This document shows positions 1 to 64,000 of a stretch of 64,000 nt of DNA, one piece after another (within the stretch, counting starts at the first letter, position 1; every line of letters starts with the position of its first letter). This stretch comes from a virus: IMG/VR virus record IMGVR_UViG_3300045988_161245, positions 32,001 to 96,000 of that record, one strand, 5' to 3'. The notes beneath the pieces were generated by a model. It made no database searches, was not told the DNA's origin, and was given only the letters and a program-made list of their open reading frames with translations. The position numbers were made by a program, and so were the translations under genes.

Positions 1-996
1 TAAATCTTTAGTCTGTTTATTTATATATCCGCACACATTGCAAGTCTGTGAACTTGCGAAGAATTTATCCACTTTTATAACATCTCTTCCGTACCAATCG
101 GCTTTATATGTGAGCTGTCGTACAAATTCAGACCATGAAACATCAGCAATAGACCTTGCAAGCCTATGATTTTTAATCATGTTTTTTACTTGTAAATCTT
201 CAATACAGATCACATCGTTGTTCCTGATAATCTCAGTAGATAATTTTTGTAGAAAATCTTTGCGCTGATTTGCAATATGCTCATGAAGTCTGGCAACTTT
301 AATTCTTGCTTTATTACGATTTGAACCACCTTTCGATTTTCGAGATAGTTTTCTTTGCAATTTAGCAAGCTTGCATAATGACTTCCTAAGATATCTTGGA
401 TTTTCAATCATTTCACCATCAGAAGTAATACAAAATTCTTTAATTCCAAGATCAATCCCAATTGAACTTCCAATCTTTTCTAATGGTTTTATATCTACGT
501 CAGTACAACAGAGTGATACGAAATATTTTCCACTAGGCTCTTGTGATACAGTTGCATTAAGTATCCTGCCTTGTGGTATCAACTTGTTTTTCGTTTTTAC
601 CATTCCAAGTTTAGGTAACTTAATATACTTATTACAATACTGAATATTCCCATTTACACATTTTGACTTATATGAATATCTATGTGTTTTCTTTGATTTA
701 AATTTCGGATATCCTGTATGTTCTTTGAAGAATTTTTGATAAGCCGAATCTAAGTCTCTAAGCGAAGATTGAAGAGCAGTGGAATCAACTTCTTTAAGCC
801 ATTTCAATTCAGTTTTAAGTTTTTTCATATCATTTGCACATTGCGCATATGCAAAAGTCTCTTTATTCTTTTCGTATATCTCAATTCTTTTTGCAAGATA
901 TGTATTATATACAAATCTACAGTAACCAAATGTTTTGGCAATAATCTCTCTTTGTTTCTTGTTTGGATATATTCTATATTTGTAAGCTTTTTCCAC
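1..996 (-). CDS. tnpB: TnpB-like RNA-guided endonuclease (IS200/IS605 OrfB family); C-terminus lies beyond the window edge
   Basis: Absent from ORF track because no stop falls inside the window. Reverse translation from GTG 994-996 (GAGGTG just upstream) reads [19 protein letters not shown]...[12 protein letters not shown]...[12 protein letters not shown]...[10 protein letters not shown], giving RuvC D and E motifs and the start of a Zn finger. Confidence 0.85.
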
Positions 997-1089
997 TATA
1001 CTTCACCTCACTTTCATATATTTATATATTCTCTCTGTCAAACGATTCATCTCACGACTAAAGTCACGATTATTCTTGTTTGAAGCGCA

Positions 1090-1128
1090 ATAAAAATAGA
1101 GTGCCAAGTTTAATTACCTGACACTCTA
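1090..1128 (-). terminator. intrinsic terminator
   Basis: Stem TAGAGTG (1097-1103) / CACTCTA (1122-1128), followed on the minus strand by TTTTTA. Lies directly after the ORF ending at 1157. Confidence 0.6.
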
Positions 1129-1156
1129 CTCTTCTTATTTAATACTTAATTTATTC

Positions 1157-1375
1157 TTATTTTCTATTCTGTCTTCTCTGTTTCTGTCTTTCTTTGCGAA
1201 TTCTGTTTTTAGCTTTCTGATTTTTACGAATCTGTTCTGCCTTTTCTAATTCTGCATCCTCCTGTAAAAATGTCTGCACCATATTTTTAAGATACTTAAT
1301 GTATTTATCAAGTGCAATACCGGTATTCTTATGTAATAAATATTTTGCAGTTATTTTTGCTTCAAAAGAACTCAT
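1157..1375 (-). CDS. hypothetical protein with lysine/arginine-rich tail; open frame extends upstream to about 1584 without a canonical start
   Basis: Track ORF starts at ATG 1375. The same frame stays open for about 70 more codons (IKIGFTGGHEQTLVPKKVYHDSTTSTIVIDFGD...) with no ATG, GTG or TTG. Confidence 0.5.
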   Translation of the reverse strand: MSSFEAKITAKYLLHKNTGIALDKYIKYLKNMVQTFLQEDAELEKAEQIRKNQKAKNRIRKERQKQRRQNRK

Positions 1376-1596
1376 ATCAGACTCAAACGGAAAACTAAAT
1401 CTTTTATAAATTGCCTTGGCAACAATAATATTGAATGCTACACTTGGATCATACTTATCATCTGCAATTGGTTTTGCTTTAATTTTTCCAACGCTATCTC
1501 CAAAATCAATTACAATTGTACTTGTTGTCGAATCGTGATAAACCTTTTTAGGAACTAAAGTTTGTTCGTGTCCACCTGTAAATCCAATTTTTATAT

Positions 1597-1953
1597 TTAA
1601 TACATTCGCTTACTTTCGTATTTCTCTTTAATCTGCTGCTCCAATGGTTTCTTTTCATATTCGTTTTTCTGCATAATCTTATCCTCACTTTTCTTTTCAT
1701 CGTATAATTTTAAATATTTTTCATTTACAATCTGTCCATAACCATCTTTACACATTCCATTACAATCATGTCCACCAATATTTTCTTCAAATGCAACTTT
1801 ATAAGACATACTTCCATTGTCCCAACTGGTACAAGCACCACATATTGTTCCAACCAAATTAAAAAGATCTTTTTTTGCACTAATACATGGATATTCCATC
1901 TCCTCTTTATGTGCAGTTATAATAACTTTATCTCCAATTTGAAATTTACCCAT
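1597..1953 (-). CDS. hypothetical protein (Cys-rich)
   Basis: 118-aa ORF, co-directional and tightly packed. No domain recognised. Confidence 0.6.
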   Translation of the reverse strand: MGKFQIGDKVIITAHKEEMEYPCISAKKDLFNLVGTICGACTSWDNGSMSYKVAFEENIGGHDCNGMCKDGYGQIVNEKYLKLYDEKKSEDKIMQKNEYEKKPLEQQIKEKYESKRMY

Positions 1954-1970
1954 AAAATTCTCCTTTTCTT

Positions 1971-2378
1971 TTATAATCCGTAATCTTCCAGATCAATATA
2001 CTTCAGCGAATCCACTACTCTCTGGTTCAAAAACCAGTTGGTCCAAGGATTGTCTGCCCAATATTTTGCATCATAAACTTCTTTATTCCATTTATATACA
2101 TTTTGAATTACATTTGCCTTGGAAACATCTTCATATTCACTTGAAATAATCTGACATTGCTTTATAAGTGATTCATACTCAATTTGCTTTGAATGTACTT
2201 TCTTTTCGGTGTTACACTGTTCTATAGCTATAGTTGGAATACAAAGAACTAAGCCGGTTATAGATAATATTATTAGTGCTGCGCATATAATATCAATATA
2301 GATTTCAGAACTTCTTTCACATGCAATAAGAACAAAAGCAATAAGTAACATAATGACCAATATTAATATAATAATCAT
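1971..2378 (-). CDS. hypothetical membrane protein
   Basis: The N-terminal stretches IIILILVIMLLIAFVLIA and AALIILSITGLVLCIPTIAI look like two TM helices. Confidence 0.6.
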   Translation of the reverse strand: MIIILILVIMLLIAFVLIACERSSEIYIDIICAALIILSITGLVLCIPTIAIEQCNTEKKVHSKQIEYESLIKQCQIISSEYEDVSKANVIQNVYKWNKEVYDAKYWADNPWTNWFLNQRVVDSLKYIDLEDYGL

Positions 2379-2421
2379 AATTTAATATCCTTTCCGTTTT
2401 ATTCTTCATCAGGTTTTAAAA

Positions 2422-2634
2422 TCATTCCACATTCTCCCACTTGCAGAGCACAGATTTTCCTGTGCTCAGTTCATCAAGTTCACTTTTCTTAATATAATTC
2501 CATGCATAATACTTCTTACCACAAACCAAACACTCCATAGTCTCAAGTCTCATCGGAAAACCGCTCTGATCGAACTGGATCACATTTGATTTTGCTACAA
2601 TTACACTTTTAGGATGTCTGCAAAATATAGCCAT
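2422..2634 (-). CDS. hypothetical protein
   Basis: The track start GTG 2646 lies inside the SD AGGTGGTGA. ATG 2634 follows at normal spacing, so the start is moved there. Confidence 0.55.
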   Translation of the reverse strand: MAIFCRHPKSVIVAKSNVIQFDQSGFPMRLETMECLVCGKKYYAWNYIKKSELDELSTGKSVLCKWENVE

Positions 2635-2651
2635 ATTTATCACCACCTGCC

Positions 2652-4253
2652 TTACGCTGTCTTATTTTCTTTATATGTCAAATATGAATTAAAATCTTCT
2701 TTCATATCATCGAGAAGTTTCTGTACATCATTCTCTGGTTTTGTACACTGGAAAGCGTAATCTTTAAACCAATTAAGAGCATCTGTATTTGTATCGTTGT
2801 CATATGTATATTTTACGAATCCTACCATTGCAGGAACGTATTTTGCCTTGAGAAGTGTAGTACCGGCTGGAAGCTCCAGACTCCATTCATTCACTTCATC
2901 AAGATACAGATCCACATCTTCAATATTATCTTCTGTATATTCATCAGCAGTGATAAATTCCTGAATTGCCTTATCAGAGAAATTTGTCTTTCCACATACT
3001 GCCATAAGTGTCTGTGCAGCAATACGATCAATATCACTTCCCATTGGAATACCAAGTGCTTCCATTAACTCTGTGTTCTCAAACTTTGTTGCAAATGCAT
3101 CAAATCTGTCTGTTGTCTCAAAAGATTCAACAATATCTTCCTTATTAATAGAAAAGAAATCCATCATAAGAGATTCAAGATACTCTAATTTGCCAAAGAT
3201 TGTATTTCTGTTCTTTGTAGATTTATTTCCCTTAATTTCATCGAAAGATTCTCCATTAATTTTGGTTTCTCTTAACCCACCAATAAATGCCTCTAAAAAC
3301 TCTTTAAACTTAGAATCATCCATTTCAAGTTTTGAGAATTTATCGAATAAAGCAATCCACATTGGCGCATCTTTTTTCTCAAAAAGTTTTGAAAGTTCAT
3401 CGTTGTCTTCAACTAATGCATACATTCTTCCAAGATAGTTATCGAGAAGATTAAACTGTTCTTTTTCACCATTTGTTTCCACATACAAAGCATTTTTCTC
3501 TGCATTACTTTTCCATTCATCTTTAAAAAAGATAATCATTACAGTATCAAGCATTACTCTCTCTGGATCACTGTTCTTTTCAGAAGCTCCATGATAACAC
3601 GGAAGCTCTTTAAAGAATGGATTGGAACTCATAATTTCTTTTGTCCATTTTGCAGTCTGTTCCATATATGTAACGGATTTCTGATTTTTATTCATACTCT
3701 TCTGATTGTTATATCTTCGAATATGATAACCCATTCTACTTTCTGTACAGTTTGAATGCTCTACATAAATTACTTTGTAATTATTAAATCTTTCCTTAAG
3801 CTCCATAGGAAGATCTTTATAACGTTTTCCACGAAGATCAAACTCTAACTCTTCCATAATTGGATAGCCATCTTCATCTTTAACTACATTTCCGTTTTCA
3901 TCCTTTTTTGCTGACTCGTATGGAACAATGTAATTTTCAAGATTTTTCCCAAGAGCAAACACATTATTATAGAAATTATTCCATGTTTCAAATCTGTTTC
4001 CACCATCTACAATCCACTTTTGAGATGGTTTGCCTTCTCGAATTTCTTCACAGATTTTTACTGGATCAATATCTTCACCTTGTACAGTTGTTACAATTGC
4101 CTGGTCACGAATCTGATTATTCCACTGAGTAGATTTTCTCTGCAGCCAAAAGTCTCTTCTAATTTCACCTCTATCCAACTTACCAAGAAGAGTCTTAAGA
4201 AATTTCTGATCTCTTACCATTTTTTCGTTTTTGTTTGGTCTGATACATAACAT
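2652..4253 (-). CDS. DUF262 / ParB-like (GmrSD N-terminal type) domain protein
   Basis: The N-terminus LKTLLGKLDRGEIRRDFWLQRKSTQW...IVDGGNRFETW follows the DUF262 pattern (FQR..vW ... iDGqQRltT). GGAGGAAG SD precedes the ATG. The start overlaps the stop of the sigma-like gene. Confidence 0.65.
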   Translation of the reverse strand: MLCIRPNKNEKMVRDQKFLKTLLGKLDRGEIRRDFWLQRKSTQWNNQIRDQAIVTTVQGEDIDPVKICEEIREGKPSQKWIVDGGNRFETWNNFYNNVFALGKNLENYIVPYESAKKDENGNVVKDEDGYPIMEELEFDLRGKRYKDLPMELKERFNNYKVIYVEHSNCTESRMGYHIRRYNNQKSMNKNQKSVTYMEQTAKWTKEIMSSNPFFKELPCYHGASEKNSDPERVMLDTVMIIFFKDEWKSNAEKNALYVETNGEKEQFNLLDNYLGRMYALVEDNDELSKLFEKKDAPMWIALFDKFSKLEMDDSKFKEFLEAFIGGLRETKINGESFDEIKGNKSTKNRNTIFGKLEYLESLMMDFFSINKEDIVESFETTDRFDAFATKFENTELMEALGIPMGSDIDRIAAQTLMAVCGKTNFSDKAIQEFITADEYTEDNIEDVDLYLDEVNEWSLELPAGTTLLKAKYVPAMVGFVKYTYDNDTNTDALNWFKDYAFQCTKPENDVQKLLDDMKEDFNSYLTYKENKTA

Positions 4254-4255
4254 AA

Positions 4256-4933
4256 TTAGTCTTCCTCCAATGCTAATCTAAATTCTGAAGTTCTCATATC
4301 GGTTACATAATCAAAATACTGTTTGTTAGTAAGTTGCAATCTCTCTTGAATCTCATTTGGTTTATAACCATCAATCATCAGAGAAACTATTTTCTTTTGT
4401 GTTTTATTGAGTTTGTTAATACATGCTTCTAATTTTGATGCTTTTTTATTCGAAAAAATAATGTCTTCAACATCTTTTTCACATTGAATTGTGTCTGCAT
4501 ATGTAATATCTGAATCAGAGTCTATTTTGTCATAGATACTGACAGTTTTTACTCTCACGCTTTTTTTGACTTTTTCGCCATTTTCATCACGTTTTTCAGG
4601 GTCCCAATTTCCGTCACCACCACGCTTAAGAGAATTAATTCCATAAATATAGCTGATAAATTTCTTTTGCATATACGGATAAACATATGCTCTAAACGGT
4701 CCTGTAGTTGGATCATAAGACTCCAGGCAAAATGTGATAATATATCCTGCTAAAGATTCAAAATCATCTCTGTAATAATCTGGAATATCATTCCAAATTA
4801 TATGAAGTATCTGGTTGCAAAGTTTTTTAAGCTCCTTTCCTTTGTCTTTGTAGAAAAAGTCAACTATGTTATTGACCTCATCTTCTGTAAGTTTCTCATT
4901 CTTACTCCATTTCTCTGATCCCATAATTTTCAT
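4256..4933 (-). CDS. sigma-70 family (ECF/TcdR-like) phage sigma factor
   Basis: Region-2-like FRAYVYPYMQKKFISYIYG and C-terminal region-4 HTH LNKTQKKIVSLMIDGYKPNEIQERLQLTNKQYFDYV. Start taken at ATG 4933 rather than TTG 4945. Confidence 0.6.
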   Translation of the reverse strand: MKIMGSEKWSKNEKLTEDEVNNIVDFFYKDKGKELKKLCNQILHIIWNDIPDYYRDDFESLAGYIITFCLESYDPTTGPFRAYVYPYMQKKFISYIYGINSLKRGGDGNWDPEKRDENGEKVKKSVRVKTVSIYDKIDSDSDITYADTIQCEKDVEDIIFSNKKASKLEACINKLNKTQKKIVSLMIDGYKPNEIQERLQLTNKQYFDYVTDMRTSEFRLALEED

Positions 4934-4949
4934 TCTGCCACTCAAAATA

Positions 4950-5114
4950 TGAACAAAATATCCATATCGAGAATTGAAATCCTCACGGATATTTCTTACT
5001 GCTTCATTGTATATGCTTTCATGGTTATTTAACTCACTACTCGCAGATCCTTGTATACTCCACAGTCGTAAATTCCCGACTAAGCCATCGGTACATACTT
5101 ACTTTTGCTTTTAT
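4950..5114 (-). ncRNA. candidate TnpB guide-RNA (omega/reRNA) scaffold
   Basis: A 165-nt noncoding gap lies immediately 3' of the tnpB stop. It is GC-richer than its surroundings and has stems such as AGTCG...CGACT. TnpB omega RNAs are known to derive from the 3' end or right end of the element. Confidence 0.35.
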
Positions 5115-6287
5115 TTATGCAATTTCGTAAGCTATCGCATCTCTTAAATTAAGTGCTGCATTATAATCTCTATCAGCATAATATCCACATTCGCAAATAT
5201 ATTCTCTGTCAGAAAGTTTTAAATCTTTCTTAATACATCCACATTCGTGACATAATTTGCTTGATGGAAACCACCGATCCACAATTCTTAATTCGATTCC
5301 TAATTCTTTGCATTTTTCAATAAGCTTTAATCTGAACTCATAAAACTTCTGTGATGCAACTGCTTTAGAGAGATGTTTATTCTTCATCATTCCTTTTATA
5401 TTAAGATCTTCAATAGTTATATAAGATGGTTTGGTTTTCACTATCTCTGTTATTGTTTTATTAATATAATCGGTTCGAATATTAGTTATTCTTTGATAAA
5501 TTTTCTGTACCTTTAAAACTTGTTTTTGAATATTCTGTTTAGTAGCTGCTCCTTTATTGTTTTTGTTTCGTTGTTTATAACTTTCGTATTTTCTCGAAAG
5601 ACAACGTTGTTCTCTTTTTAATTTCTTTTTTAGCTTTTTAAATTTTTTTGTTTTATTAATATTTTTCTTTACAGTACCATCGCTTATTACTGCAAATTCC
5701 TTTATACCTAGATCAATTCCTAAACCAAAATCATTTAAAATAGCTTTATCTTGTTCTGGAACATCAACTAAAACAGAAATATAATATCTTTCTGCTTTCA
5801 TAGATATAGTTCCACTTTTAATTACTAATCCTGATTTAGTTGTTGGAATATAACCATTTTCTTTAAGCCTGACCCAACCTAATGTAGGAACTTTTATACG
5901 ATGCCTTTCACACCATATAACCGACTTACTATCGGTTTTTACAAAATACATTTTTACATCAGATTTGTTTTTCTTTTTAAATTTGGGGAATTTACTTTGA
6001 TTTTTGAAGAATCGTTTAAAAGATTTGTCTGCATTCATTATGCTTTGCTTGACAGATTTGGAGCTTACTTCTTTTATCCATAGATAATTAGGATTTTCTT
6101 TTAGGAATACATTATTTAACCATTTAGAAAAATCCATTCCTGAAACAAATATTTTTTCTTTTTTATACATCTCTATATTATGTGCAATATAGAAATTATA
6201 AATGTATCTACATGTCCCAATAGTTTTATTTATTATTTGTTTCTGCTCCAATGTCGGATTTATCTCCGTTTTGAAGCTTTTTAGCAT
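5115..6287 (-). CDS. tnpB: TnpB-like RNA-guided endonuclease
   Basis: 390 aa with [11 protein letters not shown] (RuvC-I D), YITIEDLNIKGM (E), CHECGCIKK...YICECGYYADRDYNAALN (Zn finger plus RuvC-III D). Confidence 0.9.
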   Translation of the reverse strand: MLKSFKTEINPTLEQKQIINKTIGTCRYIYNFYIAHNIEMYKKEKIFVSGMDFSKWLNNVFLKENPNYLWIKEVSSKSVKQSIMNADKSFKRFFKNQSKFPKFKKKNKSDVKMYFVKTDSKSVIWCERHRIKVPTLGWVRLKENGYIPTTKSGLVIKSGTISMKAERYYISVLVDVPEQDKAILNDFGLGIDLGIKEFAVISDGTVKKNINKTKKFKKLKKKLKREQRCLSRKYESYKQRNKNNKGAATKQNIQKQVLKVQKIYQRITNIRTDYINKTITEIVKTKPSYITIEDLNIKGMMKNKHLSKAVASQKFYEFRLKLIEKCKELGIELRIVDRWFPSSKLCHECGCIKKDLKLSDREYICECGYYADRDYNAALNLRDAIAYEIA

Positions 6288-6480
6288 TCACGTCCTCCTT
6301 ATTTTGATTTACACCTTTAAATTGCAAATAATGTTCATAAGTATAATATCTTCTATTAGTAGGAGTACGATTTGCTATTAAGATTCCTGCTCTATCCCAA
6401 CGCTGCAATGTTTTTACAGATACATTTAACAATTCAGCAAATTCTCTTGGTTTATAGTTAGTGATATTTTTTGTGTTCAT
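6226..6480 (-). CDS. MerR-type HTH protein, resembling only the N-terminal DNA-binding domain of IS607 TnpA
   Basis: REFAELLNVSVKTLQRWDRAGILIANRTPTNRRYYTYEHYLQF. The ORF ends after 84 aa inside the tnpB 5' end, with no resolvase domain. Confidence 0.6.
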   Translation of the reverse strand: MNTKNITNYKPREFAELLNVSVKTLQRWDRAGILIANRTPTNRRYYTYEHYLQFKGVNQNKEDVNAKKLQNGDKSDIGAETNNK

Positions 6481-6719
6481 AATATCGTCCTCCTTATGAA
6501 CACATTATAACACTTTTGTACACATTTATCTACATTTTTTTCATTCTCCCTTTACATTTGAATTTTGCGTATACTAAATACACTATTCGCTTCTAAAAAG
6601 AGAATGAAATTATTCTTAAAAAGATAACAATTCCATTTTTAGCAAATAGCATATTTAATATACAGTTATACTCACGGAATTTCTCTTACAGAATGGCAAG
6701 AGATTAGAATTGGAAAATA

Positions 6720-6748
6720 TTGACATTTCCATTGAATTGCTACATAAT
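6720..6748 (+). promoter_or_regulatory. sigma-70-like promoter
   Basis: TTGACA (6720-6725), a 17-nt spacer, then CATAAT (6743-6748). Confidence 0.4.
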
Positions 6749-6754
6749 ATGTAT

Positions 6755-6832
6755 GTATCCATCCGTGGGTACAGAAAACCCTGTCCTATCAGCTGACGGT
6801 CGCCAAACTTTCTGCTGGTAGGGCATTTTTCT
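6755..6832 (+). ncRNA. candidate small RNA (about 75 nt)
   Basis: Lies downstream of the promoter above. Has a 5' hairpin GTATCCA-tccg-TGGGTAC and a terminal hairpin CCCT..CAGC/GCTG..AGGG followed by TTTTT. No ORF. Confidence 0.35.
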
Positions 6833-6833
6833 T
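6774..6833. terminator. bidirectional intrinsic terminator
   Basis: Hairpin 6779-6823 is flanked by AAAA on the left and TTTTT on the right. On the minus strand it closes the mazF-like operon. Confidence 0.55.
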
Positions 6834-6958
6834 TATAAGATCAATGTCGATTAAAAATCAGAACATTTGTTCTTTTATGTATTTGATTATACCACTTTAT
6901 CGTACCAATAAAAAGGTATAATTTAACATTTTCGAACTTTTGTTCGATTTTTGTTCGA

Positions 6959-7192
6959 TCAGAATAGAATAACAATAGAGCTACATGGAGAAAATTTGAA
7001 TTTCCCTTTGATTCCATGTAGCTCTATCTTCCTGATATATTCAGAATCGCTATAAGTAATAGTCTTTGCATTCTGAATATTTTTCTCCACCCTCCTCTTG
7101 CCAATTTTTTTAGATTTTGAAGATATACCTTTTTTCTTGTTATAGTACATTGCACAAACTTTACTTCCTACAATCCCTTTTATAAGTTCCAT
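6959..7192 (-). CDS. hypothetical basic protein, second gene of the mazF-like cassette
   Basis: ATG 7192 is preceded by AAGGTGGAGG and lies 15 nt after the mazF-like stop. The product is K/R-rich. Confidence 0.55.
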   Translation of the reverse strand: MELIKGIVGSKVCAMYYNKKKGISSKSKKIGKRRVEKNIQNAKTITYSDSEYIRKIELHGIKGKFKFSPCSSIVILF

Positions 7193-7206
7193 TGCCTCCA
7201 CCTTAT

Positions 7207-7647
7207 TTAATTCGCACATACAGTCCCCTCCTTAACAAGTTTACAGAAAAGCTGTGTAATCTTGGTCCATAATGGATTTCCATATCTACTTTTTCCAGTA
7301 AGATTAGCCATATATGTTCCAATAATTCCATCTTTATCTGCGGTATTATCTACTACACCAATTTTCTGTTTAATACGCTGCTTTGAGATCTGTGTAATAG
7401 TCTCCCCTAATACCATTGAATCAAATCGTAATCCATTCGCATTATTCTTCCTAATTATGTAATGGGTTGGCTGATTTGCTTTCTTAAGTTCCTTTGTAAG
7501 CGCCATTACAAGAACAGTTGGACTGTGAATGTTGCCGGTATCATTTTGAATGATTATCACAGGTCGTATACCTTTCTGCTCAGATCCTATGGTTCCTTTA
7601 CTAGAAAGATCAGCGTAAACAATATCAAACTGTTTGTATTCGTCCAC
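7207..7647 (-). CDS. mazF: MazF/PemK/Kid-family endoribonuclease toxin-like protein
   Basis: FDIVYADLSSKGTIGSEQKGIRPVIIIQNDTGNIHSPTVLVMALT matches the PemK fold signature. GTG start is preceded by AGGAAGTGAG. The C-terminus is about 30 aa longer than typical MazF. Confidence 0.75.
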   Translation of the reverse strand: MDEYKQFDIVYADLSSKGTIGSEQKGIRPVIIIQNDTGNIHSPTVLVMALTKELKKANQPTHYIIRKNNANGLRFDSMVLGETITQISKQRIKQKIGVVDNTADKDGIIGTYMANLTGKSRYGNPLWTKITQLFCKLVKEGTVCAN

Positions 7648-7674
7648 TACTTCTCACTTCCTTTCGTTTTTAGT

Positions 7675-7704
7675 ATAAAAAAGACACCACATAATGTGAT
7701 GTCT
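7675..7704 (-). terminator. intrinsic terminator
   Basis: Stem AGACACCACA / TGTGATGTCT (7682-7704), followed on the minus strand by TTTTTTAT. Confidence 0.7.
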
Positions 7705-7723
7705 AAGTATAATCATTATATTT

Positions 7724-8023
7724 TCATTCTGTTTCTGCAATATCATAATCAGATCCTGCAACAAACTCTCCATCTTCATCTGAATCAAAATACTCTAATG
7801 CATATTCTTCAATATCATACATTCCATTCGATTCTTGATAACTGCATTTGTATTTTTTCAATGCATCTAAAGCCTTTTCTTTCTCATCTTCATTCCATCG
7901 AGAAATCTCTTCTGCATCAGAATCATTTCCCCATATTGTATCACCAGGCTCAAAATTTTTATATTCCCTTGTCGTAAGGAATGCCGTTCCTTTTAACAAC
8001 CTAATTGTATTATAGTAACTCAT
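7724..8023 (-). CDS. hypothetical acidic protein
   Basis: ATG 8023 has an AAAGGAGAGG SD. The upstream gene stops at 8047. Confidence 0.6.
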   Translation of the reverse strand: MSYYNTIRLLKGTAFLTTREYKNFEPGDTIWGNDSDAEEISRWNEDEKEKALDALKKYKCSYQESNGMYDIEEYALEYFDSDEDGEFVAGSDYDIAETE

Positions 8024-8046
8024 AATTTCCTCTCCTTTATCAAGTC

Positions 8047-8292
8047 TCATCCAATCGGTGGTTTATCCAGCATGTGCCATTCCCAATCAATTGGAATTAC
8101 TTCATCTGCCGTTTCCATTACTGCACAATCCTTATCACAACCATCTTGTACACAAGAACAAGCCATTTTTGTCTTCTTCATTTCACCAGGATAACCGTCA
8201 TACTGAACCAACCATAGTCCTCTATAATGCATTCGCTTGCAAAGTCCATATTCATATTCATATTTTGTTTGCCTTATTGGTGGCTCTTCCAT
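8047..8292 (-). CDS. hypothetical Cys-rich protein
   Basis: 81-aa ORF in the co-directional block. Confidence 0.55.
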   Translation of the reverse strand: MEEPPIRQTKYEYEYGLCKRMHYRGLWLVQYDGYPGEMKKTKMACSCVQDGCDKDCAVMETADEVIPIDWEWHMLDKPPIG

Positions 8293-8313
8293 AGCGTTAT
8301 CTCCTTTGCTCTG

Positions 8314-8910
8314 TTAAAATAGTATTCTGTCTTTTTTATCAGAATACAGGTGATATTCAGGTTCATTATATATAAATGGGTCGCCATATTCATTATAAGA
8401 CACTAACGTTGCAAACCTAAATTTACTTTCATCTGGTGAGTATTTACGTTCCCAATCTATGGTTTCTACCTGTTCTTTAAATACCATTTTTTTATATAAT
8501 TCACTTTTAAGGGCAGCCATTATAAATTCATCATTGAAAATCACATTATTATTATGTTTATCCAAATATGTAAAATTCTTTTTTATTACAATAGGATGAA
8601 ACACATCATATATTATTTCATACACTTGATAAACAAATATATTATTTAGTGTATTTTTATAAAAATTTTCATATTCCTCAAATGTTCTGACAGGTTTTCC
8701 ACTCATGCACCACTTATGAAATTCATTAAATACTTTGTGAGCTTCACATTTCATTTTAAAAAGATAAATTTCATATTTATCTTCTGCCGGCAAAAGCCCA
8801 TCAACGACTGCTAATAAAATATTTTCTTTATCTTTCTCGGTTAACTTGTTCTTTTCAACTATGCATTTATCGTATATAGTCATCAGCTGTTCTAAGTATT
8901 CTGCTTTCAC
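8314..8910 (-). CDS. hypothetical protein
   Basis: 198 aa; GTG start is preceded by GGAGGT. Confidence 0.6.
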   Translation of the reverse strand: MKAEYLEQLMTIYDKCIVEKNKLTEKDKENILLAVVDGLLPAEDKYEIYLFKMKCEAHKVFNEFHKWCMSGKPVRTFEEYENFYKNTLNNIFVYQVYEIIYDVFHPIVIKKNFTYLDKHNNNVIFNDEFIMAALKSELYKKMVFKEQVETIDWERKYSPDESKFRFATLVSYNEYGDPFIYNEPEYHLYSDKKDRILF

Positions 8911-8978
8911 GAACTAATACCTCCGATTAAATATCTGTTTTATTAATCAATCTGCATCAATAATTTCTACCGTAGTTC

Positions 8979-9209
8979 TTAATATTTGCGATTTTTCTTG
9001 ATAATTCTAAAAAACAATGTATATATTTCTCCGTCCTCATCTTCTACTGAAATTTTTCGGTTTCTTAAAATTTCAGAAATGTTTCCAACGCCATTCCAAA
9101 TTTTACCAATAGGATATGTGTCTCCAATATGCATATCATGCCCTAACTGAATGCAATATGCATATTCTGCTAATATGCCAGATGTGTATTCATCATATAA
9201 TGTTCTCAT
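8979..9209 (-). CDS. hypothetical protein
   Basis: Track ORF trimmed to ATG 9209 (GGAGG upstream), so it no longer overlaps the gene at 9223-9447. Confidence 0.55.
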   Translation of the reverse strand: MRTLYDEYTSGILAEYAYCIQLGHDMHIGDTYPIGKIWNGVGNISEILRNRKISVEDEDGEIYTLFFRIIKKNRKY

Positions 9210-9222
9210 ATGTCGCCTCCGT

Positions 9223-9447
9223 TCAAAATATATATGTCGCAACCCATCTCTTCGCACTTGCAAGAGATTTACATTCCGCCAATTTTGTATTACAGTTCTT
9301 TCCACTGTATACTCCAAACTTCTCACCTTCATCGTCGATCCAAACGAATCTTCCATAATCCGGATGATTTATTTCAGCAGCCCATTGAGTTGGATTTCCG
9401 TTGTCATCGTCACACTCGTGAACTATGTTCCATTTTAATCTTGCCAT
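9223..9447 (-). CDS. hypothetical protein
   Basis: AAGGGAG SD precedes the ATG. Confidence 0.6.
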   Translation of the reverse strand: MARLKWNIVHECDDDNGNPTQWAAEINHPDYGRFVWIDDEGEKFGVYSGKNCNTKLAECKSLASAKRWVATYIF

Positions 9448-9478
9448 CTTATATCTCCCTTCAAATCGTCATTTTATA

Positions 9479-9658
9479 TTATAATTTTTCCACAGAGTCT
9501 CCACTAACTTCATCTAGCCATTTAAGCCAATCTTCATAATTACTTGGATATTTCTCTGGATTTATATTTATGTCATTTAATAGATAAGCCATTTGCTCTG
9601 TTTTAAATTCCCTTATAGCTTGAGATTTTGTATTGATTCTTCCATATTCGTCTATCAT
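9479..9658 (-). CDS. hypothetical small protein (59 aa, below track cutoff)
   Basis: My translation reads MIDEYGRINTKSQAIREFKTEQMAYLLNDINI...; TAAGGAGA SD precedes the start. Confidence 0.5.
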   Translation of the reverse strand: MIDEYGRINTKSQAIREFKTEQMAYLLNDININPEKYPSNYEDWLKWLDEVSGDSVEKL

Positions 9659-9669
9659 TTTATATCTCC

Positions 9670-9921
9670 TTAAAACATATCAATTACCACATGATACGGA
9701 TCAATGGTCTCAGCAGTAATCCAAAAGTTCCCTTCTGGCTGTATTAACTCATTACAATTTTGGTTATACAATTGAAAGTTGTCGCTAAGAAAATGTACCG
9801 GTATAACCAATGTTCCTGCAGAAACCATTGTGATTGACTTTTCTGTAAGTTTATATTTGTGCTGTCTTTTGCTTCCAATTCGTTCTACAACGACACCAGC
9901 CCTATTTGACTTTAAATACAT
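9670..9921 (-). CDS. hypothetical protein
   Basis: GGAGGT SD precedes the ATG. Confidence 0.6.
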   Translation of the reverse strand: MYLKSNRAGVVVERIGSKRQHKYKLTEKSITMVSAGTLVIPVHFLSDNFQLYNQNCNELIQPEGNFWITAETIDPYHVVIDMF

Positions 9922-9939
9922 TTTCTACCTCCATAGAAG

Positions 9940-10545
9940 TTATAAAATACTATCTTGTATATACTTTTGATTTTCATTTGCATTAATTAATTTGCCAGCA
10001 ATATTTGTTTTCTTTATATTTTCTTTTACATTTTCCATATATTCATAAACATAATCTTGTGCTAAACTTATTTTATCTTCAGACACGCCATAATTAACAC
10101 AAAATCTAGTACCAAAGTCATCTATACCTATTTCTGAAAAATCTTTATTTCCACCATCGCTTACTTCTGTATGCTCAAATAACTGTTCAAATAATATTTT
10201 TTTCAAATATCTATTAACAGGATCAATAAAATAATATGAATCAATAATATGGCTTCCTTCTAACTTAAACCACTCTCTATATTTACTTTCTTTTATAAGA
10301 CCGTTAATATAATTTTTATTAAAATATTGCTCGAATTTTTGAATACAATGTATCATTCTGTTTTCTACAATACTTTTTTTTAGTTCAATTTTTTCATCAT
10401 TATTTAAATTTTCATACTTCAGTTTTATAATCGACCAAATCAAATATTCTAAATCATTAAAAGAAATCTCTTCGTTATTATCTAATTTAAAAAACAAATC
10501 CCAAAATTCATAATTATTTTTCAATTTTAATAATTCCGATTCCAT
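9940..10545 (-). CDS. hypothetical protein
   Basis: Start moved to ATG 10545 (AGAGGTAG SD), after the upstream stop at 10572. Confidence 0.6.
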   Translation of the reverse strand: MESELLKLKNNYEFWDLFFKLDNNEEISFNDLEYLIWSIIKLKYENLNNDEKIELKKSIVENRMIHCIQKFEQYFNKNYINGLIKESKYREWFKLEGSHIIDSYYFIDPVNRYLKKILFEQLFEHTEVSDGGNKDFSEIGIDDFGTRFCVNYGVSEDKISLAQDYVYEYMENVKENIKKTNIAGKLINANENQKYIQDSIL

Positions 10546-10571
10546 ATTTCTACCTCTGTAAAAGTTAAATT

Positions 10572-10751
10572 TTACTCCCATACCTCATCATTATCTGCTA
10601 ATTCAGCATCAAAAGAAAAAGTGGTTATCCCTGTTTTCTCTTTTACTATTTCAATAGCTTCTTTATAATCATTTGCCTTTACAATGTAAATATAACTTGA
10701 TACATCATCCTCGTATTTTGGGACATCCTTAACGACATATAATTGTTTCAT
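10572..10751 (-). CDS. hypothetical protein
   Basis: ATG 10751 is preceded by an AGAGGTG SD. Confidence 0.55.
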   Translation of the reverse strand: MKQLYVVKDVPKYEDDVSSYIYIVKANDYKEAIEIVKEKTGITTFSFDAELADNDEVWE

Positions 10752-10772
10752 ATTCAACACCTCTGTTTCATA

Positions 10773-11006
10773 TTATTCAATATAACATGCAATATCCATC
10801 CCACTTCCACTATAATCATAATTATATGGAAAACTTATCATATTATCCTCAGTTTCAACCTCATAATGAAGTCCATCTTCTTGTTTTACATTCCACGTTT
10901 TGTATTTTTCCTTATCTGAAAAATACCATTCAGCTCCAACGCATTCAACATATACTTTGATTCCGTTCTCTAATTTTTGCACATCTGACAATTCTATTTT
11001 TTTCAT
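10773..11006 (-). CDS. hypothetical protein
   Basis: 77-aa ORF whose start overlaps the upstream stop. Confidence 0.55.
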   Translation of the reverse strand: MKKIELSDVQKLENGIKVYVECVGAEWYFSDKEKYKTWNVKQEDGLHYEVETEDNMISFPYNYDYSGSGMDIACYIE

Positions 11007-11365
11007 TTAACATCCCTTTCAAATTTAGACCAATCAACACCAGAATATTTATCTTCAAGTTTTAACATTTTTTTTCTCATATCTGCAACTTTATCAAACT
11101 CGTATCTTTCGTCTCTCTGTGATTGATCAGGATATCTTTTTATTAAAAGAATACCTTTTTTCTTCCCATCTTTATAGGTTCGTCCTAATATTATAAAATT
11201 CTTCTGTTGCTCCCAGTTGTCAATTAAAGCAATTCTTTCTTTTGCACGTTTTTCGAATTCTATAATCTCTAGTTTCTGTTGCTCTATGTCTTGATTAAAT
11301 TTTTCTAAATACTTCTCAAGATCGTTTTTAGTATAAACATATCTATCGTACTGTTCGTAGTTCAT
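11003..11365 (-). CDS. hypothetical protein (coiled-coil-like)
   Basis: 120-aa ORF in the packed block. Confidence 0.55.
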   Translation of the reverse strand: MNYEQYDRYVYTKNDLEKYLEKFNQDIEQQKLEIIEFEKRAKERIALIDNWEQQKNFIILGRTYKDGKKKGILLIKRYPDQSQRDERYEFDKVADMRKKMLKLEDKYSGVDWSKFERDVK

Positions 11366-11431
11366 TTAACCACTTCCTCTAAAACTTTGATTTTACCAAC
11401 TTGAATTACTTCCATCATACCATAATTTCCC

Positions 11432-11650
11432 TTACATTGCCATACCGCATCTCTTGCAAGTGTCACGAAATGTTTTCCAGTTCATATTGCCAATCGGAGC
11501 TATTACCAACTCCGATCTGCCTTTCTTCTTATATATATTATGATTATTTGTCCTGACTATGTACCACCCATTTGCATTGAATATCTTTTCAACCTGGCGT
11601 GGTTTTAAGTCTCCCTTGTTTCTTAATATATCATCTAAACTTTTGCTCAT
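11432..11650 (-). CDS. HicA-like (YcfA family) small protein
   Basis: FNANGWYIVRTNNHNIYKKKGRSELVIAP resembles the HicA core G(F/W)xxxRxxGSHxxy. Abuts the recombinase stop. Confidence 0.45.
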   Translation of the reverse strand: MSKSLDDILRNKGDLKPRQVEKIFNANGWYIVRTNNHNIYKKKGRSELVIAPIGNMNWKTFRDTCKRCGMAM

Positions 11651-12673
11651 TTAATCATCTCCATATAAATCTTCTACTGCGTCAGCAATTTCTCTTCTCT
11701 GCTGAACTGTATCATCCAAATATTTCTGTGTTGCTGCTAAACTCTTTTGTCCAAGTAATTGCTGTACCGCTCTAGCATTACCGGTTTTTAAATAATAATT
11801 CGTTCCGGTTGAACTACGCATTGTATGTGGGACAATTCTTTTTTCTTTATTAATGTCACCGGCATATGCTCTTAGTATCCTTCCAACTGTTTTTTGAGAA
11901 ATTCTACCAGACTTATTTGAAATAAATAGCGCAGGACTTTCTACTCCATTTTCTCTAACATATTCATTTCGCTTCTGAACCCAACTTTGAAGTATCTTAA
12001 TTGTACCATCACTGAGGCGGACATGCCTTGGTTTATTTCCCTTTTCAATAACACTCAAAGACTTGTCTTCCCAATTAATATCATCAATATTAATTGATAT
12101 TATTGCAGAAACACGCAGAGCCTTGTGGAATCCAAGGTTAATTATAGCTTCGTCTCTCTCATTCCACTGAGAAAGATATAATCTACTTCTTTTAGTGTTT
12201 CCGGAAGATACATTTTTTTCAATCTCTTTTACCTCATCAACATCTAGGTATACTTTTTTCTTCATTCTCTCATTACTTGGAGTTTTAATTTTTCTCATTG
12301 GATTTTTACTGATATGATCCCCATCTTCCAAAAACTTAAAAAAGCAATTTAAAGAAAAATATCTAATATATTTATAAGAATCAGAAATTTTTCCATTTTT
12401 CATAATTATATGATTATCATCGTCTACAATATACTTTCTTATAGTTTCTATATTTAATCTTCCAATATCATCTATAGTTTCCGTTGGATATCCAGAATCT
12501 TTTAGATAATGTACTAACCTTATTACATTATTGATATAATTTAATCGTGTCTTTGCTGTTTTATCATCTGCAATCATAAATACATTAAACAATTCCATGT
12601 ATTCTGGTTCATTTTTTAGGAGCCGATTAATGTTATTTATATACTTAACTTCAATCTCCATTCTACCTATCAT
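11651..12673 (-). CDS. tyrosine recombinase / phage integrase family
   Basis: ALRVSAIISINIDDI (Arg box) and HTMRSSTGTNYYLKTGNARAVQQLLGQKSLAATQKY (H-x-x-R ... Y). Confidence 0.8.
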   Translation of the reverse strand: MIGRMEIEVKYINNINRLLKNEPEYMELFNVFMIADDKTAKTRLNYINNVIRLVHYLKDSGYPTETIDDIGRLNIETIRKYIVDDDNHIIMKNGKISDSYKYIRYFSLNCFFKFLEDGDHISKNPMRKIKTPSNERMKKKVYLDVDEVKEIEKNVSSGNTKRSRLYLSQWNERDEAIINLGFHKALRVSAIISINIDDINWEDKSLSVIEKGNKPRHVRLSDGTIKILQSWVQKRNEYVRENGVESPALFISNKSGRISQKTVGRILRAYAGDINKEKRIVPHTMRSSTGTNYYLKTGNARAVQQLLGQKSLAATQKYLDDTVQQRREIADAVEDLYGDD

Positions 12674-12688
12674 TTATATCACCTCACT

Positions 12689-12997
12689 TTATATTACCAA
12701 TTTGCTTATTCCCTGGTAGTTCATATGATAATCCAATATTTTTTCTTTCATATCTACAATCATATCTTCTAATTCATCATCAATTTCATCCTCTTTATAT
12801 TTTTTCAAAATATCATTTGCTACATCAGCAATTTCTTCCCATTCACAAAGCGTTTCTTCGTTAACACTTGTAGGACGAAATGTTGTTCGCATTTGTAGTT
12901 CCAGTAATCTATCCTTTACACATTCACACATTCTTATGATGAAAGCTTTATTTGTGCATTCTGAATTGGCAGCATGTAATAATTTTATATTCTTCAT
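12689..12997 (-). CDS. hypothetical acidic protein
   Basis: GGAGGT SD precedes the start. Confidence 0.6.
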   Translation of the reverse strand: MKNIKLLHAANSECTNKAFIIRMCECVKDRLLELQMRTTFRPTSVNEETLCEWEEIADVANDILKKYKEDEIDDELEDMIVDMKEKILDYHMNYQGISKLVI

Positions 12998-13021
12998 TTC
13001 GCTTATACCTCCGGTTTTCTT

Positions 13022-13055
13022 AAATACAAAAACAGCCTACATTTATGTAAGCTGT
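13022..13055 (-). terminator. intrinsic terminator
   Basis: Stem ACAGCCTACA / TGTAAGCTGT, followed on the minus strand by TTTTTGT. Confidence 0.6.
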
Positions 13056-13069
13056 TTCTATTATAAATA

Positions 13070-13831
13070 TTATTTTTTATTATATGGAAGTCCATGTGTG
13101 GCTCTATAATATCGCTCTGCTGCAAATTGCCTTTGTTTATAATCTTTATAAACGTCACAAAGATACCAAACCCAAATTAATACAATAAAAGGTGCAAATA
13201 TTGTAATAAGAAGTATTCCGGATACAACAAGTAATCCTAATCCTATTTTAATCTGATCGGTTGTGAAAATAGGAATATTTGTATAACAATCTGGGTTACA
13301 AAATTCCGCTGGTTTTCCTGTTCCATCCGTTGACAATACACCGGCTTCTATAGCTGCTTTCCTCAAAGCTTCATTGTATTTTTTCTGCTTCTTTTCCTCT
13401 ACATATTTTTCGTAGTCAATTTTACATTTTTCAGTTGGGAACCAATAATCATCTGTTGTTGATGGAGCATATGCATGTATAGGTGGTTTAGTCTTTTTCC
13501 CATCGTATACAAGATAACCTGCATCTATGTATGGTTGTGCATTTTTTACAAATAAAAGTTCCTTAAAAAACTCTTTTTCTTCATTTGTCATAACACCTTT
13601 ATTGAATTCTAAACATTCATGTTTTAAAATGTCCATCTCATAGTCGTCTGTTGTGCAGCCATAAATAAGCCTAAACTTTGAGTACCCAAACTCTCTTTTT
13701 TTACCTTTTTCAAACATTTCTGCAAATTGTTCTAGTTGAGATGCTAATATTTTCTTATTACTACTCAAGAAATCATCAGAATCGTAAAAAAAGATATGAT
13801 CAAACCGATCATCATTTGCATAATGTGACAT
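13070..13831 (-). CDS. hypothetical protein with C-terminal TM segments
   Basis: IGLGLLVVSGILLITIFAPFIVLIWVWYL lies near the C-terminus. GGAGGAAAG SD precedes the start. Confidence 0.6.
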   Translation of the reverse strand: MSHYANDDRFDHIFFYDSDDFLSSNKKILASQLEQFAEMFEKGKKREFGYSKFRLIYGCTTDDYEMDILKHECLEFNKGVMTNEEKEFFKELLFVKNAQPYIDAGYLVYDGKKTKPPIHAYAPSTTDDYWFPTEKCKIDYEKYVEEKKQKKYNEALRKAAIEAGVLSTDGTGKPAEFCNPDCYTNIPIFTTDQIKIGLGLLVVSGILLITIFAPFIVLIWVWYLCDVYKDYKQRQFAAERYYRATHGLPYNKK

Positions 13832-13934
13832 TTTCTTTCCTCCATTCCAATTATTTCACGTACAGTTAATTTCTTAAATCATACCACATTTATCTCATAT
13901 TGTCAGTAGATTTCTCTTGTAAAATCCAACTTTT

Positions 13935-13966
13935 ACAAAAGCGACCAGAAATTAATCTGATCGCTT
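13935..13966 (-). terminator. intrinsic terminator
   Basis: Stem AAGCGACCAGA / TCTGATCGCTT, followed on the minus strand by TTTTGT. Confidence 0.6.
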
Positions 13967-13968
13967 AT

Positions 13969-14085
13969 CTACTCGTTTTTAGGTTTCAATCCCATTCGCT
14001 GCCGAATCACATCTTCTTCAATCATATCTGTGTTTGCCTTAATAGTCCATCCATCAACTTCTATGATAATATCTATGTCATCCAT
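13969..14085 (-). CDS. hypothetical small protein (38 aa)
   Basis: MDDIDIIIEVDGWTIKANTDMIEEDV...; GAGGA SD precedes the start. Confidence 0.4.
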   Translation of the reverse strand: MDDIDIIIEVDGWTIKANTDMIEEDVIRQRMGLKPKNE

Positions 14086-14088
14086 GTA

Positions 14089-14358
14089 TTAATCCTCGCT
14101 AAAATTATTACTCCACATAACACTTCCTGTATTATTGCAATTAAGCTCTATTTTATATTTCTCTTTGAACCATAATTTTAACCAATCGAAAAATTCTTTT
14201 GTTGGGTTGACAATAAAACTATCAACGCAATTCATACTTGGAAGTGTAATTTCCATTGAACTTATAATCATATCATCAACAAATTTATATCTAAATGGAC
14301 AACCTTTAATAGCTAATTCAATATTTAGGTTCATTACCATTTCCTTTGTAATCTTCAT
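14089..14358 (-). CDS. hypothetical protein
   Basis: 89-aa ORF with a GGAGATG SD. Confidence 0.55.
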   Translation of the reverse strand: MKITKEMVMNLNIELAIKGCPFRYKFVDDMIISSMEITLPSMNCVDSFIVNPTKEFFDWLKLWFKEKYKIELNCNNTGSVMWSNNFSED

Positions 14359-14394
14359 TTAATCATCTCCATTCTTCACCTTGAAAGCAATTTT

Positions 14395-14790
14395 TCAACT
14401 ATTCATTTTCCATTTTTTAATATTAAACAATTCTTTTAGGATAACTTTTTTAATGTCAAATATTCCGTTCTCCCAAACATCCATCTCTCCGTATTCATTA
14501 AATCCAGATGTGCGGATTTCTCCATTATCCATGCAGTTAATACATTTCAAAATATCACAGTGTCCAGTTCTTGCTCCCCATAACCTAACAGAATCTAATA
14601 CAACTTCAGAGTATGTGGTTATAATCAAATCTTCATTTGCTTTAAAATACGTATCACATAATTTCAAAATTTTTTCAGATAGTTTATAAGGATGTAATGT
14701 GCTTTGTTCTGGAAAATACTTTACATGTTCATAATTCCCTGCAAGATATAAACTTCCATTTCGTTGACCTGTAACAATGATTATTTCCAT
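14395..14790 (-). CDS. hypothetical protein
   Basis: 131 aa. LIITTYSEVVLDSV weakly recalls the C-terminal motif of ABC/AAA_15 ATPases, but no P-loop is present. Confidence 0.55.
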   Translation of the reverse strand: MEIIIVTGQRNGSLYLAGNYEHVKYFPEQSTLHPYKLSEKILKLCDTYFKANEDLIITTYSEVVLDSVRLWGARTGHCDILKCINCMDNGEIRTSGFNEYGEMDVWENGIFDIKKVILKELFNIKKWKMNS

Positions 14791-14983
14791 TATGTCACCT
14801 CTTTAAAACTCTCATTTTATGTCATTCAAAAACGTTAAGTCTAGATTTTTAATTTCTGCATTAAATCCATTTTCACATCTTTGTATTGAAACATTCTGTT
14901 CAATAGTTTCCCATAACTTTTTATTTTTGCGTATTGTTTCCTTTGATGGACGAAATATTGAGTTATATTCTATGTATATTGAG

Positions 14984-15445
14984 TTATTCATCTTTACCCC
15001 AGTAAGTCTTTACAAATCCCTGTTCTGGATCTCTATAACTTCTACCTTCACATTCTTCATAAGCTCTGTTATAGGATGCCGAAACAAGTTTTAATGGGAA
15101 TTTCAATTTATCAATATCTTTATCATCGCATCCAATACAAATTCCTTTACATCTATTTGATTGTTTACATGTATTTCCATATTTTATGATTTCTTCCATT
15201 GTTTTTGGATAATGCCCACATTCATACGAATAATCCATACCATCACAACCATTCCAATATGCCAGAATCCCATATAGATCTGCTTCATTTTCTGTCCCAT
15301 GAAAAACATGTCCATAATCATAGTATGTATCTTTGATAAATCCGCCACCAAATTCCTTTGGAATAAGTATCTTGTAGCGATCTCCTTTAGTGAGATTACT
15401 TCTCTTTGTAGTTCTATCTGCTCTTAACCAACTAAAGCTTCCCAT
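14984..15445 (-). CDS. hypothetical Cys-rich protein
   Basis: ATG 15445 follows a GGAGG SD. Confidence 0.6.
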   Translation of the reverse strand: MGSFSWLRADRTTKRSNLTKGDRYKILIPKEFGGGFIKDTYYDYGHVFHGTENEADLYGILAYWNGCDGMDYSYECGHYPKTMEEIIKYGNTCKQSNRCKGICIGCDDKDIDKLKFPLKLVSASYNRAYEECEGRSYRDPEQGFVKTYWGKDE

Positions 15446-15459
15446 TATTCTGCCTCCGC

Positions 15460-15663
15460 TCATTTTATACTATTGTAATCATTAATCAATTTTCTTGTAT
15501 ACTCGATCATGGAAATAATTTTAAGATTTCCCTTAGCCAGATTCTCATTAAGCCATGCGTGAAAATTATTTTCTTTTATATTTAGTATTTGTAGGTAAAA
15601 TATTTTTAATTTCTCTTCTGTGAAAACAGCACCATCAAAAGTACGTTTATAATAATTTTCCAT
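15460..15663 (-). CDS. hypothetical protein
   Basis: 67-aa ORF in the packed block. Confidence 0.55.
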   Translation of the reverse strand: MENYYKRTFDGAVFTEEKLKIFYLQILNIKENNFHAWLNENLAKGNLKIISMIEYTRKLINDYNSIK

Positions 15664-15684
15664 TCTTAATTCTTAATACCTCCA

Positions 15685-16203
15685 TCATTTTACTGGTTCA
15701 ATGACAATTTTGTTTGCGACATATCTTCTCTCTCCCGGTTTAATATTCCAGTTTTCATCAAATATACCATCAAGTATCTGCTGTTGAAAATAATATTTAC
15801 ACATGCCAGCGTATCCTAAATGTGGTGTTGTTAAAAGTATTTCATCTCCGTACTGGACATTATATGACAAAGCCTCAATGTTTTCCATGTTCTTAGCTTC
15901 GTATTCATCAATCTCGTCCTGGATAGCATCATAATCAACTGTGCCATATCCAATACGATTTCCGTCTTCGTTCTCATAAAGCTGATAAAAAAGCCCTTCA
16001 ACATCAGCTTTTTCTATTTCTTCACTTAGCTCTCTAAAATTGTCTCCATCTATGCAACATTCAAATCTGCCTTCCCAGGGATGATCTACAAAGAATCCGA
16101 GCTGAACACCAACCCCATCATGTGGAGCATTTGGATTATATCTTTCATCCTCACTTGTAACAATCATCACATATTTTTTATTATTATTTCGCTTGTCAAC
16201 CAT
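15685..16203 (-). CDS. hypothetical protein
   Basis: ATG 16203 follows a GGAGGTG SD. Confidence 0.6.
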   Translation of the reverse strand: MVDKRNNNKKYVMIVTSEDERYNPNAPHDGVGVQLGFFVDHPWEGRFECCIDGDNFRELSEEIEKADVEGLFYQLYENEDGNRIGYGTVDYDAIQDEIDEYEAKNMENIEALSYNVQYGDEILLTTPHLGYAGMCKYYFQQQILDGIFDENWNIKPGERRYVANKIVIEPVK

Positions 16204-16205
16204 AA

Positions 16206-16418
16206 TCACACCTCCGAATCAAAAATTTCTTTTATCTGGTCCTCTGTTAATACCCCATCAAATAGTTCCCTTACTGTCCAGTTCTTAGAACTACGTCCTG
16301 TGTAGAAATCTGCATATTTAATACAATTACATGCCAATTTAATAAGTTGATCTCCATCGGATCTTTCCGATGTTGTGTTACTTTTCAAATAGCCAATTAC
16401 CTTATCAAGCCGGTCCAT
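16206..16418 (-). CDS. hypothetical protein
   Basis: Trimmed to ATG 16418 (GAGG SD), downstream of the stop at 16429. Confidence 0.5.
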   Translation of the reverse strand: MDRLDKVIGYLKSNTTSERSDGDQLIKLACNCIKYADFYTGRSSKNWTVRELFDGVLTEDQIKEIFDSEV

Positions 16419-16428
16419 TTTACTTACC

Positions 16429-16749
16429 TCACTCATCTTTGTATTTGAAAAACTTCTCTTTCTGATCATATATTCGTTCCTGGATATCACTTATACCTTT
16501 AATTAAATTTTCATATTTATCATCCAGAAATTCTTGTGCTTTTGATGCAACCAGCTCATCAATAGAATCCTCAATTCTCTTTGCAACTACTGAAAAGTCC
16601 AATTCAATTCCGCCAACTTCAAATTTTACCGGATATGTTCCATCTTTCTCACTTTTAGCCATTTTTAAAATTTTATCATTATCTCCCTTAATCGCGGCGC
16701 AAATTAACCAAAGTTCCATATCGCCATGTTTAGGTTTATAATTCGTCAT
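16429..16749 (-). CDS. hypothetical protein
   Basis: ATG 16749 follows an AAGGAGTGA SD. Confidence 0.6.
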   Translation of the reverse strand: MTNYKPKHGDMELWLICAAIKGDNDKILKMAKSEKDGTYPVKFEVGGIELDFSVVAKRIEDSIDELVASKAQEFLDDKYENLIKGISDIQERIYDQKEKFFKYKDE

Positions 16750-16761
16750 ATTTATCACTCC

Positions 16762-16854
16762 TTATGCAATTTTTTTTAATACGTGTCTAATACTTACTTC
16801 CGTTCTTCCCATCTCTGCAGCAATTTCTTTTGTATTTAATCCACGGTGCTTCAT
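16762..16854 (-). CDS. mini HTH peptide (30 aa from ATG; frame is open back to the upstream TAA)
   Basis: MKHRGLNTKEIAAEMGRTEVSIRHVLKKIA looks like a sigma-r4/LuxR-type HTH. AGGA lies 8 nt upstream of the ATG. Confidence 0.4.
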   Translation of the reverse strand: MKHRGLNTKEIAAEMGRTEVSIRHVLKKIA

Positions 16855-16890
16855 ATGTTTTATCCTAACAATTTCATTGTCCGTAAACCT

Positions 16891-17313
16891 TTACCCATGA
16901 CGTTTTGTTTTATATCTCGCTTGCTCAAATTCAACCCAACGTGGTTCTGGAAGAATGGAACATAAATCATAACCAGACCAATTGATTATACTTCGGTGAG
17001 TATCTGCCCATTTCCAAAATTGCTCTGGATCTATCTGATATCTTGTACGGTTTGGCTCTTTTACCTTGATTGCCGGAAGATTGAATTTTTCCACCCATCT
17101 TTTTACCGCTCTCTCATTCGTACTAAAGCATCTTCCAAGCACTCTAGCACTCAGATACCCATCATAATATGTATTGATTCCCATTCTAGCAGCTTTCTTC
17201 CGAACAGATTCAACTGTTCGATTGAGAGCTTTTGCAGTTCGCTTGTTAGGCTGTCGCAAATAATATTTATTCATATATTTCTCTTCTTCAGCTGTCCAAT
17301 ATCTTTTGTCCAT
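16891..17313 (-). CDS. Myb/SANT-like DNA-binding protein
   Basis: KRYWTAEEEKYMNKYY...TAKALNRTVESVRKKAARMG. ATG 17313 follows GGAGG. Confidence 0.5.
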   Translation of the reverse strand: MDKRYWTAEEEKYMNKYYLRQPNKRTAKALNRTVESVRKKAARMGINTYYDGYLSARVLGRCFSTNERAVKRWVEKFNLPAIKVKEPNRTRYQIDPEQFWKWADTHRSIINWSGYDLCSILPEPRWVEFEQARYKTKRHG

Positions 17314-17342
17314 TTCAGCCTCCATAAAAAGTTGATTTCATA

Positions 17343-17528
17343 TTAATCTTCTACACATATACACAAATCTTCATACCAATTTGTTCCAAAGCTCACCACA
17401 TTGTACTTAGAATATAATTCCATGGCTTTTTTAACAGATCCTGAAAATATTTCCTTTCTATTGTATATTTTTACTGTTCCAAAAGAACCATTTTGTAATG
17501 AAAGCAAATCTCCAACTGTCGTTCCCAT
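17343..17528 (-). CDS. hypothetical protein
   Basis: GGAGGTAG SD precedes the start. Confidence 0.55.
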   Translation of the reverse strand: MGTTVGDLLSLQNGSFGTVKIYNRKEIFSGSVKKAMELYSKYNVVSFGTNWYEDLCICVED

Positions 17529-17555
17529 TTTTGCTACCTCCGTAAAAACTCGATT

Positions 17556-17930
17556 TTATCTTTCTGAAATATATTTCTGAATATAATCATCTGCTTCTTT
17601 TTCTGTCATCATTTCAGTAGTTGAAGCGCTGCCATCTGTCATTTCTTCAAAAATACATTCCGCAATAATCTGATCAGAATAATCATCATAAATTTCTCTT
17701 AATGATTCAATAGAATCGTAATATCCAGAAATATTACATTCCTTTTCATACTCTGTATAATCATCGAGATCGACCAAAGCAGTTTTTACTGTATATTTTT
17801 TATCCGGATATCCAGGATCTCCCTTACAAATATCTAACCATACCTTTTCTATGAAACTATATGTTCCATCTGAATTTATCTTAGAATATTGACTGCTATC
17901 TGAATCTGTACAAACCCATTCTTCTCTCAT
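17556..17930 (-). CDS. hypothetical acidic protein
   Basis: AAAGGTGA SD precedes the start. Confidence 0.6.
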   Translation of the reverse strand: MREEWVCTDSDSSQYSKINSDGTYSFIEKVWLDICKGDPGYPDKKYTVKTALVDLDDYTEYEKECNISGYYDSIESLREIYDDYSDQIIAECIFEEMTDGSASTTEMMTEKEADDYIQKYISER

Positions 17931-17943
17931 TTAATCACCTTTT

Positions 17944-18159
17944 TCAAATTACATCCCATAACATTTTCATATCTGGATGGCTATAACCAATGTAAGCAAG
18001 TGCCTGGTTAATTCCTTGGGCATAGCTTTGTTTCTGATCGGCAAACCTCATCTGTGTAGCAGATATATTGGTTCGCTTAAAAACATCTTGCGCTTCTCTT
18101 CCGTTCCTAATTCCTTCCCACATAAGTTTGTGACATTTTTGTTTTTCCAATTCAGTCAT
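17944..18159 (-). CDS. hypothetical protein
   Basis: GTGAGGTAA SD precedes the start. Confidence 0.55.
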   Translation of the reverse strand: MTELEKQKCHKLMWEGIRNGREAQDVFKRTNISATQMRFADQKQSYAQGINQALAYIGYSHPDMKMLWDVI

Positions 18160-18171
18160 ACTTTAATTACC

Positions 18172-18453
18172 TCACCATTCATATGTTTTAAATCCATTCT
18201 CAATCGGACCATCGGAATCAAGACAGATCCAATCTACTCCACATCCAATTGCAAAAGCAATTATTGTTTCAATATCTTCCGGAAGATTCATTTCTTCATA
18301 ATCAAAATCATCTGGCACATAAACAAAATATCCACCAGTTTTTTCATACACACATAATCCCTCAGTCGGTTCTTTTACTTGCCCTATTAACCATTTGTCT
18401 GTTTCTTTTGAAATATGCGCTGTACTCAGTGTCCACATTTTTGCAATTTCCAT
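18172..18453 (-). CDS. hypothetical protein
   Basis: AAAGGAGGG SD precedes the start. Confidence 0.6.
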   Translation of the reverse strand: MEIAKMWTLSTAHISKETDKWLIGQVKEPTEGLCVYEKTGGYFVYVPDDFDYEEMNLPEDIETIIAFAIGCGVDWICLDSDGPIENGFKTYEW

Positions 18454-18455
18454 TG

Positions 18456-18782
18456 TTAACCCTCCTTTAATCCAAGTTTTGCAAAGAAATCGTCAACCAT
18501 CTTATCTGATTCTTCTGCTTTTCTCTTTTCTTTTTCAAGTGCATTGTAAATGTCTTTAATTACGTCATTTTGATATCTGTAATCCAGTGACTCTGAATTT
18601 CCATTGTCAGAAAAGTGTGTTTCATACAAGGGTATGCAGCTTCTTCCAATCCGAACGCATTCTACATTATTCCAATAACCACATCGTGTATAATCAATTT
18701 CAAATCCTACTTTCTGAAGCTTTTTCATAAAAGTGTCATTTACTTTCCGGTCCTTTTTTAAATACTCAATTGTCTCTTTCAT
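18456..18782 (-). CDS. hypothetical protein
   Basis: AAAGGAGAAG SD precedes the start. Confidence 0.6.
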   Translation of the reverse strand: MKETIEYLKKDRKVNDTFMKKLQKVGFEIDYTRCGYWNNVECVRIGRSCIPLYETHFSDNGNSESLDYRYQNDVIKDIYNALEKEKRKAEESDKMVDDFFAKLGLKEG

Positions 18783-18797
18783 CTATATCTTCTCCTT

Positions 18798-18974
18798 TCA
18801 AATAATTCCGTTCTCACGAAATTCATTTACCAATCCATATCGTTTTGCCTTTGTACTAAAAAACTCCTGCCATTGGAGTAATTCCGACCAGGAGTAATTG
18901 TTGTTTCCAAAATCCGACTGCCAATCTGCAGCCAGATCACGTATTTTATTTTTCGCTTGCTGATATTTAGTCAT
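18798..18974 (-). CDS. hypothetical protein
   Basis: Trimmed to ATG 18974, which overlaps the upstream stop in ATGA style. Confidence 0.5.
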   Translation of the reverse strand: MTKYQQAKNKIRDLAADWQSDFGNNNYSWSELLQWQEFFSTKAKRYGLVNEFRENGII

Positions 18975-19527
18975 CGCTATCACGCTCCAAGTATCTATTA
19001 ATCTTCTCATATAGCTGGTCGCAAAGAGAAAGAATTCCATAGGTTCCATTATCATCGTCATCGTCATAAACCTCATCTGAAGCCTGTGCTGCTAAATCTG
19101 CAACTCTGGATAATAAATCTTTCATTTCTTCTGTTACAAACAAATCGTCCATAGGAAATCTATATTCTTTAAAAAACTGCTCCTTATCATCGTACCCTTC
19201 CATAAAATCATTAATATCAGGAGTTTGCCAATCAACATAATTAAATAAATCTTCTGCAATATTTTCATGCCCATTGCATTCTTTTATAAAGTCGTTTGTT
19301 GTATAACACCGACCCATAACGCTATCAATTTCATAACTTTTGACAATACTCTTATTAACTGGGATATCAACTAAAGAAAGATCAGAAATATAACAAATAT
19401 CATCTCCAATAATGCCAGGAAGAAATTTTCCTTTATAGATTAGACAATCCTGTCCATCTGTAAATTCGAATATATCCTCTAATTTCACACCGGCTTTTAA
19501 TTCTTTCCGCAATTCGTCTCTCGTCAT
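18967..19527 (-). CDS. hypothetical acidic protein
   Basis: ATG 19527 follows a GGAGGT SD. Confidence 0.6.
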   Translation of the reverse strand: MTRDELRKELKAGVKLEDIFEFTDGQDCLIYKGKFLPGIIGDDICYISDLSLVDIPVNKSIVKSYEIDSVMGRCYTTNDFIKECNGHENIAEDLFNYVDWQTPDINDFMEGYDDKEQFFKEYRFPMDDLFVTEEMKDLLSRVADLAAQASDEVYDDDDDNGTYGILSLCDQLYEKINRYLERDSDD

Positions 19528-19543
19528 AATAACCTCCAAATAA

Positions 19544-19864
19544 TCACTGTGTAATATAAACAACTTTCCCAGATTTTAATTGAATAAAATTGTCATTTAC
19601 AAAAAGGTCTTCTTCTAATTTTTCAAAATTAAAATATTCTTCGTTTTCTTTACTTACAAGTCCCAATGAATATGCTGTTTCTATAGCAGCAGTACTATAA
19701 TCTTCATATACCGCATTAATACTTTGAATCTCATTTCCGTATTCATCTAATAATTCGCAACATTCTTCGTCAGACAAATCATAGTCATCCTGAATTTCTC
19801 CAATAATACTATTTTTTAATGCTGTTTTCTGATTAATATATTTTTTATATAAATCACTAAACAT
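19544..19864 (-). CDS. hypothetical protein
   Basis: ATG 19864 follows a GGAGGTAA SD. Confidence 0.6.
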   Translation of the reverse strand: MFSDLYKKYINQKTALKNSIIGEIQDDYDLSDEECCELLDEYGNEIQSINAVYEDYSTAAIETAYSLGLVSKENEEYFNFEKLEEDLFVNDNFIQLKSGKVVYITQ

Positions 19865-19897
19865 ATAATTACCTCCAATCAAATACGACTTTTATTT

Positions 19898-20326
19898 CTA
19901 CATAAACATTAGATATTCTTCATATGTAACTTCTGGGATTATATTTATTAAAAATTTTATTAACTCTTCTCCATTATATTTGGATTTTGCATAATCAATA
20001 ATATTTTCTAATACATCCCAGTTCCAATGTGTATCAATTACTCCTGGAAATTCTTCCTTTATATAATCTAGTAATCCATCTTTATCAATTGATTTATTTG
20101 TTGATTTGCTGTTTTGTGATATAACCCTAAATGCCCTTGCTTCTCCAGGATGTTCTGTTTCAAATCTACCATTTCTAAATAATCGTTGCATATGTCTATG
20201 TACGACTGATGTACTACTAAGCCCAACTCCCTTTCCGATTTCTCTTATTGTTGGAGCGTAACCATGCTCATCTATGTAAGACTTACAAAAATCATATATT
20301 TTTTCTGTTGTTTTATAATATTTCAT
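19898..20326 (-). CDS. LexA-type winged-helix DNA-binding protein (no peptidase domain)
   Basis: IYDFCKSYIDEHGYAPTIREIGKGVGLSSTSVVHRHMQRLFRNG matches the LexA N-terminal DNA-binding domain pattern. Confidence 0.65.
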   Translation of the reverse strand: MKYYKTTEKIYDFCKSYIDEHGYAPTIREIGKGVGLSSTSVVHRHMQRLFRNGRFETEHPGEARAFRVISQNSKSTNKSIDKDGLLDYIKEEFPGVIDTHWNWDVLENIIDYAKSKYNGEELIKFLINIIPEVTYEEYLMFM

Positions 20327-20440
20327 ATCTCACACCTCCAGACTATCTAATCTGCCATAATTCATAATCTTCAAGCAGCTCTTTCAAATTTGTATTCTCT
20401 GTATATTATTCTACTCCAATCATTCACTTTATATTATAAT

Positions 20441-20677
20441 TTATTTATACCAATAATCTTTATCTGTTTTAGAATCAGCACTTTCAACACAGTATTCTGT
20501 ACCATTCACAATTATATATTCTCTAATGAGGTTTTCTAACTCATCTCCATCATCGTCAACTGCATCTTCAAATTGTTCAATATTAAATACTTCTCTTGTT
20601 TCTGTGTTTACCTTACAGCTGCTAAGTAATTCGAAACCACCATCCCAAACTGAAATAAATGTTGCGTCCTTAACCAT
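20441..20677 (-). CDS. hypothetical protein
   Basis: AAAGGAGGA SD precedes the start. Confidence 0.6.
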   Translation of the reverse strand: MVKDATFISVWDGGFELLSSCKVNTETREVFNIEQFEDAVDDDGDELENLIREYIIVNGTEYCVESADSKTDKDYWYK

Positions 20678-20694
20678 ATTATCCTCCTTTCAAA

Positions 20695-20844
20695 TCATCG
20701 TTTTATCGGTTCATATTCTGTAATACTTGCCTTTATTGCTTCTTTTTCACTCATTCCATATACCTCGATTTTCCACCATTTCCAGGCGGTTCGACTATCT
20801 TCTTGATTTGTCCGTTTTAAATATTCTTCATAGCTCTCAAACAT
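20695..20844 (-). CDS. hypothetical small protein (49 aa)
   Basis: MFESYEEYLKRTNQEDSRTAWKWWKIEVYG...; AAAGGAGA SD precedes the start. Confidence 0.45.
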   Translation of the reverse strand: MFESYEEYLKRTNQEDSRTAWKWWKIEVYGMSEKEAIKASITEYEPIKR

Positions 20845-20855
20845 AACAATCTCCT

Positions 20856-21188
20856 TTATTCGTGAAATTCTTTATAATCATCACATAGGTCCACAATTGT
20901 TTCTGACAGAGAAGCCGCTGAATTAATTCCTTTTCCAAAATAACCATCAATTAATTCATCATTGCATCCATCTTTATTACTGTATAATTTTATAATATGT
21001 GCCCAACATCCGCCCTCGTCTGCATCAATTTCAAACTGAATTGTCATATATACTTCTTTATTAAATATATTATATACCTCTATTTCGCTTGAAAAACTTG
21101 AAGGCATATTGCCTGATCCGTCCCACAAATCCGGATTATGCTCCTTTATAAATTTATCTGCTATTTCTCTTGCAACTTCTTTTGTCAC
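20856..21188 (-). CDS. hypothetical protein
   Basis: GTG start follows GAGGTGAG. Confidence 0.55.
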   Translation of the reverse strand: MTKEVAREIADKFIKEHNPDLWDGSGNMPSSFSSEIEVYNIFNKEVYMTIQFEIDADEGGCWAHIIKLYSNKDGCNDELIDGYFGKGINSAASLSETIVDLCDDYKEFHE

Positions 21189-21213
21189 AATCTCACCTCA
21201 ATTATTTTAAAAT

Positions 21214-21600
21214 TTAATTTGGTAATGAAATAATTTCAGGTGTAATAACTAATGCTTGTCTACCATCAACCATTTCAATATGCATTTCTGAAACGTTAGA
21301 AGGAGTAACAGAATCATTTTCCAAAATGCTATTTATCATAATAGGCAAATTAATTCCTTGTAAGTATTTTGTATGTCCGCCTACATCATCTAGCATTATT
21401 GAAAAAGATTTTGAACCTGTGCATTTTTGTCTATTTCTCATAGATTCTATATCATTGTAAAATCTATCTATTTTATTCCAAGCTTCCGTCATACTTTTTG
21501 AATCAGATATATCTTCTGTAACAGAAGAAGCTAACATTTTAATTTCTTTCATAAACTCTACTGCCAATCCAACGTTCATTTCTCTTTGTTTTTTAGTCAT
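21214..21600 (-). CDS. hypothetical protein
   Basis: GTGAGGAAA SD precedes the start. Confidence 0.6.
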   Translation of the reverse strand: MTKKQREMNVGLAVEFMKEIKMLASSVTEDISDSKSMTEAWNKIDRFYNDIESMRNRQKCTGSKSFSIMLDDVGGHTKYLQGINLPIMINSILENDSVTPSNVSEMHIEMVDGRQALVITPEIISLPN

Positions 21601-21636
21601 AACATTTTCCTCACTTTCTCTTATAAAATTCTTGTT

Positions 21637-21888
21637 TTATTTATCTTTATATTTCAGTGGGTATTTTTCAAAATCTAAATATTTCTGATTGTAAACGCAT
21701 GGTATGTATTCTCTAAAATCATCGTAGTACCACGCTTTCCATAATTTAGTTCCTGGCTTTGAAAGTTCTCTTACTGCCTCTTTAAATGAGTCGTATAAAC
21801 CCATGCTATATACTTCCATATTTTCTTTTGTGCGGTCTAATATTTTCTTTGAGACACGTTTTGCAAAATCAGTTTCATCAAAAGTCAT
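21637..21888 (-). CDS. hypothetical protein
   Basis: ATG 21888 follows a GCGAGGTGA SD. Confidence 0.55.
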   Translation of the reverse strand: MTFDETDFAKRVSKKILDRTKENMEVYSMGLYDSFKEAVRELSKPGTKLWKAWYYDDFREYIPCVYNQKYLDFEKYPLKYKDK

Positions 21889-21901
21889 ATTTTCACCTCG
21901 C

Positions 21902-22276
21902 TTAACACATAAAATCCATCTTCTCGGCAAAATTCCTCAATGCTTTTTCTTTGTATTCTTCATTATGTACAAGATCAATCACTCCTGGAATACCAGATGT
22001 TCCATTTCTTTTCGCTTCTAGCCACATGTAAACATTTTCCTCAACATCACAATCATTGTATAAATTCCAAAATTCTTTACTAAGACTTTTAGCTAAATCT
22101 TCCTCTGTCTCAGGAGTTTCAACTGTAATATAAAAACACCAGTCTTCACATTCAGGGTTATCTCCGTCCACAAGCAATTCTATTTCTTCATTTTTATCCT
22201 CACTAATCTCAAATGAAAAATCAGTTCCTTTAGATAATTTTTCTAAACTATTAACTATCTGATCAATCGTCATCAT
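21902..22276 (-). CDS. hypothetical acidic protein
   Basis: ATG 22276 follows an AAGGGAGA SD. Confidence 0.6.
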   Translation of the reverse strand: MMTIDQIVNSLEKLSKGTDFSFEISEDKNEEIELLVDGDNPECEDWCFYITVETPETEEDLAKSLSKEFWNLYNDCDVEENVYMWLEAKRNGTSGIPGVIDLVHNEEYKEKALRNFAEKMDFMC

Positions 22277-22305
22277 AACTTTAGTCTCCCTTCTAAACAA
22301 AATTG

Positions 22306-22530
22306 CTATTTTATTTCCATAAGCAGCTTTCCAATTTCCTTTGCTTCACCAATAGTACAAATTGCAGTTGCCTTACTATCTTTGCTTCCATTCTTTCTTG
22401 TAAAGTGATTTACCATATAAACTTTATCCGGCATTACTTTACCATCTACTATGTAGTGACCAATCTCAACAATTTTGTCTCCGATTTTTCCAAGATCCTG
22501 TACTTTTGTGTAAACGAATTCCTTTGCCAT
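22306..22530 (-). CDS. hypothetical protein
   Basis: 74-aa ORF with a GGGGG-type SD. Confidence 0.55.
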   Translation of the reverse strand: MAKEFVYTKVQDLGKIGDKIVEIGHYIVDGKVMPDKVYMVNHFTRKNGSKDSKATAICTIGEAKEIGKLLMEIK

Positions 22531-22541
22531 AGTTCTGCCCC

Positions 22542-22760
22542 CTATCTAATCACTATTTTGAATCCATATTTTTCAGCAAGTTCTTTATTAATAACGATTC
22601 CTTTATCGAAAGTTTTTCCTGCATCAAAATTTTCAACATTTACCAATGCTTTTGTTTTACCACACATATCATCAAAAATTCCAACTGCAATTCCATTATT
22701 GAGTGAGGTTTTATAACTCCATGGCTCAAGCTCTTCACCGGTCCATAAACACTGCTTCAT
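22542..22760 (-). CDS. hypothetical protein
   Basis: CGGAGGTA SD precedes the start. Confidence 0.55.
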   Translation of the reverse strand: MKQCLWTGEELEPWSYKTSLNNGIAVGIFDDMCGKTKALVNVENFDAGKTFDKGIVINKELAEKYGFKIVIR

Positions 22761-22786
22761 AAAATACCTCCGACCAAATATCTCTT

Positions 22787-22956
22787 TTATTTGTCTATAC
22801 TGTTTTTCTTTCCATTGCTAGAAATATGAGTATTAACTTCAATAGTGGCAACCTCTCCATCTTTAAGATTTGAAAACATAGTTATTTCTTCTTTTTTAGG
22901 ACCTAATATTTTTGTAATTTTTACAACTACGTTTTCATTATATATTTTAAAATTCA
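22787..22956 (-). pseudogene. small ORF split by a frameshift in an A/T homopolymer
   Basis: ATG 22956 (GAGGTAA SD) reads MNFKIYNENVVVK and then stops. The continuation ITKILGPKKEEITMFSNLKDGEVATIEVNTH... is in the adjacent frame, with the junction at the T4 run near 22918-22921. Confidence 0.4.
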
Positions 22957-23051
22957 TACTTTATTTACCTCAAAATTTTAAGTCAAATTAATTTTCACCC
23001 ATCTCCATTCTTCTGTCTGTTTGACTATCATTCGTTGTGGTTTTTCTCATT

Positions 23052-23315
23052 TTAATTACCTCTCGTGATTTCTTTCATACATTTATCCAAGTAATCATCA
23101 AATTCTGTATCTGTAAATTCAAAGAACATTTGTTTTACAGCATCTTTATCCTTACTTCTCTTATAAATATTAAAAATATCTTGTGAGAAACCTGAGATTT
23201 CATTATCTACATTTGATAACAAATCAGCCAAAATTGTGTCTGAATCAATAATTATACCTTCAGGAGTACTGGTATTTAACAGCTCTACTTGCCTAATCTT
23301 TTCTCTTGTCGTCAT
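23052..23315 (-). CDS. hypothetical protein
   Basis: ATG 23315 follows a GAGGAGGTG SD. Confidence 0.6.
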   Translation of the reverse strand: MTTREKIRQVELLNTSTPEGIIIDSDTILADLLSNVDNEISGFSQDIFNIYKRSKDKDAVKQMFFEFTDTEFDDYLDKCMKEITRGN

Positions 23316-23317
23316 AA

Positions 23318-23707
23318 TCAGCACACCTCCTCGTATTTTGTACAAACCGTGTACACTGTTCTCTTCAAGATTTTATATCGAGTTACATCGTATTTCTCTT
23401 CTGACAGCTCATGCAAACGTTTCATCAATCTCTCTTCACATAACATTTTGTTAAGTGTAGCTTTTCCGCTTGGCACATATCCAGATCCATATCTAAATAT
23501 GTATGCCTGATATTCTTCGTCTTCTTCGTAAGAATCAAATTCTGTAAATCCATCAAGATTTACACCGGACTGATTGAGCCAGTTAAATTCATTATCAAAA
23601 TCTTCAAGAATATCATCTACACTATAATCGTCATCGTCTATGTAAGTGTGACCTGCTGCATCTTTTAAAATTCCCTTGTCAACATCGCAAAATGCTAATA
23701 TCTTCAT
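23318..23707 (-). CDS. hypothetical acidic protein
   Basis: ATG 23707 follows a TGGAGGTA SD. Confidence 0.6.
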   Translation of the reverse strand: MKILAFCDVDKGILKDAAGHTYIDDDDYSVDDILEDFDNEFNWLNQSGVNLDGFTEFDSYEEDEEYQAYIFRYGSGYVPSGKATLNKMLCEERLMKRLHELSEEKYDVTRYKILKRTVYTVCTKYEEVC

Positions 23708-23721
23708 TTTCTGTACCTCCA

Positions 23722-23901
23722 TTATTCTGCACTTGCAATTACTGTATTGTGAATAAAATCGTCACTAACATAGTTTGATAATTCTTCATACGCAAGGCAT
23801 CTTTGATCAATATTTAAACTATCAGTGTCTATATCAAAATTCATTGGAATAATAATTCTTATTCCATTCTTATTGTTGTAAAATTCAACTTTAGTAATCA
23901 T
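23722..23901 (-). CDS. hypothetical small protein (59 aa)
   Basis: MITKVEFYNNKNGIRIIIPMNFDIDTD...; GGTGGTGAAAG SD precedes the start. Confidence 0.5.
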   Translation of the reverse strand: MITKVEFYNNKNGIRIIIPMNFDIDTDSLNIDQRCLAYEELSNYVSDDFIHNTVIASAE

Positions 23902-23915
23902 TTCTCTTTCACCAC

Positions 23916-24245
23916 CTACCGTAATTCAAGTCCCATACTATAAACCATTTCTTTTGCTATTTCCTTTGTTACGTCTCTATGAGCTAGTTTTTTGTCATCT
24001 TCGTCTAAATATGCTGTCGTCACATTGAAATCTAAATCAGATTCTAATAGATATTCAATAAACTCTTTATTTTGTGTTGTGACCACAGGTGGGTTGTCAG
24101 ATTTAAGATCTTCTATAAGGATTTTAAATTCTGTATAGTGCTCTTTGCCTGGATAGTAAACAACATCTGAATACTCATCAATGTCTGGCAACATTTCTTT
24201 AATATACTTTCTAATTGCTTCTGGCTTTCCTAAGAGTAAAAGCAT
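23916..24245 (-). CDS. hypothetical protein
   Basis: TGGAGGTAA SD precedes the start. Confidence 0.6.
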   Translation of the reverse strand: MLLLLGKPEAIRKYIKEMLPDIDEYSDVVYYPGKEHYTEFKILIEDLKSDNPPVVTTQNKEFIEYLLESDLDFNVTTAYLDEDDKKLAHRDVTKEIAKEMVYSMGLELR

Positions 24246-24271
24246 ATTTTTACCTCCATCAAATCTACATT

Positions 24272-24571
24272 TTATTTTGAAGTTACTGCCACAATCACTA
24301 CCTCACAATAAGATTTAATTTCTCCTAACATTTTCGTTGCACTCGAATAATCAGTAAAGCTGATTGTTTTCTTTCTAATATCATTCATCCACCGAACTAC
24401 AATGTTTTCTGCACTATCCTTTTCCTCTTTTTCTTGCTTTAAATCAACTTTTAATGTTGTATCTGATAGATTTGTTGAGAACAATAAAAACTCAGGATTC
24501 CCACTCAAACAATTTTTTAAATCATTAAACTGTTTATCAGTTACGTTAATCATATGAGTAATTTCTGCCAT
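24272..24571 (-). CDS. hypothetical protein
   Basis: 99-aa ORF with an AAAGGAAA SD. Confidence 0.55.
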   Translation of the reverse strand: MAEITHMINVTDKQFNDLKNCLSGNPEFLLFSTNLSDTTLKVDLKQEKEEKDSAENIVVRWMNDIRKKTISFTDYSSATKMLGEIKSYCEVVIVAVTSK

Positions 24572-24574
24572 TTT

Positions 24575-24931
24575 TCAGTTTCCTTTCTGTATAACAGTTT
24601 TGATACAGTTCTCAATCTGGTCATTCTCACTTAAGTTACAGTCATAAATTCTTTGAAACAATATAACAACTTCTTCAGCTTCTTCCCAACTGATGTCATA
24701 ACCCCAATCATCTGCACGATTCAATACATCATCAACTTTACCTTCGAAAACTTTTTTCTTATAAAACATATAACCTAATGAAACGAACCCTTCCATTCCG
24801 GTAAAACCATGTCTATAGTTAGTTGTTTCCATCCACTTATTAAGTTCATCCAACTCCATTACTAAATCTTCTTTTGTCTTACCAAGCTTGTTTAATAACT
24901 CATCAAGAGTACTATCTAATGTTTTGTTCAT
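24575..24931 (-). CDS. hypothetical protein
   Basis: 118-aa ORF whose start overlaps the upstream stop. Confidence 0.55.
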   Translation of the reverse strand: MNKTLDSTLDELLNKLGKTKEDLVMELDELNKWMETTNYRHGFTGMEGFVSLGYMFYKKKVFEGKVDDVLNRADDWGYDISWEEAEEVVILFQRIYDCNLSENDQIENCIKTVIQKGN

Positions 24932-25311
24932 TACGGTTCCTCCACAATAAATTTTAATTTCATATAATCTGTTTCTTCTGGATCAACATCCATCTCATTA
25001 CATAAATATTCCCAACTGTAATCTGACATTGCTGCCTTACCTATTTCGATTTCTTTTACTGCAGGAGTAAACCATGCTTCACATCTGATGTATTGTAAAA
25101 TTTCATGAGTATCACACTCATTTGCAATCCGAACCGCAGTTCTAACAATTGACTGGCAAAACTCTTCTGTCATCAACCCATTTCTTCTTACAGTTTTTAT
25201 ATCATCTTCTGTAATGGATTTTAAATTTTCAATTCCCTTGTCAAGCATATAATAAATAATCATCATCTCTGCGCTTCCACTGCGACTTAAAATTTCTTTC
25301 ATTTTGTTCAT
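24931..25311 (-). CDS. hypothetical protein
   Basis: TGGAGGTAAG SD precedes the start. Confidence 0.6.
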   Translation of the reverse strand: MNKMKEILSRSGSAEMMIIYYMLDKGIENLKSITEDDIKTVRRNGLMTEEFCQSIVRTAVRIANECDTHEILQYIRCEAWFTPAVKEIEIGKAAMSDYSWEYLCNEMDVDPEETDYMKLKFIVEEP

Positions 25312-25374
25312 TCTCTCTTACCTCCATTTTTTGTACTAAAAAAGACAATTGGTAATATTTACTTCCCAGTTGCC

Positions 25375-26238
25375 TTATGCTACATTCTCAAATTTTTCAA
25401 ACAGTTGTTCTGATATTCCATACTCTTTGACGATTTCTTCAATCAAATCATCGCCCCATTTGTCACTATAAAATCCCCAGCAAGATTCTTTATCGGTCCA
25501 ACTATCATCATCCTCTGGATTTCCCTCTCCATCATATTCTTCAGTAATAATTCCGTATACTTCATTCTGAAGATACATATCATACTCTTTTACTTCGCCT
25601 TCCATCCATTTGTAAGCAGTTTCTTTCCAATTTCTCTTAATATCTGCACCAGTTCCTAATACAGTATTTTTATCAGTATAAATCCAACCAACTTGACCAG
25701 AATCCCACCGATCAGAAAATCCACAACAATTCATTGTAATTCCACTATGATCGTATAAATATAATGGAAGTGCAATAATATTTGCATGTTTCTCTAATAG
25801 ATACCATTTATCTTTGCGTGATAGACAATCAATAATATCGTCCACCAACCAGGTAATATCTTCATTTTCTTCATAAACCTGATATTTTGCATTTTTAATC
25901 GACTGAATTGTTAAATAATACGAGACCCATAACTCCCACATTTTGCTTCTTCTATTATAAGTTAATTTTACATCATTTGAAGCTTTACCATTCTTAACGA
26001 AATTAATTATTGATTTTTCGCTTACATTTTCACGTAATAAATCTGACAAGAATTGATCTGAATCACTATAATTATTTTCTTCATAATCACCCAAATTGTA
26101 ATATCTATGCCAACACATCATTTTACCTACATGTCCATCGAAATCTGTTCTCGGATTAAGAGGACTGCTATCATCCTCTATATGTAACCGAATAATTTTC
26201 CCTTCGGATTTTTTGTAATATCTATACTCTTTTTCCAT
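25375..26238 (-). CDS. hypothetical protein
   Basis: 287 aa with a GGGAGGT SD. Motifs NPRTDFDGHVGKMMCWHRYYNLGD and LPLYLYDHSG look conserved, but I cannot name the family. Confidence 0.65.
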   Translation of the reverse strand: MEKEYRYYKKSEGKIIRLHIEDDSSPLNPRTDFDGHVGKMMCWHRYYNLGDYEENNYSDSDQFLSDLLRENVSEKSIINFVKNGKASNDVKLTYNRRSKMWELWVSYYLTIQSIKNAKYQVYEENEDITWLVDDIIDCLSRKDKWYLLEKHANIIALPLYLYDHSGITMNCCGFSDRWDSGQVGWIYTDKNTVLGTGADIKRNWKETAYKWMEGEVKEYDMYLQNEVYGIITEEYDGEGNPEDDDSWTDKESCWGFYSDKWGDDLIEEIVKEYGISEQLFEKFENVA

Positions 26239-26253
26239 TGTAAAACCTCCCTT

Positions 26254-26451
26254 TTACCGGCTCCATTCTCCAACTTTATTTCCATTGATGTCTATTAAAA
26301 CTCCTGATTCACAGCCATACTCAAGCTTATCAATAACTTCTCTTAAGATTCTGGAAATTTCTTCTGCCTCACAGTATTTGTCATAAGCTTTATCATCATT
26401 ATATTCATCGTGAAAAGCTGCATTACCTGTATTAATTGTAAGTTTAAACAT
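26254..26451 (-). CDS. hypothetical protein
   Basis: CGGAGGATA SD precedes the start. Confidence 0.55.
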   Translation of the reverse strand: MFKLTINTGNAAFHDEYNDDKAYDKYCEAEEISRILREVIDKLEYGCESGVLIDINGNKVGEWSR

Positions 26452-26468
26452 ATTTTTATCCTCCGTTC

Positions 26469-27194
26469 TTATAAATAATAACTATCAACTTGCTTCTGAA
26501 GCTCTTCCTTAACAATTTCTACCTGTTTATTTGTTAAATCACTCCATCTATAACCAAGTGCATCCAGTGTGTCGTCTGCTTCACCTGTAATACAGGCTTC
26601 ATGATTTGCCAATTCGTAGGAAATCATTTCTCTAAACTTATCCAGATCTTCCCTGAGTTTTCTATACTCATTTTCAATATTACTCATATATTTCGCTTGC
26701 TCATTTATAATTTCTTCACTTTTTACATAGCAGAATGAAAACTGATCATAAAATGGATAAAATTTCTTTTGTCTGTCAAATTCTCTCTGTGCTTCATCAC
26801 CTATACCGAAGATTGATAAATAATCATATCTCATTATCCAGTAGTCTCTGATGAAATGATCTTTCCGCGTGTATTCATCATAGTCTTTTATATGCTCTAA
26901 TAATTCATCTTCTGTGAACAGTATCTCATTTAACTTTTTAATATAATATTCTTTTAATGCTTCATTACCTTTTTCTTTTACTAACCATTCATTGTGCAAC
27001 TCATAGTCATTAGCATAATGAATATGTCTTTTATTTTTGAATACAAGAATTGATTTTCCAAAATATCCACCAAAATCAACTAAAAAACAATCATGACCTT
27101 TAATATTTAAAGTTTCGATTGCCATTTCCTTTGCCTGGTCATATGTCAAATTTTCAATATCATAAATTGTGTAATCTTTATTTGCGCTTATCAT
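26469..27194 (-). CDS. hypothetical protein
   Basis: ATG 27194 follows an AAGGATGGTGA SD. Confidence 0.6.
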   Translation of the reverse strand: MISANKDYTIYDIENLTYDQAKEMAIETLNIKGHDCFLVDFGGYFGKSILVFKNKRHIHYANDYELHNEWLVKEKGNEALKEYYIKKLNEILFTEDELLEHIKDYDEYTRKDHFIRDYWIMRYDYLSIFGIGDEAQREFDRQKKFYPFYDQFSFCYVKSEEIINEQAKYMSNIENEYRKLREDLDKFREMISYELANHEACITGEADDTLDALGYRWSDLTNKQVEIVKEELQKQVDSYYL

Positions 27195-27212
27195 ATTAAC
27201 CATTCACCATCC

Positions 27213-27467
27213 TTATCTTATATAATAAATGCACACTAAAATTCCCCTAAGAGCATACTTACACTGTTCTGCAGTCATGTATCCAATAAGACTTTCTTCG
27301 TTATTTTTTATGTGAAACTGATTTCCGCCATCTATAGAAATGACAACTGAAATATTTTTATTTCGACTATGTAGGATTTCAAGATATTTATCTATTGCTT
27401 CACAATTTCTTTTTTCTTCTTTACTTAGATATCCTAAAATATCATAGTCCCATTTGATGTACTTCAT
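27213..27467 (-). CDS. hypothetical protein
   Basis: 84-aa ORF in the packed block. Confidence 0.55.
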   Translation of the reverse strand: MKYIKWDYDILGYLSKEEKRNCEAIDKYLEILHSRNKNISVVISIDGGNQFHIKNNEESLIGYMTAEQCKYALRGILVCIYYIR

Positions 27468-27805
27468 TACTCATCAACCTTCCCAATAATTATGTACATT
27501 CGATCCAACTTGTCTGCGGTTCCATCCTCATGCTCAAAAATGGCAATCGCATCATTTGTTTCGCTTACTGCAAGACCTTCAAATCTCCATTCTTCAGACC
27601 ATTTATAAACAGCTTCTGCCTGACAATTCCAAATAGCAGCAAAGCAACTTGATGATGTATATGGAAATCCAAATATATCCTCAACGGTTCTTCCGTTGCC
27701 ATGAGTGATTTTAAGGTTTGACAACCTCCATATATTAAATTGTCTGCATAACTCTCTCGATGTTCTTTCAACATCATTCCATTCTTTCTTTAATTTTATC
27801 ATCAT
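27467..27805 (-). CDS. hypothetical protein
   Basis: GGAGGT SD precedes the start. The overlapping track ORF 27565-27777 is in another frame and was discarded. Confidence 0.55.
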   Translation of the reverse strand: MMIKLKKEWNDVERTSRELCRQFNIWRLSNLKITHGNGRTVEDIFGFPYTSSSCFAAIWNCQAEAVYKWSEEWRFEGLAVSETNDAIAIFEHEDGTADKLDRMYIIIGKVDE

Positions 27806-27817
27806 GTCGTACCTCCA

Positions 27818-27976
27818 TCACTCATCTACATTCCAGCGTTTACACCGAACATTACTTTTATTAAACTCATGTCCAGGTTTTGCTACCGGAATGCGTTTTA
27901 CATTATTGATTTCCTTCTGCTTCTTTTTAGGTAACTTTTTAAATTCCTCAGTTGCCATATTTTCTAATTTAGTCAT
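27818..27976 (-). CDS. hypothetical small basic protein (52 aa)
   Basis: MTKLENMATEEFKKLPKKKQKEINNVKR...; AAAGGAGAG SD precedes the start. Confidence 0.45.
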   Translation of the reverse strand: MTKLENMATEEFKKLPKKKQKEINNVKRIPVAKPGHEFNKSNVRCKRWNVDE

Positions 27977-27988
27977 TTATTCTCTCCT

Positions 27989-28240
27989 TTACGCAATTGG
28001 ATATAATCTACTCAATATTTTGTAAATTACTGCATCCTGGTCCATGTACTCAAATCTATATCCGTAATCATTATTATACTTTTGCACTGACTGACCAACG
28101 ACACTGGCAAGTTTAAATTTAATAAAGTGATATTGTGAACCAGTTTTTGCTTTTCCAACTATCTCATCCACTTGATCGCAAAATGGTTTTATGCTTGTTA
28201 CATAACAGTATAGTTCTTTCGCTTCTACTGTCATTTCCAT
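27989..28240 (-). CDS. hypothetical protein
   Basis: AAAGGAG SD precedes the start. Confidence 0.55.
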   Translation of the reverse strand: MEMTVEAKELYCYVTSIKPFCDQVDEIVGKAKTGSQYHFIKFKLASVVGQSVQKYNNDYGYRFEYMDQDAVIYKILSRLYPIA

Positions 28241-28248
28241 TACTCCTT

Positions 28249-28467
28249 TCAGTCAAAAATATGTTCTGATAAAATTTCTTCCGTACCCATTTCATCAATC
28301 TCATTTCCTAATGCTTCTGTAAAACATGCAGCATCTTTATATCCTGCCTCTTTTAATAAATCAGCAACAAAGAACACTGTACGTTCAACTTCCATTCTAG
28401 TTTCAAGTTTTAAAAAATTTTTTCTTCTATGTTTTTCTATAACTTTTTTTAACTGTTTCGCTACCAT
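28249..28467 (-). CDS. hypothetical protein
   Basis: ATG 28467 follows an AAAGGAG SD. Confidence 0.55.
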   Translation of the reverse strand: MVAKQLKKVIEKHRRKNFLKLETRMEVERTVFFVADLLKEAGYKDAACFTEALGNEIDEMGTEEILSEHIFD

Positions 28468-28484
28468 TTTCTTACTCCTTTTAT

Positions 28485-28853
28485 TCAAAATTCATACATC
28501 AGTAATAACCATTCTTCTTCTGTCAAGACATCTGCCTCATCAGACATAAGAGCATCTAATATATTTTCATGCTTTTCACAGAATTCTTTTATAACGTCTT
28601 CTCTAATATCGTCATAAGAAAAGAACAATTCTTTCTGCTCACTTTTACCAAACAATAATTCCTGACATTCTGGACAATACCCAGTTTTTAAAAATTCCCT
28701 TACTGTTGGACTTGTGTTTGAAAGGGCATTCTGAATCAAGCTTCCATATGCAATATATTTTTTGTACTGATCATATTCAACTTCTGTCAATTTGACAAAA
28801 TGTGTTTTACCGCACATTGGGCATTCTTTTTTTACAATTTTTGAATATTTCAT
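28485..28853 (-). CDS. hypothetical zinc-ribbon protein
   Basis: Contains the cysteine pairs CPMCGK ... CPECQ. Confidence 0.55.
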   Translation of the reverse strand: MKYSKIVKKECPMCGKTHFVKLTEVEYDQYKKYIAYGSLIQNALSNTSPTVREFLKTGYCPECQELLFGKSEQKELFFSYDDIREDVIKEFCEKHENILDALMSDEADVLTEEEWLLLMYEF

Positions 28854-28882
28854 TTTTCTTCTCCGATCAAATACGAATTTTA

Positions 28883-29038
28883 TTATTCAACCTCAATCAT
28901 TATTTGTTTTTTTCCTTCATTTTCATTTTCAAAAGAAAAACAATATTCATATGGTTCGCCGGTGTGTCTATCAAAAATAACTATTTCTGCATCCGGATCG
29001 TAATGCATTAAAGATTTGACTAACTGATCTACTGTCAT
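28883..29038 (-). CDS. hypothetical small protein (51 aa)
   Basis: MTVDQLVKSLMHYDPDAEIVIFDRHTGEPYEY...; AAAGGAAG SD precedes the start. Confidence 0.45.
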   Translation of the reverse strand: MTVDQLVKSLMHYDPDAEIVIFDRHTGEPYEYCFSFENENEGKKQIMIEVE

Positions 29039-29055
29039 AATTTTCAACTTCCTTT

Positions 29056-29466
29056 CTAATTTGCATGATCATAACTATAACCATTTTCTGCCACATATTT
29101 ATCAAGAGCTTCAAACATATCTCTTTCAAGCTGCTCTGCCCAATTGTCTGATTCCCAATTTACATTAATATCATGATCGACATAATCATCAGACCTCCAA
29201 TCATTTTCATTATCTCCACACTTAATACAGGCAAAGTAATCAATAATTGGACGTTTATCACCAGGATGTTTTCCAACCTGTTCATATGTCATTAAATTTA
29301 CCTCAATGTCTACATAACCGATTTCAAGAATAGCAATTCCTCTTTCCGGATCACCACTCTCATATAACCCTTTCATATAGTTGTTTCGAATATCTTCAAT
29401 ATCGTTTTCAATTCCATTTAATGCAAAGTTATAATCAGATCTCTGTCTTGCTTCCTCAAACGTCAT
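29056..29466 (-). CDS. hypothetical protein
   Basis: ATG 29466 follows an AAGGAGA SD. Confidence 0.6.
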   Translation of the reverse strand: MTFEEARQRSDYNFALNGIENDIEDIRNNYMKGLYESGDPERGIAILEIGYVDIEVNLMTYEQVGKHPGDKRPIIDYFACIKCGDNENDWRSDDYVDHDINVNWESDNWAEQLERDMFEALDKYVAENGYSYDHAN

Positions 29467-29479
29467 AGTCTTCGTCTCC

Positions 29480-29848
29480 TTACCCAAAATTGAACTGAGG
29501 ATTATCTTTTCGCTGAATACATTCTCTTAACCACTGTTTTACTTCCTCATTCCAATAGCACAGTCCGTTTGTGAACGTTCCACAAGAATAAATAATTAAT
29601 CCGTCTTTTTCAATCTGTTCAACCCAGTAACGGTATCTTTCATCATCCCTTGATGAAATACAAGAACTATCTAAATGCAATTCTTTATCATTTTTATCAT
29701 CAGGATTAACAAAAAACATAGAACCTTCATATTTCCCTTTTACCATTCCAAATAGCCAATCTGCAATTTCCTCTAACGAAGAGAATATTTTAACTTCTTG
29801 GGTTCCACCATAGCCGTAACGATATTTTTCATATTTTACCTTATACAT
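29480..29848 (-). CDS. hypothetical protein
   Basis: TAAGGAGA SD precedes the start. Confidence 0.6.
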   Translation of the reverse strand: MYKVKYEKYRYGYGGTQEVKIFSSLEEIADWLFGMVKGKYEGSMFFVNPDDKNDKELHLDSSCISSRDDERYRYWVEQIEKDGLIIYSCGTFTNGLCYWNEEVKQWLRECIQRKDNPQFNFG

Positions 29849-29875
29849 ATTTTATCTCCTTATAAAATGCGGATT

Positions 29876-30043
29876 TTATAGTTCTGTTACATCACACCAA
29901 CTGTCGCAGCAATTCTCTGGACCATCTTCTTTGCCCTCCTGGATTCTATATCTGAGAATATCTTCTGCTTCTTCTGGTGAGTTGGCTTCGATTTCATAAT
30001 TCTCTTCATAGGTTTCATGGTAAGTTACACTATACTTTTTCAT
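29876..30043 (-). CDS. hypothetical small acidic protein (55 aa)
   Basis: MKKYSVTYHETYEENYEIEANSPEEAEDIL...; the start overlaps the upstream stop. Confidence 0.45.
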   Translation of the reverse strand: MKKYSVTYHETYEENYEIEANSPEEAEDILRYRIQEGKEDGPENCCDSWCDVTEL

Positions 30044-30044
30044 T

Positions 30045-30224
30045 TTAATTTTCCTTTCTTGCTCTTAAAATTTCTGACGCAATATATTCGGTTCCCACAT
30101 AAGTGGCTGGTTCATCATTCTCATATGATTTATTTCTAGAAATTTCTTTTGCTTCTTCCGGATCATCTGCATCAACAACAGAGTAACGCTCGTAAACTTT
30201 TCTTTCGAGTACTATATATTGCAT
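30045..30224 (-). CDS. hypothetical small protein (59 aa), related in sequence to the next ORF (29876-30043)
   Basis: MQYIVLERKVYERYSVVDADDPEEAKEISRNK... shares the ...PEEA(E/K)(D/E)I... core with 29876-30043. Confidence 0.45.
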   Translation of the reverse strand: MQYIVLERKVYERYSVVDADDPEEAKEISRNKSYENDEPATYVGTEYIASEILRARKEN

Positions 30225-30258
30225 GTAAAATTCCCCCTTAAAATTTCCGTTTTATTGT

Positions 30259-30444
30259 TTAAAAGTTTAAGCAGATAATTTCCTTAATCTGTTCGATTAC
30301 TCTTTTATGCTCTGATACCATAAGCATCACAGCAAATTCGCTCCTATCTTTAATATCTGCATACTGTTTAATATCTGGTTCACAATATGTTTCACTATAT
30401 TCAGTTAATAAATCCATCAACTGAATTAGATCTTCTTTACTCAT
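30259..30444 (-). CDS. hypothetical protein
   Basis: ATG 30444 overlaps the upstream stop. Confidence 0.5.
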   Translation of the reverse strand: MSKEDLIQLMDLLTEYSETYCEPDIKQYADIKDRSEFAVMLMVSEHKRVIEQIKEIICLNF

Positions 30445-31160
30445 GCAATTACTTCCCATTCTTCGTTTTTCTCTTCACGCTTTCCTTTAAAAATCTGACC
30501 TTTATAGTATCTAAACATGTATTCCCAAATCCTTGGAATGGATAAAAGCTTTTGCTTTATAATTTCAATTTCTCTTCCACCATGATCCGCTTCATATTTT
30601 TCTAAAGCCCAATCAATGTTTTCATATACATCTAAAAGTCTACAGTAGATATGATTTTTATATCTGTTTTCCCTTTGAATCTTTAAATGTTTTTCACATT
30701 CCTCGTATGTATCAAACACATCATCAGGATAATAATCATTGTGCTCACCATATCCAAGTGGATAGCCATGCGCTTTTTTAACTATTCTATAAAAACCATG
30801 GTCAATTTCTGCTTCAATAAATTTATCAACTATTGGAGCAATCACTAATAAACCATTGTCAAACAACTCCTGTATTCTTTTTGTATCTTTTACATTGACA
30901 GTTCCAAATTCTGCAACATATTTTTCATATTTCCATTGGTCAATAGATTCTTCCCAAAGTCTTGTGTTATAGGTCCAGTCTTTAGGTAACTTTTTGAACT
31001 CAATTTCTGATTCAAATTCATCAAACGGAATTCCATTAATCAACCGAACTTCTGGTGTTCTGAGCCTTTTTACAACATGTGTACATGTGCTTTTATAGCT
31101 GTATGCACCAAAAATAACCATATCATTTTCTATGAAATAACAGATCTGGTTTTCTTTCAT
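30441..31160 (-). CDS. hypothetical protein
   Basis: About 239 aa; a GGAGGGG SD precedes the start. Confidence 0.6.
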   Translation of the reverse strand: MKENQICYFIENDMVIFGAYSYKSTCTHVVKRLRTPEVRLINGIPFDEFESEIEFKKLPKDWTYNTRLWEESIDQWKYEKYVAEFGTVNVKDTKRIQELFDNGLLVIAPIVDKFIEAEIDHGFYRIVKKAHGYPLGYGEHNDYYPDDVFDTYEECEKHLKIQRENRYKNHIYCRLLDVYENIDWALEKYEADHGGREIEIIKQKLLSIPRIWEYMFRYYKGQIFKGKREEKNEEWEVIA

Positions 31161-31165
31161 TTCCA

Positions 31166-31408
31166 TTACCCCTCCGTCAAACTATCAAGTGCAAACATAA
31201 ATGCTGCAACCTCTCTATCACTTGTAATAAAATCGCCTCTATAATTTGCAAATTTTCCAACAAAATCTCCATGATCATTTAAGAATTTGTCTCCGGCTTC
31301 TACTGCTTCATTAAAACCTGCAACTTGATCTCGATTTTTATACAAAAAATCATATTCTTCATCAAATTTCTTTTTAAACATTTCAATATCTACATTAAAT
31401 TCTCTCAT
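31166..31408 (-). CDS. hypothetical protein
   Basis: GTGAGGTAAGG SD precedes the start. Confidence 0.55.
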   Translation of the reverse strand: MREFNVDIEMFKKKFDEEYDFLYKNRDQVAGFNEAVEAGDKFLNDHGDFVGKFANYRGDFITSDREVAAFMFALDSLTEG

Positions 31409-31423
31409 TTTCCCCTTACCTCA

Positions 31424-31657
31424 CTAAACCACATAGAAATATGATTTTTTGATTTCCGGTGCATATTTGTAAAAACCTACGCAGTCAAGACCAACAAATC
31501 TCTTACTGGTCATTTTATCTTTCTCTTCCTGGGTAAGAAGTCTGTCAATAGTAACACGGATGGCGCTACGACCATCCATCAACCGAACATCTTTAAAATC
31601 TACAGTGTCACATTTAACACTGTTTGGAAGTAACTCAATTAATTTTTCAATACACAT
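31424..31657 (-). CDS. hypothetical protein
   Basis: ATG 31657 follows a CGGAGGATA SD. Confidence 0.55.
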   Translation of the reverse strand: MCIEKLIELLPNSVKCDTVDFKDVRLMDGRSAIRVTIDRLLTQEEKDKMTSKRFVGLDCVGFYKYAPEIKKSYFYVV

Positions 31658-31658
31658 A

Positions 31659-31808
31659 TTATTTATCCTCCGTTTCTCTTGCTTCTTTTTGTTTACCACG
31701 TTCTCTAATATGTTCTACCATCCAATCAGCAGAACCATTTCGCTTACAAGTCCTAGCAAATCGTTCATAGAACGGAAGATCTTTCCATCTCGGTTTATTT
31801 TTCTTCAT
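31659..31808 (-). CDS. hypothetical small basic protein (49 aa)
   Basis: MKKNKPRWKDLPFYERFARTCKRNG... follows a GGAGCAAG SD. The N-terminal part of track ORF 31659-31910 is judged spurious. Confidence 0.45.
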   Translation of the reverse strand: MKKNKPRWKDLPFYERFARTCKRNGSADWMVEHIRERGKQKEARETEDK

Positions 31809-31917
31809 TTTTTCTTGCTCCATCATCTTTTTTGTCATCAGTTTCGTAAGCACATTTTGAACCTGGCAATTTACAAGAACATGATTCATAAGTGCATGTA
31901 CATTCATCACATTTCAT
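31795..31917 (-). CDS. hypothetical Cys-rich peptide (40 aa)
   Basis: GGAGGTAAGG SD followed by MKCDECTCTYESCSCKLPGSKCAYETDD... Confidence 0.45.
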   Translation of the reverse strand: MKCDECTCTYESCSCKLPGSKCAYETDDKKDDGARKNEEK

Positions 31918-32056
31918 TTACCTTACCTCCGTTTTTAATTCATCAGCGTATTATATGCTTCATCCAATGAGCAACTTAACCCAATCATTAACATCATACA
32001 TTCGTGGGCAGTTTCTTTAATATATCATGTTTTTTCTTCTGCGGTTAAATCTCTTT

Positions 32057-32470
32057 TTAATGCAGCTTGCCAGATACCCATGCATTACCAGATATCTCTG
32101 TGTCACCAGACATCTCTATATTGCCAGATATCTCTGCGTTGCCACGTACACATGCGTTACCACGTACCTCTACGTTGCCACGTACACATGCATTATCATA
32201 TACTTCTGAGTTGCCACGTACACATGCATTATCACGTACACATGCATTATCACGTACACATGCATTATCACGTACACATGCATTATCATATACCTCTGCG
32301 TTGCCAAATACCCATGCGTTACCATACTGACTTAGATTTTCTTCTTTTTCTATCCATCCTCCTTTTTCTCCGGCAATTATAAGTCCAAAAGAAATAAGTG
32401 CTTTAATTCTAAAAAGTTTTTTACCACAAATATTAATTTTAGTTTCTGTTGTAAGTTCAAATTTCTTCAT
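32057..32470 (-). CDS. hexapeptide-repeat (left-handed beta-helix type) protein
   Basis: The C-terminal half is about 13 consecutive 6-residue units (DNACVR x4, GNSEVY, GNVEVR, GNAEIS ...). ATG 32470 follows an AAGGGAGGAAA SD. Confidence 0.65.
   Translation of the reverse strand: MKKFELTTETKINICGKKLFRIKALISFGLIIAGEKGGWIEKEENLSQYGNAWVFGNAEVYDNACVRDNACVRDNACVRDNACVRGNSEVYDNACVRGNVEVRGNACVRGNAEISGNIEMSGDTEISGNAWVSGKLH
32215..32286. repeat. four perfect 18-bp tandem repeats (CACGTACACATGCATTAT) inside a longer degenerate 18-bp array (about 32090-32330)
   Basis: Read directly from the sequence. Encodes the DNACVR units of the gene above. Confidence 0.9.
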
Positions 32471-32626
32471 TTTGTTTTCCTCCCTTAAAAGTTTCATTTT
32501 ATCTCATAAATAAGTGAATCCAACTATCATAATGAAAATGACTTCCATCTGAAAGCTTCACATCAATGTCTATAATTCCAAGGGTAATACCTATAAAGAG
32601 AACAAAGAATATAAAATATACGTATT

Positions 32627-32905
32627 TCAACAATCCCACTCTCCTTTGCAATATAAAATGTCCATAGCATCCTCTAAGTCTAAGTCATAATGACCAAAGT
32701 TTAGCGACTGTGTGGTTTCATTCCAACATGTCCACACTGCATACTTCCCAGTTGTCTTGTGCTGTGCCATTACCCTATAAAGATAAGTTTCGGTTAATTT
32801 TTGTCGAACTGATACAAGATTATAATTTTCAACTCCATGTCCAGCTGAAAAGTAAGACCGAACATTTTTATAAACTTTTGATGTTGCTTCAATTGTTGAT
32901 GCCAT
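32627..32905 (-). CDS. hypothetical protein
   Basis: AGGGAGATA SD precedes the start. Confidence 0.6.
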   Translation of the reverse strand: MASTIEATSKVYKNVRSYFSAGHGVENYNLVSVRQKLTETYLYRVMAQHKTTGKYAVWTCWNETTQSLNFGHYDLDLEDAMDILYCKGEWDC

Positions 32906-32997
32906 AATTTTTATCTCCCTTCTTGCTTATATAATTTGAGGGCAACAAGTTTTAATTTCGCTTGCTACCCTCTACTTCTTAGTTTATGTAAAGTTTG

Positions 32998-34062
32998 TTA
33001 TGCAAATTTGCGAATAACTTCAAGTTTCTGTTCATCATCTGAAAGTTTTCTAGTCTGCTGTAAATGCAGATTTTCAACAATTGCATCTTCTATGTAAAAA
33101 CTAAATGCTGCATCAGCGTCAAGATATTCATATGCAACCTTTGATCTTGCTTTAATGAGTGCAGGTGTTTTTCCGTGTAAATATTCTGATAAAAACTGCT
33201 CAGTCTTATTTCTATCACTTGCATAATATCTCCACATATCCCTTAACGCTTTAAATACACATCTTGAATATCCATTTGAAAGACGGTTAAAGCCTGACTT
33301 TTTACAAATATCAAGAATATATTCCATACAGCTTCTTCCATATTTCTCGCACAATTCTCTTGTGTAAGGATATGAACCAAGAATTCCACCCTCTCTTTGA
33401 CCTTTCTTTAAAACCCAGTCAAAATCATACTGGTGCTTTAATTCTTCAAGCAACATAGTAGGGCGATCTTCTCTAATTAATCTTGCACCATGCTTCTGAT
33501 AATCTTTTAATGGCTCTGTTCCAGAATTCTGATATTCGTATTTTTTAGCTTCAAATTTCTGTCTTTCATTTGGGTCACTTGGAGCTTTTAAAAGGACAGT
33601 AACATCAAGTTTTTCGTATTTGTCACTATCAATAACATTAGATGCACGAACTCTACCAGTTCCATCAACAACTGCTATGTATCCATCTTCAAAATGTGGT
33701 ACACCAAGTAATGGATCACATGAATCATAGTCCCATTCTTTTAACAGTTTTCCCAAACTTCTTTCTGTTCGTTCTGGAATCTGATATGCTGTATCCATTG
33801 CAAGTAATCTTACAGGAATTTTAAGTATAACTTTTGATAAACCTGATGCAATAGAAGATGCAAGAATTCCCTTAAGCTCTCCAATATCCTCAGCTCTTTG
33901 TTCTAATGTTCTTTCTTTGTTTCCAAGAATCGGAACAACTGTATTTATAACATTTGCACTAACTTTAGTTTCTGCCTTACTAATCTTTCCAATAACTTCC
34001 TGTACTGCCTTATTTTCATTTACGTTTCCATTTACATAATCTTTCATATTAACTGTTGTCAT
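32998..34062 (-). CDS. ParB/Srx-fold (ParB-like nuclease domain) protein
   Basis: VRLLAMDTAYQIPERTE...GYIAVVDGTGRVRASN resembles the ParB N-terminal domain (DGxxR box). Confidence 0.55.
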   Translation of the reverse strand: MTTVNMKDYVNGNVNENKAVQEVIGKISKAETKVSANVINTVVPILGNKERTLEQRAEDIGELKGILASSIASGLSKVILKIPVRLLAMDTAYQIPERTERSLGKLLKEWDYDSCDPLLGVPHFEDGYIAVVDGTGRVRASNVIDSDKYEKLDVTVLLKAPSDPNERQKFEAKKYEYQNSGTEPLKDYQKHGARLIREDRPTMLLEELKHQYDFDWVLKKGQREGGILGSYPYTRELCEKYGRSCMEYILDICKKSGFNRLSNGYSRCVFKALRDMWRYYASDRNKTEQFLSEYLHGKTPALIKARSKVAYEYLDADAAFSFYIEDAIVENLHLQQTRKLSDDEQKLEVIRKFA

Positions 34063-34153
34063 AATCTTATTCTCCTTTATTCATCAATGTATTTTCAATT
34101 TGCCTTATGGCATCCATTATTCAATTTTCAAAATTTTCCCAATAAAAAAAAGA

Positions 34154-34405
34154 CTACCGAACACGCTCATAAGGAACATAATTGTAGCCTTTTGATTTGA
34201 GATCATCTGCGACCTCTTCAATGGTTCGTTTCCAAACCATCTTATTAATATGATTGTTTACCTCTACGTTGTTTCCTGTAATTGTTGACCGGTATTTGTC
34301 ATGGCTGCCTTTTGAGCAGATATACAAATAACCGTTTGCCTTGAGATAAGACCGGAGCCTTCGTTCCTGTTTCTTATCCCATGATTTTGTGGTTCGCTTA
34401 CCCAT
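34154..34405 (-). CDS. HicA-like (YcfA family) protein
   Basis: LRSYLKANGYLYICSKGSHDKYRS matches the HicA core including GSH. Confidence 0.55.
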   Translation of the reverse strand: MGKRTTKSWDKKQERRLRSYLKANGYLYICSKGSHDKYRSTITGNNVEVNNHINKMVWKRTIEEVADDLKSKGYNYVPYERVR

Positions 34406-34407
34406 TA

Positions 34408-34737
34408 TTACACCTCCAATTCTGTAATTATATTATCTATATGCGCAGTATGGATATAGTCTAAATCCGTTCCGATCATCGGATTAATCATCCTATCCCA
34501 TACAGTACAATCTGGATTAACCTGAATAGATGACAGTCTCTTTCTGTTTCTTTGACTGATTCTGCCATCATGTTTTTTGATTTCTGCGATTGTTGCAAAA
34601 GCTTCATTTGCCTTTGCCTTACCGAATTTTTTGTAAATTGCACTTACTGTTACCTTTGGATTGTTTTGCGGAATAGTTTCTTTATAGATTTCAACAATTC
34701 CATCCCAAATTTTTGCAATTTCTTTCAAATCTGTCAT
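34408..34737 (-). CDS. hypothetical protein
   Basis: GGAGGTGTAAGG SD precedes the start. Lies immediately upstream of the HicA-like gene. Confidence 0.6.
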   Translation of the reverse strand: MTDLKEIAKIWDGIVEIYKETIPQNNPKVTVSAIYKKFGKAKANEAFATIAEIKKHDGRISQRNRKRLSSIQVNPDCTVWDRMINPMIGTDLDYIHTAHIDNIITELEV

Positions 34738-34742
34738 TTGCC

Positions 34743-34910
34743 TTACACCTCCTTAAACACGCCAGATTTCAACATATCGGTAAACCAACAGTCAAAATCT
34801 TGATACTCTTCTTTGTCTACAAGATCTCTGTAAACCTCATGAAGCTGGTTGATTGTAAAACTTTTTCCTTCCAATGGTTCCTCGTAGGTAATATACTTTT
34901 TCAGTTCCAT
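34743..34910 (-). CDS. hypothetical small protein (55 aa)
   Basis: MELKKYITYEEPLEGKSFTINQLHEVYRDL...; AAGGAGGCA SD precedes the start. Confidence 0.5.
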   Translation of the reverse strand: MELKKYITYEEPLEGKSFTINQLHEVYRDLVDKEEYQDFDCWFTDMLKSGVFKEV

Positions 34911-34915
34911 TTGCC

Positions 34916-35098
34916 TTATGCCTCCTTAATTTTCTCTCTCCATTTTTTAATCCGAACTGGATAATTAACGTTTTCTCTATATGTTTTTAATTGCACCTTT
35001 GCATCTTTTAAGTCTTCACAGTTACACTCAATGCTCCAGCCATGCCCTTCATAAAAACTCTCAATTGCGTAACAATCAACTGTTTTACGTTTATACAT
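34916..35098 (-). CDS. hypothetical protein
   Basis: ATG 35098 follows an AAGGGAGGTA SD. Confidence 0.55.
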   Translation of the reverse strand: MYKRKTVDCYAIESFYEGHGWSIECNCEDLKDAKVQLKTYRENVNYPVRIKKWREKIKEA

Positions 35099-35112
35099 TT
35101 TTATACCTCCCT

Positions 35113-35355
35113 TTAAAACTGCCATCCCTGTACAATATTTGCACAGTGGCAACAATTGTTTGAATAGCCATTTGTATAATATACAGAATTGTCTGGATGA
35201 ACCAAGTAGGAAAATTCGAATGCTTTAAAAAGAAGATCTCCCTTTACACGTTCCTTGAAAGTAACATTTACTGTCCAAGTATACGGATCACCGTTTTCAT
35301 CATGCCTTGAAAGCATTAAAGAATACTGTTTCCCTTTGTAAAATCTTTTCACCAT
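35113..35355 (-). CDS. hypothetical protein
   Basis: AGGAGGATA SD precedes the start. Confidence 0.6.
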   Translation of the reverse strand: MVKRFYKGKQYSLMLSRHDENGDPYTWTVNVTFKERVKGDLLFKAFEFSYLVHPDNSVYYTNGYSNNCCHCANIVQGWQF

Positions 35356-35367
35356 TTCTGTATCCTC

Positions 35368-35751
35368 CTACATTCTTCTTAACTGGTTTATCAAGTAAGC
35401 TGCAACTGGTCCTGTGATAATGTACAACCATAAATACACAGCTTCTCTTACAATTACGGTCCCTAAAACCGGAATCAGTAATAACATAAAGATCATCATG
35501 GATAATTCAACCATAGAAAGAAGTTTCTGTTTCTTCTTCTCTCTGATGATTAATTCGCGGTTTCTTTTGCGGATTTCAAGACCGTGAGATTCCAGGTTTG
35601 CCTTGCGTACACCAGATAAAGAATCTTTTAACAGATTAGCAAGCTCATCATTAAGCTCGCTATCTGTGAAGCACCGAACAATTTTATCTGTTGTTTCGGT
35701 TGGTGTATCAATAACATCATAATCATAGTTAATTGCCTCTGCTACTCCCAT
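35368..35751 (-). CDS. hypothetical membrane protein
   Basis: The C-terminal stretches LSMMIFMLLLIPVLGTVIV and LWLYIITGPVAAYLI look like TM helices. Confidence 0.6.
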   Translation of the reverse strand: MGVAEAINYDYDVIDTPTETTDKIVRCFTDSELNDELANLLKDSLSGVRKANLESHGLEIRKRNRELIIREKKKQKLLSMVELSMMIFMLLLIPVLGTVIVREAVYLWLYIITGPVAAYLINQLRRM

Positions 35752-35752
35752 T

Positions 35753-35938
35753 TCAATTCACCTCTTTTTCTAAGAATCTATTTATTGCTGATATTTCGCT
35801 TCGAGTGGTGAGTAGTTTGATCTGCATATTGTCACCAGATGAAACTACTCTGTGTTTCACTCTTCTGTTTGTTAAATAGTTGCATACTCTTCCTACTGAT
35901 TTTTCAGTAGTATTGATTGTTGCTAATACCTCTACCAT
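35753..35938 (-). CDS. hypothetical protein
   Basis: GGGAGGTG SD precedes the start. Confidence 0.55.
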   Translation of the reverse strand: MVEVLATINTTEKSVGRVCNYLTNRRVKHRVVSSGDNMQIKLLTTRSEISAINRFLEKEVN

Positions 35939-35954
35939 TTTCCTTGCACCTCCC

Positions 35955-36137
35955 TTATAATTCCATTAAAAACTTATCAATAGTTTCTACTTCTACGTCA
36001 TTGCACAGAATTTCAAAATGTGTATAATGCCAGCCAACACCAGATGACTCAAATTCAATTCCCTCTTCTTTCAGTTTTGCCTTGAGTTTCTGAGCATCCA
36101 GCTCTTTAAGTTCGCAGTTATAATATTTGCGTTTCAT
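35955..36137 (-). CDS. hypothetical protein
   Basis: 60-aa ORF that overlaps the upstream gene end. Confidence 0.5.
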   Translation of the reverse strand: MKRKYYNCELKELDAQKLKAKLKEEGIEFESSGVGWHYTHFEILCNDVEVETIDKFLMEL

Positions 36138-36366
36138 CTGTAAGTTTCACCCATCCTTTCTCTTTCATTTCCTTCTCATTTCTTGCCGTATCACATGAGA
36201 TATTTTTAATATCCCCAAACGGCGAAGGGTACTTATACGGATAGTTTTCTCTTGCAAACTCAAACATCATTATGCTTAGTGGAAAACCATCCTCGCAGCG
36301 ATCAAAAATTACGACAGCTTTAGTTTTGTCATATTTTCGCTCAACTAATGCACATGTTCTAACCAT
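36118..36366 (-). CDS. hypothetical protein
   Basis: AAGGAGGTG SD precedes the start. Confidence 0.6.
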   Translation of the reverse strand: MVRTCALVERKYDKTKAVVIFDRCEDGFPLSIMMFEFARENYPYKYPSPFGDIKNISCDTARNEKEMKEKGWVKLTDETQIL

Positions 36367-36417
36367 TTGCTTTACACCTCCTTGTGTTTCTCTTCCAAAA
36401 TCGGAAACTTTTTATAT

Positions 36418-36447
36418 TAAAAAATCCATCTACAAGTCGCAGATGGA
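36418..36447 (-). terminator. intrinsic terminator
   Basis: Stem TCCATCT / AGATGGA, followed on the minus strand by TTTTTT. Confidence 0.65.
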
Positions 36448-36474
36448 ATGAAAAGCTTCCTTATTATATAGGTG

Positions 36475-36633
36475 TTAATAATACCGTTTTGTATGTCTGC
36501 CTTCGATCATCAGTCGGCAGATCTCGCTTTCCGTTGTGGCATTGTTTAATCTCGCAAGAATATAATCTGAATATTTCAGTTGCCTTGCAGCTTTGATTGC
36601 ATCTCGCTTATAAGATTTAACTGATTCTGACAT
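36475..36633 (-). CDS. hypothetical small protein (52 aa)
   Basis: MSESVKSYKRDAIKAARQLKYSDYILARLN...; GTGAGGTG SD precedes the start. Confidence 0.5.
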   Translation of the reverse strand: MSESVKSYKRDAIKAARQLKYSDYILARLNNATTESEICRLMIEGRHTKRYY

Positions 36634-36643
36634 TGTAAACACC

Positions 36644-37147
36644 TCACTTTCTAATACTCCAGATATTTCCGTTTGGCTCTGTTACCGTCACGGAATCTAT
36701 AGCTTCCCTTATTGAGACGTAATAGGAATTGACCATCTGTTTGATTTCCTGGTAGCTGATACTGTTAGGATCGTCATTTATACAGCCGTAATCTTTCAGC
36801 TGTAGTGTGGTGTAACCCAGGAAATCCGTGTACACCAGAGCAATATCAGAAACCGGAATACTAACTTCTGGCTTCGCCTGTTTTGCCTTTGGTACTTTGG
36901 AAACTTTAAGGATTGTATCATCCTTTTTTCTGCGAGTTCCTTTAGTGTCAAATTTAACTTGTACACTGGCTCCCTTGTGAAGATGGAGTTTCCGCTTTGT
37001 ATGCCAGATATTACCGTCTGAGGTTGTGATAGATTTTGCACCGGTCACAATTCCGGTACTATACCGGACATTTGCCTTTGCGGAAACTGTGGTTGGTGTG
37101 GTAATTGTTAATGCTGCGAATGTTGCAGCTACGAGAAGTTTTTTCAT
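36644..37147 (-). CDS. secreted protein (Sec signal peptide)
   Basis: ATG 37147 follows an AAGGGAGA SD. MKKLLVAATFAALTITTPTTVSA-KA is a typical signal peptide. Confidence 0.65.
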   Translation of the reverse strand: MKKLLVAATFAALTITTPTTVSAKANVRYSTGIVTGAKSITTSDGNIWHTKRKLHLHKGASVQVKFDTKGTRRKKDDTILKVSKVPKAKQAKPEVSIPVSDIALVYTDFLGYTTLQLKDYGCINDDPNSISYQEIKQMVNSYYVSIREAIDSVTVTEPNGNIWSIRK

Positions 37148-37251
37148 TATTGTGATCTCCCTTCTGAGAATGAATTTATTTCGTGGTTGTTTTTGGAGCT
37201 GACATAATAAACACAATCTCCCTTCTGAAAAATGAGAATTATTTTTGAGCA

Positions 37252-37288
37252 CAAAAAAGGACCTACTAATAACGTAGATCCTTTTTTG
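37252..37288. terminator. bidirectional intrinsic terminator
   Basis: Stem AGGACCTAC / GTAGATCCT, flanked by an A-run on one side and a T-run on the other. Confidence 0.65.
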
Positions 37289-37304
37289 TTGCTGATTGTA
37301 ATAA

Positions 37305-37517
37305 TTAAAATTTTTTGCCATCTGGGAACTCAAAATAACAAACGTATTCTGCTCCCATGGCGTGAGCAATCTGCTCAAGTTCCTCTTTGGTAAATTTACC
37401 GCGTGATATTCTTGTACAGATTGTCTGCTGTGTCACATCAAAGGCTTTTTTACCCATTTCAGTCTTGGACATATTTGCATGGGCTAAAGCCCCTTCAATT
37501 TTTTCCTGCATATTCAT
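37305..37517 (-). CDS. XRE/Cro-type HTH regulator
   Basis: MSKTEMGKKAFDVTQQTICTRISRGKFTKEELEQIAHAMG. AGGAGG lies 10 nt upstream of ATG 37517. Confidence 0.55.
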   Translation of the reverse strand: MNMQEKIEGALAHANMSKTEMGKKAFDVTQQTICTRISRGKFTKEELEQIAHAMGAEYVCYFEFPDGKKF

Positions 37518-37680
37518 AGTCAAACTACCTCCTGCACTTAATTATAAATTATGCAAAGAGTGTATGCAAGAACCTTTTTCACCTCCTCATAAAAGGGTAG
37601 ACTATGCCCTGGATCATAAATGCTGCGGTTTACGAGTTACGAATGGCACACTTAACGTTGATGCCAGTGTGCCTGTTTAA

Positions 37681-37887
37681 TTACAGAATATTAGACACGT
37701 AATCTTTTACCATGTCTACAACTGCCGTGTCTACATATTTCAACGGATCATCAGCAAACGCTTTCCAGTCCTGCTGAATACACATCCATTGATAAGTGGT
37801 TAAAGGAGTACCAAGAAGGTACTCCGTGGCTTTTCTACGAGTTACTACGCCACTTACGCTGTCAGAAATCTTAACTATAGCTACCAT
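37681..37887 (-). CDS. hypothetical protein
   Basis: ATG 37887 follows a CAGGAGGTGG SD. Confidence 0.55.
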   Translation of the reverse strand: MVAIVKISDSVSGVVTRRKATEYLLGTPLTTYQWMCIQQDWKAFADDPLKYVDTAVVDMVKDYVSNIL

Positions 37888-37888
37888 A

Positions 37889-38494
37889 TTAAGCCACCTC
37901 CTGTTTAGTCTCAGCCTCAGCTTTGATTGATTTATCAATTTCAGCCAGTGCATAGTCACAGAATGCGCTCATCCACATTTTATTGAACTGACGTTTGGAG
38001 TACAGACTTGTGAACTGGTTTTTCTCCAGAATCATTTTGTTACTGGAGGCTTTAATACCTACAAGGTCACACAGTCTTTCAGCCATTTTATTAATGGCAG
38101 TATCTGTACCTTTTGCGCCGAATCTGCGGACGAACTCCTGGCAAGCCTGGAGATATTCGCCACGTTTACCCTCGTTAATCTTTTTAAGGTAACAGTCGTA
38201 CATACCCTGTGGTACGAGACAAAGAACACGGTTCAGCTCCTCATTGATAGGTGATACCTCAGCCTTATAACCTTTAGTAAGAGCCTCAATTTCAGCGGAC
38301 AGAGACTTAGAAAGCTCCACATCACCTGTTGAGATAGCCACGTCCAGCTTATCCTGGAGCGGTTTTCTGGCAAGTGCAAAGTCATTAGCTTTCTGTGCCA
38401 GTTCTAACCGAACCTGTTTAAAGGTTCTGAGGTCATCAATTACACCACTGTTCATAGAATTGAAGTTGATTTTTTTGTTTGTAGATTTAGACAT
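37889..38494 (-). CDS. hypothetical protein
   Basis: ATG 38494 follows an AGAGGAGAA SD. 201 aa, helical and charged. Visibly GC-richer than the rest of the block. Confidence 0.6.
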   Translation of the reverse strand: MSKSTNKKINFNSMNSGVIDDLRTFKQVRLELAQKANDFALARKPLQDKLDVAISTGDVELSKSLSAEIEALTKGYKAEVSPINEELNRVLCLVPQGMYDCYLKKINEGKRGEYLQACQEFVRRFGAKGTDTAINKMAERLCDLVGIKASSNKMILEKNQFTSLYSKRQFNKMWMSAFCDYALAEIDKSIKAEAETKQEVA

Positions 38495-38639
38495 AGTATT
38501 CTCCTCTGGTATTTTTACCAGTCGCTTTTTACTGGGAAGGCATAACCCATCATTCACTGGATATAATCCTAGTGCGTGTTATTCAATTGTGAAACAATAA
38601 TCCTGTGATTGAACCATAGACCTATAGCCTGGATCATTA

Positions 38640-38672
38640 GAAAAGCCTGTACATTACACCCTGTACAGGCTT
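38640..38672 (-). terminator. intrinsic terminator
   Basis: Perfect 10-bp stem AAGCCTGTAC / GTACAGGCTT, followed on the minus strand by TTTTCT. Confidence 0.65.
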
Positions 38673-38704
38673 GACATTTAGTGACTAATGGTGTAAACTA
38701 AAAG

Positions 38705-38848
38705 CTACTTAAAGCTACCACAGAGAACACTTTTTACAGCGTCCTCGTAGCAACTTTTTAGTTCGTTCGTGTCGCAAGAACACAGAAATCGTCCCTGGAA
38801 GAACAATTCGTAGTGTTCTTTGCACCGAACTACATCAATAGTTACCAT
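38705..38848 (-). CDS. hypothetical Cys-rich small protein (47 aa)
   Basis: GGAGGTGAAAC SD followed by MVTIDVVRCKEHYELFFQGRFLCSCDTNELKSCYEDAVKSVLCGSFK. Confidence 0.55.
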   Translation of the reverse strand: MVTIDVVRCKEHYELFFQGRFLCSCDTNELKSCYEDAVKSVLCGSFK

Positions 38849-39244
38849 AGTTTCACCTCCTCTCTGAAAATAAGTTGGTGAAACAATTATGTATTATGTA
38901 TTTATAAACCGCTTTTCCAGTTTCGAGCGAATCCAGAACGAATTACTGGTAGCGATGGACAGAATCAGCCTCTTACCGCATGACTTAGGTGTAATCCAAC
39001 ACCTGTAGCTTATTGTAACCGCTGGTCTTTTGGCGGTAGGTCTGCTACAACCCTTCACGCACTTTTACTGGTGGCGCTAATACTGGCGAGAAATCCACAA
39101 GCCAGAACCTTTTATGAGGAAAACAGAAAGACTTCACGCTATCGCTAGACAACTTGCAATTTGTAAGAACTGCTATTCAATCAATCATCATTCACTTTTC
39201 AAAGTACGGAATGCTGAATGCCTAAATCATCAGCGTGGGTTGAT

Positions 39245-39276
39245 TGTTACCGCCGGATTAGTCCGGCAACTTTTTT
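39245..39276 (+). terminator. intrinsic terminator
   Basis: Stem GCCGGA-ttag-TCCGGC followed by TTTTTT. Confidence 0.7.
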
Positions 39277-39306
39277 GGGACACTCAACAGACATTTGTCT
39301 GTTGTT

Positions 39307-39353
39307 GGTGTTACTATATCACATACGTTTGTATGTGTCAACACCTTTTTTTT
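39307..39353 (+). terminator. intrinsic terminator (compound hairpin)
   Basis: Outer stem GGTGTT...AACACC encloses ACATAC-gttt-GTATGT and is followed by a T8 run. Confidence 0.65.
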
Positions 39354-39461
39354 AAACTTTTTAAAACTTTTTTCTGGTAGGTATTCCAGATACATACACT
39401 TGAACATTCACAACTGAAAAGTCGTTGTTGCTGTATCTCAATTGCTTGACGCAAGTATAAC

Positions 39462-39536
39462 ACTTTGTACAAAGTATTTTCAAGTCGGAATATTGTACAA
39501 AGTGTAGCTTGCTTTTCTGTTTACTTTGTACAAAGT
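39462..39536. promoter_or_regulatory. three operator-like palindromes (ACTTTGTACAAAGT) overlapping candidate divergent promoters
   Basis: Perfect 14-bp palindromes at 39462-39475 and 39523-39536, and a 12/14 copy at 39490-39503. TATAAT at 39538-39543 is on the plus strand. TTGAAA-17nt-TTATAC on the minus strand spans the first site. Confidence 0.55.
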
Positions 39537-39709
39537 GTATAATTACATACTTTTTTTATTCGCCTTTATTAGAAGGAATATTTCAAAAATACAGAAGTAA
39601 AAACCATGGAAAGTATTGATTTTACTAGCGTTGTGGGCTGTCGTATGGTATAATTCTTGTGAAATTATTTCTATATAATGCAAAAAAATGAAAGTAGGTT
39701 GATATATAA

Positions 39710-39919
39710 ATGTCAGATAATAATGAAAATAAATTCAATAAAGTAAAATATGATAATGATTATATAAAAAATAACTATGACCAGGTACGTTTTACAGTCA
39801 AAAAGGGTAAAAAAGAAGAATTGAAAGAACATTGTAGCAAGTTTGGTTATAAAAGTGTGAATGATTTTATAAATAAAGCTGTAAATGAGAAAATAGCTAG
39901 GGATTTAGGTGAAATGTAA
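39710..39919 (+). CDS. ribbon-helix-helix (Arc/CopG-like) protein
   Basis: VRFTVKKGKKEELKEHCSKFGYKSVNDFINKAVNEKI fits an RHH strand-helix-helix layout. First rightward gene after the operators. Confidence 0.5.
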   Translation: MSDNNENKFNKVKYDNDYIKNNYDQVRFTVKKGKKEELKEHCSKFGYKSVNDFINKAVNEKIARDLGEM

Positions 39920-40611
39920 ATACAATTTAGTGTATTATAGCTATTGCGTGTGTAAATGTATAATTGTTTGAAAACGTCCGTGTATGAAAGACATTTTGTA
40001 AGCAGTGAGTTGAGCTGCGGTATAGGCATATTGCACAAAAGTATTGGATTTAGTGGGATTGTTGGCTGTGGTGTGGTGTGGATTGCATGGTGAAAGTGTC
40101 TTTTTGAGGGTAATTTTTAGGGAATCGGGGAAAGACATTGTGCAAAGTGCATAAAATGGTGTATAGGAATACTATGTCATGTAGTTTTGAAAACTATATA
40201 AGGTAGTTTAGTATTCCATATGTGATAGTTTATAGTATACATGATGTACTATAGTGTACTAGTTAAATTGTTTTGAAAATGATATAACATAGTTTTCGAT
40301 ACTGTATTATATGGTATTACTGCAATGTCTGGTAAAAAATTTCATTTTATCCATAGCCATTAAACCCTTGTAAATACTGGATTTCTACGACTTTTTACCC
40401 TATTTTTTTGAAAAATTCCTACTATATACCAGTTTAAAGCCCTTGCCAGACAACGCCAGAATGTCTTGTATAGTAATTTCTATATTTTCTATCATAGAAG
40501 TATAAAAGCATGTCTACTAATATCTATTAGAAGTCATGGAAAATAAGGATGGGGGTACTTTCCATCCTGGAGCAGATCCAGGATCGGCTCAGCAGCATAA
40601 GCAGGTCAATC

Positions 40612-41275
40612 TCCACACTGACTGGAAAATCCCTCTTCACAATAAATCCCTACTAACTCACGCTCTCCATTACTCTCTCATCGTATCGACCACCGTATCG
40701 TAAAATCCCAGTTTTTTCCTATCATCTTTCACTCCCACTCCACAAAAATCACACCAAAAATCACACAAAAATCACACACCAATCTCGCTCAACTCAAATA
40801 AATTCAAGCCATCAATCGATACCGTTCAACCATCCAAGTTCCTCCACAACCATCGCTCCCCACTCACCACACCAAAATCTCAATGTTTTCCTGGCATAAC
40901 TAGCAATTTTTCACCACTCTCAAAATATTCATTCGATAAAATCCCAATAAATCCCTACTCAAAACCCATTTTACTCATCACACAAATCGTATTCTTTCCT
41001 ATATAAATACTGTTATCTCTCGGTATCAAAAAAACACAACTTAATTCACACAATTTAAACTAAAAAATTTAAAAGCAGCCATCCAATCTGGACGTGCTGC
41101 TTTATTTTTTAACTCTCCACTCACTCAAATCCAGTTTTAACACATCTATAGTCCACACCTATTCTAAATCAAAATTCTACCATAAAAATCGTCCAAACAC
41201 CTCTACCCTACCAATTTACCACTAACCACTATTTCATCAAAAATTACCATCAAAAACTCATCTAAAGTACCGTAA
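40612..41275 (+). other. G-depleted, C/A-rich ORF-free tract with internal direct repeats
   Basis: By eye, roughly one G per 15-20 nt on the plus strand. No ORFs on either strand. CAATAAATCCCTACT occurs at 40640-40654 and 40945-40959, and AAAAATCACAC occurs three times at 40744-40777. Confidence 0.8.
41072..41110 (+). terminator. intrinsic terminator inside the G-poor tract
   Basis: Stem AAAGCAGC / GCTGCTTT followed by ATTTTTT. Confidence 0.6.
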
Positions 41276-41347
41276 TGAGGGGTATGTTTTAGTCTCAGCT
41301 GCACTCACTACCCAGATCACCATCCAGGTCTAATATATAGCTATAAT

Positions 41348-41446
41348 TTTTTCGAATCTAACTCAAAGTTAACTCAAATCTAACTTGAATTTAATTCAAA
41401 GTTAATTCAAAGTTAACTCGAATCTAACTTAAAATTACATTAAACT
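41348..41446. repeat. array of about 8-9 degenerate 11-bp tandem repeats (TAACTCAAAGT type)
   Basis: Units are TAACTCAAAGT, TAACTCAAATC, TAACTTGAATT, TAATTCAAAGT, TAATTCAAAGT, TAACTCGAATC, TAACTTAAAAT. TCGAATCTAACT recurs 65 bp apart. Confidence 0.85.
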
Positions 41447-41619
41447 AATATACTTCTCATTTCGCATTAAATTTAATTCCTAAGAATAAAATAAAATTCC
41501 ATTTAGAAGTCTATATTGATCCATCTATCTCACTTTCACTATCACTATTTTTAGATTAAATACAAATCTAAACAAGAAAAAAATAATATAGTATATATCA
41601 GTTAAGGAGAATTTTAAAT

Positions 41620-41967
41620 ATGAATAATAACGAAATTCAGAGATACGTATCTATCTTACTTGGCAAAGAAAATGTTGAAACAATATCAGATCTACAACTT
41701 TTGTTTAATCGCTATGACGTACATATCTCCAGACGTTTTGACGCAGTAGAAAATGGCGAACCTATGCTTTACCGTAGAGAAGATCTTACACAATGGGCAA
41801 AAGAAGCATTTGAACGTGGTGAAAAATATTTTTACTGTAAACCAGTTGATGAGAAAAATCCTTATGGACCATTAGTTCTTTGTAAACCAGAATACAAATA
41901 TAGGTTACTTCGTGCACTAACTGAAGAAGAATACAATAACGTTTTTTCAGAATATAAAGAAAAATAA
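41620..41967 (+). CDS. hypothetical protein
   Basis: TAAGGAGAA SD precedes the start. First gene of the rightward block. Confidence 0.65.
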   Translation: MNNNEIQRYVSILLGKENVETISDLQLLFNRYDVHISRRFDAVENGEPMLYRREDLTQWAKEAFERGEKYFYCKPVDEKNPYGPLVLCKPEYKYRLLRALTEEEYNNVFSEYKEK

Positions 41968-41998
41968 TTTAGAAGTAGATATTAAGGAGGAATTATTT

Positions 41999-42298
41999 AT
42001 GGCTCAACGACCATATACAGAGCTACAAAGATATTTGAGAAAACTTTATAATAAAGGAACTATTTTTCTTATGTGGGCAGATAGAAAAGAATTAATAGAA
42101 ACTATAAATGCTAAAAGTAATGGAAAACTTTTAAAGAGAGCATCTTCTATTAATAAAGTTTTAGAAGAACGAAAAATCAATTTTCGTATAAAACCAATAA
42201 CAAAACAAATTACTTTTGTAGATGAAAATGGAAATAAAATTAGAAGAAGATATAAAAGTGCATGGCGCATTATAAAAATTCCAAAGGAGGAAAAATAA
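41999..42298 (+). CDS. hypothetical basic protein
   Basis: AAGGAGGAA SD precedes the start. Confidence 0.65.
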   Translation: MAQRPYTELQRYLRKLYNKGTIFLMWADRKELIETINAKSNGKLLKRASSINKVLEERKINFRIKPITKQITFVDENGNKIRRRYKSAWRIIKIPKEEK

Positions 42299-42301
42299 TT
42301 T

Positions 42302-43552
42302 ATGATAACTGTAATTGATTCTATCATGGGATCTGGTAAAACCAGTTGGGCAATTCAACACGTTAATGAAGCTGATTACTGTAATGATCGTTTTCTTTAT
42401 ATAACTCCATTCTTAGATGAAGTAAAACGTATTATGGATAAAACGGATGTCGATTTCTTCCAACCACAAAACAGAGGAAAGGGCAAATTAAATAATATCA
42501 ATATGTTATTTCAGAAAGGTTCTAATATTGCTTCTACCCACGAACTATTTAAAAATTTTGATGAAAATACTCGATCTAACATAAGAGAAATTTCACAAAC
42601 ACTTAATTACACTCTTATTCTTGATGAGGTATTAAATGTAATTGAACCTTATACAGAATTAAAACAAGGTGATTTACGAATTCTTAAGCAAGGCGGTTGG
42701 ATTACAATTGACGAAGATGGCTTTGTTATATGGAATGAAAAAGAATATAAACTGGATAGCAAATATAACGACATTAAACAATTAGCAATCACAAAATCAC
42801 TGCTATGTATTAATGACACTATTCTTCTTTGGAGATATCCACCAGAAATTTTTTCTTATTTTAAAAATATTTATATTCTTACATATATGTTTGATGCAAG
42901 TATTTTAAAATATTATTTTGATGTATATCATATCGACTATACAGTAAAAAGTATTATACTTGAAAATGGATTTTATAAAATTGTAGATTATTATAAACCA
43001 GATACAACTAAATATCAGGATATCATTAATATTTACGAAGGTAAACTTAATGAAAATATTCCATGTAAACTTACATCATTTTCAAGTAGCTGGTTTGATA
43101 CTGCAAATAAAAATTATACAGATAAATTAAAAAATAACATTTACAATTATTTTACAAATATTATTAATTCTTCATCAAAAGATATTATGTGGACTTGTTT
43201 TAAGAAAGCAAAAAACAAACTAAAAGGTAAGGGATATACAAAACAGTTTGTTCCATGTAATTGTAGATCAACAAATGATTATAATGAAAAATCTACATTA
43301 GTTTATTGTTGCAATATCTTTTTTCATCCAGGAATAACTAACTTCTTTTCAAAACACAATTTAACATTAAATGCAAATAAATATGCTTTATCAGAAATGA
43401 TTCAATGGATTTGGAGAAGTAAAATAAGAAATGATGAAAAAATTAATATTTACATTCCTTCTGTCCGTATGAGAATGCTTCTCAAAGAATGGTTAAAATT
43501 AGATGATGAGAAAATTAATGAAAAAAAGTTTTTAGGAAGTCAAACTTCCTAA
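42302..43552 (+). CDS. P-loop NTPase (helicase/ATPase-like)
   Basis: Walker A DSIMGSGKTSW and Walker B YTLILDEVLN. Confidence 0.6.
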   Translation: MITVIDSIMGSGKTSWAIQHVNEADYCNDRFLYITPFLDEVKRIMDKTDVDFFQPQNRGKGKLNNINMLFQKGSNIASTHELFKNFDENTRSNIREISQTLNYTLILDEVLNVIEPYTELKQGDLRILKQGGWITIDEDGFVIWNEKEYKLDSKYNDIKQLAITKSLLCINDTILLWRYPPEIFSYFKNIYILTYMFDASILKYYFDVYHIDYTVKSIILENGFYKIVDYYKPDTTKYQDIINIYEGKLNENIPCKLTSFSSSWFDTANKNYTDKLKNNIYNYFTNIINSSSKDIMWTCFKKAKNKLKGKGYTKQFVPCNCRSTNDYNEKSTLVYCCNIFFHPGITNFFSKHNLTLNANKYALSEMIQWIWRSKIRNDEKINIYIPSVRMRMLLKEWLKLDDEKINEKKFLGSQTS

Positions 43553-43687
43553 AATTGAAAAATTAGGGCTTTCGATGCCAATAAAATAAAGGGATCTCAA
43601 TTTTGATTCCTTAAAAGAAAAAATAAAAAAATTTATAAAAAGAGCTATATAAAAATAAAACCAATTTTATACAATCAAACCAATTTC

Positions 43688-43948
43688 GAACGAACAATTT
43701 TGAAGCGTTAGCGAAAAATTGTGAAGTGACTCCAAATGAACGAAGCTTTAGCGTAGTGAATGCGGTGAAGCACTGTCGGAACGACAGGATAGTTAATTTA
43801 AAATATTTGATTATAAATATTTATTATAAATTTGGATTATACTTTACTGGTGTTCCACCAGGTACTGCCGCACTCACTTCGCTTACGCTACGTTCATTTG
43901 TCATCACTACGCTATATGTTTCGCTGCGCTTCACATCTAGCTTCGTTC
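43688..43948. repeat. composite imperfect inverted repeat (about 85-bp arms) around an AT-rich spacer; origin-like
   Basis: The left arm 43688-43772 and the reverse complement of the right arm 43862-43948 share TGAAGCG, AGCGAAA, AAATGAACG(A/T)AGC, AGCG(T/A)AGTGA. GAACG(A/T)AGC boxes occur in both orientations. The spacer 43790-43850 is almost pure A/T. Confidence 0.75.
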
Positions 43949-44227
43949 TATTTGATTTTATTATTTATTATCTATTTTTATTGTCAATATCATTATCTAT
44001 TCAGATAAATAAATTCCAACATAACTCACAACTAAATAGAGAAGAAATTAATAGTCAGGTGTGAAATAACACATTTGCACTTTTTGTGAATAAAAGATTT
44101 TTCTATTAAGAAGAATTTTATATAACCTACTACCCTTCAGCCCTTCACATTTAGTAGGTTATGCAACTTATCAACCTCGCACAGAAAGGATTAATACCAA
44201 TTATGTTAAAAGGAGTAAACACTAAAT

Positions 44228-44527
44228 ATGAATACAGAAGTAAACACAGACAACGTTGCACTTACACAGAGATTATCATCTAAGACTACTAAAAATTATT
44301 ATACAGGCGGTACATTTCCTGCTATACCATCTCGTGAAGAATTTCATCGCTATGCATCAAATGTATTAAATTTATATGCTTTTGAGACTGATTATCCCCC
44401 ATTTCCTAGTTGTAATATTAATGCTGCAGCTTCTTCTATTGGATGGACAAAAAGTAATAATAAAAATAAGGGAAATAAATACAAATTTAAATCAACTAAA
44501 AATTCTACTAAGAAAGATCATCAATAA
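44228..44527 (+). CDS. hypothetical protein with lysine-rich tail
   Basis: AAAGGAG SD precedes the start. Confidence 0.6.
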   Translation: MNTEVNTDNVALTQRLSSKTTKNYYTGGTFPAIPSREEFHRYASNVLNLYAFETDYPPFPSCNINAAASSIGWTKSNNKNKGNKYKFKSTKNSTKKDHQ

Positions 44528-44533
44528 TGTAAG

Positions 44534-47317
44534 GTGGTGATTATCATTAGTGAATTTGGAATTAAAATTAAAAATATCAGTGCTGGTACATTATATGATG
44601 TTAATTTAGGCACAAGAGATTATTTCTCATACACTGAAGCAATGCTTAATAATAGTTTATTTTCTGCTTTTCTTATAAAGAATGGTCTTAATGTATATAA
44701 AGGTGAATCTACTAGAGATATTATTTGCTTAGACTTTGACTTTGGTACAAGATCTTATGAGGATGAGCATAAACGAATTGAGCAGTTGTATAAAAATTCT
44801 GATGGCGAATTAAAGGAACGTCTTAAATACACTTTGGAGAAAGTTGAGAATAACAAGGATCTCTATGATGAGAAAAAGCGTGAGCAGATCAGAGATAAAT
44901 TCTACAACGAAGGTGTAGATGTTACTTATAAAACTAAGAATAAAGATGGCACTATTAAAAGTGAAGAAACAATTCACTATGAGATGTTGTTTCGAACCAG
45001 TGCTAAAGCAAAGCTTGGACAGGTTATCTTTATAAACTCTGAACTTTATGAAGTGGCTTACGAATGGTTAACTATCGGACTTGGAAAACTAATGACAGAT
45101 GACAATGCAAAAATTGTTGAGATGTCTGCCTATGCTCCACTTACTACATCTACCATCGTTGGAACTAAGTATATTCCTGTAGAGGATATTCTCATTCTTA
45201 GGGACCAAGATTCATTTTTTAAGACAATGGCTAACATTGTTCGTGCAGAAGATTACGTGGACTCTAAGGGTCGAATTTGTAAGAAATGTGTCGTAGACAA
45301 GAAGGTTACCGAAGTCAAGAATACACTTTGGGATGGCATGGGACTGATTGAAGCTGATTATTTTAAAGACTGCAGAAATGCTTATAATCCGGATTGGACT
45401 GTTAAGATTAATGGCATGGCTTTAATGAGACATCATTTATTTAAGATGTGTGGTTTTAAATCTCATATACAGTTATTTTTTAAGGATTGGTGTGAGAAAA
45501 CCGGTAATGATTATGAAACTTACCAGGTCCAAGACATGTTTGGTCATTGGCATTATTTGAAAGACATTAAGATTATCACTACTGACAACGCCATCAAATG
45601 GAAAAAATTTAAGGATTTAATGGGCGGCTCATTAGAATCTGCATATGAGTATTGGTGCAATAAGGTAAATGAAGATGGCAGCGTGTTCGGTATTGTAAAA
45701 ACCGATCATCCTAGTAAACTTGGTGAATATCAACAGCTCAGTTATCAGATGGTTAATACTCTCCCATGTACCAAAGATGATGTAAGGGATATTGCAAGCA
45801 CCAGTATTGAATATGTGGAGTTACTGAAGCAGGATAATAATGAGTTTGAGAAATTCTTAAGAAAAAATGCTAATGAGGTAAACCACTATGAGATGATGGC
45901 TGATTTATATGATCACAACCATGAATTTGGCAATAGTACATTTTTCAGACATGAGAAGTCAAAAATTATTTCCGCATATGTACATAAGCTTAGAAAAGGC
46001 AAGATTGTTGTGAACGGAGATAATTTAACTGTTTGTGGTAATCCATACGCTCTTCTACTCTATTCTGTTGGTGAGGATTTTACAAAAGATCCTACCCTTC
46101 AACCAGAATCTGGAACTATTCAATGTTATACAACAAGATTTAAACATGATGAATTTCTATGTGCATTTCGCAATCCGCATAATTCCCCAAATAATATTTG
46201 TTATTTTCACAATGTTTACAGTGATGAAATGGAAAAATACTTTGAATTTTCTTCAAATATTGCTGCAGTGAACTGTATTTGTACTGATGTACAACCACGT
46301 TTAAATGGTTGCGATTTTGACAGTGACTTCGTTTTAGCCACAAATCAGCCTACTATGGTAAGATGTGCAGCTTATTGCTATAAACACTACCCTACTATTG
46401 TTAATGATTTAAAAGAAAGTGGCGTGGTTTATAAAAGTAACAAATCAGAATATGCACGTATGGATAATACATTTTCTAAATCAAGAATCGGAATTGGATA
46501 TTCTAGTAATTTGGCACAGCTTGCCATGACTTATTACTGGAGTGAATTACAGGGTGATAGTCCAGATCCAAAAAGACTTGATGAGCTATCAGATAATTTC
46601 GTAATTCTAAGCGTTCTTGCTCAAGTAATAATCGATAGCTGTAAAAGACTCTATGAAATTGATGGAATTAAAGAGATTGATCGTATTAGCAAACTTCCAT
46701 GTATGACAATGAAAAAAGAAGTAATTGACAAAAATGGAAATAAAAGAATGAAAAAGTGTGACTTCCCTGAATTTATGAAATACACAAGAGAAATTGCTGT
46801 TACTAAGGATGGTAAAGAGCTTCCACAAGAAGATATTGAGGAATCCAAGAACAAATTAAAAGGACGAATCAATAAAGATCTTATATGCCCAATGAACTGG
46901 TTGCAGGAATGGTTGGATAAAATCCAGGGAGCAAGCACTAAGGTTACTACTCCTACTGAGAATTTCTTTATTAAGATGACAGGTGAAGGAAATTATAATC
47001 AAATGACCAAAATTATGACTACCATAGAAGAATATGATTCATATATAAAAAATATGCAATTATTATGTAGTGATAACGAAACATACTATGATTTAATTGC
47101 ACAAAAAGCGGCAGACATGGTGAAGGAAATTTCAAAAATGAAAATTAGAAATGTTGTCACTATTAATCGTCTTATTGAAATCAGTTTAGGAATAAGTACA
47201 GAAAAAGGTAGATCGAGTTATAGAAAAAGTAATCCACAAAAATATGCTAGAAAAACACTTAATCTTTTGTATAAATATAGCAAAGAAAAATTTTTAAATA
47301 ACTTTGTTTGCGAATAA
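44534..47317 (+). CDS. single-subunit two-barrel RNA polymerase, YonO / RdRP-like
   Basis: 927 aa. LNGCDFDSDFVLATNQ (DNA 46313-46327) matches the DxDxD metal site, cf. NADFDGD of beta-prime and DbDGD of cellular RdRPs. AFRNPHNSPNN upstream matches the R-x-P-x-x-H element. The start is probably downstream of the track GTG (see findings). Confidence 0.6.
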   Translation: MVIIISEFGIKIKNISAGTLYDVNLGTRDYFSYTEAMLNNSLFSAFLIKNGLNVYKGESTRDIICLDFDFGTRSYEDEHKRIEQLYKNSDGELKERLKYTLEKVENNKDLYDEKKREQIRDKFYNEGVDVTYKTKNKDGTIKSEETIHYEMLFRTSAKAKLGQVIFINSELYEVAYEWLTIGLGKLMTDDNAKIVEMSAYAPLTTSTIVGTKYIPVEDILILRDQDSFFKTMANIVRAEDYVDSKGRICKKCVVDKKVTEVKNTLWDGMGLIEADYFKDCRNAYNPDWTVKINGMALMRHHLFKMCGFKSHIQLFFKDWCEKTGNDYETYQVQDMFGHWHYLKDIKIITTDNAIKWKKFKDLMGGSLESAYEYWCNKVNEDGSVFGIVKTDHPSKLGEYQQLSYQMVNTLPCTKDDVRDIASTSIEYVELLKQDNNEFEKFLRKNANEVNHYEMMADLYDHNHEFGNSTFFRHEKSKIISAYVHKLRKGKIVVNGDNLTVCGNPYALLLYSVGEDFTKDPTLQPESGTIQCYTTRFKHDEFLCAFRNPHNSPNNICYFHNVYSDEMEKYFEFSSNIAAVNCICTDVQPRLNGCDFDSDFVLATNQPTMVRCAAYCYKHYPTIVNDLKESGVVYKSNKSEYARMDNTFSKSRIGIGYSSNLAQLAMTYYWSELQGDSPDPKRLDELSDNFVILSVLAQVIIDSCKRLYEIDGIKEIDRISKLPCMTMKKEVIDKNGNKRMKKCDFPEFMKYTREIAVTKDGKELPQEDIEESKNKLKGRINKDLICPMNWLQEWLDKIQGASTKVTTPTENFFIKMTGEGNYNQMTKIMTTIEEYDSYIKNMQLLCSDNETYYDLIAQKAADMVKEISKMKIRNVVTINRLIEISLGISTEKGRSSYRKSNPQKYARKTLNLLYKYSKEKFLNNFVCE

Positions 47318-47339
47318 AATTACGGTTAAACAAAAATTG

Positions 47340-47373
47340 ACCCTTAATAAAGTCAATAAAAATAAGGGTTTTA
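47340..47373 (+). terminator. intrinsic terminator
   Basis: Stem ACCCTTA / TAAGGGT followed by TTTT. The loop is large. Confidence 0.5.
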
Positions 47374-47596
47374 CAAGGATGCAACAATTACCACGTATAG
47401 GGAGAATAACGTGAAAGCACAGAGTTGTGTTAGTAGGCCCTCGCGCTATTGCCGAGTGCGCGTTATAAATATGGGTTCGCGAATTAAAATGTACAAACAG
47501 CTCACAGGGGTGAGGTGAGTGTATGGGTGACCATTCACAAATTGTGACTGCAGCTGGGCTAGGTTACGTAACTGGTCCAGTTGTGGTTTAAATTGA

Positions 47597-47670
47597 CGCA
47601 GGATAGAGAAGTTTGGTATCTCGTCAGATTCATGCTCTGAAGATCGACAGTTCAAATCTGTCTCCTGCAA
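47597..47670 (+). tRNA. tRNA with anticodon CAT (Met / initiator-like / possible Ile2)
   Basis: Hand-folded 74-nt cloverleaf: acceptor CGCAGGA/TCCTGCA (C1-A72 mismatch), D stem GAGA/TCTC, anticodon arm TCAGA-TTCATGC-TCTGA, T arm GACAG-TTCAAAT-CTGTC. Confidence 0.8.
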
Positions 47671-47707
47671 TTATTATCCTCTATTACGAGGAAATTTAGA
47701 ACGAAAG

Positions 47708-47893
47708 GTGTGTATTGTTATTAAAACAATTACAAAAGAGGGTATTCAGTCCCTTATTGATAAGAAAATCTTAAAGCCATACTCAGGTGGGTACATGAAT
47801 TCCAGAGGGTACCATGTGGGGTATTATAAAACCTGTGGAAACAAGAGGTATATTGAGGATTACTATGCAGATAGAGTGGAGAAATTAAAATAA
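47708..47893 (+). CDS. hypothetical small protein
   Basis: 61-aa track ORF. Its GTG lies within the AAAGGTG SD, and an in-frame ATT at 47720 sits at canonical spacing. Confidence 0.45.
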   Translation: MCIVIKTITKEGIQSLIDKKILKPYSGGYMNSRGYHVGYYKTCGNKRYIEDYYADRVEKLK

Positions 47894-47954
47894 GAAAAAT
47901 ACAACTGAATATATCGCATAAGGCGAAATACTTAAAGAAAGGTGGTTATTTACC

Positions 47955-49172
47955 ATCGAAACAAAAGTAAAATTTTATGATACAAATGCTGTTTTAGCAT
48001 TACAAAAAAATGTATTAGACAGTTATTTTTACATTAGCTCTACTACCCTTCAAGAATTAGAGCATATTAAAGTATCAAGAAATAAAGACGAAGAAACAAA
48101 ATATAAATCACGTAAAATATTACATATTTTGGATGAAAATACTGACAAGTATAAAGTTGTTATAACAGACAATTCTATCCTATCTATTATTGAATCAAAA
48201 GGTCTTGAAAATTCCCCAGATAATCAGATTTGTGCATGTGCTTCTACAATTGAAAATGTTATTTTTGTTACAAACGATCTTGCATGTAAAACAATTGCTA
48301 AATGGATTTTTGGTTTAGATGTTGAAAGTGCGATTGAAAATAATTTTGATTATTATAAAGGATACCAGGAAATAAGTCTGTCAGAAGAAAAGATGGCTTA
48401 TTTTTATGAACATCTTAATGAAAATACATTAAATCTTTTGATAAATGAATATGTACTGCTTAAGGATGAGAACGGAAATGAAGTAGATACATTAAAATGG
48501 GATGGTGAAGCTTACCAGTCAATTAGATGTAAACCATTTAAATCTAATATGTTTGGGACATTAAAACCATTAGATAATATTCAGGCATTTGCAATGGATT
48601 CAATTAACACTAATGATATTACAGTATTATACGGTAAGGCTGGTTCAGGTAAAACTACTCTTCCGCTTAATTATATTATGCAAGAAATTGAAAAGGGTAG
48701 ATTTAAAAAATGTTACATTATCTATTCTTATGAGCCATTAAAAAATGCAAAGACGCTTGGATTTGAAAAAGGTGATCATCTTACAAAACTTCTTTATTAT
48801 GGTTCTATTGGAAATATTCTTGCATCAAAATTTGGTGATATGCAGCAAGTAGAATATATGGTTGAACGTGGAATGTTAGATATTATTCCAACTGCAAATA
48901 TACGAGGTATAGAGCTTGAGTCGGATAGTATTTGCCTCGTAACAGAATCTCAGAACTTGGATGTTTATACTTTAAAAACAATAATTCAACGTTGTAAATC
49001 TGGATGTAAACAGATTTATGAGGGAGATATTATTGAACAGAAAGATACTAATATTCAAAATATCGGAATGAATAGACTTATTGACGTGTTTAAAGGTAAC
49101 GAAAGTTTTGGATGTGTCAAATTGAAAAATAACTATAGATCAAAGCTTAGTGAGCTTGCGGATCTTATGTGA
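47955..49172 (+). CDS. phoH: PIN-domain PhoH-like ATPase (PhoH2/YlaK type)
   Basis: Walker A VLYGKAGSGKTTL. The frame is open upstream of the track start (TTG 48129) and there encodes a PIN N-terminus ETKVKFYDTNAVLAL. AAAGGTGG plus 9 nt precedes ATC 47955, and no ATG, GTG or TTG is available. Confidence 0.75.
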   Translation: METKVKFYDTNAVLALQKNVLDSYFYISSTTLQELEHIKVSRNKDEETKYKSRKILHILDENTDKYKVVITDNSILSIIESKGLENSPDNQICACASTIENVIFVTNDLACKTIAKWIFGLDVESAIENNFDYYKGYQEISLSEEKMAYFYEHLNENTLNLLINEYVLLKDENGNEVDTLKWDGEAYQSIRCKPFKSNMFGTLKPLDNIQAFAMDSINTNDITVLYGKAGSGKTTLPLNYIMQEIEKGRFKKCYIIYSYEPLKNAKTLGFEKGDHLTKLLYYGSIGNILASKFGDMQQVEYMVERGMLDIIPTANIRGIELESDSICLVTESQNLDVYTLKTIIQRCKSGCKQIYEGDIIEQKDTNIQNIGMNRLIDVFKGNESFGCVKLKNNYRSKLSELADLM

Positions 49173-49212
49173 CTATAAAAATAAAAGATTAAAAGGAAAG
49201 CAGGTAAAACGT

Positions 49213-49833
49213 ATGGATATTTTACCATTATCCCTTGTTGGGACAACAAAAGAAAGTGACGTTCCTACTCCAGAAGAATATACCTACTGGGAGGATCGAA
49301 AAAATAGAACATTCTATATTGATTTTGAAATTGAAGAAGATTATGCATTAATTGAACTTGCAAAAATCATTATTCAGTTAAATATTGCCGAAAAAGATAT
49401 ACCAACTTCCGAACTGCAGCCGATCCGCTTATTAATACACTCTTTCGGTGGAGATCTTGAACAGGCAAACTTCTTTGCAGATTTATGTATTGCTTCGCGC
49501 ATTCCAATTATTACAGTTGCTATGGGAGTAGCTATGTCAGCAGGATTTATTATTTTCCTATCCGGACATAAGAGATATGCATTTAAACATACTCAAATGA
49601 TGGTTCATTCTGGAAATGCATCATTTTCCGGTACTGCGGAACAAATTGATTCTGCACAGAAAAATTATAAGAAACAGATTGAGGATATGAAGTCTTATGT
49701 TCTTGAGCGTACATCTATTGATGAGAAAACTTTCAATAAAAATAGATCTAAAGACTGGTATCTCACTGAGGAAGAGTTAAAAAAATATAATGTTGTTGAT
49801 GAGATTATTTCTGATATTTCAGTTATATTTTAA
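49213..49833 (+). CDS. clpP: ClpP-family serine protease
   Basis: LLIHSFGGDL, GVAMSAGFIIFLSG and MMVHSG match the ClpP Ser/His regions. ATG 49213 follows an AAAGGAAAG SD. Confidence 0.75.
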   Translation: MDILPLSLVGTTKESDVPTPEEYTYWEDRKNRTFYIDFEIEEDYALIELAKIIIQLNIAEKDIPTSELQPIRLLIHSFGGDLEQANFFADLCIASRIPIITVAMGVAMSAGFIIFLSGHKRYAFKHTQMMVHSGNASFSGTAEQIDSAQKNYKKQIEDMKSYVLERTSIDEKTFNKNRSKDWYLTEEELKKYNVVDEIISDISVIF

Positions 49834-49864
49834 AAAAATTTTATGATTAAAAGGAGAAAATAAA

Positions 49865-50101
49865 ATGAGGTCTTGTTTAAGCTTCAAACGTAATACAACT
49901 GATAAATTATCTATTAAAGGAACACTTTCTGATGATTGTTCCACAATTACATATGCAGATGAAAATGGTGATGAAAAAGAAATATTTGTTGTAGATCTTC
50001 TTAATGCAATGAAAAATCAGCATATTGAGATGACTGCTCAGATTAAAACTGAGGAAGAGTTAGATGTAATTCCTGCAGAGGATGCAGATAACGCAGAGTA
50101 G
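49865..50101 (+). CDS. hypothetical acidic protein
   Basis: AAAGGAGAA SD precedes the start. Confidence 0.6.
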   Translation: MRSCLSFKRNTTDKLSIKGTLSDDCSTITYADENGDEKEIFVVDLLNAMKNQHIEMTAQIKTEEELDVIPAEDADNAE

Positions 50102-50111
50102 GTGATCGCAT

Positions 50112-51485
50112 ATGGATTTTGAAAAAAGAATAAGTGATTATGGAATGACACCTGAACAGTATGAGGCTTCGTTTGCCGAAATAACTGCAAAAGTACAGGG
50201 AAACTCAGATAAAGATTGGACTGAAATTATTGATCAATATTCTATTCCACTATCTCGCAATACTCTTCGGAATGCTTGTAGCAATGTATATGGCAGCGTA
50301 TTCGTAAAAGAATATTTTGATGAAAAAAGAAGAAAAGAAATGGAAGTAAATAGTGAACCAACTACAGACGAACCGGCTCCTCTCTCGCTTCCAAGATATA
50401 AAGAACAGACAGATGTAAATAAGGATGGCTCTTTTACAAGTGATCGACTTATTGAGATTAATGAGGAAAACTTGAAAAATCCTGAATTTTTACTTAACGC
50501 GCATGGTTATGATCCACTCGAATGGGAACTTGTCTCTGCAAGAAACTCTATTTGGAATCAGGGTGGAAAATCTGGTGTTAAAAATCTGTATGCAAGCAAA
50601 ATCAATGTAAAACCTAGAACTGAAATTTCTCAGATTGAAATTGAAAAGTTTTACGAAGACTTAGTTAGAAACTATAAACCGACAAATAGAGATTATTTTA
50701 CAAAGCCAAAAGTTGATGATGGAGTTTTATATGAGATTCCAATCATGGATTTACATTATGGTAAGTTCGCATCAGGAAATCTTACAAACGGAGCATATGA
50801 TTATATTATAGCTGAAAAATGCTTTAATACGATTATAACCGAGGCTATTGAGGATATTAAATCAAGAAAAGTCGCAAAAATTCTTATGCCAATCGGCAAC
50901 GACCTTCTCCATTTTGATAATGTACAAGGAACAACAACTCGTGGTACAGCACAGGACACAAATATGAGACATCAGGAGATGTTTAAAGGATGCGTTGAAA
51001 TGCTTATTGATGGCATTACTGCATTATCTAAATTTGCTCCTGTTGAACTTATGTATGTCCCAGGAAACCATGATTTTTTAAGCTCTTGGCACGTAGTTAT
51101 GACATTATGGGCTTATTTTCATGAAGATCCAAATGTACTTGTTGATGTAGACATGCATCCAAGAAAATATTTTGAATGGGGCAATTCTCTTATTATGTAT
51201 GCTCATGGAGATAAAGAAGGTAAACGTGTAGACAAAGTAATGCAGGTTGAAGCCAGAGAAGCATTTGGAAGAACAAAATACCATGAAGCACATCTCGCAC
51301 ACCTTCATTCGGAACAGGCAATTAAAGAACTTGGTGGTTTAATCATTCGTAATCTCCCATCTGTTACAGGCGAGGATAACTGGAGTCACGAATCCGGATT
51401 TGTTGGTGCTGTAAGAAAATGCATTTGTTTCATTTGGGACAAAGAAAAAGGTCTTAAAGGAACTAATAACATTGTTATTGACTGA
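50112..51485 (+). CDS. calcineurin-like metallophosphoesterase (Mre11/SbcD-type nuclease-like)
   Basis: Motifs appear in order: IMDLHYG (DxH), PIGNDLLHFDN (GD), VPGNHDF (GNHD), YAHGD, LAHLHSE (GHxH-like). Confidence 0.7.
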   Translation: MDFEKRISDYGMTPEQYEASFAEITAKVQGNSDKDWTEIIDQYSIPLSRNTLRNACSNVYGSVFVKEYFDEKRRKEMEVNSEPTTDEPAPLSLPRYKEQTDVNKDGSFTSDRLIEINEENLKNPEFLLNAHGYDPLEWELVSARNSIWNQGGKSGVKNLYASKINVKPRTEISQIEIEKFYEDLVRNYKPTNRDYFTKPKVDDGVLYEIPIMDLHYGKFASGNLTNGAYDYIIAEKCFNTIITEAIEDIKSRKVAKILMPIGNDLLHFDNVQGTTTRGTAQDTNMRHQEMFKGCVEMLIDGITALSKFAPVELMYVPGNHDFLSSWHVVMTLWAYFHEDPNVLVDVDMHPRKYFEWGNSLIMYAHGDKEGKRVDKVMQVEAREAFGRTKYHEAHLAHLHSEQAIKELGGLIIRNLPSVTGEDNWSHESGFVGAVRKCICFIWDKEKGLKGTNNIVID

Positions 51486-51600
51486 TGAAAATCAGTTTGA
51501 GTATAGACAATTAAATAATATGCCGAGCGTGGCGGACCCACGTATAAACAAAAAATAAAATTATAAAAATTTTTAGAAGAAAAAAAGGAGTAACAAAATT

Positions 51601-51873
51601 ATGACAAAGACTGAACTCATTAAAGCAACAGCAACTAAAGCAGAGAAGACAATTAAGGAGACTGGTGATATCGTAGCAGCTCTTCAGGAAGTTATCATGG
51701 AGACACTGAAAGCTGGCGAGGATGTTAGAGTACCAGGATTCGGAAGCCTTGAGGTAAAGGATGTAGCTGGAAGAAAAGGCCGCAATCCGCTCACTGGGGA
51801 AGACCTGATGATTAAACCTCATAAAACTGTTAGGGCAAAACTGGCAAAAGCTGTAAAGGATGCTGCTAGATAA
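51601..51873 (+). CDS. hup: HU/IHF-family histone-like DNA-binding protein
   Basis: MTKTELIKA...VRVPGFGSLEVKDVAGRKGRNPLTGEDLMIKPHKTVRAKLAKAVKDA is a canonical HU sequence. Confidence 0.95.
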   Translation: MTKTELIKATATKAEKTIKETGDIVAALQEVIMETLKAGEDVRVPGFGSLEVKDVAGRKGRNPLTGEDLMIKPHKTVRAKLAKAVKDAAR

Positions 51874-51898
51874 ATAGAATTTTTCATTTTTTGATAAA

Positions 51899-51923
51899 CC
51901 ACAGGGCTGTAATAGTCCTGTGG
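51899..51923 (+). terminator. hairpin after hup (weak terminator)
   Basis: Stem CCACAGG / CCTGTGG, with no immediate T-run. Confidence 0.35.
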
Positions 51924-52076
51924 TAAATATAAAATCGTTATTTTATGTGATGTGATTTGCCGTGAGGCAATTACTTTTTTCGCTCATTATTATAAAATTT
52001 TCTGAAGAGGTGATGGTTAGTGCTGTCATCTCACATAAGATAACGAAATATTTTGATAAAAGGAAGTGATGAAGAA

Positions 52077-53033
52077 ATGGCAGTTGAACGAAGTAAACCT
52101 ATATTATTATATGACGCAGAAAAAGCTAAACAGGTTAATCCGGAAACATTAAGATTGTTTCAAAAATATCAAATTGATATGTCAATTAGAGACCTATCAG
52201 AAAAGACAATTAGGGGTTATAATTCTGATTTAATGCAGTGGTTCATTTATATGTATAATAACCAATTTAATCTATCTGTTCTTGAAGCAAAAGAAGAAGA
52301 TCTTGAAGAATATTATTTCTGGAGAAAACAGCAAGGTAATAATGTTAATCGTCAGAAACGTGTCATGTCTTCTATTTCCGCTTTCTATAAATTTCTTCGT
52401 AAGAAAAAACTCATTACAGAATCCCCAATGGAATTTATTGATAGACCAAAACAAGGACAACCTGTTGTTGTACAAACTTATTTAAAAAAGGAAGAAGTGC
52501 AATTTATGAGAGAAAAACTTTCTGAATATGGTGATGTTCAGTTACAGGTTTATGCTTTTTTATCTCTCACTACAATGGCCAGAGTTAATGCAATTGCTCA
52601 TTTGAAATGGGATCAAATCAATATGGAAGAACGTATTTGCTCTGATGTGCTTGAAAAAGAAGGTAAAATTGTAGAGCTTTCATTTAGTGAAGAAACTCGC
52701 GATTATATGAATGAATTACGTAAATATAGAGAAGACAATAATATAGATGATTATGGTTGGGTGTTCAAAACGGCTTATACAAATGAGAAACAATGTGTAA
52801 GTAATGATACTCTAAATGAATGGTGTAAAAAAATTGGTAATATGATTGGGCATCCTACATTACATTGTCATGATTGGAGACATAGCTATGCTAGTCTGCT
52901 TAAGGAAAATGGGGCAAGTTTAGAAGATGTTTCAGAAATGCTTAATCATGCAGGAACTGATGTTACTAAGAAATATTACATAAAGGTAGATCATTCTAAG
53001 GTTAGAAAAATTAAGGATTCAATCAAAATTTAA
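52077..53033 (+). CDS. tyrosine recombinase (XerC/D-phage integrase family)
   Basis: N-terminal SAM-like core-binding region, ARVNAIAHLKWDQI (Arg box), HCHDWRHSYASLL...LNHAGTDVTKKYY (HxxR...Y). ATG 52077 follows AAGGAAGTGA. Confidence 0.85.
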   Translation: MAVERSKPILLYDAEKAKQVNPETLRLFQKYQIDMSIRDLSEKTIRGYNSDLMQWFIYMYNNQFNLSVLEAKEEDLEEYYFWRKQQGNNVNRQKRVMSSISAFYKFLRKKKLITESPMEFIDRPKQGQPVVVQTYLKKEEVQFMREKLSEYGDVQLQVYAFLSLTTMARVNAIAHLKWDQINMEERICSDVLEKEGKIVELSFSEETRDYMNELRKYREDNNIDDYGWVFKTAYTNEKQCVSNDTLNEWCKKIGNMIGHPTLHCHDWRHSYASLLKENGASLEDVSEMLNHAGTDVTKKYYIKVDHSKVRKIKDSIKI

Positions 53034-53342
53034 TTTAGAAGTACATAATAGAGAAGGTAACACTTTTGATATTGACCATCTTAGTTTATGGTCCAACATA
53101 ACATTTTTGAATTTCTGTGGAATAACAGAGTATTACGACTGTTATCTTCTCTTCTATTATATTTGTTCTGTGGTGGAACATTTTATTCCCAAGACGCTTG
53201 CGACATCAGGTAGGTAAGAAGAGGCTGAAAAGCGGGGATTTGTTCTGGAAGTCTGCACCAGTACCTGATAAACAATAAATGTAGTCTAAAAAACAAAGAG
53301 GCAGCTACAAAAGTAACTGCCCATTGCCGATGAGATAGTCTT

Positions 53343-53540
53343 TTATTGACAATCATCATCTAATACGCTTGCAAAGTTCACAGCAAATTCTGCGTTAACC
53401 TTATCGGCATTAACAGAGATTGTGAGGCTTTGCGGATTATTATTAAAAATCATCCACAGTGCAGCGATTATAATTATAGTAAAACAAAGAAGTCGGATCG
53501 CTAACTTTGCAAGCTTAAGCTTGTTGTGTTCCCTTCTCAT
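53343..53540 (-). CDS. small membrane protein on the opposite strand
   Basis: Strong AGGAAGGAGGTGAAAT SD. The TM segment is IRLLCFTIIIIAALWMIF. It has its own terminator hairpin, GGCAG...CTGCC plus T-run, near 53290-53325. Confidence 0.6.
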   Translation of the reverse strand: MRREHNKLKLAKLAIRLLCFTIIIIAALWMIFNNNPQSLTISVNADKVNAEFAVNFASVLDDDCQ

Positions 53541-53574
53541 ATTTCACCTCCTTCCTAGCTATAAAGTAGCTAAC

Positions 53575-54200
53575 TGGTTCAGAGGGGAATATGTGAGCAG
53601 AACGCCCAGAATCATATAGACTTCTGATGTGAATGCACCGATCCTTTCCGGTCTTATCTTAAATGCCAGGTGCTATGTCAATAAGTTACAGTGTATCGGA
53701 GTAGTTGAAGTACTCTTCTACACTTTCTATTATGATTCATGGGCGTTAAATAAACAAGCCGGAACTTATGTTTGTTGCCCAGAATAGAAATATTCTGTTA
53801 TGCAGATAAGGAGCGTCTGCCATCGGAGAATGACATAGTTGACAAGTGCCTCAAAGTTATTCGCGCGTAGCCGATGTAAAAGAATCCGTGATTCATCATA
53901 CAGTGTTAGGACTGGAACCTTCCGACTGAGCGGAAGCAAATAATACTCTTCCTGATTTAGTCAGGATAGCTGGCGGACAGCGAAGTAACTACGCAAACAG
54001 AGAGATCCTGCTTTAGTGGACGATTCAAAATTGATGATGAGGTGTGATTGCTAACTATATCACCTCGGTAAAATAAAGAAAAATTAGTGAAATGCGTCCT
54101 GTGACGGTTCTGACAGGAAGTTAAAATAAAAATTGACCGAGTGATGAAGGGTCGGAATGGAGACCTAAAACCCATTTGATTGCAGGAGTGTTATCCTGCT
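53575..54200 (+). ncRNA. candidate large structured ncRNA, segment A (ROOL/GOLLD-like context; unclassified)
   Basis: About 620 nt with no credible ORF, visibly GC-richer, with many perfect 6-bp hairpins (53919-53936, 53950-53966, 54097-54118, 54182-54199). Directly abuts tRNA genes. Confidence 0.35.
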
Positions 54201-54202
54201 AT

Positions 54203-54293
54203 GGCAGGTATAGCTTAATTGGTAAAGCGTCATATTCAAATTCTGGAAAACATACAAATGAAGACTCCAGGTTCGAGTCCTGGTGCACTGCCC
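54203..54293 (+). tRNA. aberrant tRNA-like element, about 90 nt (class-II length; anticodon uncertain, CAA most consistent)
   Basis: Clean D arm GCTT-AATTGGTA-AAGC and T arm CCAGG-TTCGAGT-CCTGG. The acceptor pairs only GGCAG/CTGCC, with extra or bulged bases. The anticodon stem TCATA/TCTGG has a mismatch. The variable region is 20 nt. Confidence 0.45.
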
Positions 54294-54329
54294 TACAACT
54301 CAATTTTTATTGAGTATAAAATTTTATTT

Positions 54330-54411
54330 GGATGGATAGCGAAGTGGTTAAACGCTCCTGACTGTAAATCAGGCGGCTCTGCCTTCGAAGGTTCGAATCC
54401 TTCTCCATCCA
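54330..54411 (+). tRNA. tRNA-Tyr (GTA)
   Basis: Acceptor GGATGGA/TCCATCC, anticodon arm CCTGA-CTGTAAA-TCAGG, 13-nt variable arm, T arm GAAGG-TTCGAAT-CCTTC. Confidence 0.85.
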
Positions 54412-54509
54412 CTAAATAGGACTACTGTCCTATTCTATTATTCTTCTCTTTTCTTTGTATTTTTCATTTTCATGATTATTTCTCCAAGCTGGGCTTCGGT
54501 CCAGCGTCT

Positions 54510-54583
54510 TGGGATGTAGCTCAGTTTGGTAGAGCGCCTGATTTGGGGTCAGGAGGTCCAGGGTTCAAGTCCCTGTATTCCAA
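54510..54583 (+). tRNA. tRNA-Pro (TGG)
   Basis: Acceptor TGGGATG/TATTCCA (two G-U pairs), D arm GCTC-AGTTTGGTA-GAGC, anticodon arm CCTGA-TTTGGGG-TCAGG with G37, T arm CAGGG-TTCAAGT-CCCTG. Confidence 0.8.
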
Positions 54584-54589
54584 CTTTCC

Positions 54590-55195
54590 TATATACGACA
54601 TAATATTCCACAGGAGGCATGGTGTAGATTTTGCATACCTGTGACAGAAAAAAATAATGAACAAAAACATTCGAGGTTTTTACTGGGGCGTTGCGTGCAG
54701 TAAACCAGATTTGAGCTTGTGTGGCAAGTGCATTGAAGCTATCTGGACTGGTTCAGGTCTGAAAATAATTATGAACCATGGATAACATGATTGTGAGTAG
54801 GTAATAAGAGAAATAGATGGTCGTACTATCCGCTTGCATTTAATAGGAATAATTTTAGAAGAAACACCGTCAGGTACCTAGAATTGAGTAAGAAAAGAAA
54901 ATCTTTATCAGAGAGATTCGATCCAGACTCAGGTGACAAATTTATTTCTTCCTATCGGTTAGGAAGACTGCGCCAGTGTTCATGAACAAACTCCCACCTA
55001 AAAAGACGGAAGCGCCAATATGCTCTGACGTGTACAGGCTTTAAAATTGTCGGTACAAATGCCATGTAGTTCACCTGCCTCTCGTGTTTATATTTCAAAA
55101 CTGGAGAAACTGACGGTGCTTTGATGTGTATACCTACTAATGTAGATATAAGTATTAGTTTATCACAGATTTATTGTTATTGTAAATGAGTTTTT
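54590..55195 (+). ncRNA. candidate large structured ncRNA, segment B (unclassified)
   Basis: About 600 nt with no ORF, GC-richer. Has nested helices CCAGAT..ATCTGG around AGCTT..AAGCT (54705-54746), CTTCCTA-tcggt-TAGGAAG (54948-54966), and CACAGG..CCTGTG. Confidence 0.35.
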
Positions 55196-55271
55196 ATCTA
55201 CTTGGTCTAACTGGTTATGACAGACGGACATTTTGTGCCTTCAGATACAGGTTCAAAGCCTGTAGTAGATA
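55196..55271 (+). tRNA. tRNA-like element lacking a canonical anticodon loop
   Basis: Perfect acceptor ATCTACT/AGTAGAT, D arm with GG, T arm ACAGG-TTCAAAG-CCTGT. The anticodon arm folds as an interrupted 6-7 bp stem with the 5-nt loop TTTTG. Confidence 0.45.
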
Positions 55272-55389
55272 TTAAAGATAGGGATCTTATAACTGATCAT
55301 TATAAGAGAAAGGTGGATACTCGCACCACTGCCCTATCTATTTTTATTAATATTAATTGTATATGCGAGTGGAAAGCGAGTAATGTTTT

Positions 55390-57105
55390 ATGAAAAAGGA
55401 AACACAAGGATGTAAATATTGTGGTTACGAAAAAACATCAAAAAGAACAAAGAAACCGTTTGATGAATTTATAAAAGAATTGAAAGAAAGTCGTGGAGAT
55501 GAATTTACATACGTATCTGGCTATAATGGTGCAAGTTCAAAAGCTATTTTTAGACATCATATGAAAGATGGAAGTCATCATGATTTTAAAATGGTTCCAA
55601 AAAATTTAATTAATGGCACATATTATTGCCCTTGCTGCTCTGGATATCAAATTTATATAGGATATAATGATTTTAATACTAGAAGACCTGAGTTGGTAAA
55701 ATATTTATTAAATCCAGAGGAAGGTACAAAATATAGTGAATATAGCAATCATATATTAGAATGGAAATGTCCGGATTGTGGAAATATATTGAAAAAGAGA
55801 ATATCTGAAGTTAGTACAAGAGGTATTTGTTGTCCTAGATGCTCTGATGGGATAAGTTATCCAAACAAATTTATGTACAATTCATTACTCCAAATAAAAG
55901 ATTATTTAAATTATATTGAAAGAGAATTTCGTCCTGATTGGTGCAAATATACATATAATGAAAAAGAATGCTTTGGCGTATATGATATTTATTTCGAAAA
56001 AGATAATAAAAAATATATAGTTGAAATGGATGGTGGACTTGGACATGGGAATCGAACTTATACAAAATCGGATAAATCAAAAGATGAATTACTGGATATA
56101 GATAAAATAAAAGATCTACTTGCAAAAGAACATGATATTGAAGTTATACGAATAAACTGTGATTATGGATCAAATGATAGATATTCTTTTATATTAAATG
56201 AAGTTTTAAATTCTAAATTATCTTCAATTCTTAATTTATCTTTAATAGATTTTAAAAAATCAAATATTTTATCACAACAATCATTATTATTAAAAACTGT
56301 TGAATTATGGAATGATGGATATTCTGTAGGAAAAATAAGTTCTGAAATTGGTGTTTTTTCAGATACAGTAACACACTATCTTAAATCGGCACAAAAATAT
56401 GGTATATGCAATACATATTCAATAAAGGAAAGTAGAAATAGGTCTATATCAAATAAAATTGTGTGTATTACAACAAATAAAGAGTTTGATTCTATTGTTG
56501 ATGGTGCAAAATTTTATAATACATTAGCTACTTCTGTAAGTAAATGTTGTAGACATAAAGCTGGATATGCTGGTTATTATAATGGACAAAAACTTATTTG
56601 GATGTATAAAACGGAATATGATAATTTTCCAAAAGAAAAATTAAAAGATTATGTCCCAAAGGAAGATAATAATTATACAAAAGTTGTATGTTTAAATACA
56701 GGCGAGATATTTGATGGTATTATTTATGCTGCTGAAAAATATGGAGTGCTAGATAGTGGAATAACGGCATGTTGTTCAAAAACAACACATTATTCAGGTA
56801 AAGATTCTGATGGAAATATTTTGGTTTGGAGATATTTAGATGAATATAAACAAATGACAAAAGAAGAAATTAATACACTTCTATCATATAAAAGTATGGG
56901 TAAAAAGAAAGTTATATGTCTTAATACCTTACAAATATTTGATAATGCATACGAAGCAAGTGTGTGGTGTGGGTTAAATAATAAATTAATACTACAAAGT
57001 TGCTGTAGAAACGAAGTTAGATTTGCAGGAGTTCATCCTGATACCGGTGAAAAATTAAATTGGTTGTATTATAAGGATTATTTGAAAGAAAAAGAGGCTG
57101 CTTAA
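55390..57105 (+). CDS. homing-endonuclease-like protein: Zn ribbons, PD-(D/E)xK-like core and three DNA-binding repeats
   Basis: N-terminal CxxC pairs (CKYCG, CPCCSG, CPDCG, CPRCSD). YDIYFEKDNKKYIVEMDGGLGH resembles the Vsr/DUF559-type nuclease core. Three ~50-aa repeats, V(C/I)(I/L)xT...CC...(A/S)G...W(M/R/L)Y, resemble NUMOD/IENR-type modules. Confidence 0.55.
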   Translation: MKKETQGCKYCGYEKTSKRTKKPFDEFIKELKESRGDEFTYVSGYNGASSKAIFRHHMKDGSHHDFKMVPKNLINGTYYCPCCSGYQIYIGYNDFNTRRPELVKYLLNPEEGTKYSEYSNHILEWKCPDCGNILKKRISEVSTRGICCPRCSDGISYPNKFMYNSLLQIKDYLNYIEREFRPDWCKYTYNEKECFGVYDIYFEKDNKKYIVEMDGGLGHGNRTYTKSDKSKDELLDIDKIKDLLAKEHDIEVIRINCDYGSNDRYSFILNEVLNSKLSSILNLSLIDFKKSNILSQQSLLLKTVELWNDGYSVGKISSEIGVFSDTVTHYLKSAQKYGICNTYSIKESRNRSISNKIVCITTNKEFDSIVDGAKFYNTLATSVSKCCRHKAGYAGYYNGQKLIWMYKTEYDNFPKEKLKDYVPKEDNNYTKVVCLNTGEIFDGIIYAAEKYGVLDSGITACCSKTTHYSGKDSDGNILVWRYLDEYKQMTKEEINTLLSYKSMGKKKVICLNTLQIFDNAYEASVWCGLNNKLILQSCCRNEVRFAGVHPDTGEKLNWLYYKDYLKEKEAA

Positions 57106-57142
57106 TGTAGTCTCTTTTTCTGATTAAAAGGATGGTGATTAT

Positions 57143-58195
57143 ATGGCAAACTTGCGTCAAGCAAAAACAGATGCAGAGTTACGAACCATGACTATAACAA
57201 ATGTTAAAAAGGCGTATTCAAATTTGGCAGAAGATTATAATCGCCTTCTTGATTTAGAGTTTATATATTGTCCTCATTGTGGAAAGTGGAAATCTATAAA
57301 AGCAAGTAACTTTTATTCATCAAATGATACAGTTGATGGAATTGAGCATTTTGCATGTAAGGAATGTATACTTAACATGTGTACAGATAAAAATAAAGAT
57401 GGTTCGAGATCTGATAATAAAGAAAAAACAATAAATACTTTTAGAAAATTGGATTGGTGTTTTATCGAAGATGATTATGATAAGCAGTTAGTAAAAACTA
57501 CTGAAGCGGTAAATGAAAAAGTAAGAAGCACAGCCGCACAACAGCTTATTGTAATGGTTCAGTCACTTCCACAGTATAATGGAAAAAATTTTTCAAATAG
57601 TGAATTTAACGATTCTACAGATGGATCTTTATCTTATAAAAGAAAGCCACGAAAAGAAATTGTAAAACTATTTGGTTCAGGACTTTCAAATGAAGATTAT
57701 TTGTATCTTCAAGACCAATATGATGATTGGTGTGAAAGAACACAGGTGGATTCTAAATCTCAACAAACATATATTGTTAGAATTTGTTTTAAATTGTTGG
57801 ATATTTGGAAAGCACAGAAATCAAGTAAAGACACAACAAAACTTGATGAATCTTTAAATAAATTAATGGATGCAGCAAATTTACAACCAAGACAAAATGT
57901 TGGAAATGCTGCTACAGACGCTTTAACTTTTAGTCAGTTGATTGAAAAATGGGAACAGGAAAAACCAATACCTGAACCAGATCCAGAATTTAAGGATTGT
58001 GATGGTATAGGAAAATATATTCGCGTATGGTTTAAAGGTGCACTATCTCATGCTCTTGGCTTAGAAGGCGGTTATTCTAAAGAGTATGAAGATTATGTTA
58101 GTCAATATGCCGTAACTAAACCAGAAGAACAAGATCTTGATGAAAAATCTGAAAGTATTTATAGCCAAATTTTTGGTGATGAAAGTCAAAAGTAA
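57143..58195 (+). CDS. putative terminase small subunit (Zn-ribbon containing)
   Basis: Called by position immediately upstream of, and overlapping, terL. Contains CPHCGKW...CKEC. No family recognised. Confidence 0.4.
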   Translation: MANLRQAKTDAELRTMTITNVKKAYSNLAEDYNRLLDLEFIYCPHCGKWKSIKASNFYSSNDTVDGIEHFACKECILNMCTDKNKDGSRSDNKEKTINTFRKLDWCFIEDDYDKQLVKTTEAVNEKVRSTAAQQLIVMVQSLPQYNGKNFSNSEFNDSTDGSLSYKRKPRKEIVKLFGSGLSNEDYLYLQDQYDDWCERTQVDSKSQQTYIVRICFKLLDIWKAQKSSKDTTKLDESLNKLMDAANLQPRQNVGNAATDALTFSQLIEKWEQEKPIPEPDPEFKDCDGIGKYIRVWFKGALSHALGLEGGYSKEYEDYVSQYAVTKPEEQDLDEKSESIYSQIFGDESQK

Positions 58196-59967
58196 TGGCA
58201 AAACGATTAAAACAAAATCTATCTGATTCCCAAATAAAAAAAAATAAAACTGACAAAATAATGAATATTGTTGCAGAAAGAGCTTCGTATTATAGAGCTA
58301 ATCCACATAGGTTTGTGAAGGATTATCTTGGAATAGAATTAAAATTATTTCAAAAAATACTACTCTTCTGCATGATGCATAATGATGCCTTTTATTATAT
58401 TGCTTCGAGGGGCCAGGGCAAAACTTACTTGGTATCATTATTTTGCGTTGTAAGGTGTCTTTTGTACCCTGGTACAACTATTGTGGTAAGTAGTTATACT
58501 TTTAAACAGGGAAAAGAAACAATAATGAAGATAACGGATGATTTTATGAGAAAATCTCCGTTATTACGAAGTGAAATAGCTAAATACAGTATAGGACAAA
58601 ATGATTGTTCGGTATATTTTAAATCTGGTGGTTGGATACAGGTAAAAGTTGCTGCTGAGTCATCAAGAGGTGCCCATTGTCAGATATTAATCATTGATGA
58701 AAGTCGTATGGTTCAGCAAAAAATAATAGATACCGTATTAAAGCCAATGCTTTCAGCTCCACGTACTCCTCCGTATATAAACAAGCCGGAATATAAGGGC
58801 AAAGGTTATGAGGAAATGAATAAAATCCTTATGATGTCTTCTGCCTGGTATAAACAATCTGAGATGTATGAAATTGTAAAAGCTTATGTGGCAAATATGC
58901 TTGATCCAAAGATGAAATATTTCATTTGTGATTTACCATATACACTTTCAATTGCAGAGCATCTTCTTATGCGTCAATCGATAGAAAATGAAATGTCTGA
59001 AGCTACTTTTTCTGATATTTCATTTAAAATGGAACGAGAAGGTATTTTTTATGGAAGTGGTGACGAATCGCTTTTCAATTTTAATGTATTAAATACACGT
59101 AGAATTTTACAAGATAGTTTCCATGATTTAGATTTTTATAGAAATAGTAATGTAAGGATTCCACAAAAACAAGCTGGAGAAAAACGTATATTAAGTCTTG
59201 ATATTGCACTTCTTGCATCAAAAAAACACGATAATGATGCTTCTGCTTTTATTATTAACAGTGCCCTTCCTACATCCTCAAACGATTACATTAGTAATAT
59301 AAAGTATATAGAAACACAAGAAGGATTAATGACTGAAGAGCTTGGTCTTATGACTATGCGCTATTTTTATCAATATGATTGTGATTATATTGCGATTGAC
59401 GCAAATGGTGTTGGACAAGGTGTATTGGATTATTTAATGCAGGATAGATATGATCCTGTTTATAATATGACATATGGTGCCTTAAATTGTTGTAATAATG
59501 ATGATTTAGCAGACAGGTGCAAAGTTCGTAATGCTCCAAAGGTTATTTATGCAATAAAAGCAAGTGCAAAATCAAATAATGATATGTGTCTTGCTCTTCG
59601 TAGTGGTTTTCAGAATGGAAATATTAATCTTTTAAATTCTGAAACTGAGATTGATGAAAAATTACAAAAGCTTATAAAAGGTTTTAATAAGTTGTCTGAT
59701 ACACAAAAAATAAAGCTTCGTCTTCCATATTATCAAACAACATTCCTTATTGAAGAACTTATTAATCTTGATCATGAAGTAAATAATGGACTTATTAAAG
59801 TTAAAGAAAAATCAGGAATGCGGAAGGACCGTTATTCTTCACTTGAGTATAATTATTATGTTGTTCAGGAACTCGCACTTAAACTTAAGCCAAAGAATAC
59901 AAATATGAAAAACCTCGCTGACATCCTACCAATACGTACAGCGAAGCGTCATTCTTATTTCGATTAA
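58195..59967 (+). CDS. terL: terminase large subunit
   Basis: Walker A YIASRGQGKTYL and Walker B QILIIDESR. C-terminal acidic nuclease-like region LSLDIAL...YIAIDANGVG. Size and position fit. Confidence 0.85.
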   Translation: MAKRLKQNLSDSQIKKNKTDKIMNIVAERASYYRANPHRFVKDYLGIELKLFQKILLFCMMHNDAFYYIASRGQGKTYLVSLFCVVRCLLYPGTTIVVSSYTFKQGKETIMKITDDFMRKSPLLRSEIAKYSIGQNDCSVYFKSGGWIQVKVAAESSRGAHCQILIIDESRMVQQKIIDTVLKPMLSAPRTPPYINKPEYKGKGYEEMNKILMMSSAWYKQSEMYEIVKAYVANMLDPKMKYFICDLPYTLSIAEHLLMRQSIENEMSEATFSDISFKMEREGIFYGSGDESLFNFNVLNTRRILQDSFHDLDFYRNSNVRIPQKQAGEKRILSLDIALLASKKHDNDASAFIINSALPTSSNDYISNIKYIETQEGLMTEELGLMTMRYFYQYDCDYIAIDANGVGQGVLDYLMQDRYDPVYNMTYGALNCCNNDDLADRCKVRNAPKVIYAIKASAKSNNDMCLALRSGFQNGNINLLNSETEIDEKLQKLIKGFNKLSDTQKIKLRLPYYQTTFLIEELINLDHEVNNGLIKVKEKSGMRKDRYSSLEYNYYVVQELALKLKPKNTNMKNLADILPIRTAKRHSYFD

Positions 59968-60079
59968 TAAATCTAACACTATCCATCAACCAACACCAAC
60001 TACTCTCCCACTTCTTACTTCTTAAAATAAATTCCAACCAATCCAAATCCAAATCAAAAATAGAAAGGCAGGTGTACCA

Positions 60080-61843
60080 ATGGGTAGACCCAAAGGTAGT
60101 AAAAATAAGCCAAAGGTGCAGGACGGTACACCTATTTCAAATAAAACCGTTAATACAGCTGCCTCAACTTCCACTTCGAAGTCAAAGGTAGCTCCTAAAA
60201 CAACTAAAACAGTCAATACAAAATCAACCACAACTAGAAATCAAACAAAGAAACTAGATAAAGTTGATAAATTACTGTTAAACAAATCAGCCACTGTTCC
60301 AACTATTGATACACCAAAAGGGAAGAAAACTGTAGCTGAAATGTCAACAACACTTACAAAGCATGAGCGTGTGCTTGAAATGGCAAAAACCACAAAAGCA
60401 ATGATAGATGCCTTGCAGCTTACCGATTTGTCTAAAACTGAATCGCGTACTTTCCAGACCTATTCCAGGGAAACACTTCGTACTTATATGAAATCACCAA
60501 AATCATACGAGTCTCAGTTAAGAAATTTAAGCCGGTATCTGTACAGACTTTGCTATGAGTACAGACGTATCTGTTTACACTATGCGACGATGATTTGTGG
60601 AGATGCATTTAATATTATCCCATTGGATGATCCTACGCAGGAAATGACTCCGGAGGAACGTACCAATACTTGGTATGAAACTATGATTCGTTGGCAACGT
60701 ATGGATTTTGCCAGCGAACTTGTAAAACTACTTCTTGTAGCTTGGCGTGAAGACTCTGTATACGCATATGTTTATGATGACTCTGATCAGGAAGGTGGAA
60801 CTTGTTTCTATCAGATTCTTGATGGAGATTATTGTAGAGTATCTTCTGTTGAAGCAGGTGTATTCAGATTTGCATTTGACTTTTCTTATTTCAGATCACA
60901 TGAAGCATATCTTGAATATTGGGATTCTGAATTTAAGTCTAAATATGAAGCATATCAGAAAGATTCTACATTAAGATGGCAGGAACTTGAACCTGAAAGA
61001 CAAGTTTGTTTTAAAGTAAATAGTGATGATCCGACTATGGATTACAGTCCACTAGCTAGTTTATTTCAGACGATCATAAATAATATTGATCTGTTAGAGA
61101 TTCAGGCAGTTAAGGATGAACTTAGCGCTTATAAACTTCTTGTAGCAAGATTAAAGCCATTAAGTGGAACTTCTGATCCTGACGATTTTGAAATTGATCC
61201 AGATACCGCATTAAAATATTATAACAAACTTGCAGCTAATGTTCCGCCATGTGTTAATGTTGTACTTTCTCCTATGGAAATTGATACAATTGAATTTAAA
61301 GATTTGAATAATACAGATGATACAGATATGGTTTCCAATTCAATATCTAATATTTTCAAGCATATTGGTGGTGTAATTCTTGACTCAGATAAATCTGGAA
61401 CAACAATTTATGAAGCACAGATTATTGCAGATATGAAATATGGTCAAAGTACATTATTACCTCAAGTGCAGAGATATCTAAATTTATATTTTAACTATGT
61501 TGTTGGAACTGGACATGGATACTTTAAGTATATAGATGGTGTTTGTCCTTACACAAAAAAAGCAAAACGTAAAGAACTTATTGAATCTGCCCAGAATGGA
61601 TTACCAAGAATGTCAGTTGGTGTCCTTGATGGAAATACACTTCTTGAGCAAATGTCTATGCTTAAGCTTGAGCGTGATTTAGGGCTTGTTGATTTGATGA
61701 GCAATCCACTTAGTACAAGTTATACGCAATCTGGTGATACTTCTACTACAGATACCGATCCTATTAATGGCGGTGCCCCAAGTAAAGATTCTGATGATCT
61801 AACCGACTCTGGTAGTAAATCCAAAGAACGTGGAAATGAGTGA
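60080..61843 (+). CDS. portal protein (probable)
   Basis: 587 aa, directly after terL, with a K/T-rich disordered N-terminus. Called on position and size only. Confidence 0.55.
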   Translation: MGRPKGSKNKPKVQDGTPISNKTVNTAASTSTSKSKVAPKTTKTVNTKSTTTRNQTKKLDKVDKLLLNKSATVPTIDTPKGKKTVAEMSTTLTKHERVLEMAKTTKAMIDALQLTDLSKTESRTFQTYSRETLRTYMKSPKSYESQLRNLSRYLYRLCYEYRRICLHYATMICGDAFNIIPLDDPTQEMTPEERTNTWYETMIRWQRMDFASELVKLLLVAWREDSVYAYVYDDSDQEGGTCFYQILDGDYCRVSSVEAGVFRFAFDFSYFRSHEAYLEYWDSEFKSKYEAYQKDSTLRWQELEPERQVCFKVNSDDPTMDYSPLASLFQTIINNIDLLEIQAVKDELSAYKLLVARLKPLSGTSDPDDFEIDPDTALKYYNKLAANVPPCVNVVLSPMEIDTIEFKDLNNTDDTDMVSNSISNIFKHIGGVILDSDKSGTTIYEAQIIADMKYGQSTLLPQVQRYLNLYFNYVVGTGHGYFKYIDGVCPYTKKAKRKELIESAQNGLPRMSVGVLDGNTLLEQMSMLKLERDLGLVDLMSNPLSTSYTQSGDTSTTDTDPINGGAPSKDSDDLTDSGSKSKERGNE

Positions 61844-61849
61844 TAAATA

Positions 61850-62035
61850 ATGAAAGATAAAAAATTTATTTTTACATATGATAAAGAAGTTCGTGAGCAG
61901 TTGATCACTCTAGGTTATATAGAGGTTCAGACACCTGCTCATTTTTATATGTTTGTAAATAACAATAAGATGAATTTTGCTGAAAATGACATTGATATGT
62001 CTAAAGTAAAATTCACAAATATTATGTGTGTTTAG
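61850..62035 (+). CDS. hypothetical small protein
   Basis: 61-aa ORF between the portal and head genes. Confidence 0.5.
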   Translation: MKDKKFIFTYDKEVREQLITLGYIEVQTPAHFYMFVNNNKMNFAENDIDMSKVKFTNIMCV

Positions 62036-62092
62036 TCCTCTTTTCTAAGGGCTATTATATAGAAATTTTCAGAAAGGAGGTAAATACCAAAG

Positions 62093-63940
62093 ATGCGCAA
62101 TAAAACGCTACTTACTATTGATGATTTGGTCAAATTTTGCGAGGAACAGAAATTTGCAAAATTCAGTTCAAATGAAACAGGATATAAACTTGCAGTTAAA
62201 GTCCCTACTACTTTTGAATCGGAAGATTCTGTTGATGAAAATCATCGTGGTATGAAAAAAGTTAAAATTAAGATTTTCCATACTGGAGTAAATCGAAATA
62301 AATCTCGTGTTTCTAAAGAATCAGCAGAACGTGCAATGAAAACAATTCCAGACAGACCGGTACTCGCCGCTATTCATCAGCTTGACGATGGTTCGTGGGA
62401 TTTTGAAGGTCACGAAATGAAAACTGTTAGAAACGAAGAAACCGGTGAAGACGAAACAGTATATATCGAATCCCAAGTTGGATCATTTTCTTCTGAACCA
62501 GCATTTTGGGAACATGATGATAAATTAGATAAAGACTTTGTATGTGCTTATGCTTATATTGCTGAAGACTACACTCGCACCACTTCTATATTAGAAGAAA
62601 AAAACGGTACTAAAAATAGTTGTGAGCTTGTTATTGAGGAATTATCCTACGATGCAAAGGAAAAAGTTCTTGATTTAGATGATTTTTATTTAAATGCAAG
62701 CACCTTCTTGGGGTCTCGTGATGATGGTACTGAAATAGGAGAAGGAATGGAAGGTTCCAGAGCAGATATTGTTGATTTTAGTGAAGCACATAATTCAGTT
62801 TTGATTGATTTACAGACTAGACTTTCTAACGTTGAGTCTAAGTTAGAAAAGGTTTGTTTCAATAATAATACACAAATTAATCAGAAAGGAGGAAATGATC
62901 TGGTGAAATTTGAAGAATTACTTAAGAAATATAATGTAACAGCTGATGATATTACCTTTGATTATGAGGGGTTATCTGATGAAGAGCTGGAACAGAAATT
63001 TGCAGAAACATTTGATGATGACGGTGGCGCAGCTTCTGATGATGGAGCCGGTGATGCAGGTACAACTGATGGTAACTCTGATCCAGAACCTACTTCTGAT
63101 GAAAATGCAGACGAAGGCAATGGTGAATCTGATCATGTAGAAGAACCAGTAAATGAAGAGGGAGCTGGCGAAACTCAGGAAGAAAATCCGGTATCTGAAG
63201 AATCCGAAGATGAGCCTGTTGCAACATCCGATGATTCTAAAGAAAATCCAGTTGAGGAAGAGGCTTGTGGAGCAGATAATAAAAAGAAAAGGAAATACTC
63301 TATCACTACTGGTGAGAAATCTGCCAACTTCGAAGTTTCTCTCGATGAGAAAATTTGGGCACTATCTGATCTAGTAAATGCTCAGTATGGAGAGTCAGAT
63401 AACTGCTGGTACTCTGTAAAGGTTTATGAAAACTATCTTATTATGTATGATTATTGGACATGCATTGCTTATAAGCAGACATATTCTCAGGATGGAGATA
63501 ACTTCTCTCTCACCGGTGATCGTGTAGAAGTATATGCTACATATCTTACCAAAGAGGAATTAGATGAAGTTGAAGCGATGAGAAGCAATTATGCATCTCT
63601 TGTTGAATACAAAGAAAATGCAGAGTTTGCAAAACTTCATACACAGAGAGAAGAAATTCTTAATGCTGAGAAATACAACGATCTAAGAGATACAGATGAG
63701 TTCAAAGCTCTTGTTGAGAACATGGACCAGTACAGTCTTGTTGATCTTGAAAAAGAGGCAAAAGTTATTTTTGCTGACTTTATCACATCTAATGCAGGAA
63801 CTTTTTCTGCACACACTTCTGAAACAAAATCCAAAAAGAAATTTAATGGTGGAATGACATTTGGTGTTGGTTCTGAAAAACCAGAAGCTGATAATGAGAA
63901 TTCACCTTATGGAGATTATTTTAAATCTCTTAAAAAGTAA
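62093..63940 (+). CDS. head maturation protease and/or scaffold-like protein with long acidic linker
   Basis: AAAGGAGGTAA SD precedes the start. Called from its position after the portal gene. The central D/E/G-rich low-complexity region (DDDGGAASDDGAGDAG...EEPVNEEGAGETQEE) and coiled-coil C-terminus are typical of scaffolds. Confidence 0.35.
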   Translation: MRNKTLLTIDDLVKFCEEQKFAKFSSNETGYKLAVKVPTTFESEDSVDENHRGMKKVKIKIFHTGVNRNKSRVSKESAERAMKTIPDRPVLAAIHQLDDGSWDFEGHEMKTVRNEETGEDETVYIESQVGSFSSEPAFWEHDDKLDKDFVCAYAYIAEDYTRTTSILEEKNGTKNSCELVIEELSYDAKEKVLDLDDFYLNASTFLGSRDDGTEIGEGMEGSRADIVDFSEAHNSVLIDLQTRLSNVESKLEKVCFNNNTQINQKGGNDLVKFEELLKKYNVTADDITFDYEGLSDEELEQKFAETFDDDGGAASDDGAGDAGTTDGNSDPEPTSDENADEGNGESDHVEEPVNEEGAGETQEENPVSEESEDEPVATSDDSKENPVEEEACGADNKKKRKYSITTGEKSANFEVSLDEKIWALSDLVNAQYGESDNCWYSVKVYENYLIMYDYWTCIAYKQTYSQDGDNFSLTGDRVEVYATYLTKEELDEVEAMRSNYASLVEYKENAEFAKLHTQREEILNAEKYNDLRDTDEFKALVENMDQYSLVDLEKEAKVIFADFITSNAGTFSAHTSETKSKKKFNGGMTFGVGSEKPEADNENSPYGDYFKSLKK

Positions 63941-64000
63941 TTTAGAAGTAAATTATAACAACTGAATATAGAAAAAATTTTATAGTTGAACGAGGTATTT

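What the first reader, a model, noticed from the sequence alone, without database searches (positions are those of the whole stretch)
53541..55390. ORF-poor 2.3-kb island: tRNA cluster bracketed by two ~600-nt GC-enriched, hairpin-dense segments (large ornate ncRNA candidates)
No credible plus-strand ORF lies between the recombinase gene (ends 53033) and the homing-endonuclease-like gene (starts 55390). Two stretches, about 53575-54200 and 54590-55195, are visibly richer in G+C than the flanking AT-rich coding DNA. Both are packed with perfect 6-7 bp hairpins, some nested. Examples are CTTCCG/CGGAAG (53919-53936), TCCTGA/TCAGGA (53950-53966), TCCTGT/ACAGGA (54097-54118), GCAGGA/TCCTGC (54182-54199), CCAGAT..ATCTGG enclosing AGCTT..AAGCT (54705-54746), and CTTCCTA/TAGGAAG (54948-54966). 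These stretches bracket tRNA-Tyr, tRNA-Pro and two tRNA-like elements. Very large structured RNAs of the ROOL and GOLLD classes are known to reside in Firmicute phages next to, or around, tRNA genes. Size, phage context and tRNA adjacency all fit. I cannot reproduce those consensus structures from memory, so this could equally be an unclassified large RNA.
Basis: partly seen in the sequence, partly recalled or inferred. Interest (0 to 1): 0.85.

Follow-up and report, generated by a model that had tools for sequence, protein, structure and literature searches.

The report
Mosaic phage tRNA and small-RNA island
The 2.4-kb gene-poor stretch is not a giant ornate RNA but a patchwork of about a dozen short, independently swappable pieces: two tRNAs, two odd tRNA look-alikes, two tiny opposite-strand protein genes and a few short folded RNAs of unknown class.

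Summary
The observation largely holds. There is no credible plus-strand ORF in 53034-55389, G+C is 0.38-0.46 against 0.27-0.33 in the flanks, all quoted hairpins are at the stated coordinates, and tRNA-Tyr, tRNA-Pro and two tRNA-like elements are present. The hairpin excess is modest (p about 0.04) and folding energies are unremarkable.

The ROOL/GOLLD reading fails. No Rfam family other than tRNA matches, even at E<=10, although the same search finds a genuine GOLLD in a related phage.

Relatives show that both "600-nt segments" are composites of cassettes that are present or absent independently. Two cassettes carry conserved minus-strand protein genes of 65 aa and 37 aa.

Two plus-strand pieces are supported as structured RNAs by compensatory base changes. 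A2 (53778-53999, 222 nt) has 10 of 54 pairs compensated. B1 (54658-54721, 65 nt, two hairpins) has 7 of 15 pairs compensated over 21 distinct copies, and in relatives it usually lies upstream of tRNA arrays. Both tRNA-like genes keep acceptor, D and T arms but have expanded, variable anticodon loops.

The best reading is a hyperplastic tRNA/small-RNA/moron island in an SPbeta-like phage of gut Lachnospiraceae. The functions of the new RNA pieces are unknown. Interest is moderate.

The parts
53034..53173 (+). 3' flank of the tyrosine-recombinase gene, with a terminator-like hairpin (ATAACAG/CTGTTAT, 53122-53145) followed by CTTCTCTTCTATTAT
   Evidence: It is the only part of 53034-53540 kept in L002, L079 and L130. 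The 150-nt window 53050-53199 folds with z = -3.56. The motif TTCTATTAT recurs at 53152, 53725 and 54433.
53343..53540 (-). Gene for a 65-aa protein with an N-terminal hydrophobic segment. It has an AGGAGG ribosome-binding site 6 nt upstream and a terminator-like hairpin at 53322..53299.
   Evidence: ORF and ribosome-binding site. Terminator. There are 22 protein clusters at 80-97% identity, nearly all exactly 65 aa. No Pfam or PHROG match.
53541..53771 (.). A1: spacer that travels with the 65-aa gene. It should hold that gene's promoter, and it has a plus-strand promoter-like site (TTGAAG-17-TATTAT, 53705-53733) facing A2.
   Evidence: A1 is co-present or co-absent with the 65-aa gene in relatives: absent in L002/L068/L086, present in L001/L124/L143/L147/L151. 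Promoter scan; the number of sites is not above chance.
53778..53999 (+). A2: 222-nt structured RNA candidate with about 10 helices. No Rfam family matches.
   Evidence: Nine distinct sequences give 54 predicted pairs, of which 10 keep pairing through changes on both sides (helices 1, 2, 3, 7, 9). On 8 sequences: 99.1% of cells paired, 8 compensated pairs, 0/500 shuffles as high, and 0-1 in the slid controls. One-sided changes preserve G-U pairs on the plus strand only. ORFs inside are frameshifted in relatives. Model R1 finds no further copy in 0.8 Mb of related loci.
54022..54201 (+). A3: about 175-nt non-coding cassette with four hairpins, inserted between A2 and tl1. Its status as an RNA is untested.
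   Evidence: Present in the window, L002/L130, L148-150 and, without A2, in L079/L139. Absent in L001/L003/L004/L068/L086. MFE z = -2.39. Only 2 IMG/VR contigs carry it and they are near-identical, so covariation cannot be tested.
54204..54290 (+). tl1: tRNA-like gene. Acceptor stem (with a bulged A), D arm and T arm are intact, but 15-52 variable nucleotides sit where the anticodon loop should be.
   Evidence: Rfam tRNA 36.5 bits with 18 extra nt in the anticodon loop. Ten distinct copies show a T-stem pair switching A-U to U-A, and the nominal anticodon reads CAA, UAA, UUA, UUG or ACA. L143 carries a 52-nt insert that forms a long hairpin.
54330..54412 (+). tRNA-Tyr (GTA)
   Evidence: ARAGORN. 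Rfam 64.6 bits.
54415..54434 (+). Terminator-like hairpin AATAGGAC-TACT-GTCCTATT, followed by a T-rich tract and CTATTAT
54510..54584 (+). tRNA-Pro (TGG)
   Evidence: ARAGORN. Rfam 63.8 bits.
54585..54657 (+). B0: spacer with the hairpin CACAGG...CCTGTG. It includes a promoter-like site (TTTGCA-17-AATAAT, 54630-54658) just before B1.
   Evidence: Kept in close relatives. The stem reads CACCGG/CCGGTG in L002. Promoter scan.
54658..54721 (+). B1: 65-nt two-hairpin RNA motif. Its parts are UGAACA, then hp1 (A5CC/GGU5), then hp2 (a CYRG/CYRG outer stem, a GGC..AAA internal loop, and an inner 4-5 bp stem with a tetraloop), then AUUUGAGCUU.
   Evidence: Model R2 finds one copy in the window with filters off (88.9 bits) and 33 copies in related loci. 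Over 21 distinct sequences: 96.2% of cells paired, 7 of 15 pairs compensated, 36 compensated cells, and at most 1 in the slid controls. There are six different Watson-Crick versions of the outer stem. The overlapping ORF at 54657 is not conserved.
54722..54843 (+). It is conserved only in close relatives.
   Evidence: The boundary at 54843/54844 is set by the L004 deletion.
54844..55191 (-). Moron-like cassette absent from L004. It carries the 37-aa basic protein gene 55065..54952, with a ribosome-binding site GAGGCAGGTGA and a promoter-like site (TTTACA-18-TAAACT, 55186..55157).
   Evidence: Deletion in L004/L072/L127/L081. ORF. phrog_21154 match, E 4.3e-5. Same start, length (37 aa), ribosome-binding site and stop at 59-65% amino-acid identity in L051/L109 and L043/L044/L046, plus a paralogue in L068/L086. 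Deposited in nr as a hypothetical protein of Caudoviricetes sp..
55195..55272 (+). tl2: tRNA-like gene. It has a perfect acceptor stem, a D arm and a T arm (ACAGG-UUCAAAG-CCUGU), but a 10-nt anticodon loop and one stem mismatch.
   Evidence: ARAGORN calls it only with the intron option, with 3 extra nt. The Rfam tRNA model does not. In L147 and L143 the same slot, with the same flanks, holds a canonical tRNA-Glu(TTC). L086 has 3 further nt in the loop.
55390..57105 (+). Context: 571-aa protein with a treble-clef zinc-finger match. It occupies a slot that holds different free-standing endonuclease genes in relatives.
   Evidence: Weak DUF4379 match (21.6 bits, below the 24.5-bit Pfam cut-off) and phrog_4538. 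The slot holds an HNH_3 gene in L148-150, a LAGLIDADG_3 gene in L151, and nothing in L147.

Best explanation
The stretch 53034-55389 is a hyperplastic cargo island of a large SPbeta-like temperate phage of gut Lachnospiraceae. It lies between the tyrosine-recombinase gene and a slot used by free-standing endonuclease genes.

The island is built from at least a dozen short cassettes that are gained, lost, duplicated and replaced independently. They are:
- two canonical tRNA genes;
- two tRNA-derived genes that keep the acceptor/T/D 'top half' but have expanded, variable anticodon loops;
- two small protein genes on the opposite strand (morons), each with a ribosome-binding site and a promoter-like site, and for the 65-aa gene also a terminator-like hairpin;
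- several plus-strand non-coding pieces.

Shown here:
- The mosaic structure.
- The coding nature of two cassettes.
- The absence of any known large RNA.
- Conserved base-paired structure on the plus strand for A2 (222 nt) and B1 (65 nt).

Inferred:
- The plus-strand pieces are transcribed with the tRNAs, in the same direction as all flanking genes. The tRNA and tRNA-like structures then serve as RNase P / RNase Z cutting points that release the neighbouring pieces as small stable RNAs.
- B1 sits 180-470 nt upstream of tRNA arrays in most relatives. It may act in cis as a leader of the untranslated tRNA operon, for processing, stability or read-through.
- The raised G+C simply reflects the density of structured RNA genes in an AT-rich genome.
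- The mosaicism is driven by the adjacent homing-type endonucleases and by recombination between repeated tRNA-like and hairpin+TTCTATTAT sequences.
For: - No large-RNA family: with a positive control for GOLLD in L013.
- Independent presence or absence of cassettes. L001/3/4 lack 54007-54201. L002 lacks 53163-53774. L004 lacks 54844-55191. L079 has A3 without A2. L151 has another module in place of A2/A3. B1 occurs alone in L015/L025/L029 and others. The B1 unit is duplicated in tandem in L002/L068/L079/L081.
- Protein genes.
- A2 structure.
- B1 structure. B1 context upstream of tRNA arrays.
- tRNA-like genes. The tl2 slot is allelic with tRNA-Glu.
- Endonuclease slot.
- Phage type and host: the terminase is ~41% identical to those of SPbeta-like Bacillus phages. 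Recombinase relatives lie in Roseburia, Mediterraneibacter, Konateibacter and Acetatifactor genomes.
- Related islands hold other small Rfam RNAs (drum and skipping-rope in L136; GOLLD in L013), so tRNA regions of this phage group are general ncRNA hot spots.
Against: - No transcript data exist. Co-transcription, processing at the tRNA-like elements and stability of A2/A3/B1 are all inferred.
- The A2 covariation rests on shallow diversity. There are nine distinct sequences and essentially three or four diverged lineages, all above about 85% identical outside the variable helices.
- Two A2 cells break pairs.
- The B1 alignment was fitted to the model, which favours the structure.
- Thermodynamic z-scores are weak.
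- Promoter-like sites are no more frequent than in shuffled sequence.
- A3, B0 and B1b have no independent support as RNAs.
Confidence: 0.75

Rival explanations
1. One large ornate RNA is present: GOLLD-like with tRNAs in its linker, ROOL-like, or a new class. Its two roughly 600-nt halves bracket the tRNA genes.
For: The phage context and tRNA adjacency fit what is reported for GOLLD and ROOL, and tRNAs are sometimes found in the GOLLD linker (PMC12286853; PMC5737381). A relative of this phage does carry a GOLLD next to a tRNA. G+C is raised.
Against: No GOLLD, ROOL or other large-RNA hit appears even at E<=10. The L013 GOLLD region has no similarity to the window. The supposed halves are composites whose pieces occur separately. 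348 nt of the right half is a deletable cassette encoding a conserved minus-strand protein. Folding energy shows no excess.
Confidence: 0.03
2. A2 and B1 are not free-standing RNAs. They are cis-acting parts of the tRNA operon transcript or of the DNA, such as promoter-proximal leaders, terminators, antiterminators or protein-binding palindromes.
For: In relatives B1 lies just after a protein gene or another RNA gene and 180-470 nt before tRNA arrays. A -10-like hexamer ends 0-2 nt before its invariant UGAACA in every context seen. hp1 has the A-tract/stem/U-tract shape of a bidirectional terminator. In L136 it follows a drum RNA by about 3 nt, and drum RNAs are reported to be followed by terminators (PMC5737381). 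A2 is preceded by TTCTATTAT in both of its contexts.
Against: hp1 has only two G-C pairs, which is weak for a terminator. G-U-preserving one-sided changes in both elements argue for RNA rather than DNA palindromes. A2, with about 10 helices over 222 nt, is elaborate for a simple leader. B1 is single-copy in the 64-kb window, so it is not a general terminator of this phage.
Confidence: 0.3
3. The non-coding pieces are decaying debris. They would be remnants of tRNA genes, introns and recombination scars left by homing endonucleases, with no function of their own.
For: The island is highly plastic and sits next to an endonuclease slot. tl1 and tl2 look like damaged tRNAs. One relative carries a premature stop in the 37-aa gene. 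A3 is rare. Folding z-scores are weak.
Against: Compensatory changes keep helices in A2, B1 and the tl1 T stem. B1 is conserved at 65-80% identity in distant relatives where the flanking DNA is unalignable. The tl1 core is nearly invariant while only its insert varies.
Confidence: 0.12
4. The left part is a type I toxin-antitoxin module. The 65-aa membrane protein (53540..53343) would be the toxin, and a plus-strand antisense RNA starting inside or upstream of it and running into A1 would be the antitoxin.
For: The protein is small, has one hydrophobic helix, is on the opposite strand and has its own terminator. A plus-strand promoter-like site at 53453-53480 lies antisense to the gene's 5' part. 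The window 53500-53649 folds with z = -3.17 on the plus strand. From my own knowledge, SPbeta carries type I systems (bsrG/SR4, yonT/SR6).
Against: At 65 aa with a 35-aa polar tail it is long for a type I toxin. No family match exists. A2 cannot be the antitoxin because it occurs without the gene in L002/L068/L086. The promoter call is at chance level.
Confidence: 0.08

Closest known systems
tRNA region of phage T4 (eight tRNAs, the small stable RNAs 'species 1 and 2', and the free-standing endonuclease gene segB). This comparison rests on my own knowledge and was not tested here.
   Same: Both have a cluster of phage tRNA genes interspersed with small stable non-tRNA RNAs of unknown function. 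In T4 these are processed by the host tRNA-maturation enzymes, and a homing-type endonuclease gene sits in or beside the cluster. The region is variable between related phages.
   Different: The host phylum and phage type differ: an SPbeta-like siphovirus of Lachnospiraceae against a T4-like myovirus. There is no sequence relation apart from a tRNA-Pro that is 94% identical over 64 nt. The island here also carries opposite-strand protein morons and tRNA-like genes with variable anticodon loops. Processing is not shown.
GOLLD RNA (Rfam RF02032)
   Same: It is phage or prophage encoded, lies next to tRNA islands and sometimes encloses tRNAs (PMC12286853). A relative of this phage has one (L013:1224-1698).
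   Different: No covariance-model match in the window and no sequence similarity. The candidate segments are separable cassettes rather than one RNA of more than 800 nt.
ROOL RNA (Rfam ROOL family)
   Same: The context is similar: Firmicute, phage-associated, near tRNAs. The size of each segment is near ROOL's 581-nt average (PMC5737381).
   Different: No covariance-model match at E<=10. The largest coherent structured piece is 222 nt with simple hairpins. No multistem-junction or pseudoknot architecture was found.
Small, highly conserved phage-associated RNA motifs of unknown function (drum RF02958, skipping-rope RF02924, RAGATH-18 RF03064)
   Same: They are of similar size (65-220 nt) and are supported by covariation. 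They sit in intergenic DNA of Firmicute phages with no obvious cis target. drum and skipping-rope lie in the homologous island of L136, with drum directly abutting a B1 copy. RAGATH-18 is elsewhere in this window.
   Different: A2 and B1 match none of these models. Their distribution is narrower: A2 was found only in the closest relatives.
tRNA-like processing signals (MALAT1 mascRNA, plant mitochondrial t-elements)
   Same: In those cases a tRNA-shaped element without decoding capacity sits at the border of another RNA, where RNase P or RNase Z cleavage defines the ends. tl1 directly follows A2/A3, and tl2 precedes the next gene.
   Different: Those are eukaryotic or organellar cases. Cleavage here is untested. 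tl2 is allelic with a real tRNA, so it may simply be a derived tRNA gene.

Membership tests
GOLLD RNA (RF02032) | Match to the Rfam covariance model at or above its gathering score (150 bits), which captures the universally conserved 3' domain | tested here: not met
   No hit on either strand of 52900-55600 at E<=10, in the whole window at the gathering score, or in 38000-48500 at E<=1. Positive control: L013:1224-1698 scores 166.7 bits.
GOLLD RNA (RF02032) | One contiguous conserved RNA, often more than 800 nt, possibly with tRNAs in a linker | tested here: not met
   The pieces on both sides of the tRNAs occur independently of each other in relatives. One piece encodes a minus-strand protein.
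GOLLD / ROOL | Phage or prophage location next to tRNA genes | tested here: met
   SPbeta-like phage with tRNA-Tyr and tRNA-Pro inside the island. This feature is contextual and not sufficient on its own.
ROOL RNA | Match to the Rfam ROOL covariance model | tested here: not met
   No hit at E<=10 on either strand.
ROOL RNA | [quoted passage not shown] | tested here: not met
   The largest covariation-supported unit is 222 nt. It consists of local hairpins plus one long-range helix. Pseudoknots were not searched for exhaustively.
tRNA (RF00005), applied to tl1 | Cloverleaf scoring above the Rfam gathering score (29 bits) | tested here: met
   36.5 bits in the window and 36-43 bits in relatives.
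tRNA (functional decoder), applied to tl1 and tl2 | A 7-nt anticodon loop with a conserved anticodon | tested here: not met
   tl1 has 15-52 extra nt, and the nominal anticodon varies among CAA, UAA, UUA, UUG and ACA. tl2 has a 10-nt loop (13 nt in L086) and one stem mismatch.
tRNA (functional), applied to tl1 and tl2 | Processing by RNase P/Z, CCA addition and aminoacylation | not testable with these tools
   This needs in vitro cleavage and charging assays or tRNA sequencing.
phrog_21154 (small phage proteins of unknown function), applied to the 37-aa ORF | Profile match over the conserved C-terminal part | tested here: met
   E 4.3e-5, with residues 9-36 aligned to profile positions 19-46 of 47. 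The frame, start and stop are conserved at 59-65% identity.
drum / skipping-rope / other Rfam small RNAs, applied to A2, A3, B0 and B1 | Covariance-model match | tested here: not met
   None at E<=10 in the window island, although both families are found in L136.
Type III toxin-antitoxin RNA or CRISPR-like repeat array, applied to the tandem B1 units | Tandem identical repeats adjacent to a toxin or cas gene, or repeats separated by unrelated spacers | tested here: not met
   There are at most two units. The variable part is itself a conserved, covarying hairpin. No terminal repeat and no adjacent nuclease gene in a fixed position were seen.

The most novel reading that the evidence does not exclude
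A2, B1 and the tRNA-like genes could together form a previously undescribed phage RNA toolkit. A2 would be the founding member of a new ~220-nt structured RNA class that is always placed just upstream of tl1. tl1 would be a tRNA mimic whose acceptor/T/D half is frozen while its anticodon arm is hypervariable (15-52 nt). That pattern is expected for an RNA in an arms race, for example a decoy or sponge for host tRNA-targeting defence nucleases or tRNA-modifying or tRNA-binding factors. B1 would be a dedicated leader that keeps RNA polymerase reading through the long untranslated tRNA/ncRNA operon.
Probability: 0.15. Interest if true: 0.65.

Novelty: new member of a known kind. Interest (0 to 1): 0.38.

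Why it matters
It removes a false positive for the rare giant RNAs ROOL and GOLLD. It also shows how raised G+C plus scattered hairpins next to phage tRNAs can mimic them. On the positive side, it documents that tRNA islands of SPbeta-like Lachnospiraceae phages are exchange hot spots. Those hot spots collect small structured RNAs: known ones in relatives (GOLLD, drum, skipping-rope) and two unclassified, covariation-supported ones here. They also collect tRNA-derived genes with deliberately non-decoding anticodon arms. These are concrete, short and testable candidates for phage RNA functions in abundant human-gut bacteria.

Tried and rejected
- **Rfam, gathering and E<=10 thresholds, both strands.** Nothing but tRNAs. 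The weak hits (Plastid-ycf2, 6A, YrlA, CRISPR-DR25 and others) are far below their gathering scores and mostly overlap tRNAs.
- **blastn and megablast against 50,697 GenBank phages.** Only tRNA matches, so there is no annotated close relative.
- **Coding explanation for A2/A3.** Six-frame tblastn of all stop-to-stop pieces found distant protein-level conservation only for the minus-strand 37-aa frame. ORFs in A2 and around tl1 are split by frameshifts in relatives.
- **CM search with the A2 model in 0.8 Mb of related loci.** No further copies.
- **Exact-pattern scans.**
  - The tl1 16-mer gave 18 chance hits in unrelated contigs.
  - My first metagenome pattern for A2 contained a typing error (an extra G). 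Its zero result is meaningless.
  - The A2 and A3 patterns show narrow distributions.
- **B1 as a small ORF (MNKN...).** Rejected: there is a stop after 9 codons in L029 and a frameshift in L025.
- **B1 as a CRISPR-like or ToxI-like repeat.** Rejected; see the membership test.
- **B1 as a genome-wide terminator.** Rejected: it is single-copy in the window.
- **tl1 as an intron-containing tRNA-Leu.** Rejected because the would-be anticodon is not conserved.
- **Similarity of the window to the GOLLD of relative L013.** None.
- **Promoter and terminator scans.** Promoter-like sites are at chance level. Terminator-like sites number 5 against 1.2 expected, but several are tRNA arms.
- **Literature search for phage tRNA-like genes with expanded anticodon loops.** Nothing directly relevant was found.

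Full report
**1. What is in the sequence**

The stretch between the stop of the tyrosine-recombinase gene (52053-53033; Phage_integrase) and the next long gene (55390-57105) has no plus-strand ORF above 66 aa. It is richer in G+C than its flanks: 0.38-0.46 against 0.27-0.33 and lower.

ARAGORN and Rfam agree on tRNA-Tyr (54330-54412) and tRNA-Pro (54510-54584). Rfam also reports a weak tRNA at 54204-54287: 36.5 bits, with 18 extra bases in the anticodon loop.

The statistical excess is small, however.
- Perfect stems of >=6 bp number 6 against 1.9 expected and 7 against 2.4 expected, each with p about 0.04.
- Sliding-window folding energies in the two segments are not unusual, with z mostly between -2 and +1. 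The strong z-scores fall on the tRNAs.

**2. Test of the ROOL/GOLLD idea**

cmscan of the whole window at gathering thresholds found only tRNAs and an unrelated RAGATH-18 near 5 kb. cmscan of 52900-55600 with permissive filters up to E = 10, on both strands, found nothing resembling a large RNA.

The test is meaningful for this lineage. The same tool finds a bona fide GOLLD (RF02032, 166.7 bits, gathering score 150) in L013. That phage has a recombinase 73% identical to the window's, and the GOLLD lies just upstream of a tRNA-Ile. The GOLLD region has no similarity to the window.

GOLLD and ROOL are indeed described as phage-borne, near tRNA islands, more than 800 nt and about 581 nt long. tRNAs are sometimes found inside the GOLLD linker (PMC12286853; PMC5737381).

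**3. Relatives and the mosaic**

GenBank phages hold no close relative; only the tRNAs match. The terminase is about 41% identical to those of SPbeta-like Bacillus phages. Recombinase relatives sit in genomes of Roseburia, Mediterraneibacter, Konateibacter, Acetatifactor and other Lachnospiraceae. The window therefore comes from an SPbeta-like temperate phage of gut Lachnospiraceae.

Loci were collected in four ways:
- through the recombinase (67 IMG/VR loci; 14 genome loci);
- through DNA patterns;
- through a metagenome scan;
- through contigs encoding the 65-aa protein.

These show that the island DNA is shared, at about 94% identity, only by the closest relatives, and always with block-wise differences:
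- L001/L003/L004 lack 54007-54201.
- L002 lacks 53163-53774 and has another small gene there.
- L004 lacks 54844-55191 and has extra tRNAs.
- L079 has the 54022-54201 piece without the 53778-53999 piece.
- L151 has a different module in place of both.
- The unit at 54658-54721 is duplicated in tandem in several relatives.

The two '600-nt segments' are therefore strings of separable cassettes, not units.

**4. Two cassettes are protein-coding on the other strand**

*The 65-aa gene (53540..53343).* It has an AGGAGG site 6 nt upstream, a hydrophobic N-terminal segment and a terminator-like hairpin at 53322..53299. Its product has 22 database clusters at 80-97% identity, nearly all exactly 65 aa.

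*The 37-aa gene (55065..54952).* It matches phrog_21154 (E 4.3e-5). It is recovered by tblastn at 59-65% identity in L051/L109 and L043/L044/L046, with the same start, length, stop and upstream GAGGCAGGTGA. A paralogue lies in L068/L086. One relative (L001) has a premature stop. The 348-nt block that L004 lacks (54844-55191) is this gene with its promoter-like site.

**5. Two plus-strand pieces behave as structured RNAs**

*A2 (53778-53999).*
- Nine distinct sequences give a consensus of 54 pairs in about 10 helices.
- Ten pairs keep pairing through changes on both sides. For example, CAGAAUA/UAUUCUG becomes CAAAGUA/UACUUUG. GAAUGAC/GUUAUUC becomes GAGAGUA/UGCUCUU or GAACGAC/GUCGUUC. UCCUGA/UCAGGA becomes UCCUAG/CUAGGA.
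- On eight sequences, no shuffle of 500 reaches the observed values, and the slid controls give 0-1 compensated pairs against 8.
- One-sided changes give G-U on the plus strand, which would be A-C on the minus strand.
- ORFs inside A2 are frameshifted in relatives.
- Diversity is shallow, so this is support rather than proof.
- A model of A2 finds no other copy in 0.8 Mb of related loci.

*B1 (54658-54721).*
- It is a 65-nt motif of two hairpins that recurs in much more distant relatives, where the surrounding DNA no longer aligns.
- Across 21 distinct copies, 96.2% of cells pair and 7 of 15 pairs are compensated (36 cells). The slid controls give at most 1.
- The outer stem of the second hairpin exists in six Watson-Crick versions.
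- The ORF that starts at 54657 is not conserved.
- B1 is single-copy in the window.
- In most distant relatives it lies on the tRNA strand, just after a protein gene and 180-470 nt before a tRNA array. In L136 it abuts a drum RNA.

*A3 (54022-54201), B0 and B1b.* These have hairpins but no diversity with which to test them.

**6. The tRNA-like genes**

*tl1.* Its sequence is nearly invariant in the acceptor, D and T arms, and one T-stem pair switches A-U to U-A. The site of the anticodon loop carries a 15-52 nt insert of variable sequence, and the nominal anticodon is not conserved.

*tl2 (55195-55272).* It has a perfect acceptor stem and a good T arm but a 10-nt anticodon loop. In L147 and L143 exactly this slot, with the same flanks, holds a canonical tRNA-Glu.

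These are therefore tRNA-derived genes that cannot decode normally. Whether they are processed, charged or used as processing signals is untested.

**7. Synthesis**

The best-supported picture is a hyperplastic tRNA/small-RNA/moron island. The slot just downstream holds different free-standing endonuclease genes in different relatives:
- a 571-aa zinc-finger protein in the window;
- an HNH_3 gene in L148;
- a LAGLIDADG_3 gene in L151;
- nothing in L147.

A hairpin followed by TTCTATTAT recurs at cassette borders. Both give plausible means of shuffling.

By analogy with the T4 tRNA region (my own knowledge), the plus-strand pieces are probably co-transcribed with the tRNAs and released by tRNA-processing enzymes. 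B1's position suggests a cis role at the head of tRNA operons. These steps are inferred, not shown.

**8. Verdict**

The ROOL/GOLLD or large-RNA interpretation is refuted. The weaker claim, that unclassified structured RNA lies beside the tRNAs, holds for a 222-nt and a 65-nt element. Novelty is modest: new, narrowly distributed members of the broad class of small phage RNAs in a known kind of genomic region.

Noticed in passing
window 4996-5066 (-): RAGATH-18 RNA (RF03064), 64.8 bits against a gathering score of 44.9. It lies in the minus-strand half of the window.
   Followed up: no
window 38557-41620: A 3-kb stretch at the divergent strand switch has no ORF of 90 aa or more, only scattered ORFs of 45-88 aa. 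An Rfam E-value search of 38000-48500 found nothing but the tRNA-Met at 47597-47670.
   Followed up: partly
L013:1224-1698 (+): A genuine GOLLD RNA (RF02032, 166.7 bits) lies directly upstream of tRNA-Ile(TAT), in a phage whose recombinase is 73% identical to the window's. It is about 5 kb upstream of that gene. The window has only tRNA-Met in the corresponding region.
   Followed up: partly
L136:3912-3990 and L136:4850-4958 (+): A skipping-rope RNA (52.3 bits) and a drum RNA (46.4 bits) lie in the tRNA island of a related element. The drum RNA ends 3 nt before a copy of the B1 motif (L136:4961-5025).
   Followed up: partly
L148:1718-2323, L151:850-1674, L147 (no gene); window 55390-57105: The slot just downstream of the island holds different free-standing endonuclease-type genes in different relatives (HNH_3, LAGLIDADG_3, a 571-aa zinc-finger protein) or none. 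This fits endonuclease-driven mosaicism.
   Followed up: partly
window 51459-51507 (+): A weak look-alike of the B1 motif (14.5 bits, E 0.25) has two short hairpins followed by UUUGAG. It lies between the exonuclease gene and the HU-like gene. It may be chance.
   Followed up: no
L151, minus strand, between its B1 and B2 pieces (about 2190-2310): Another non-canonical tRNA-like sequence was read by eye. It has a good acceptor stem and T arm (GTGGG-TTCGAAT-CCCAC), a 7-bp anticodon stem with a 10-nt loop, and a long variable arm. ARAGORN does not call it.
   Followed up: no
window 54516-54579: The phage tRNA-Pro(TGG) is 93.8% identical over 64 nt to the tRNA-Pro of T4-like coliphages (more than 240 records). 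This is unexpectedly close for phages of different host phyla.
   Followed up: no
L143/L145/L146/L147, upstream of the HU-like gene: Relatives carry an IS605 OrfB/TnpB-like gene (Pfam OrfB_IS605, Cas12f1-like_TNB) next to the HU-like gene. The window has the exonuclease gene at that position.
   Followed up: no
window 53152, 53725, 54433 (+): The 9-mer TTCTATTAT, each time just after a hairpin, occurs three times inside the island and only twice in the other 61 kb. It lies at or near cassette borders. It could be a promoter -10 region or a recombination hot spot.
   Followed up: partly
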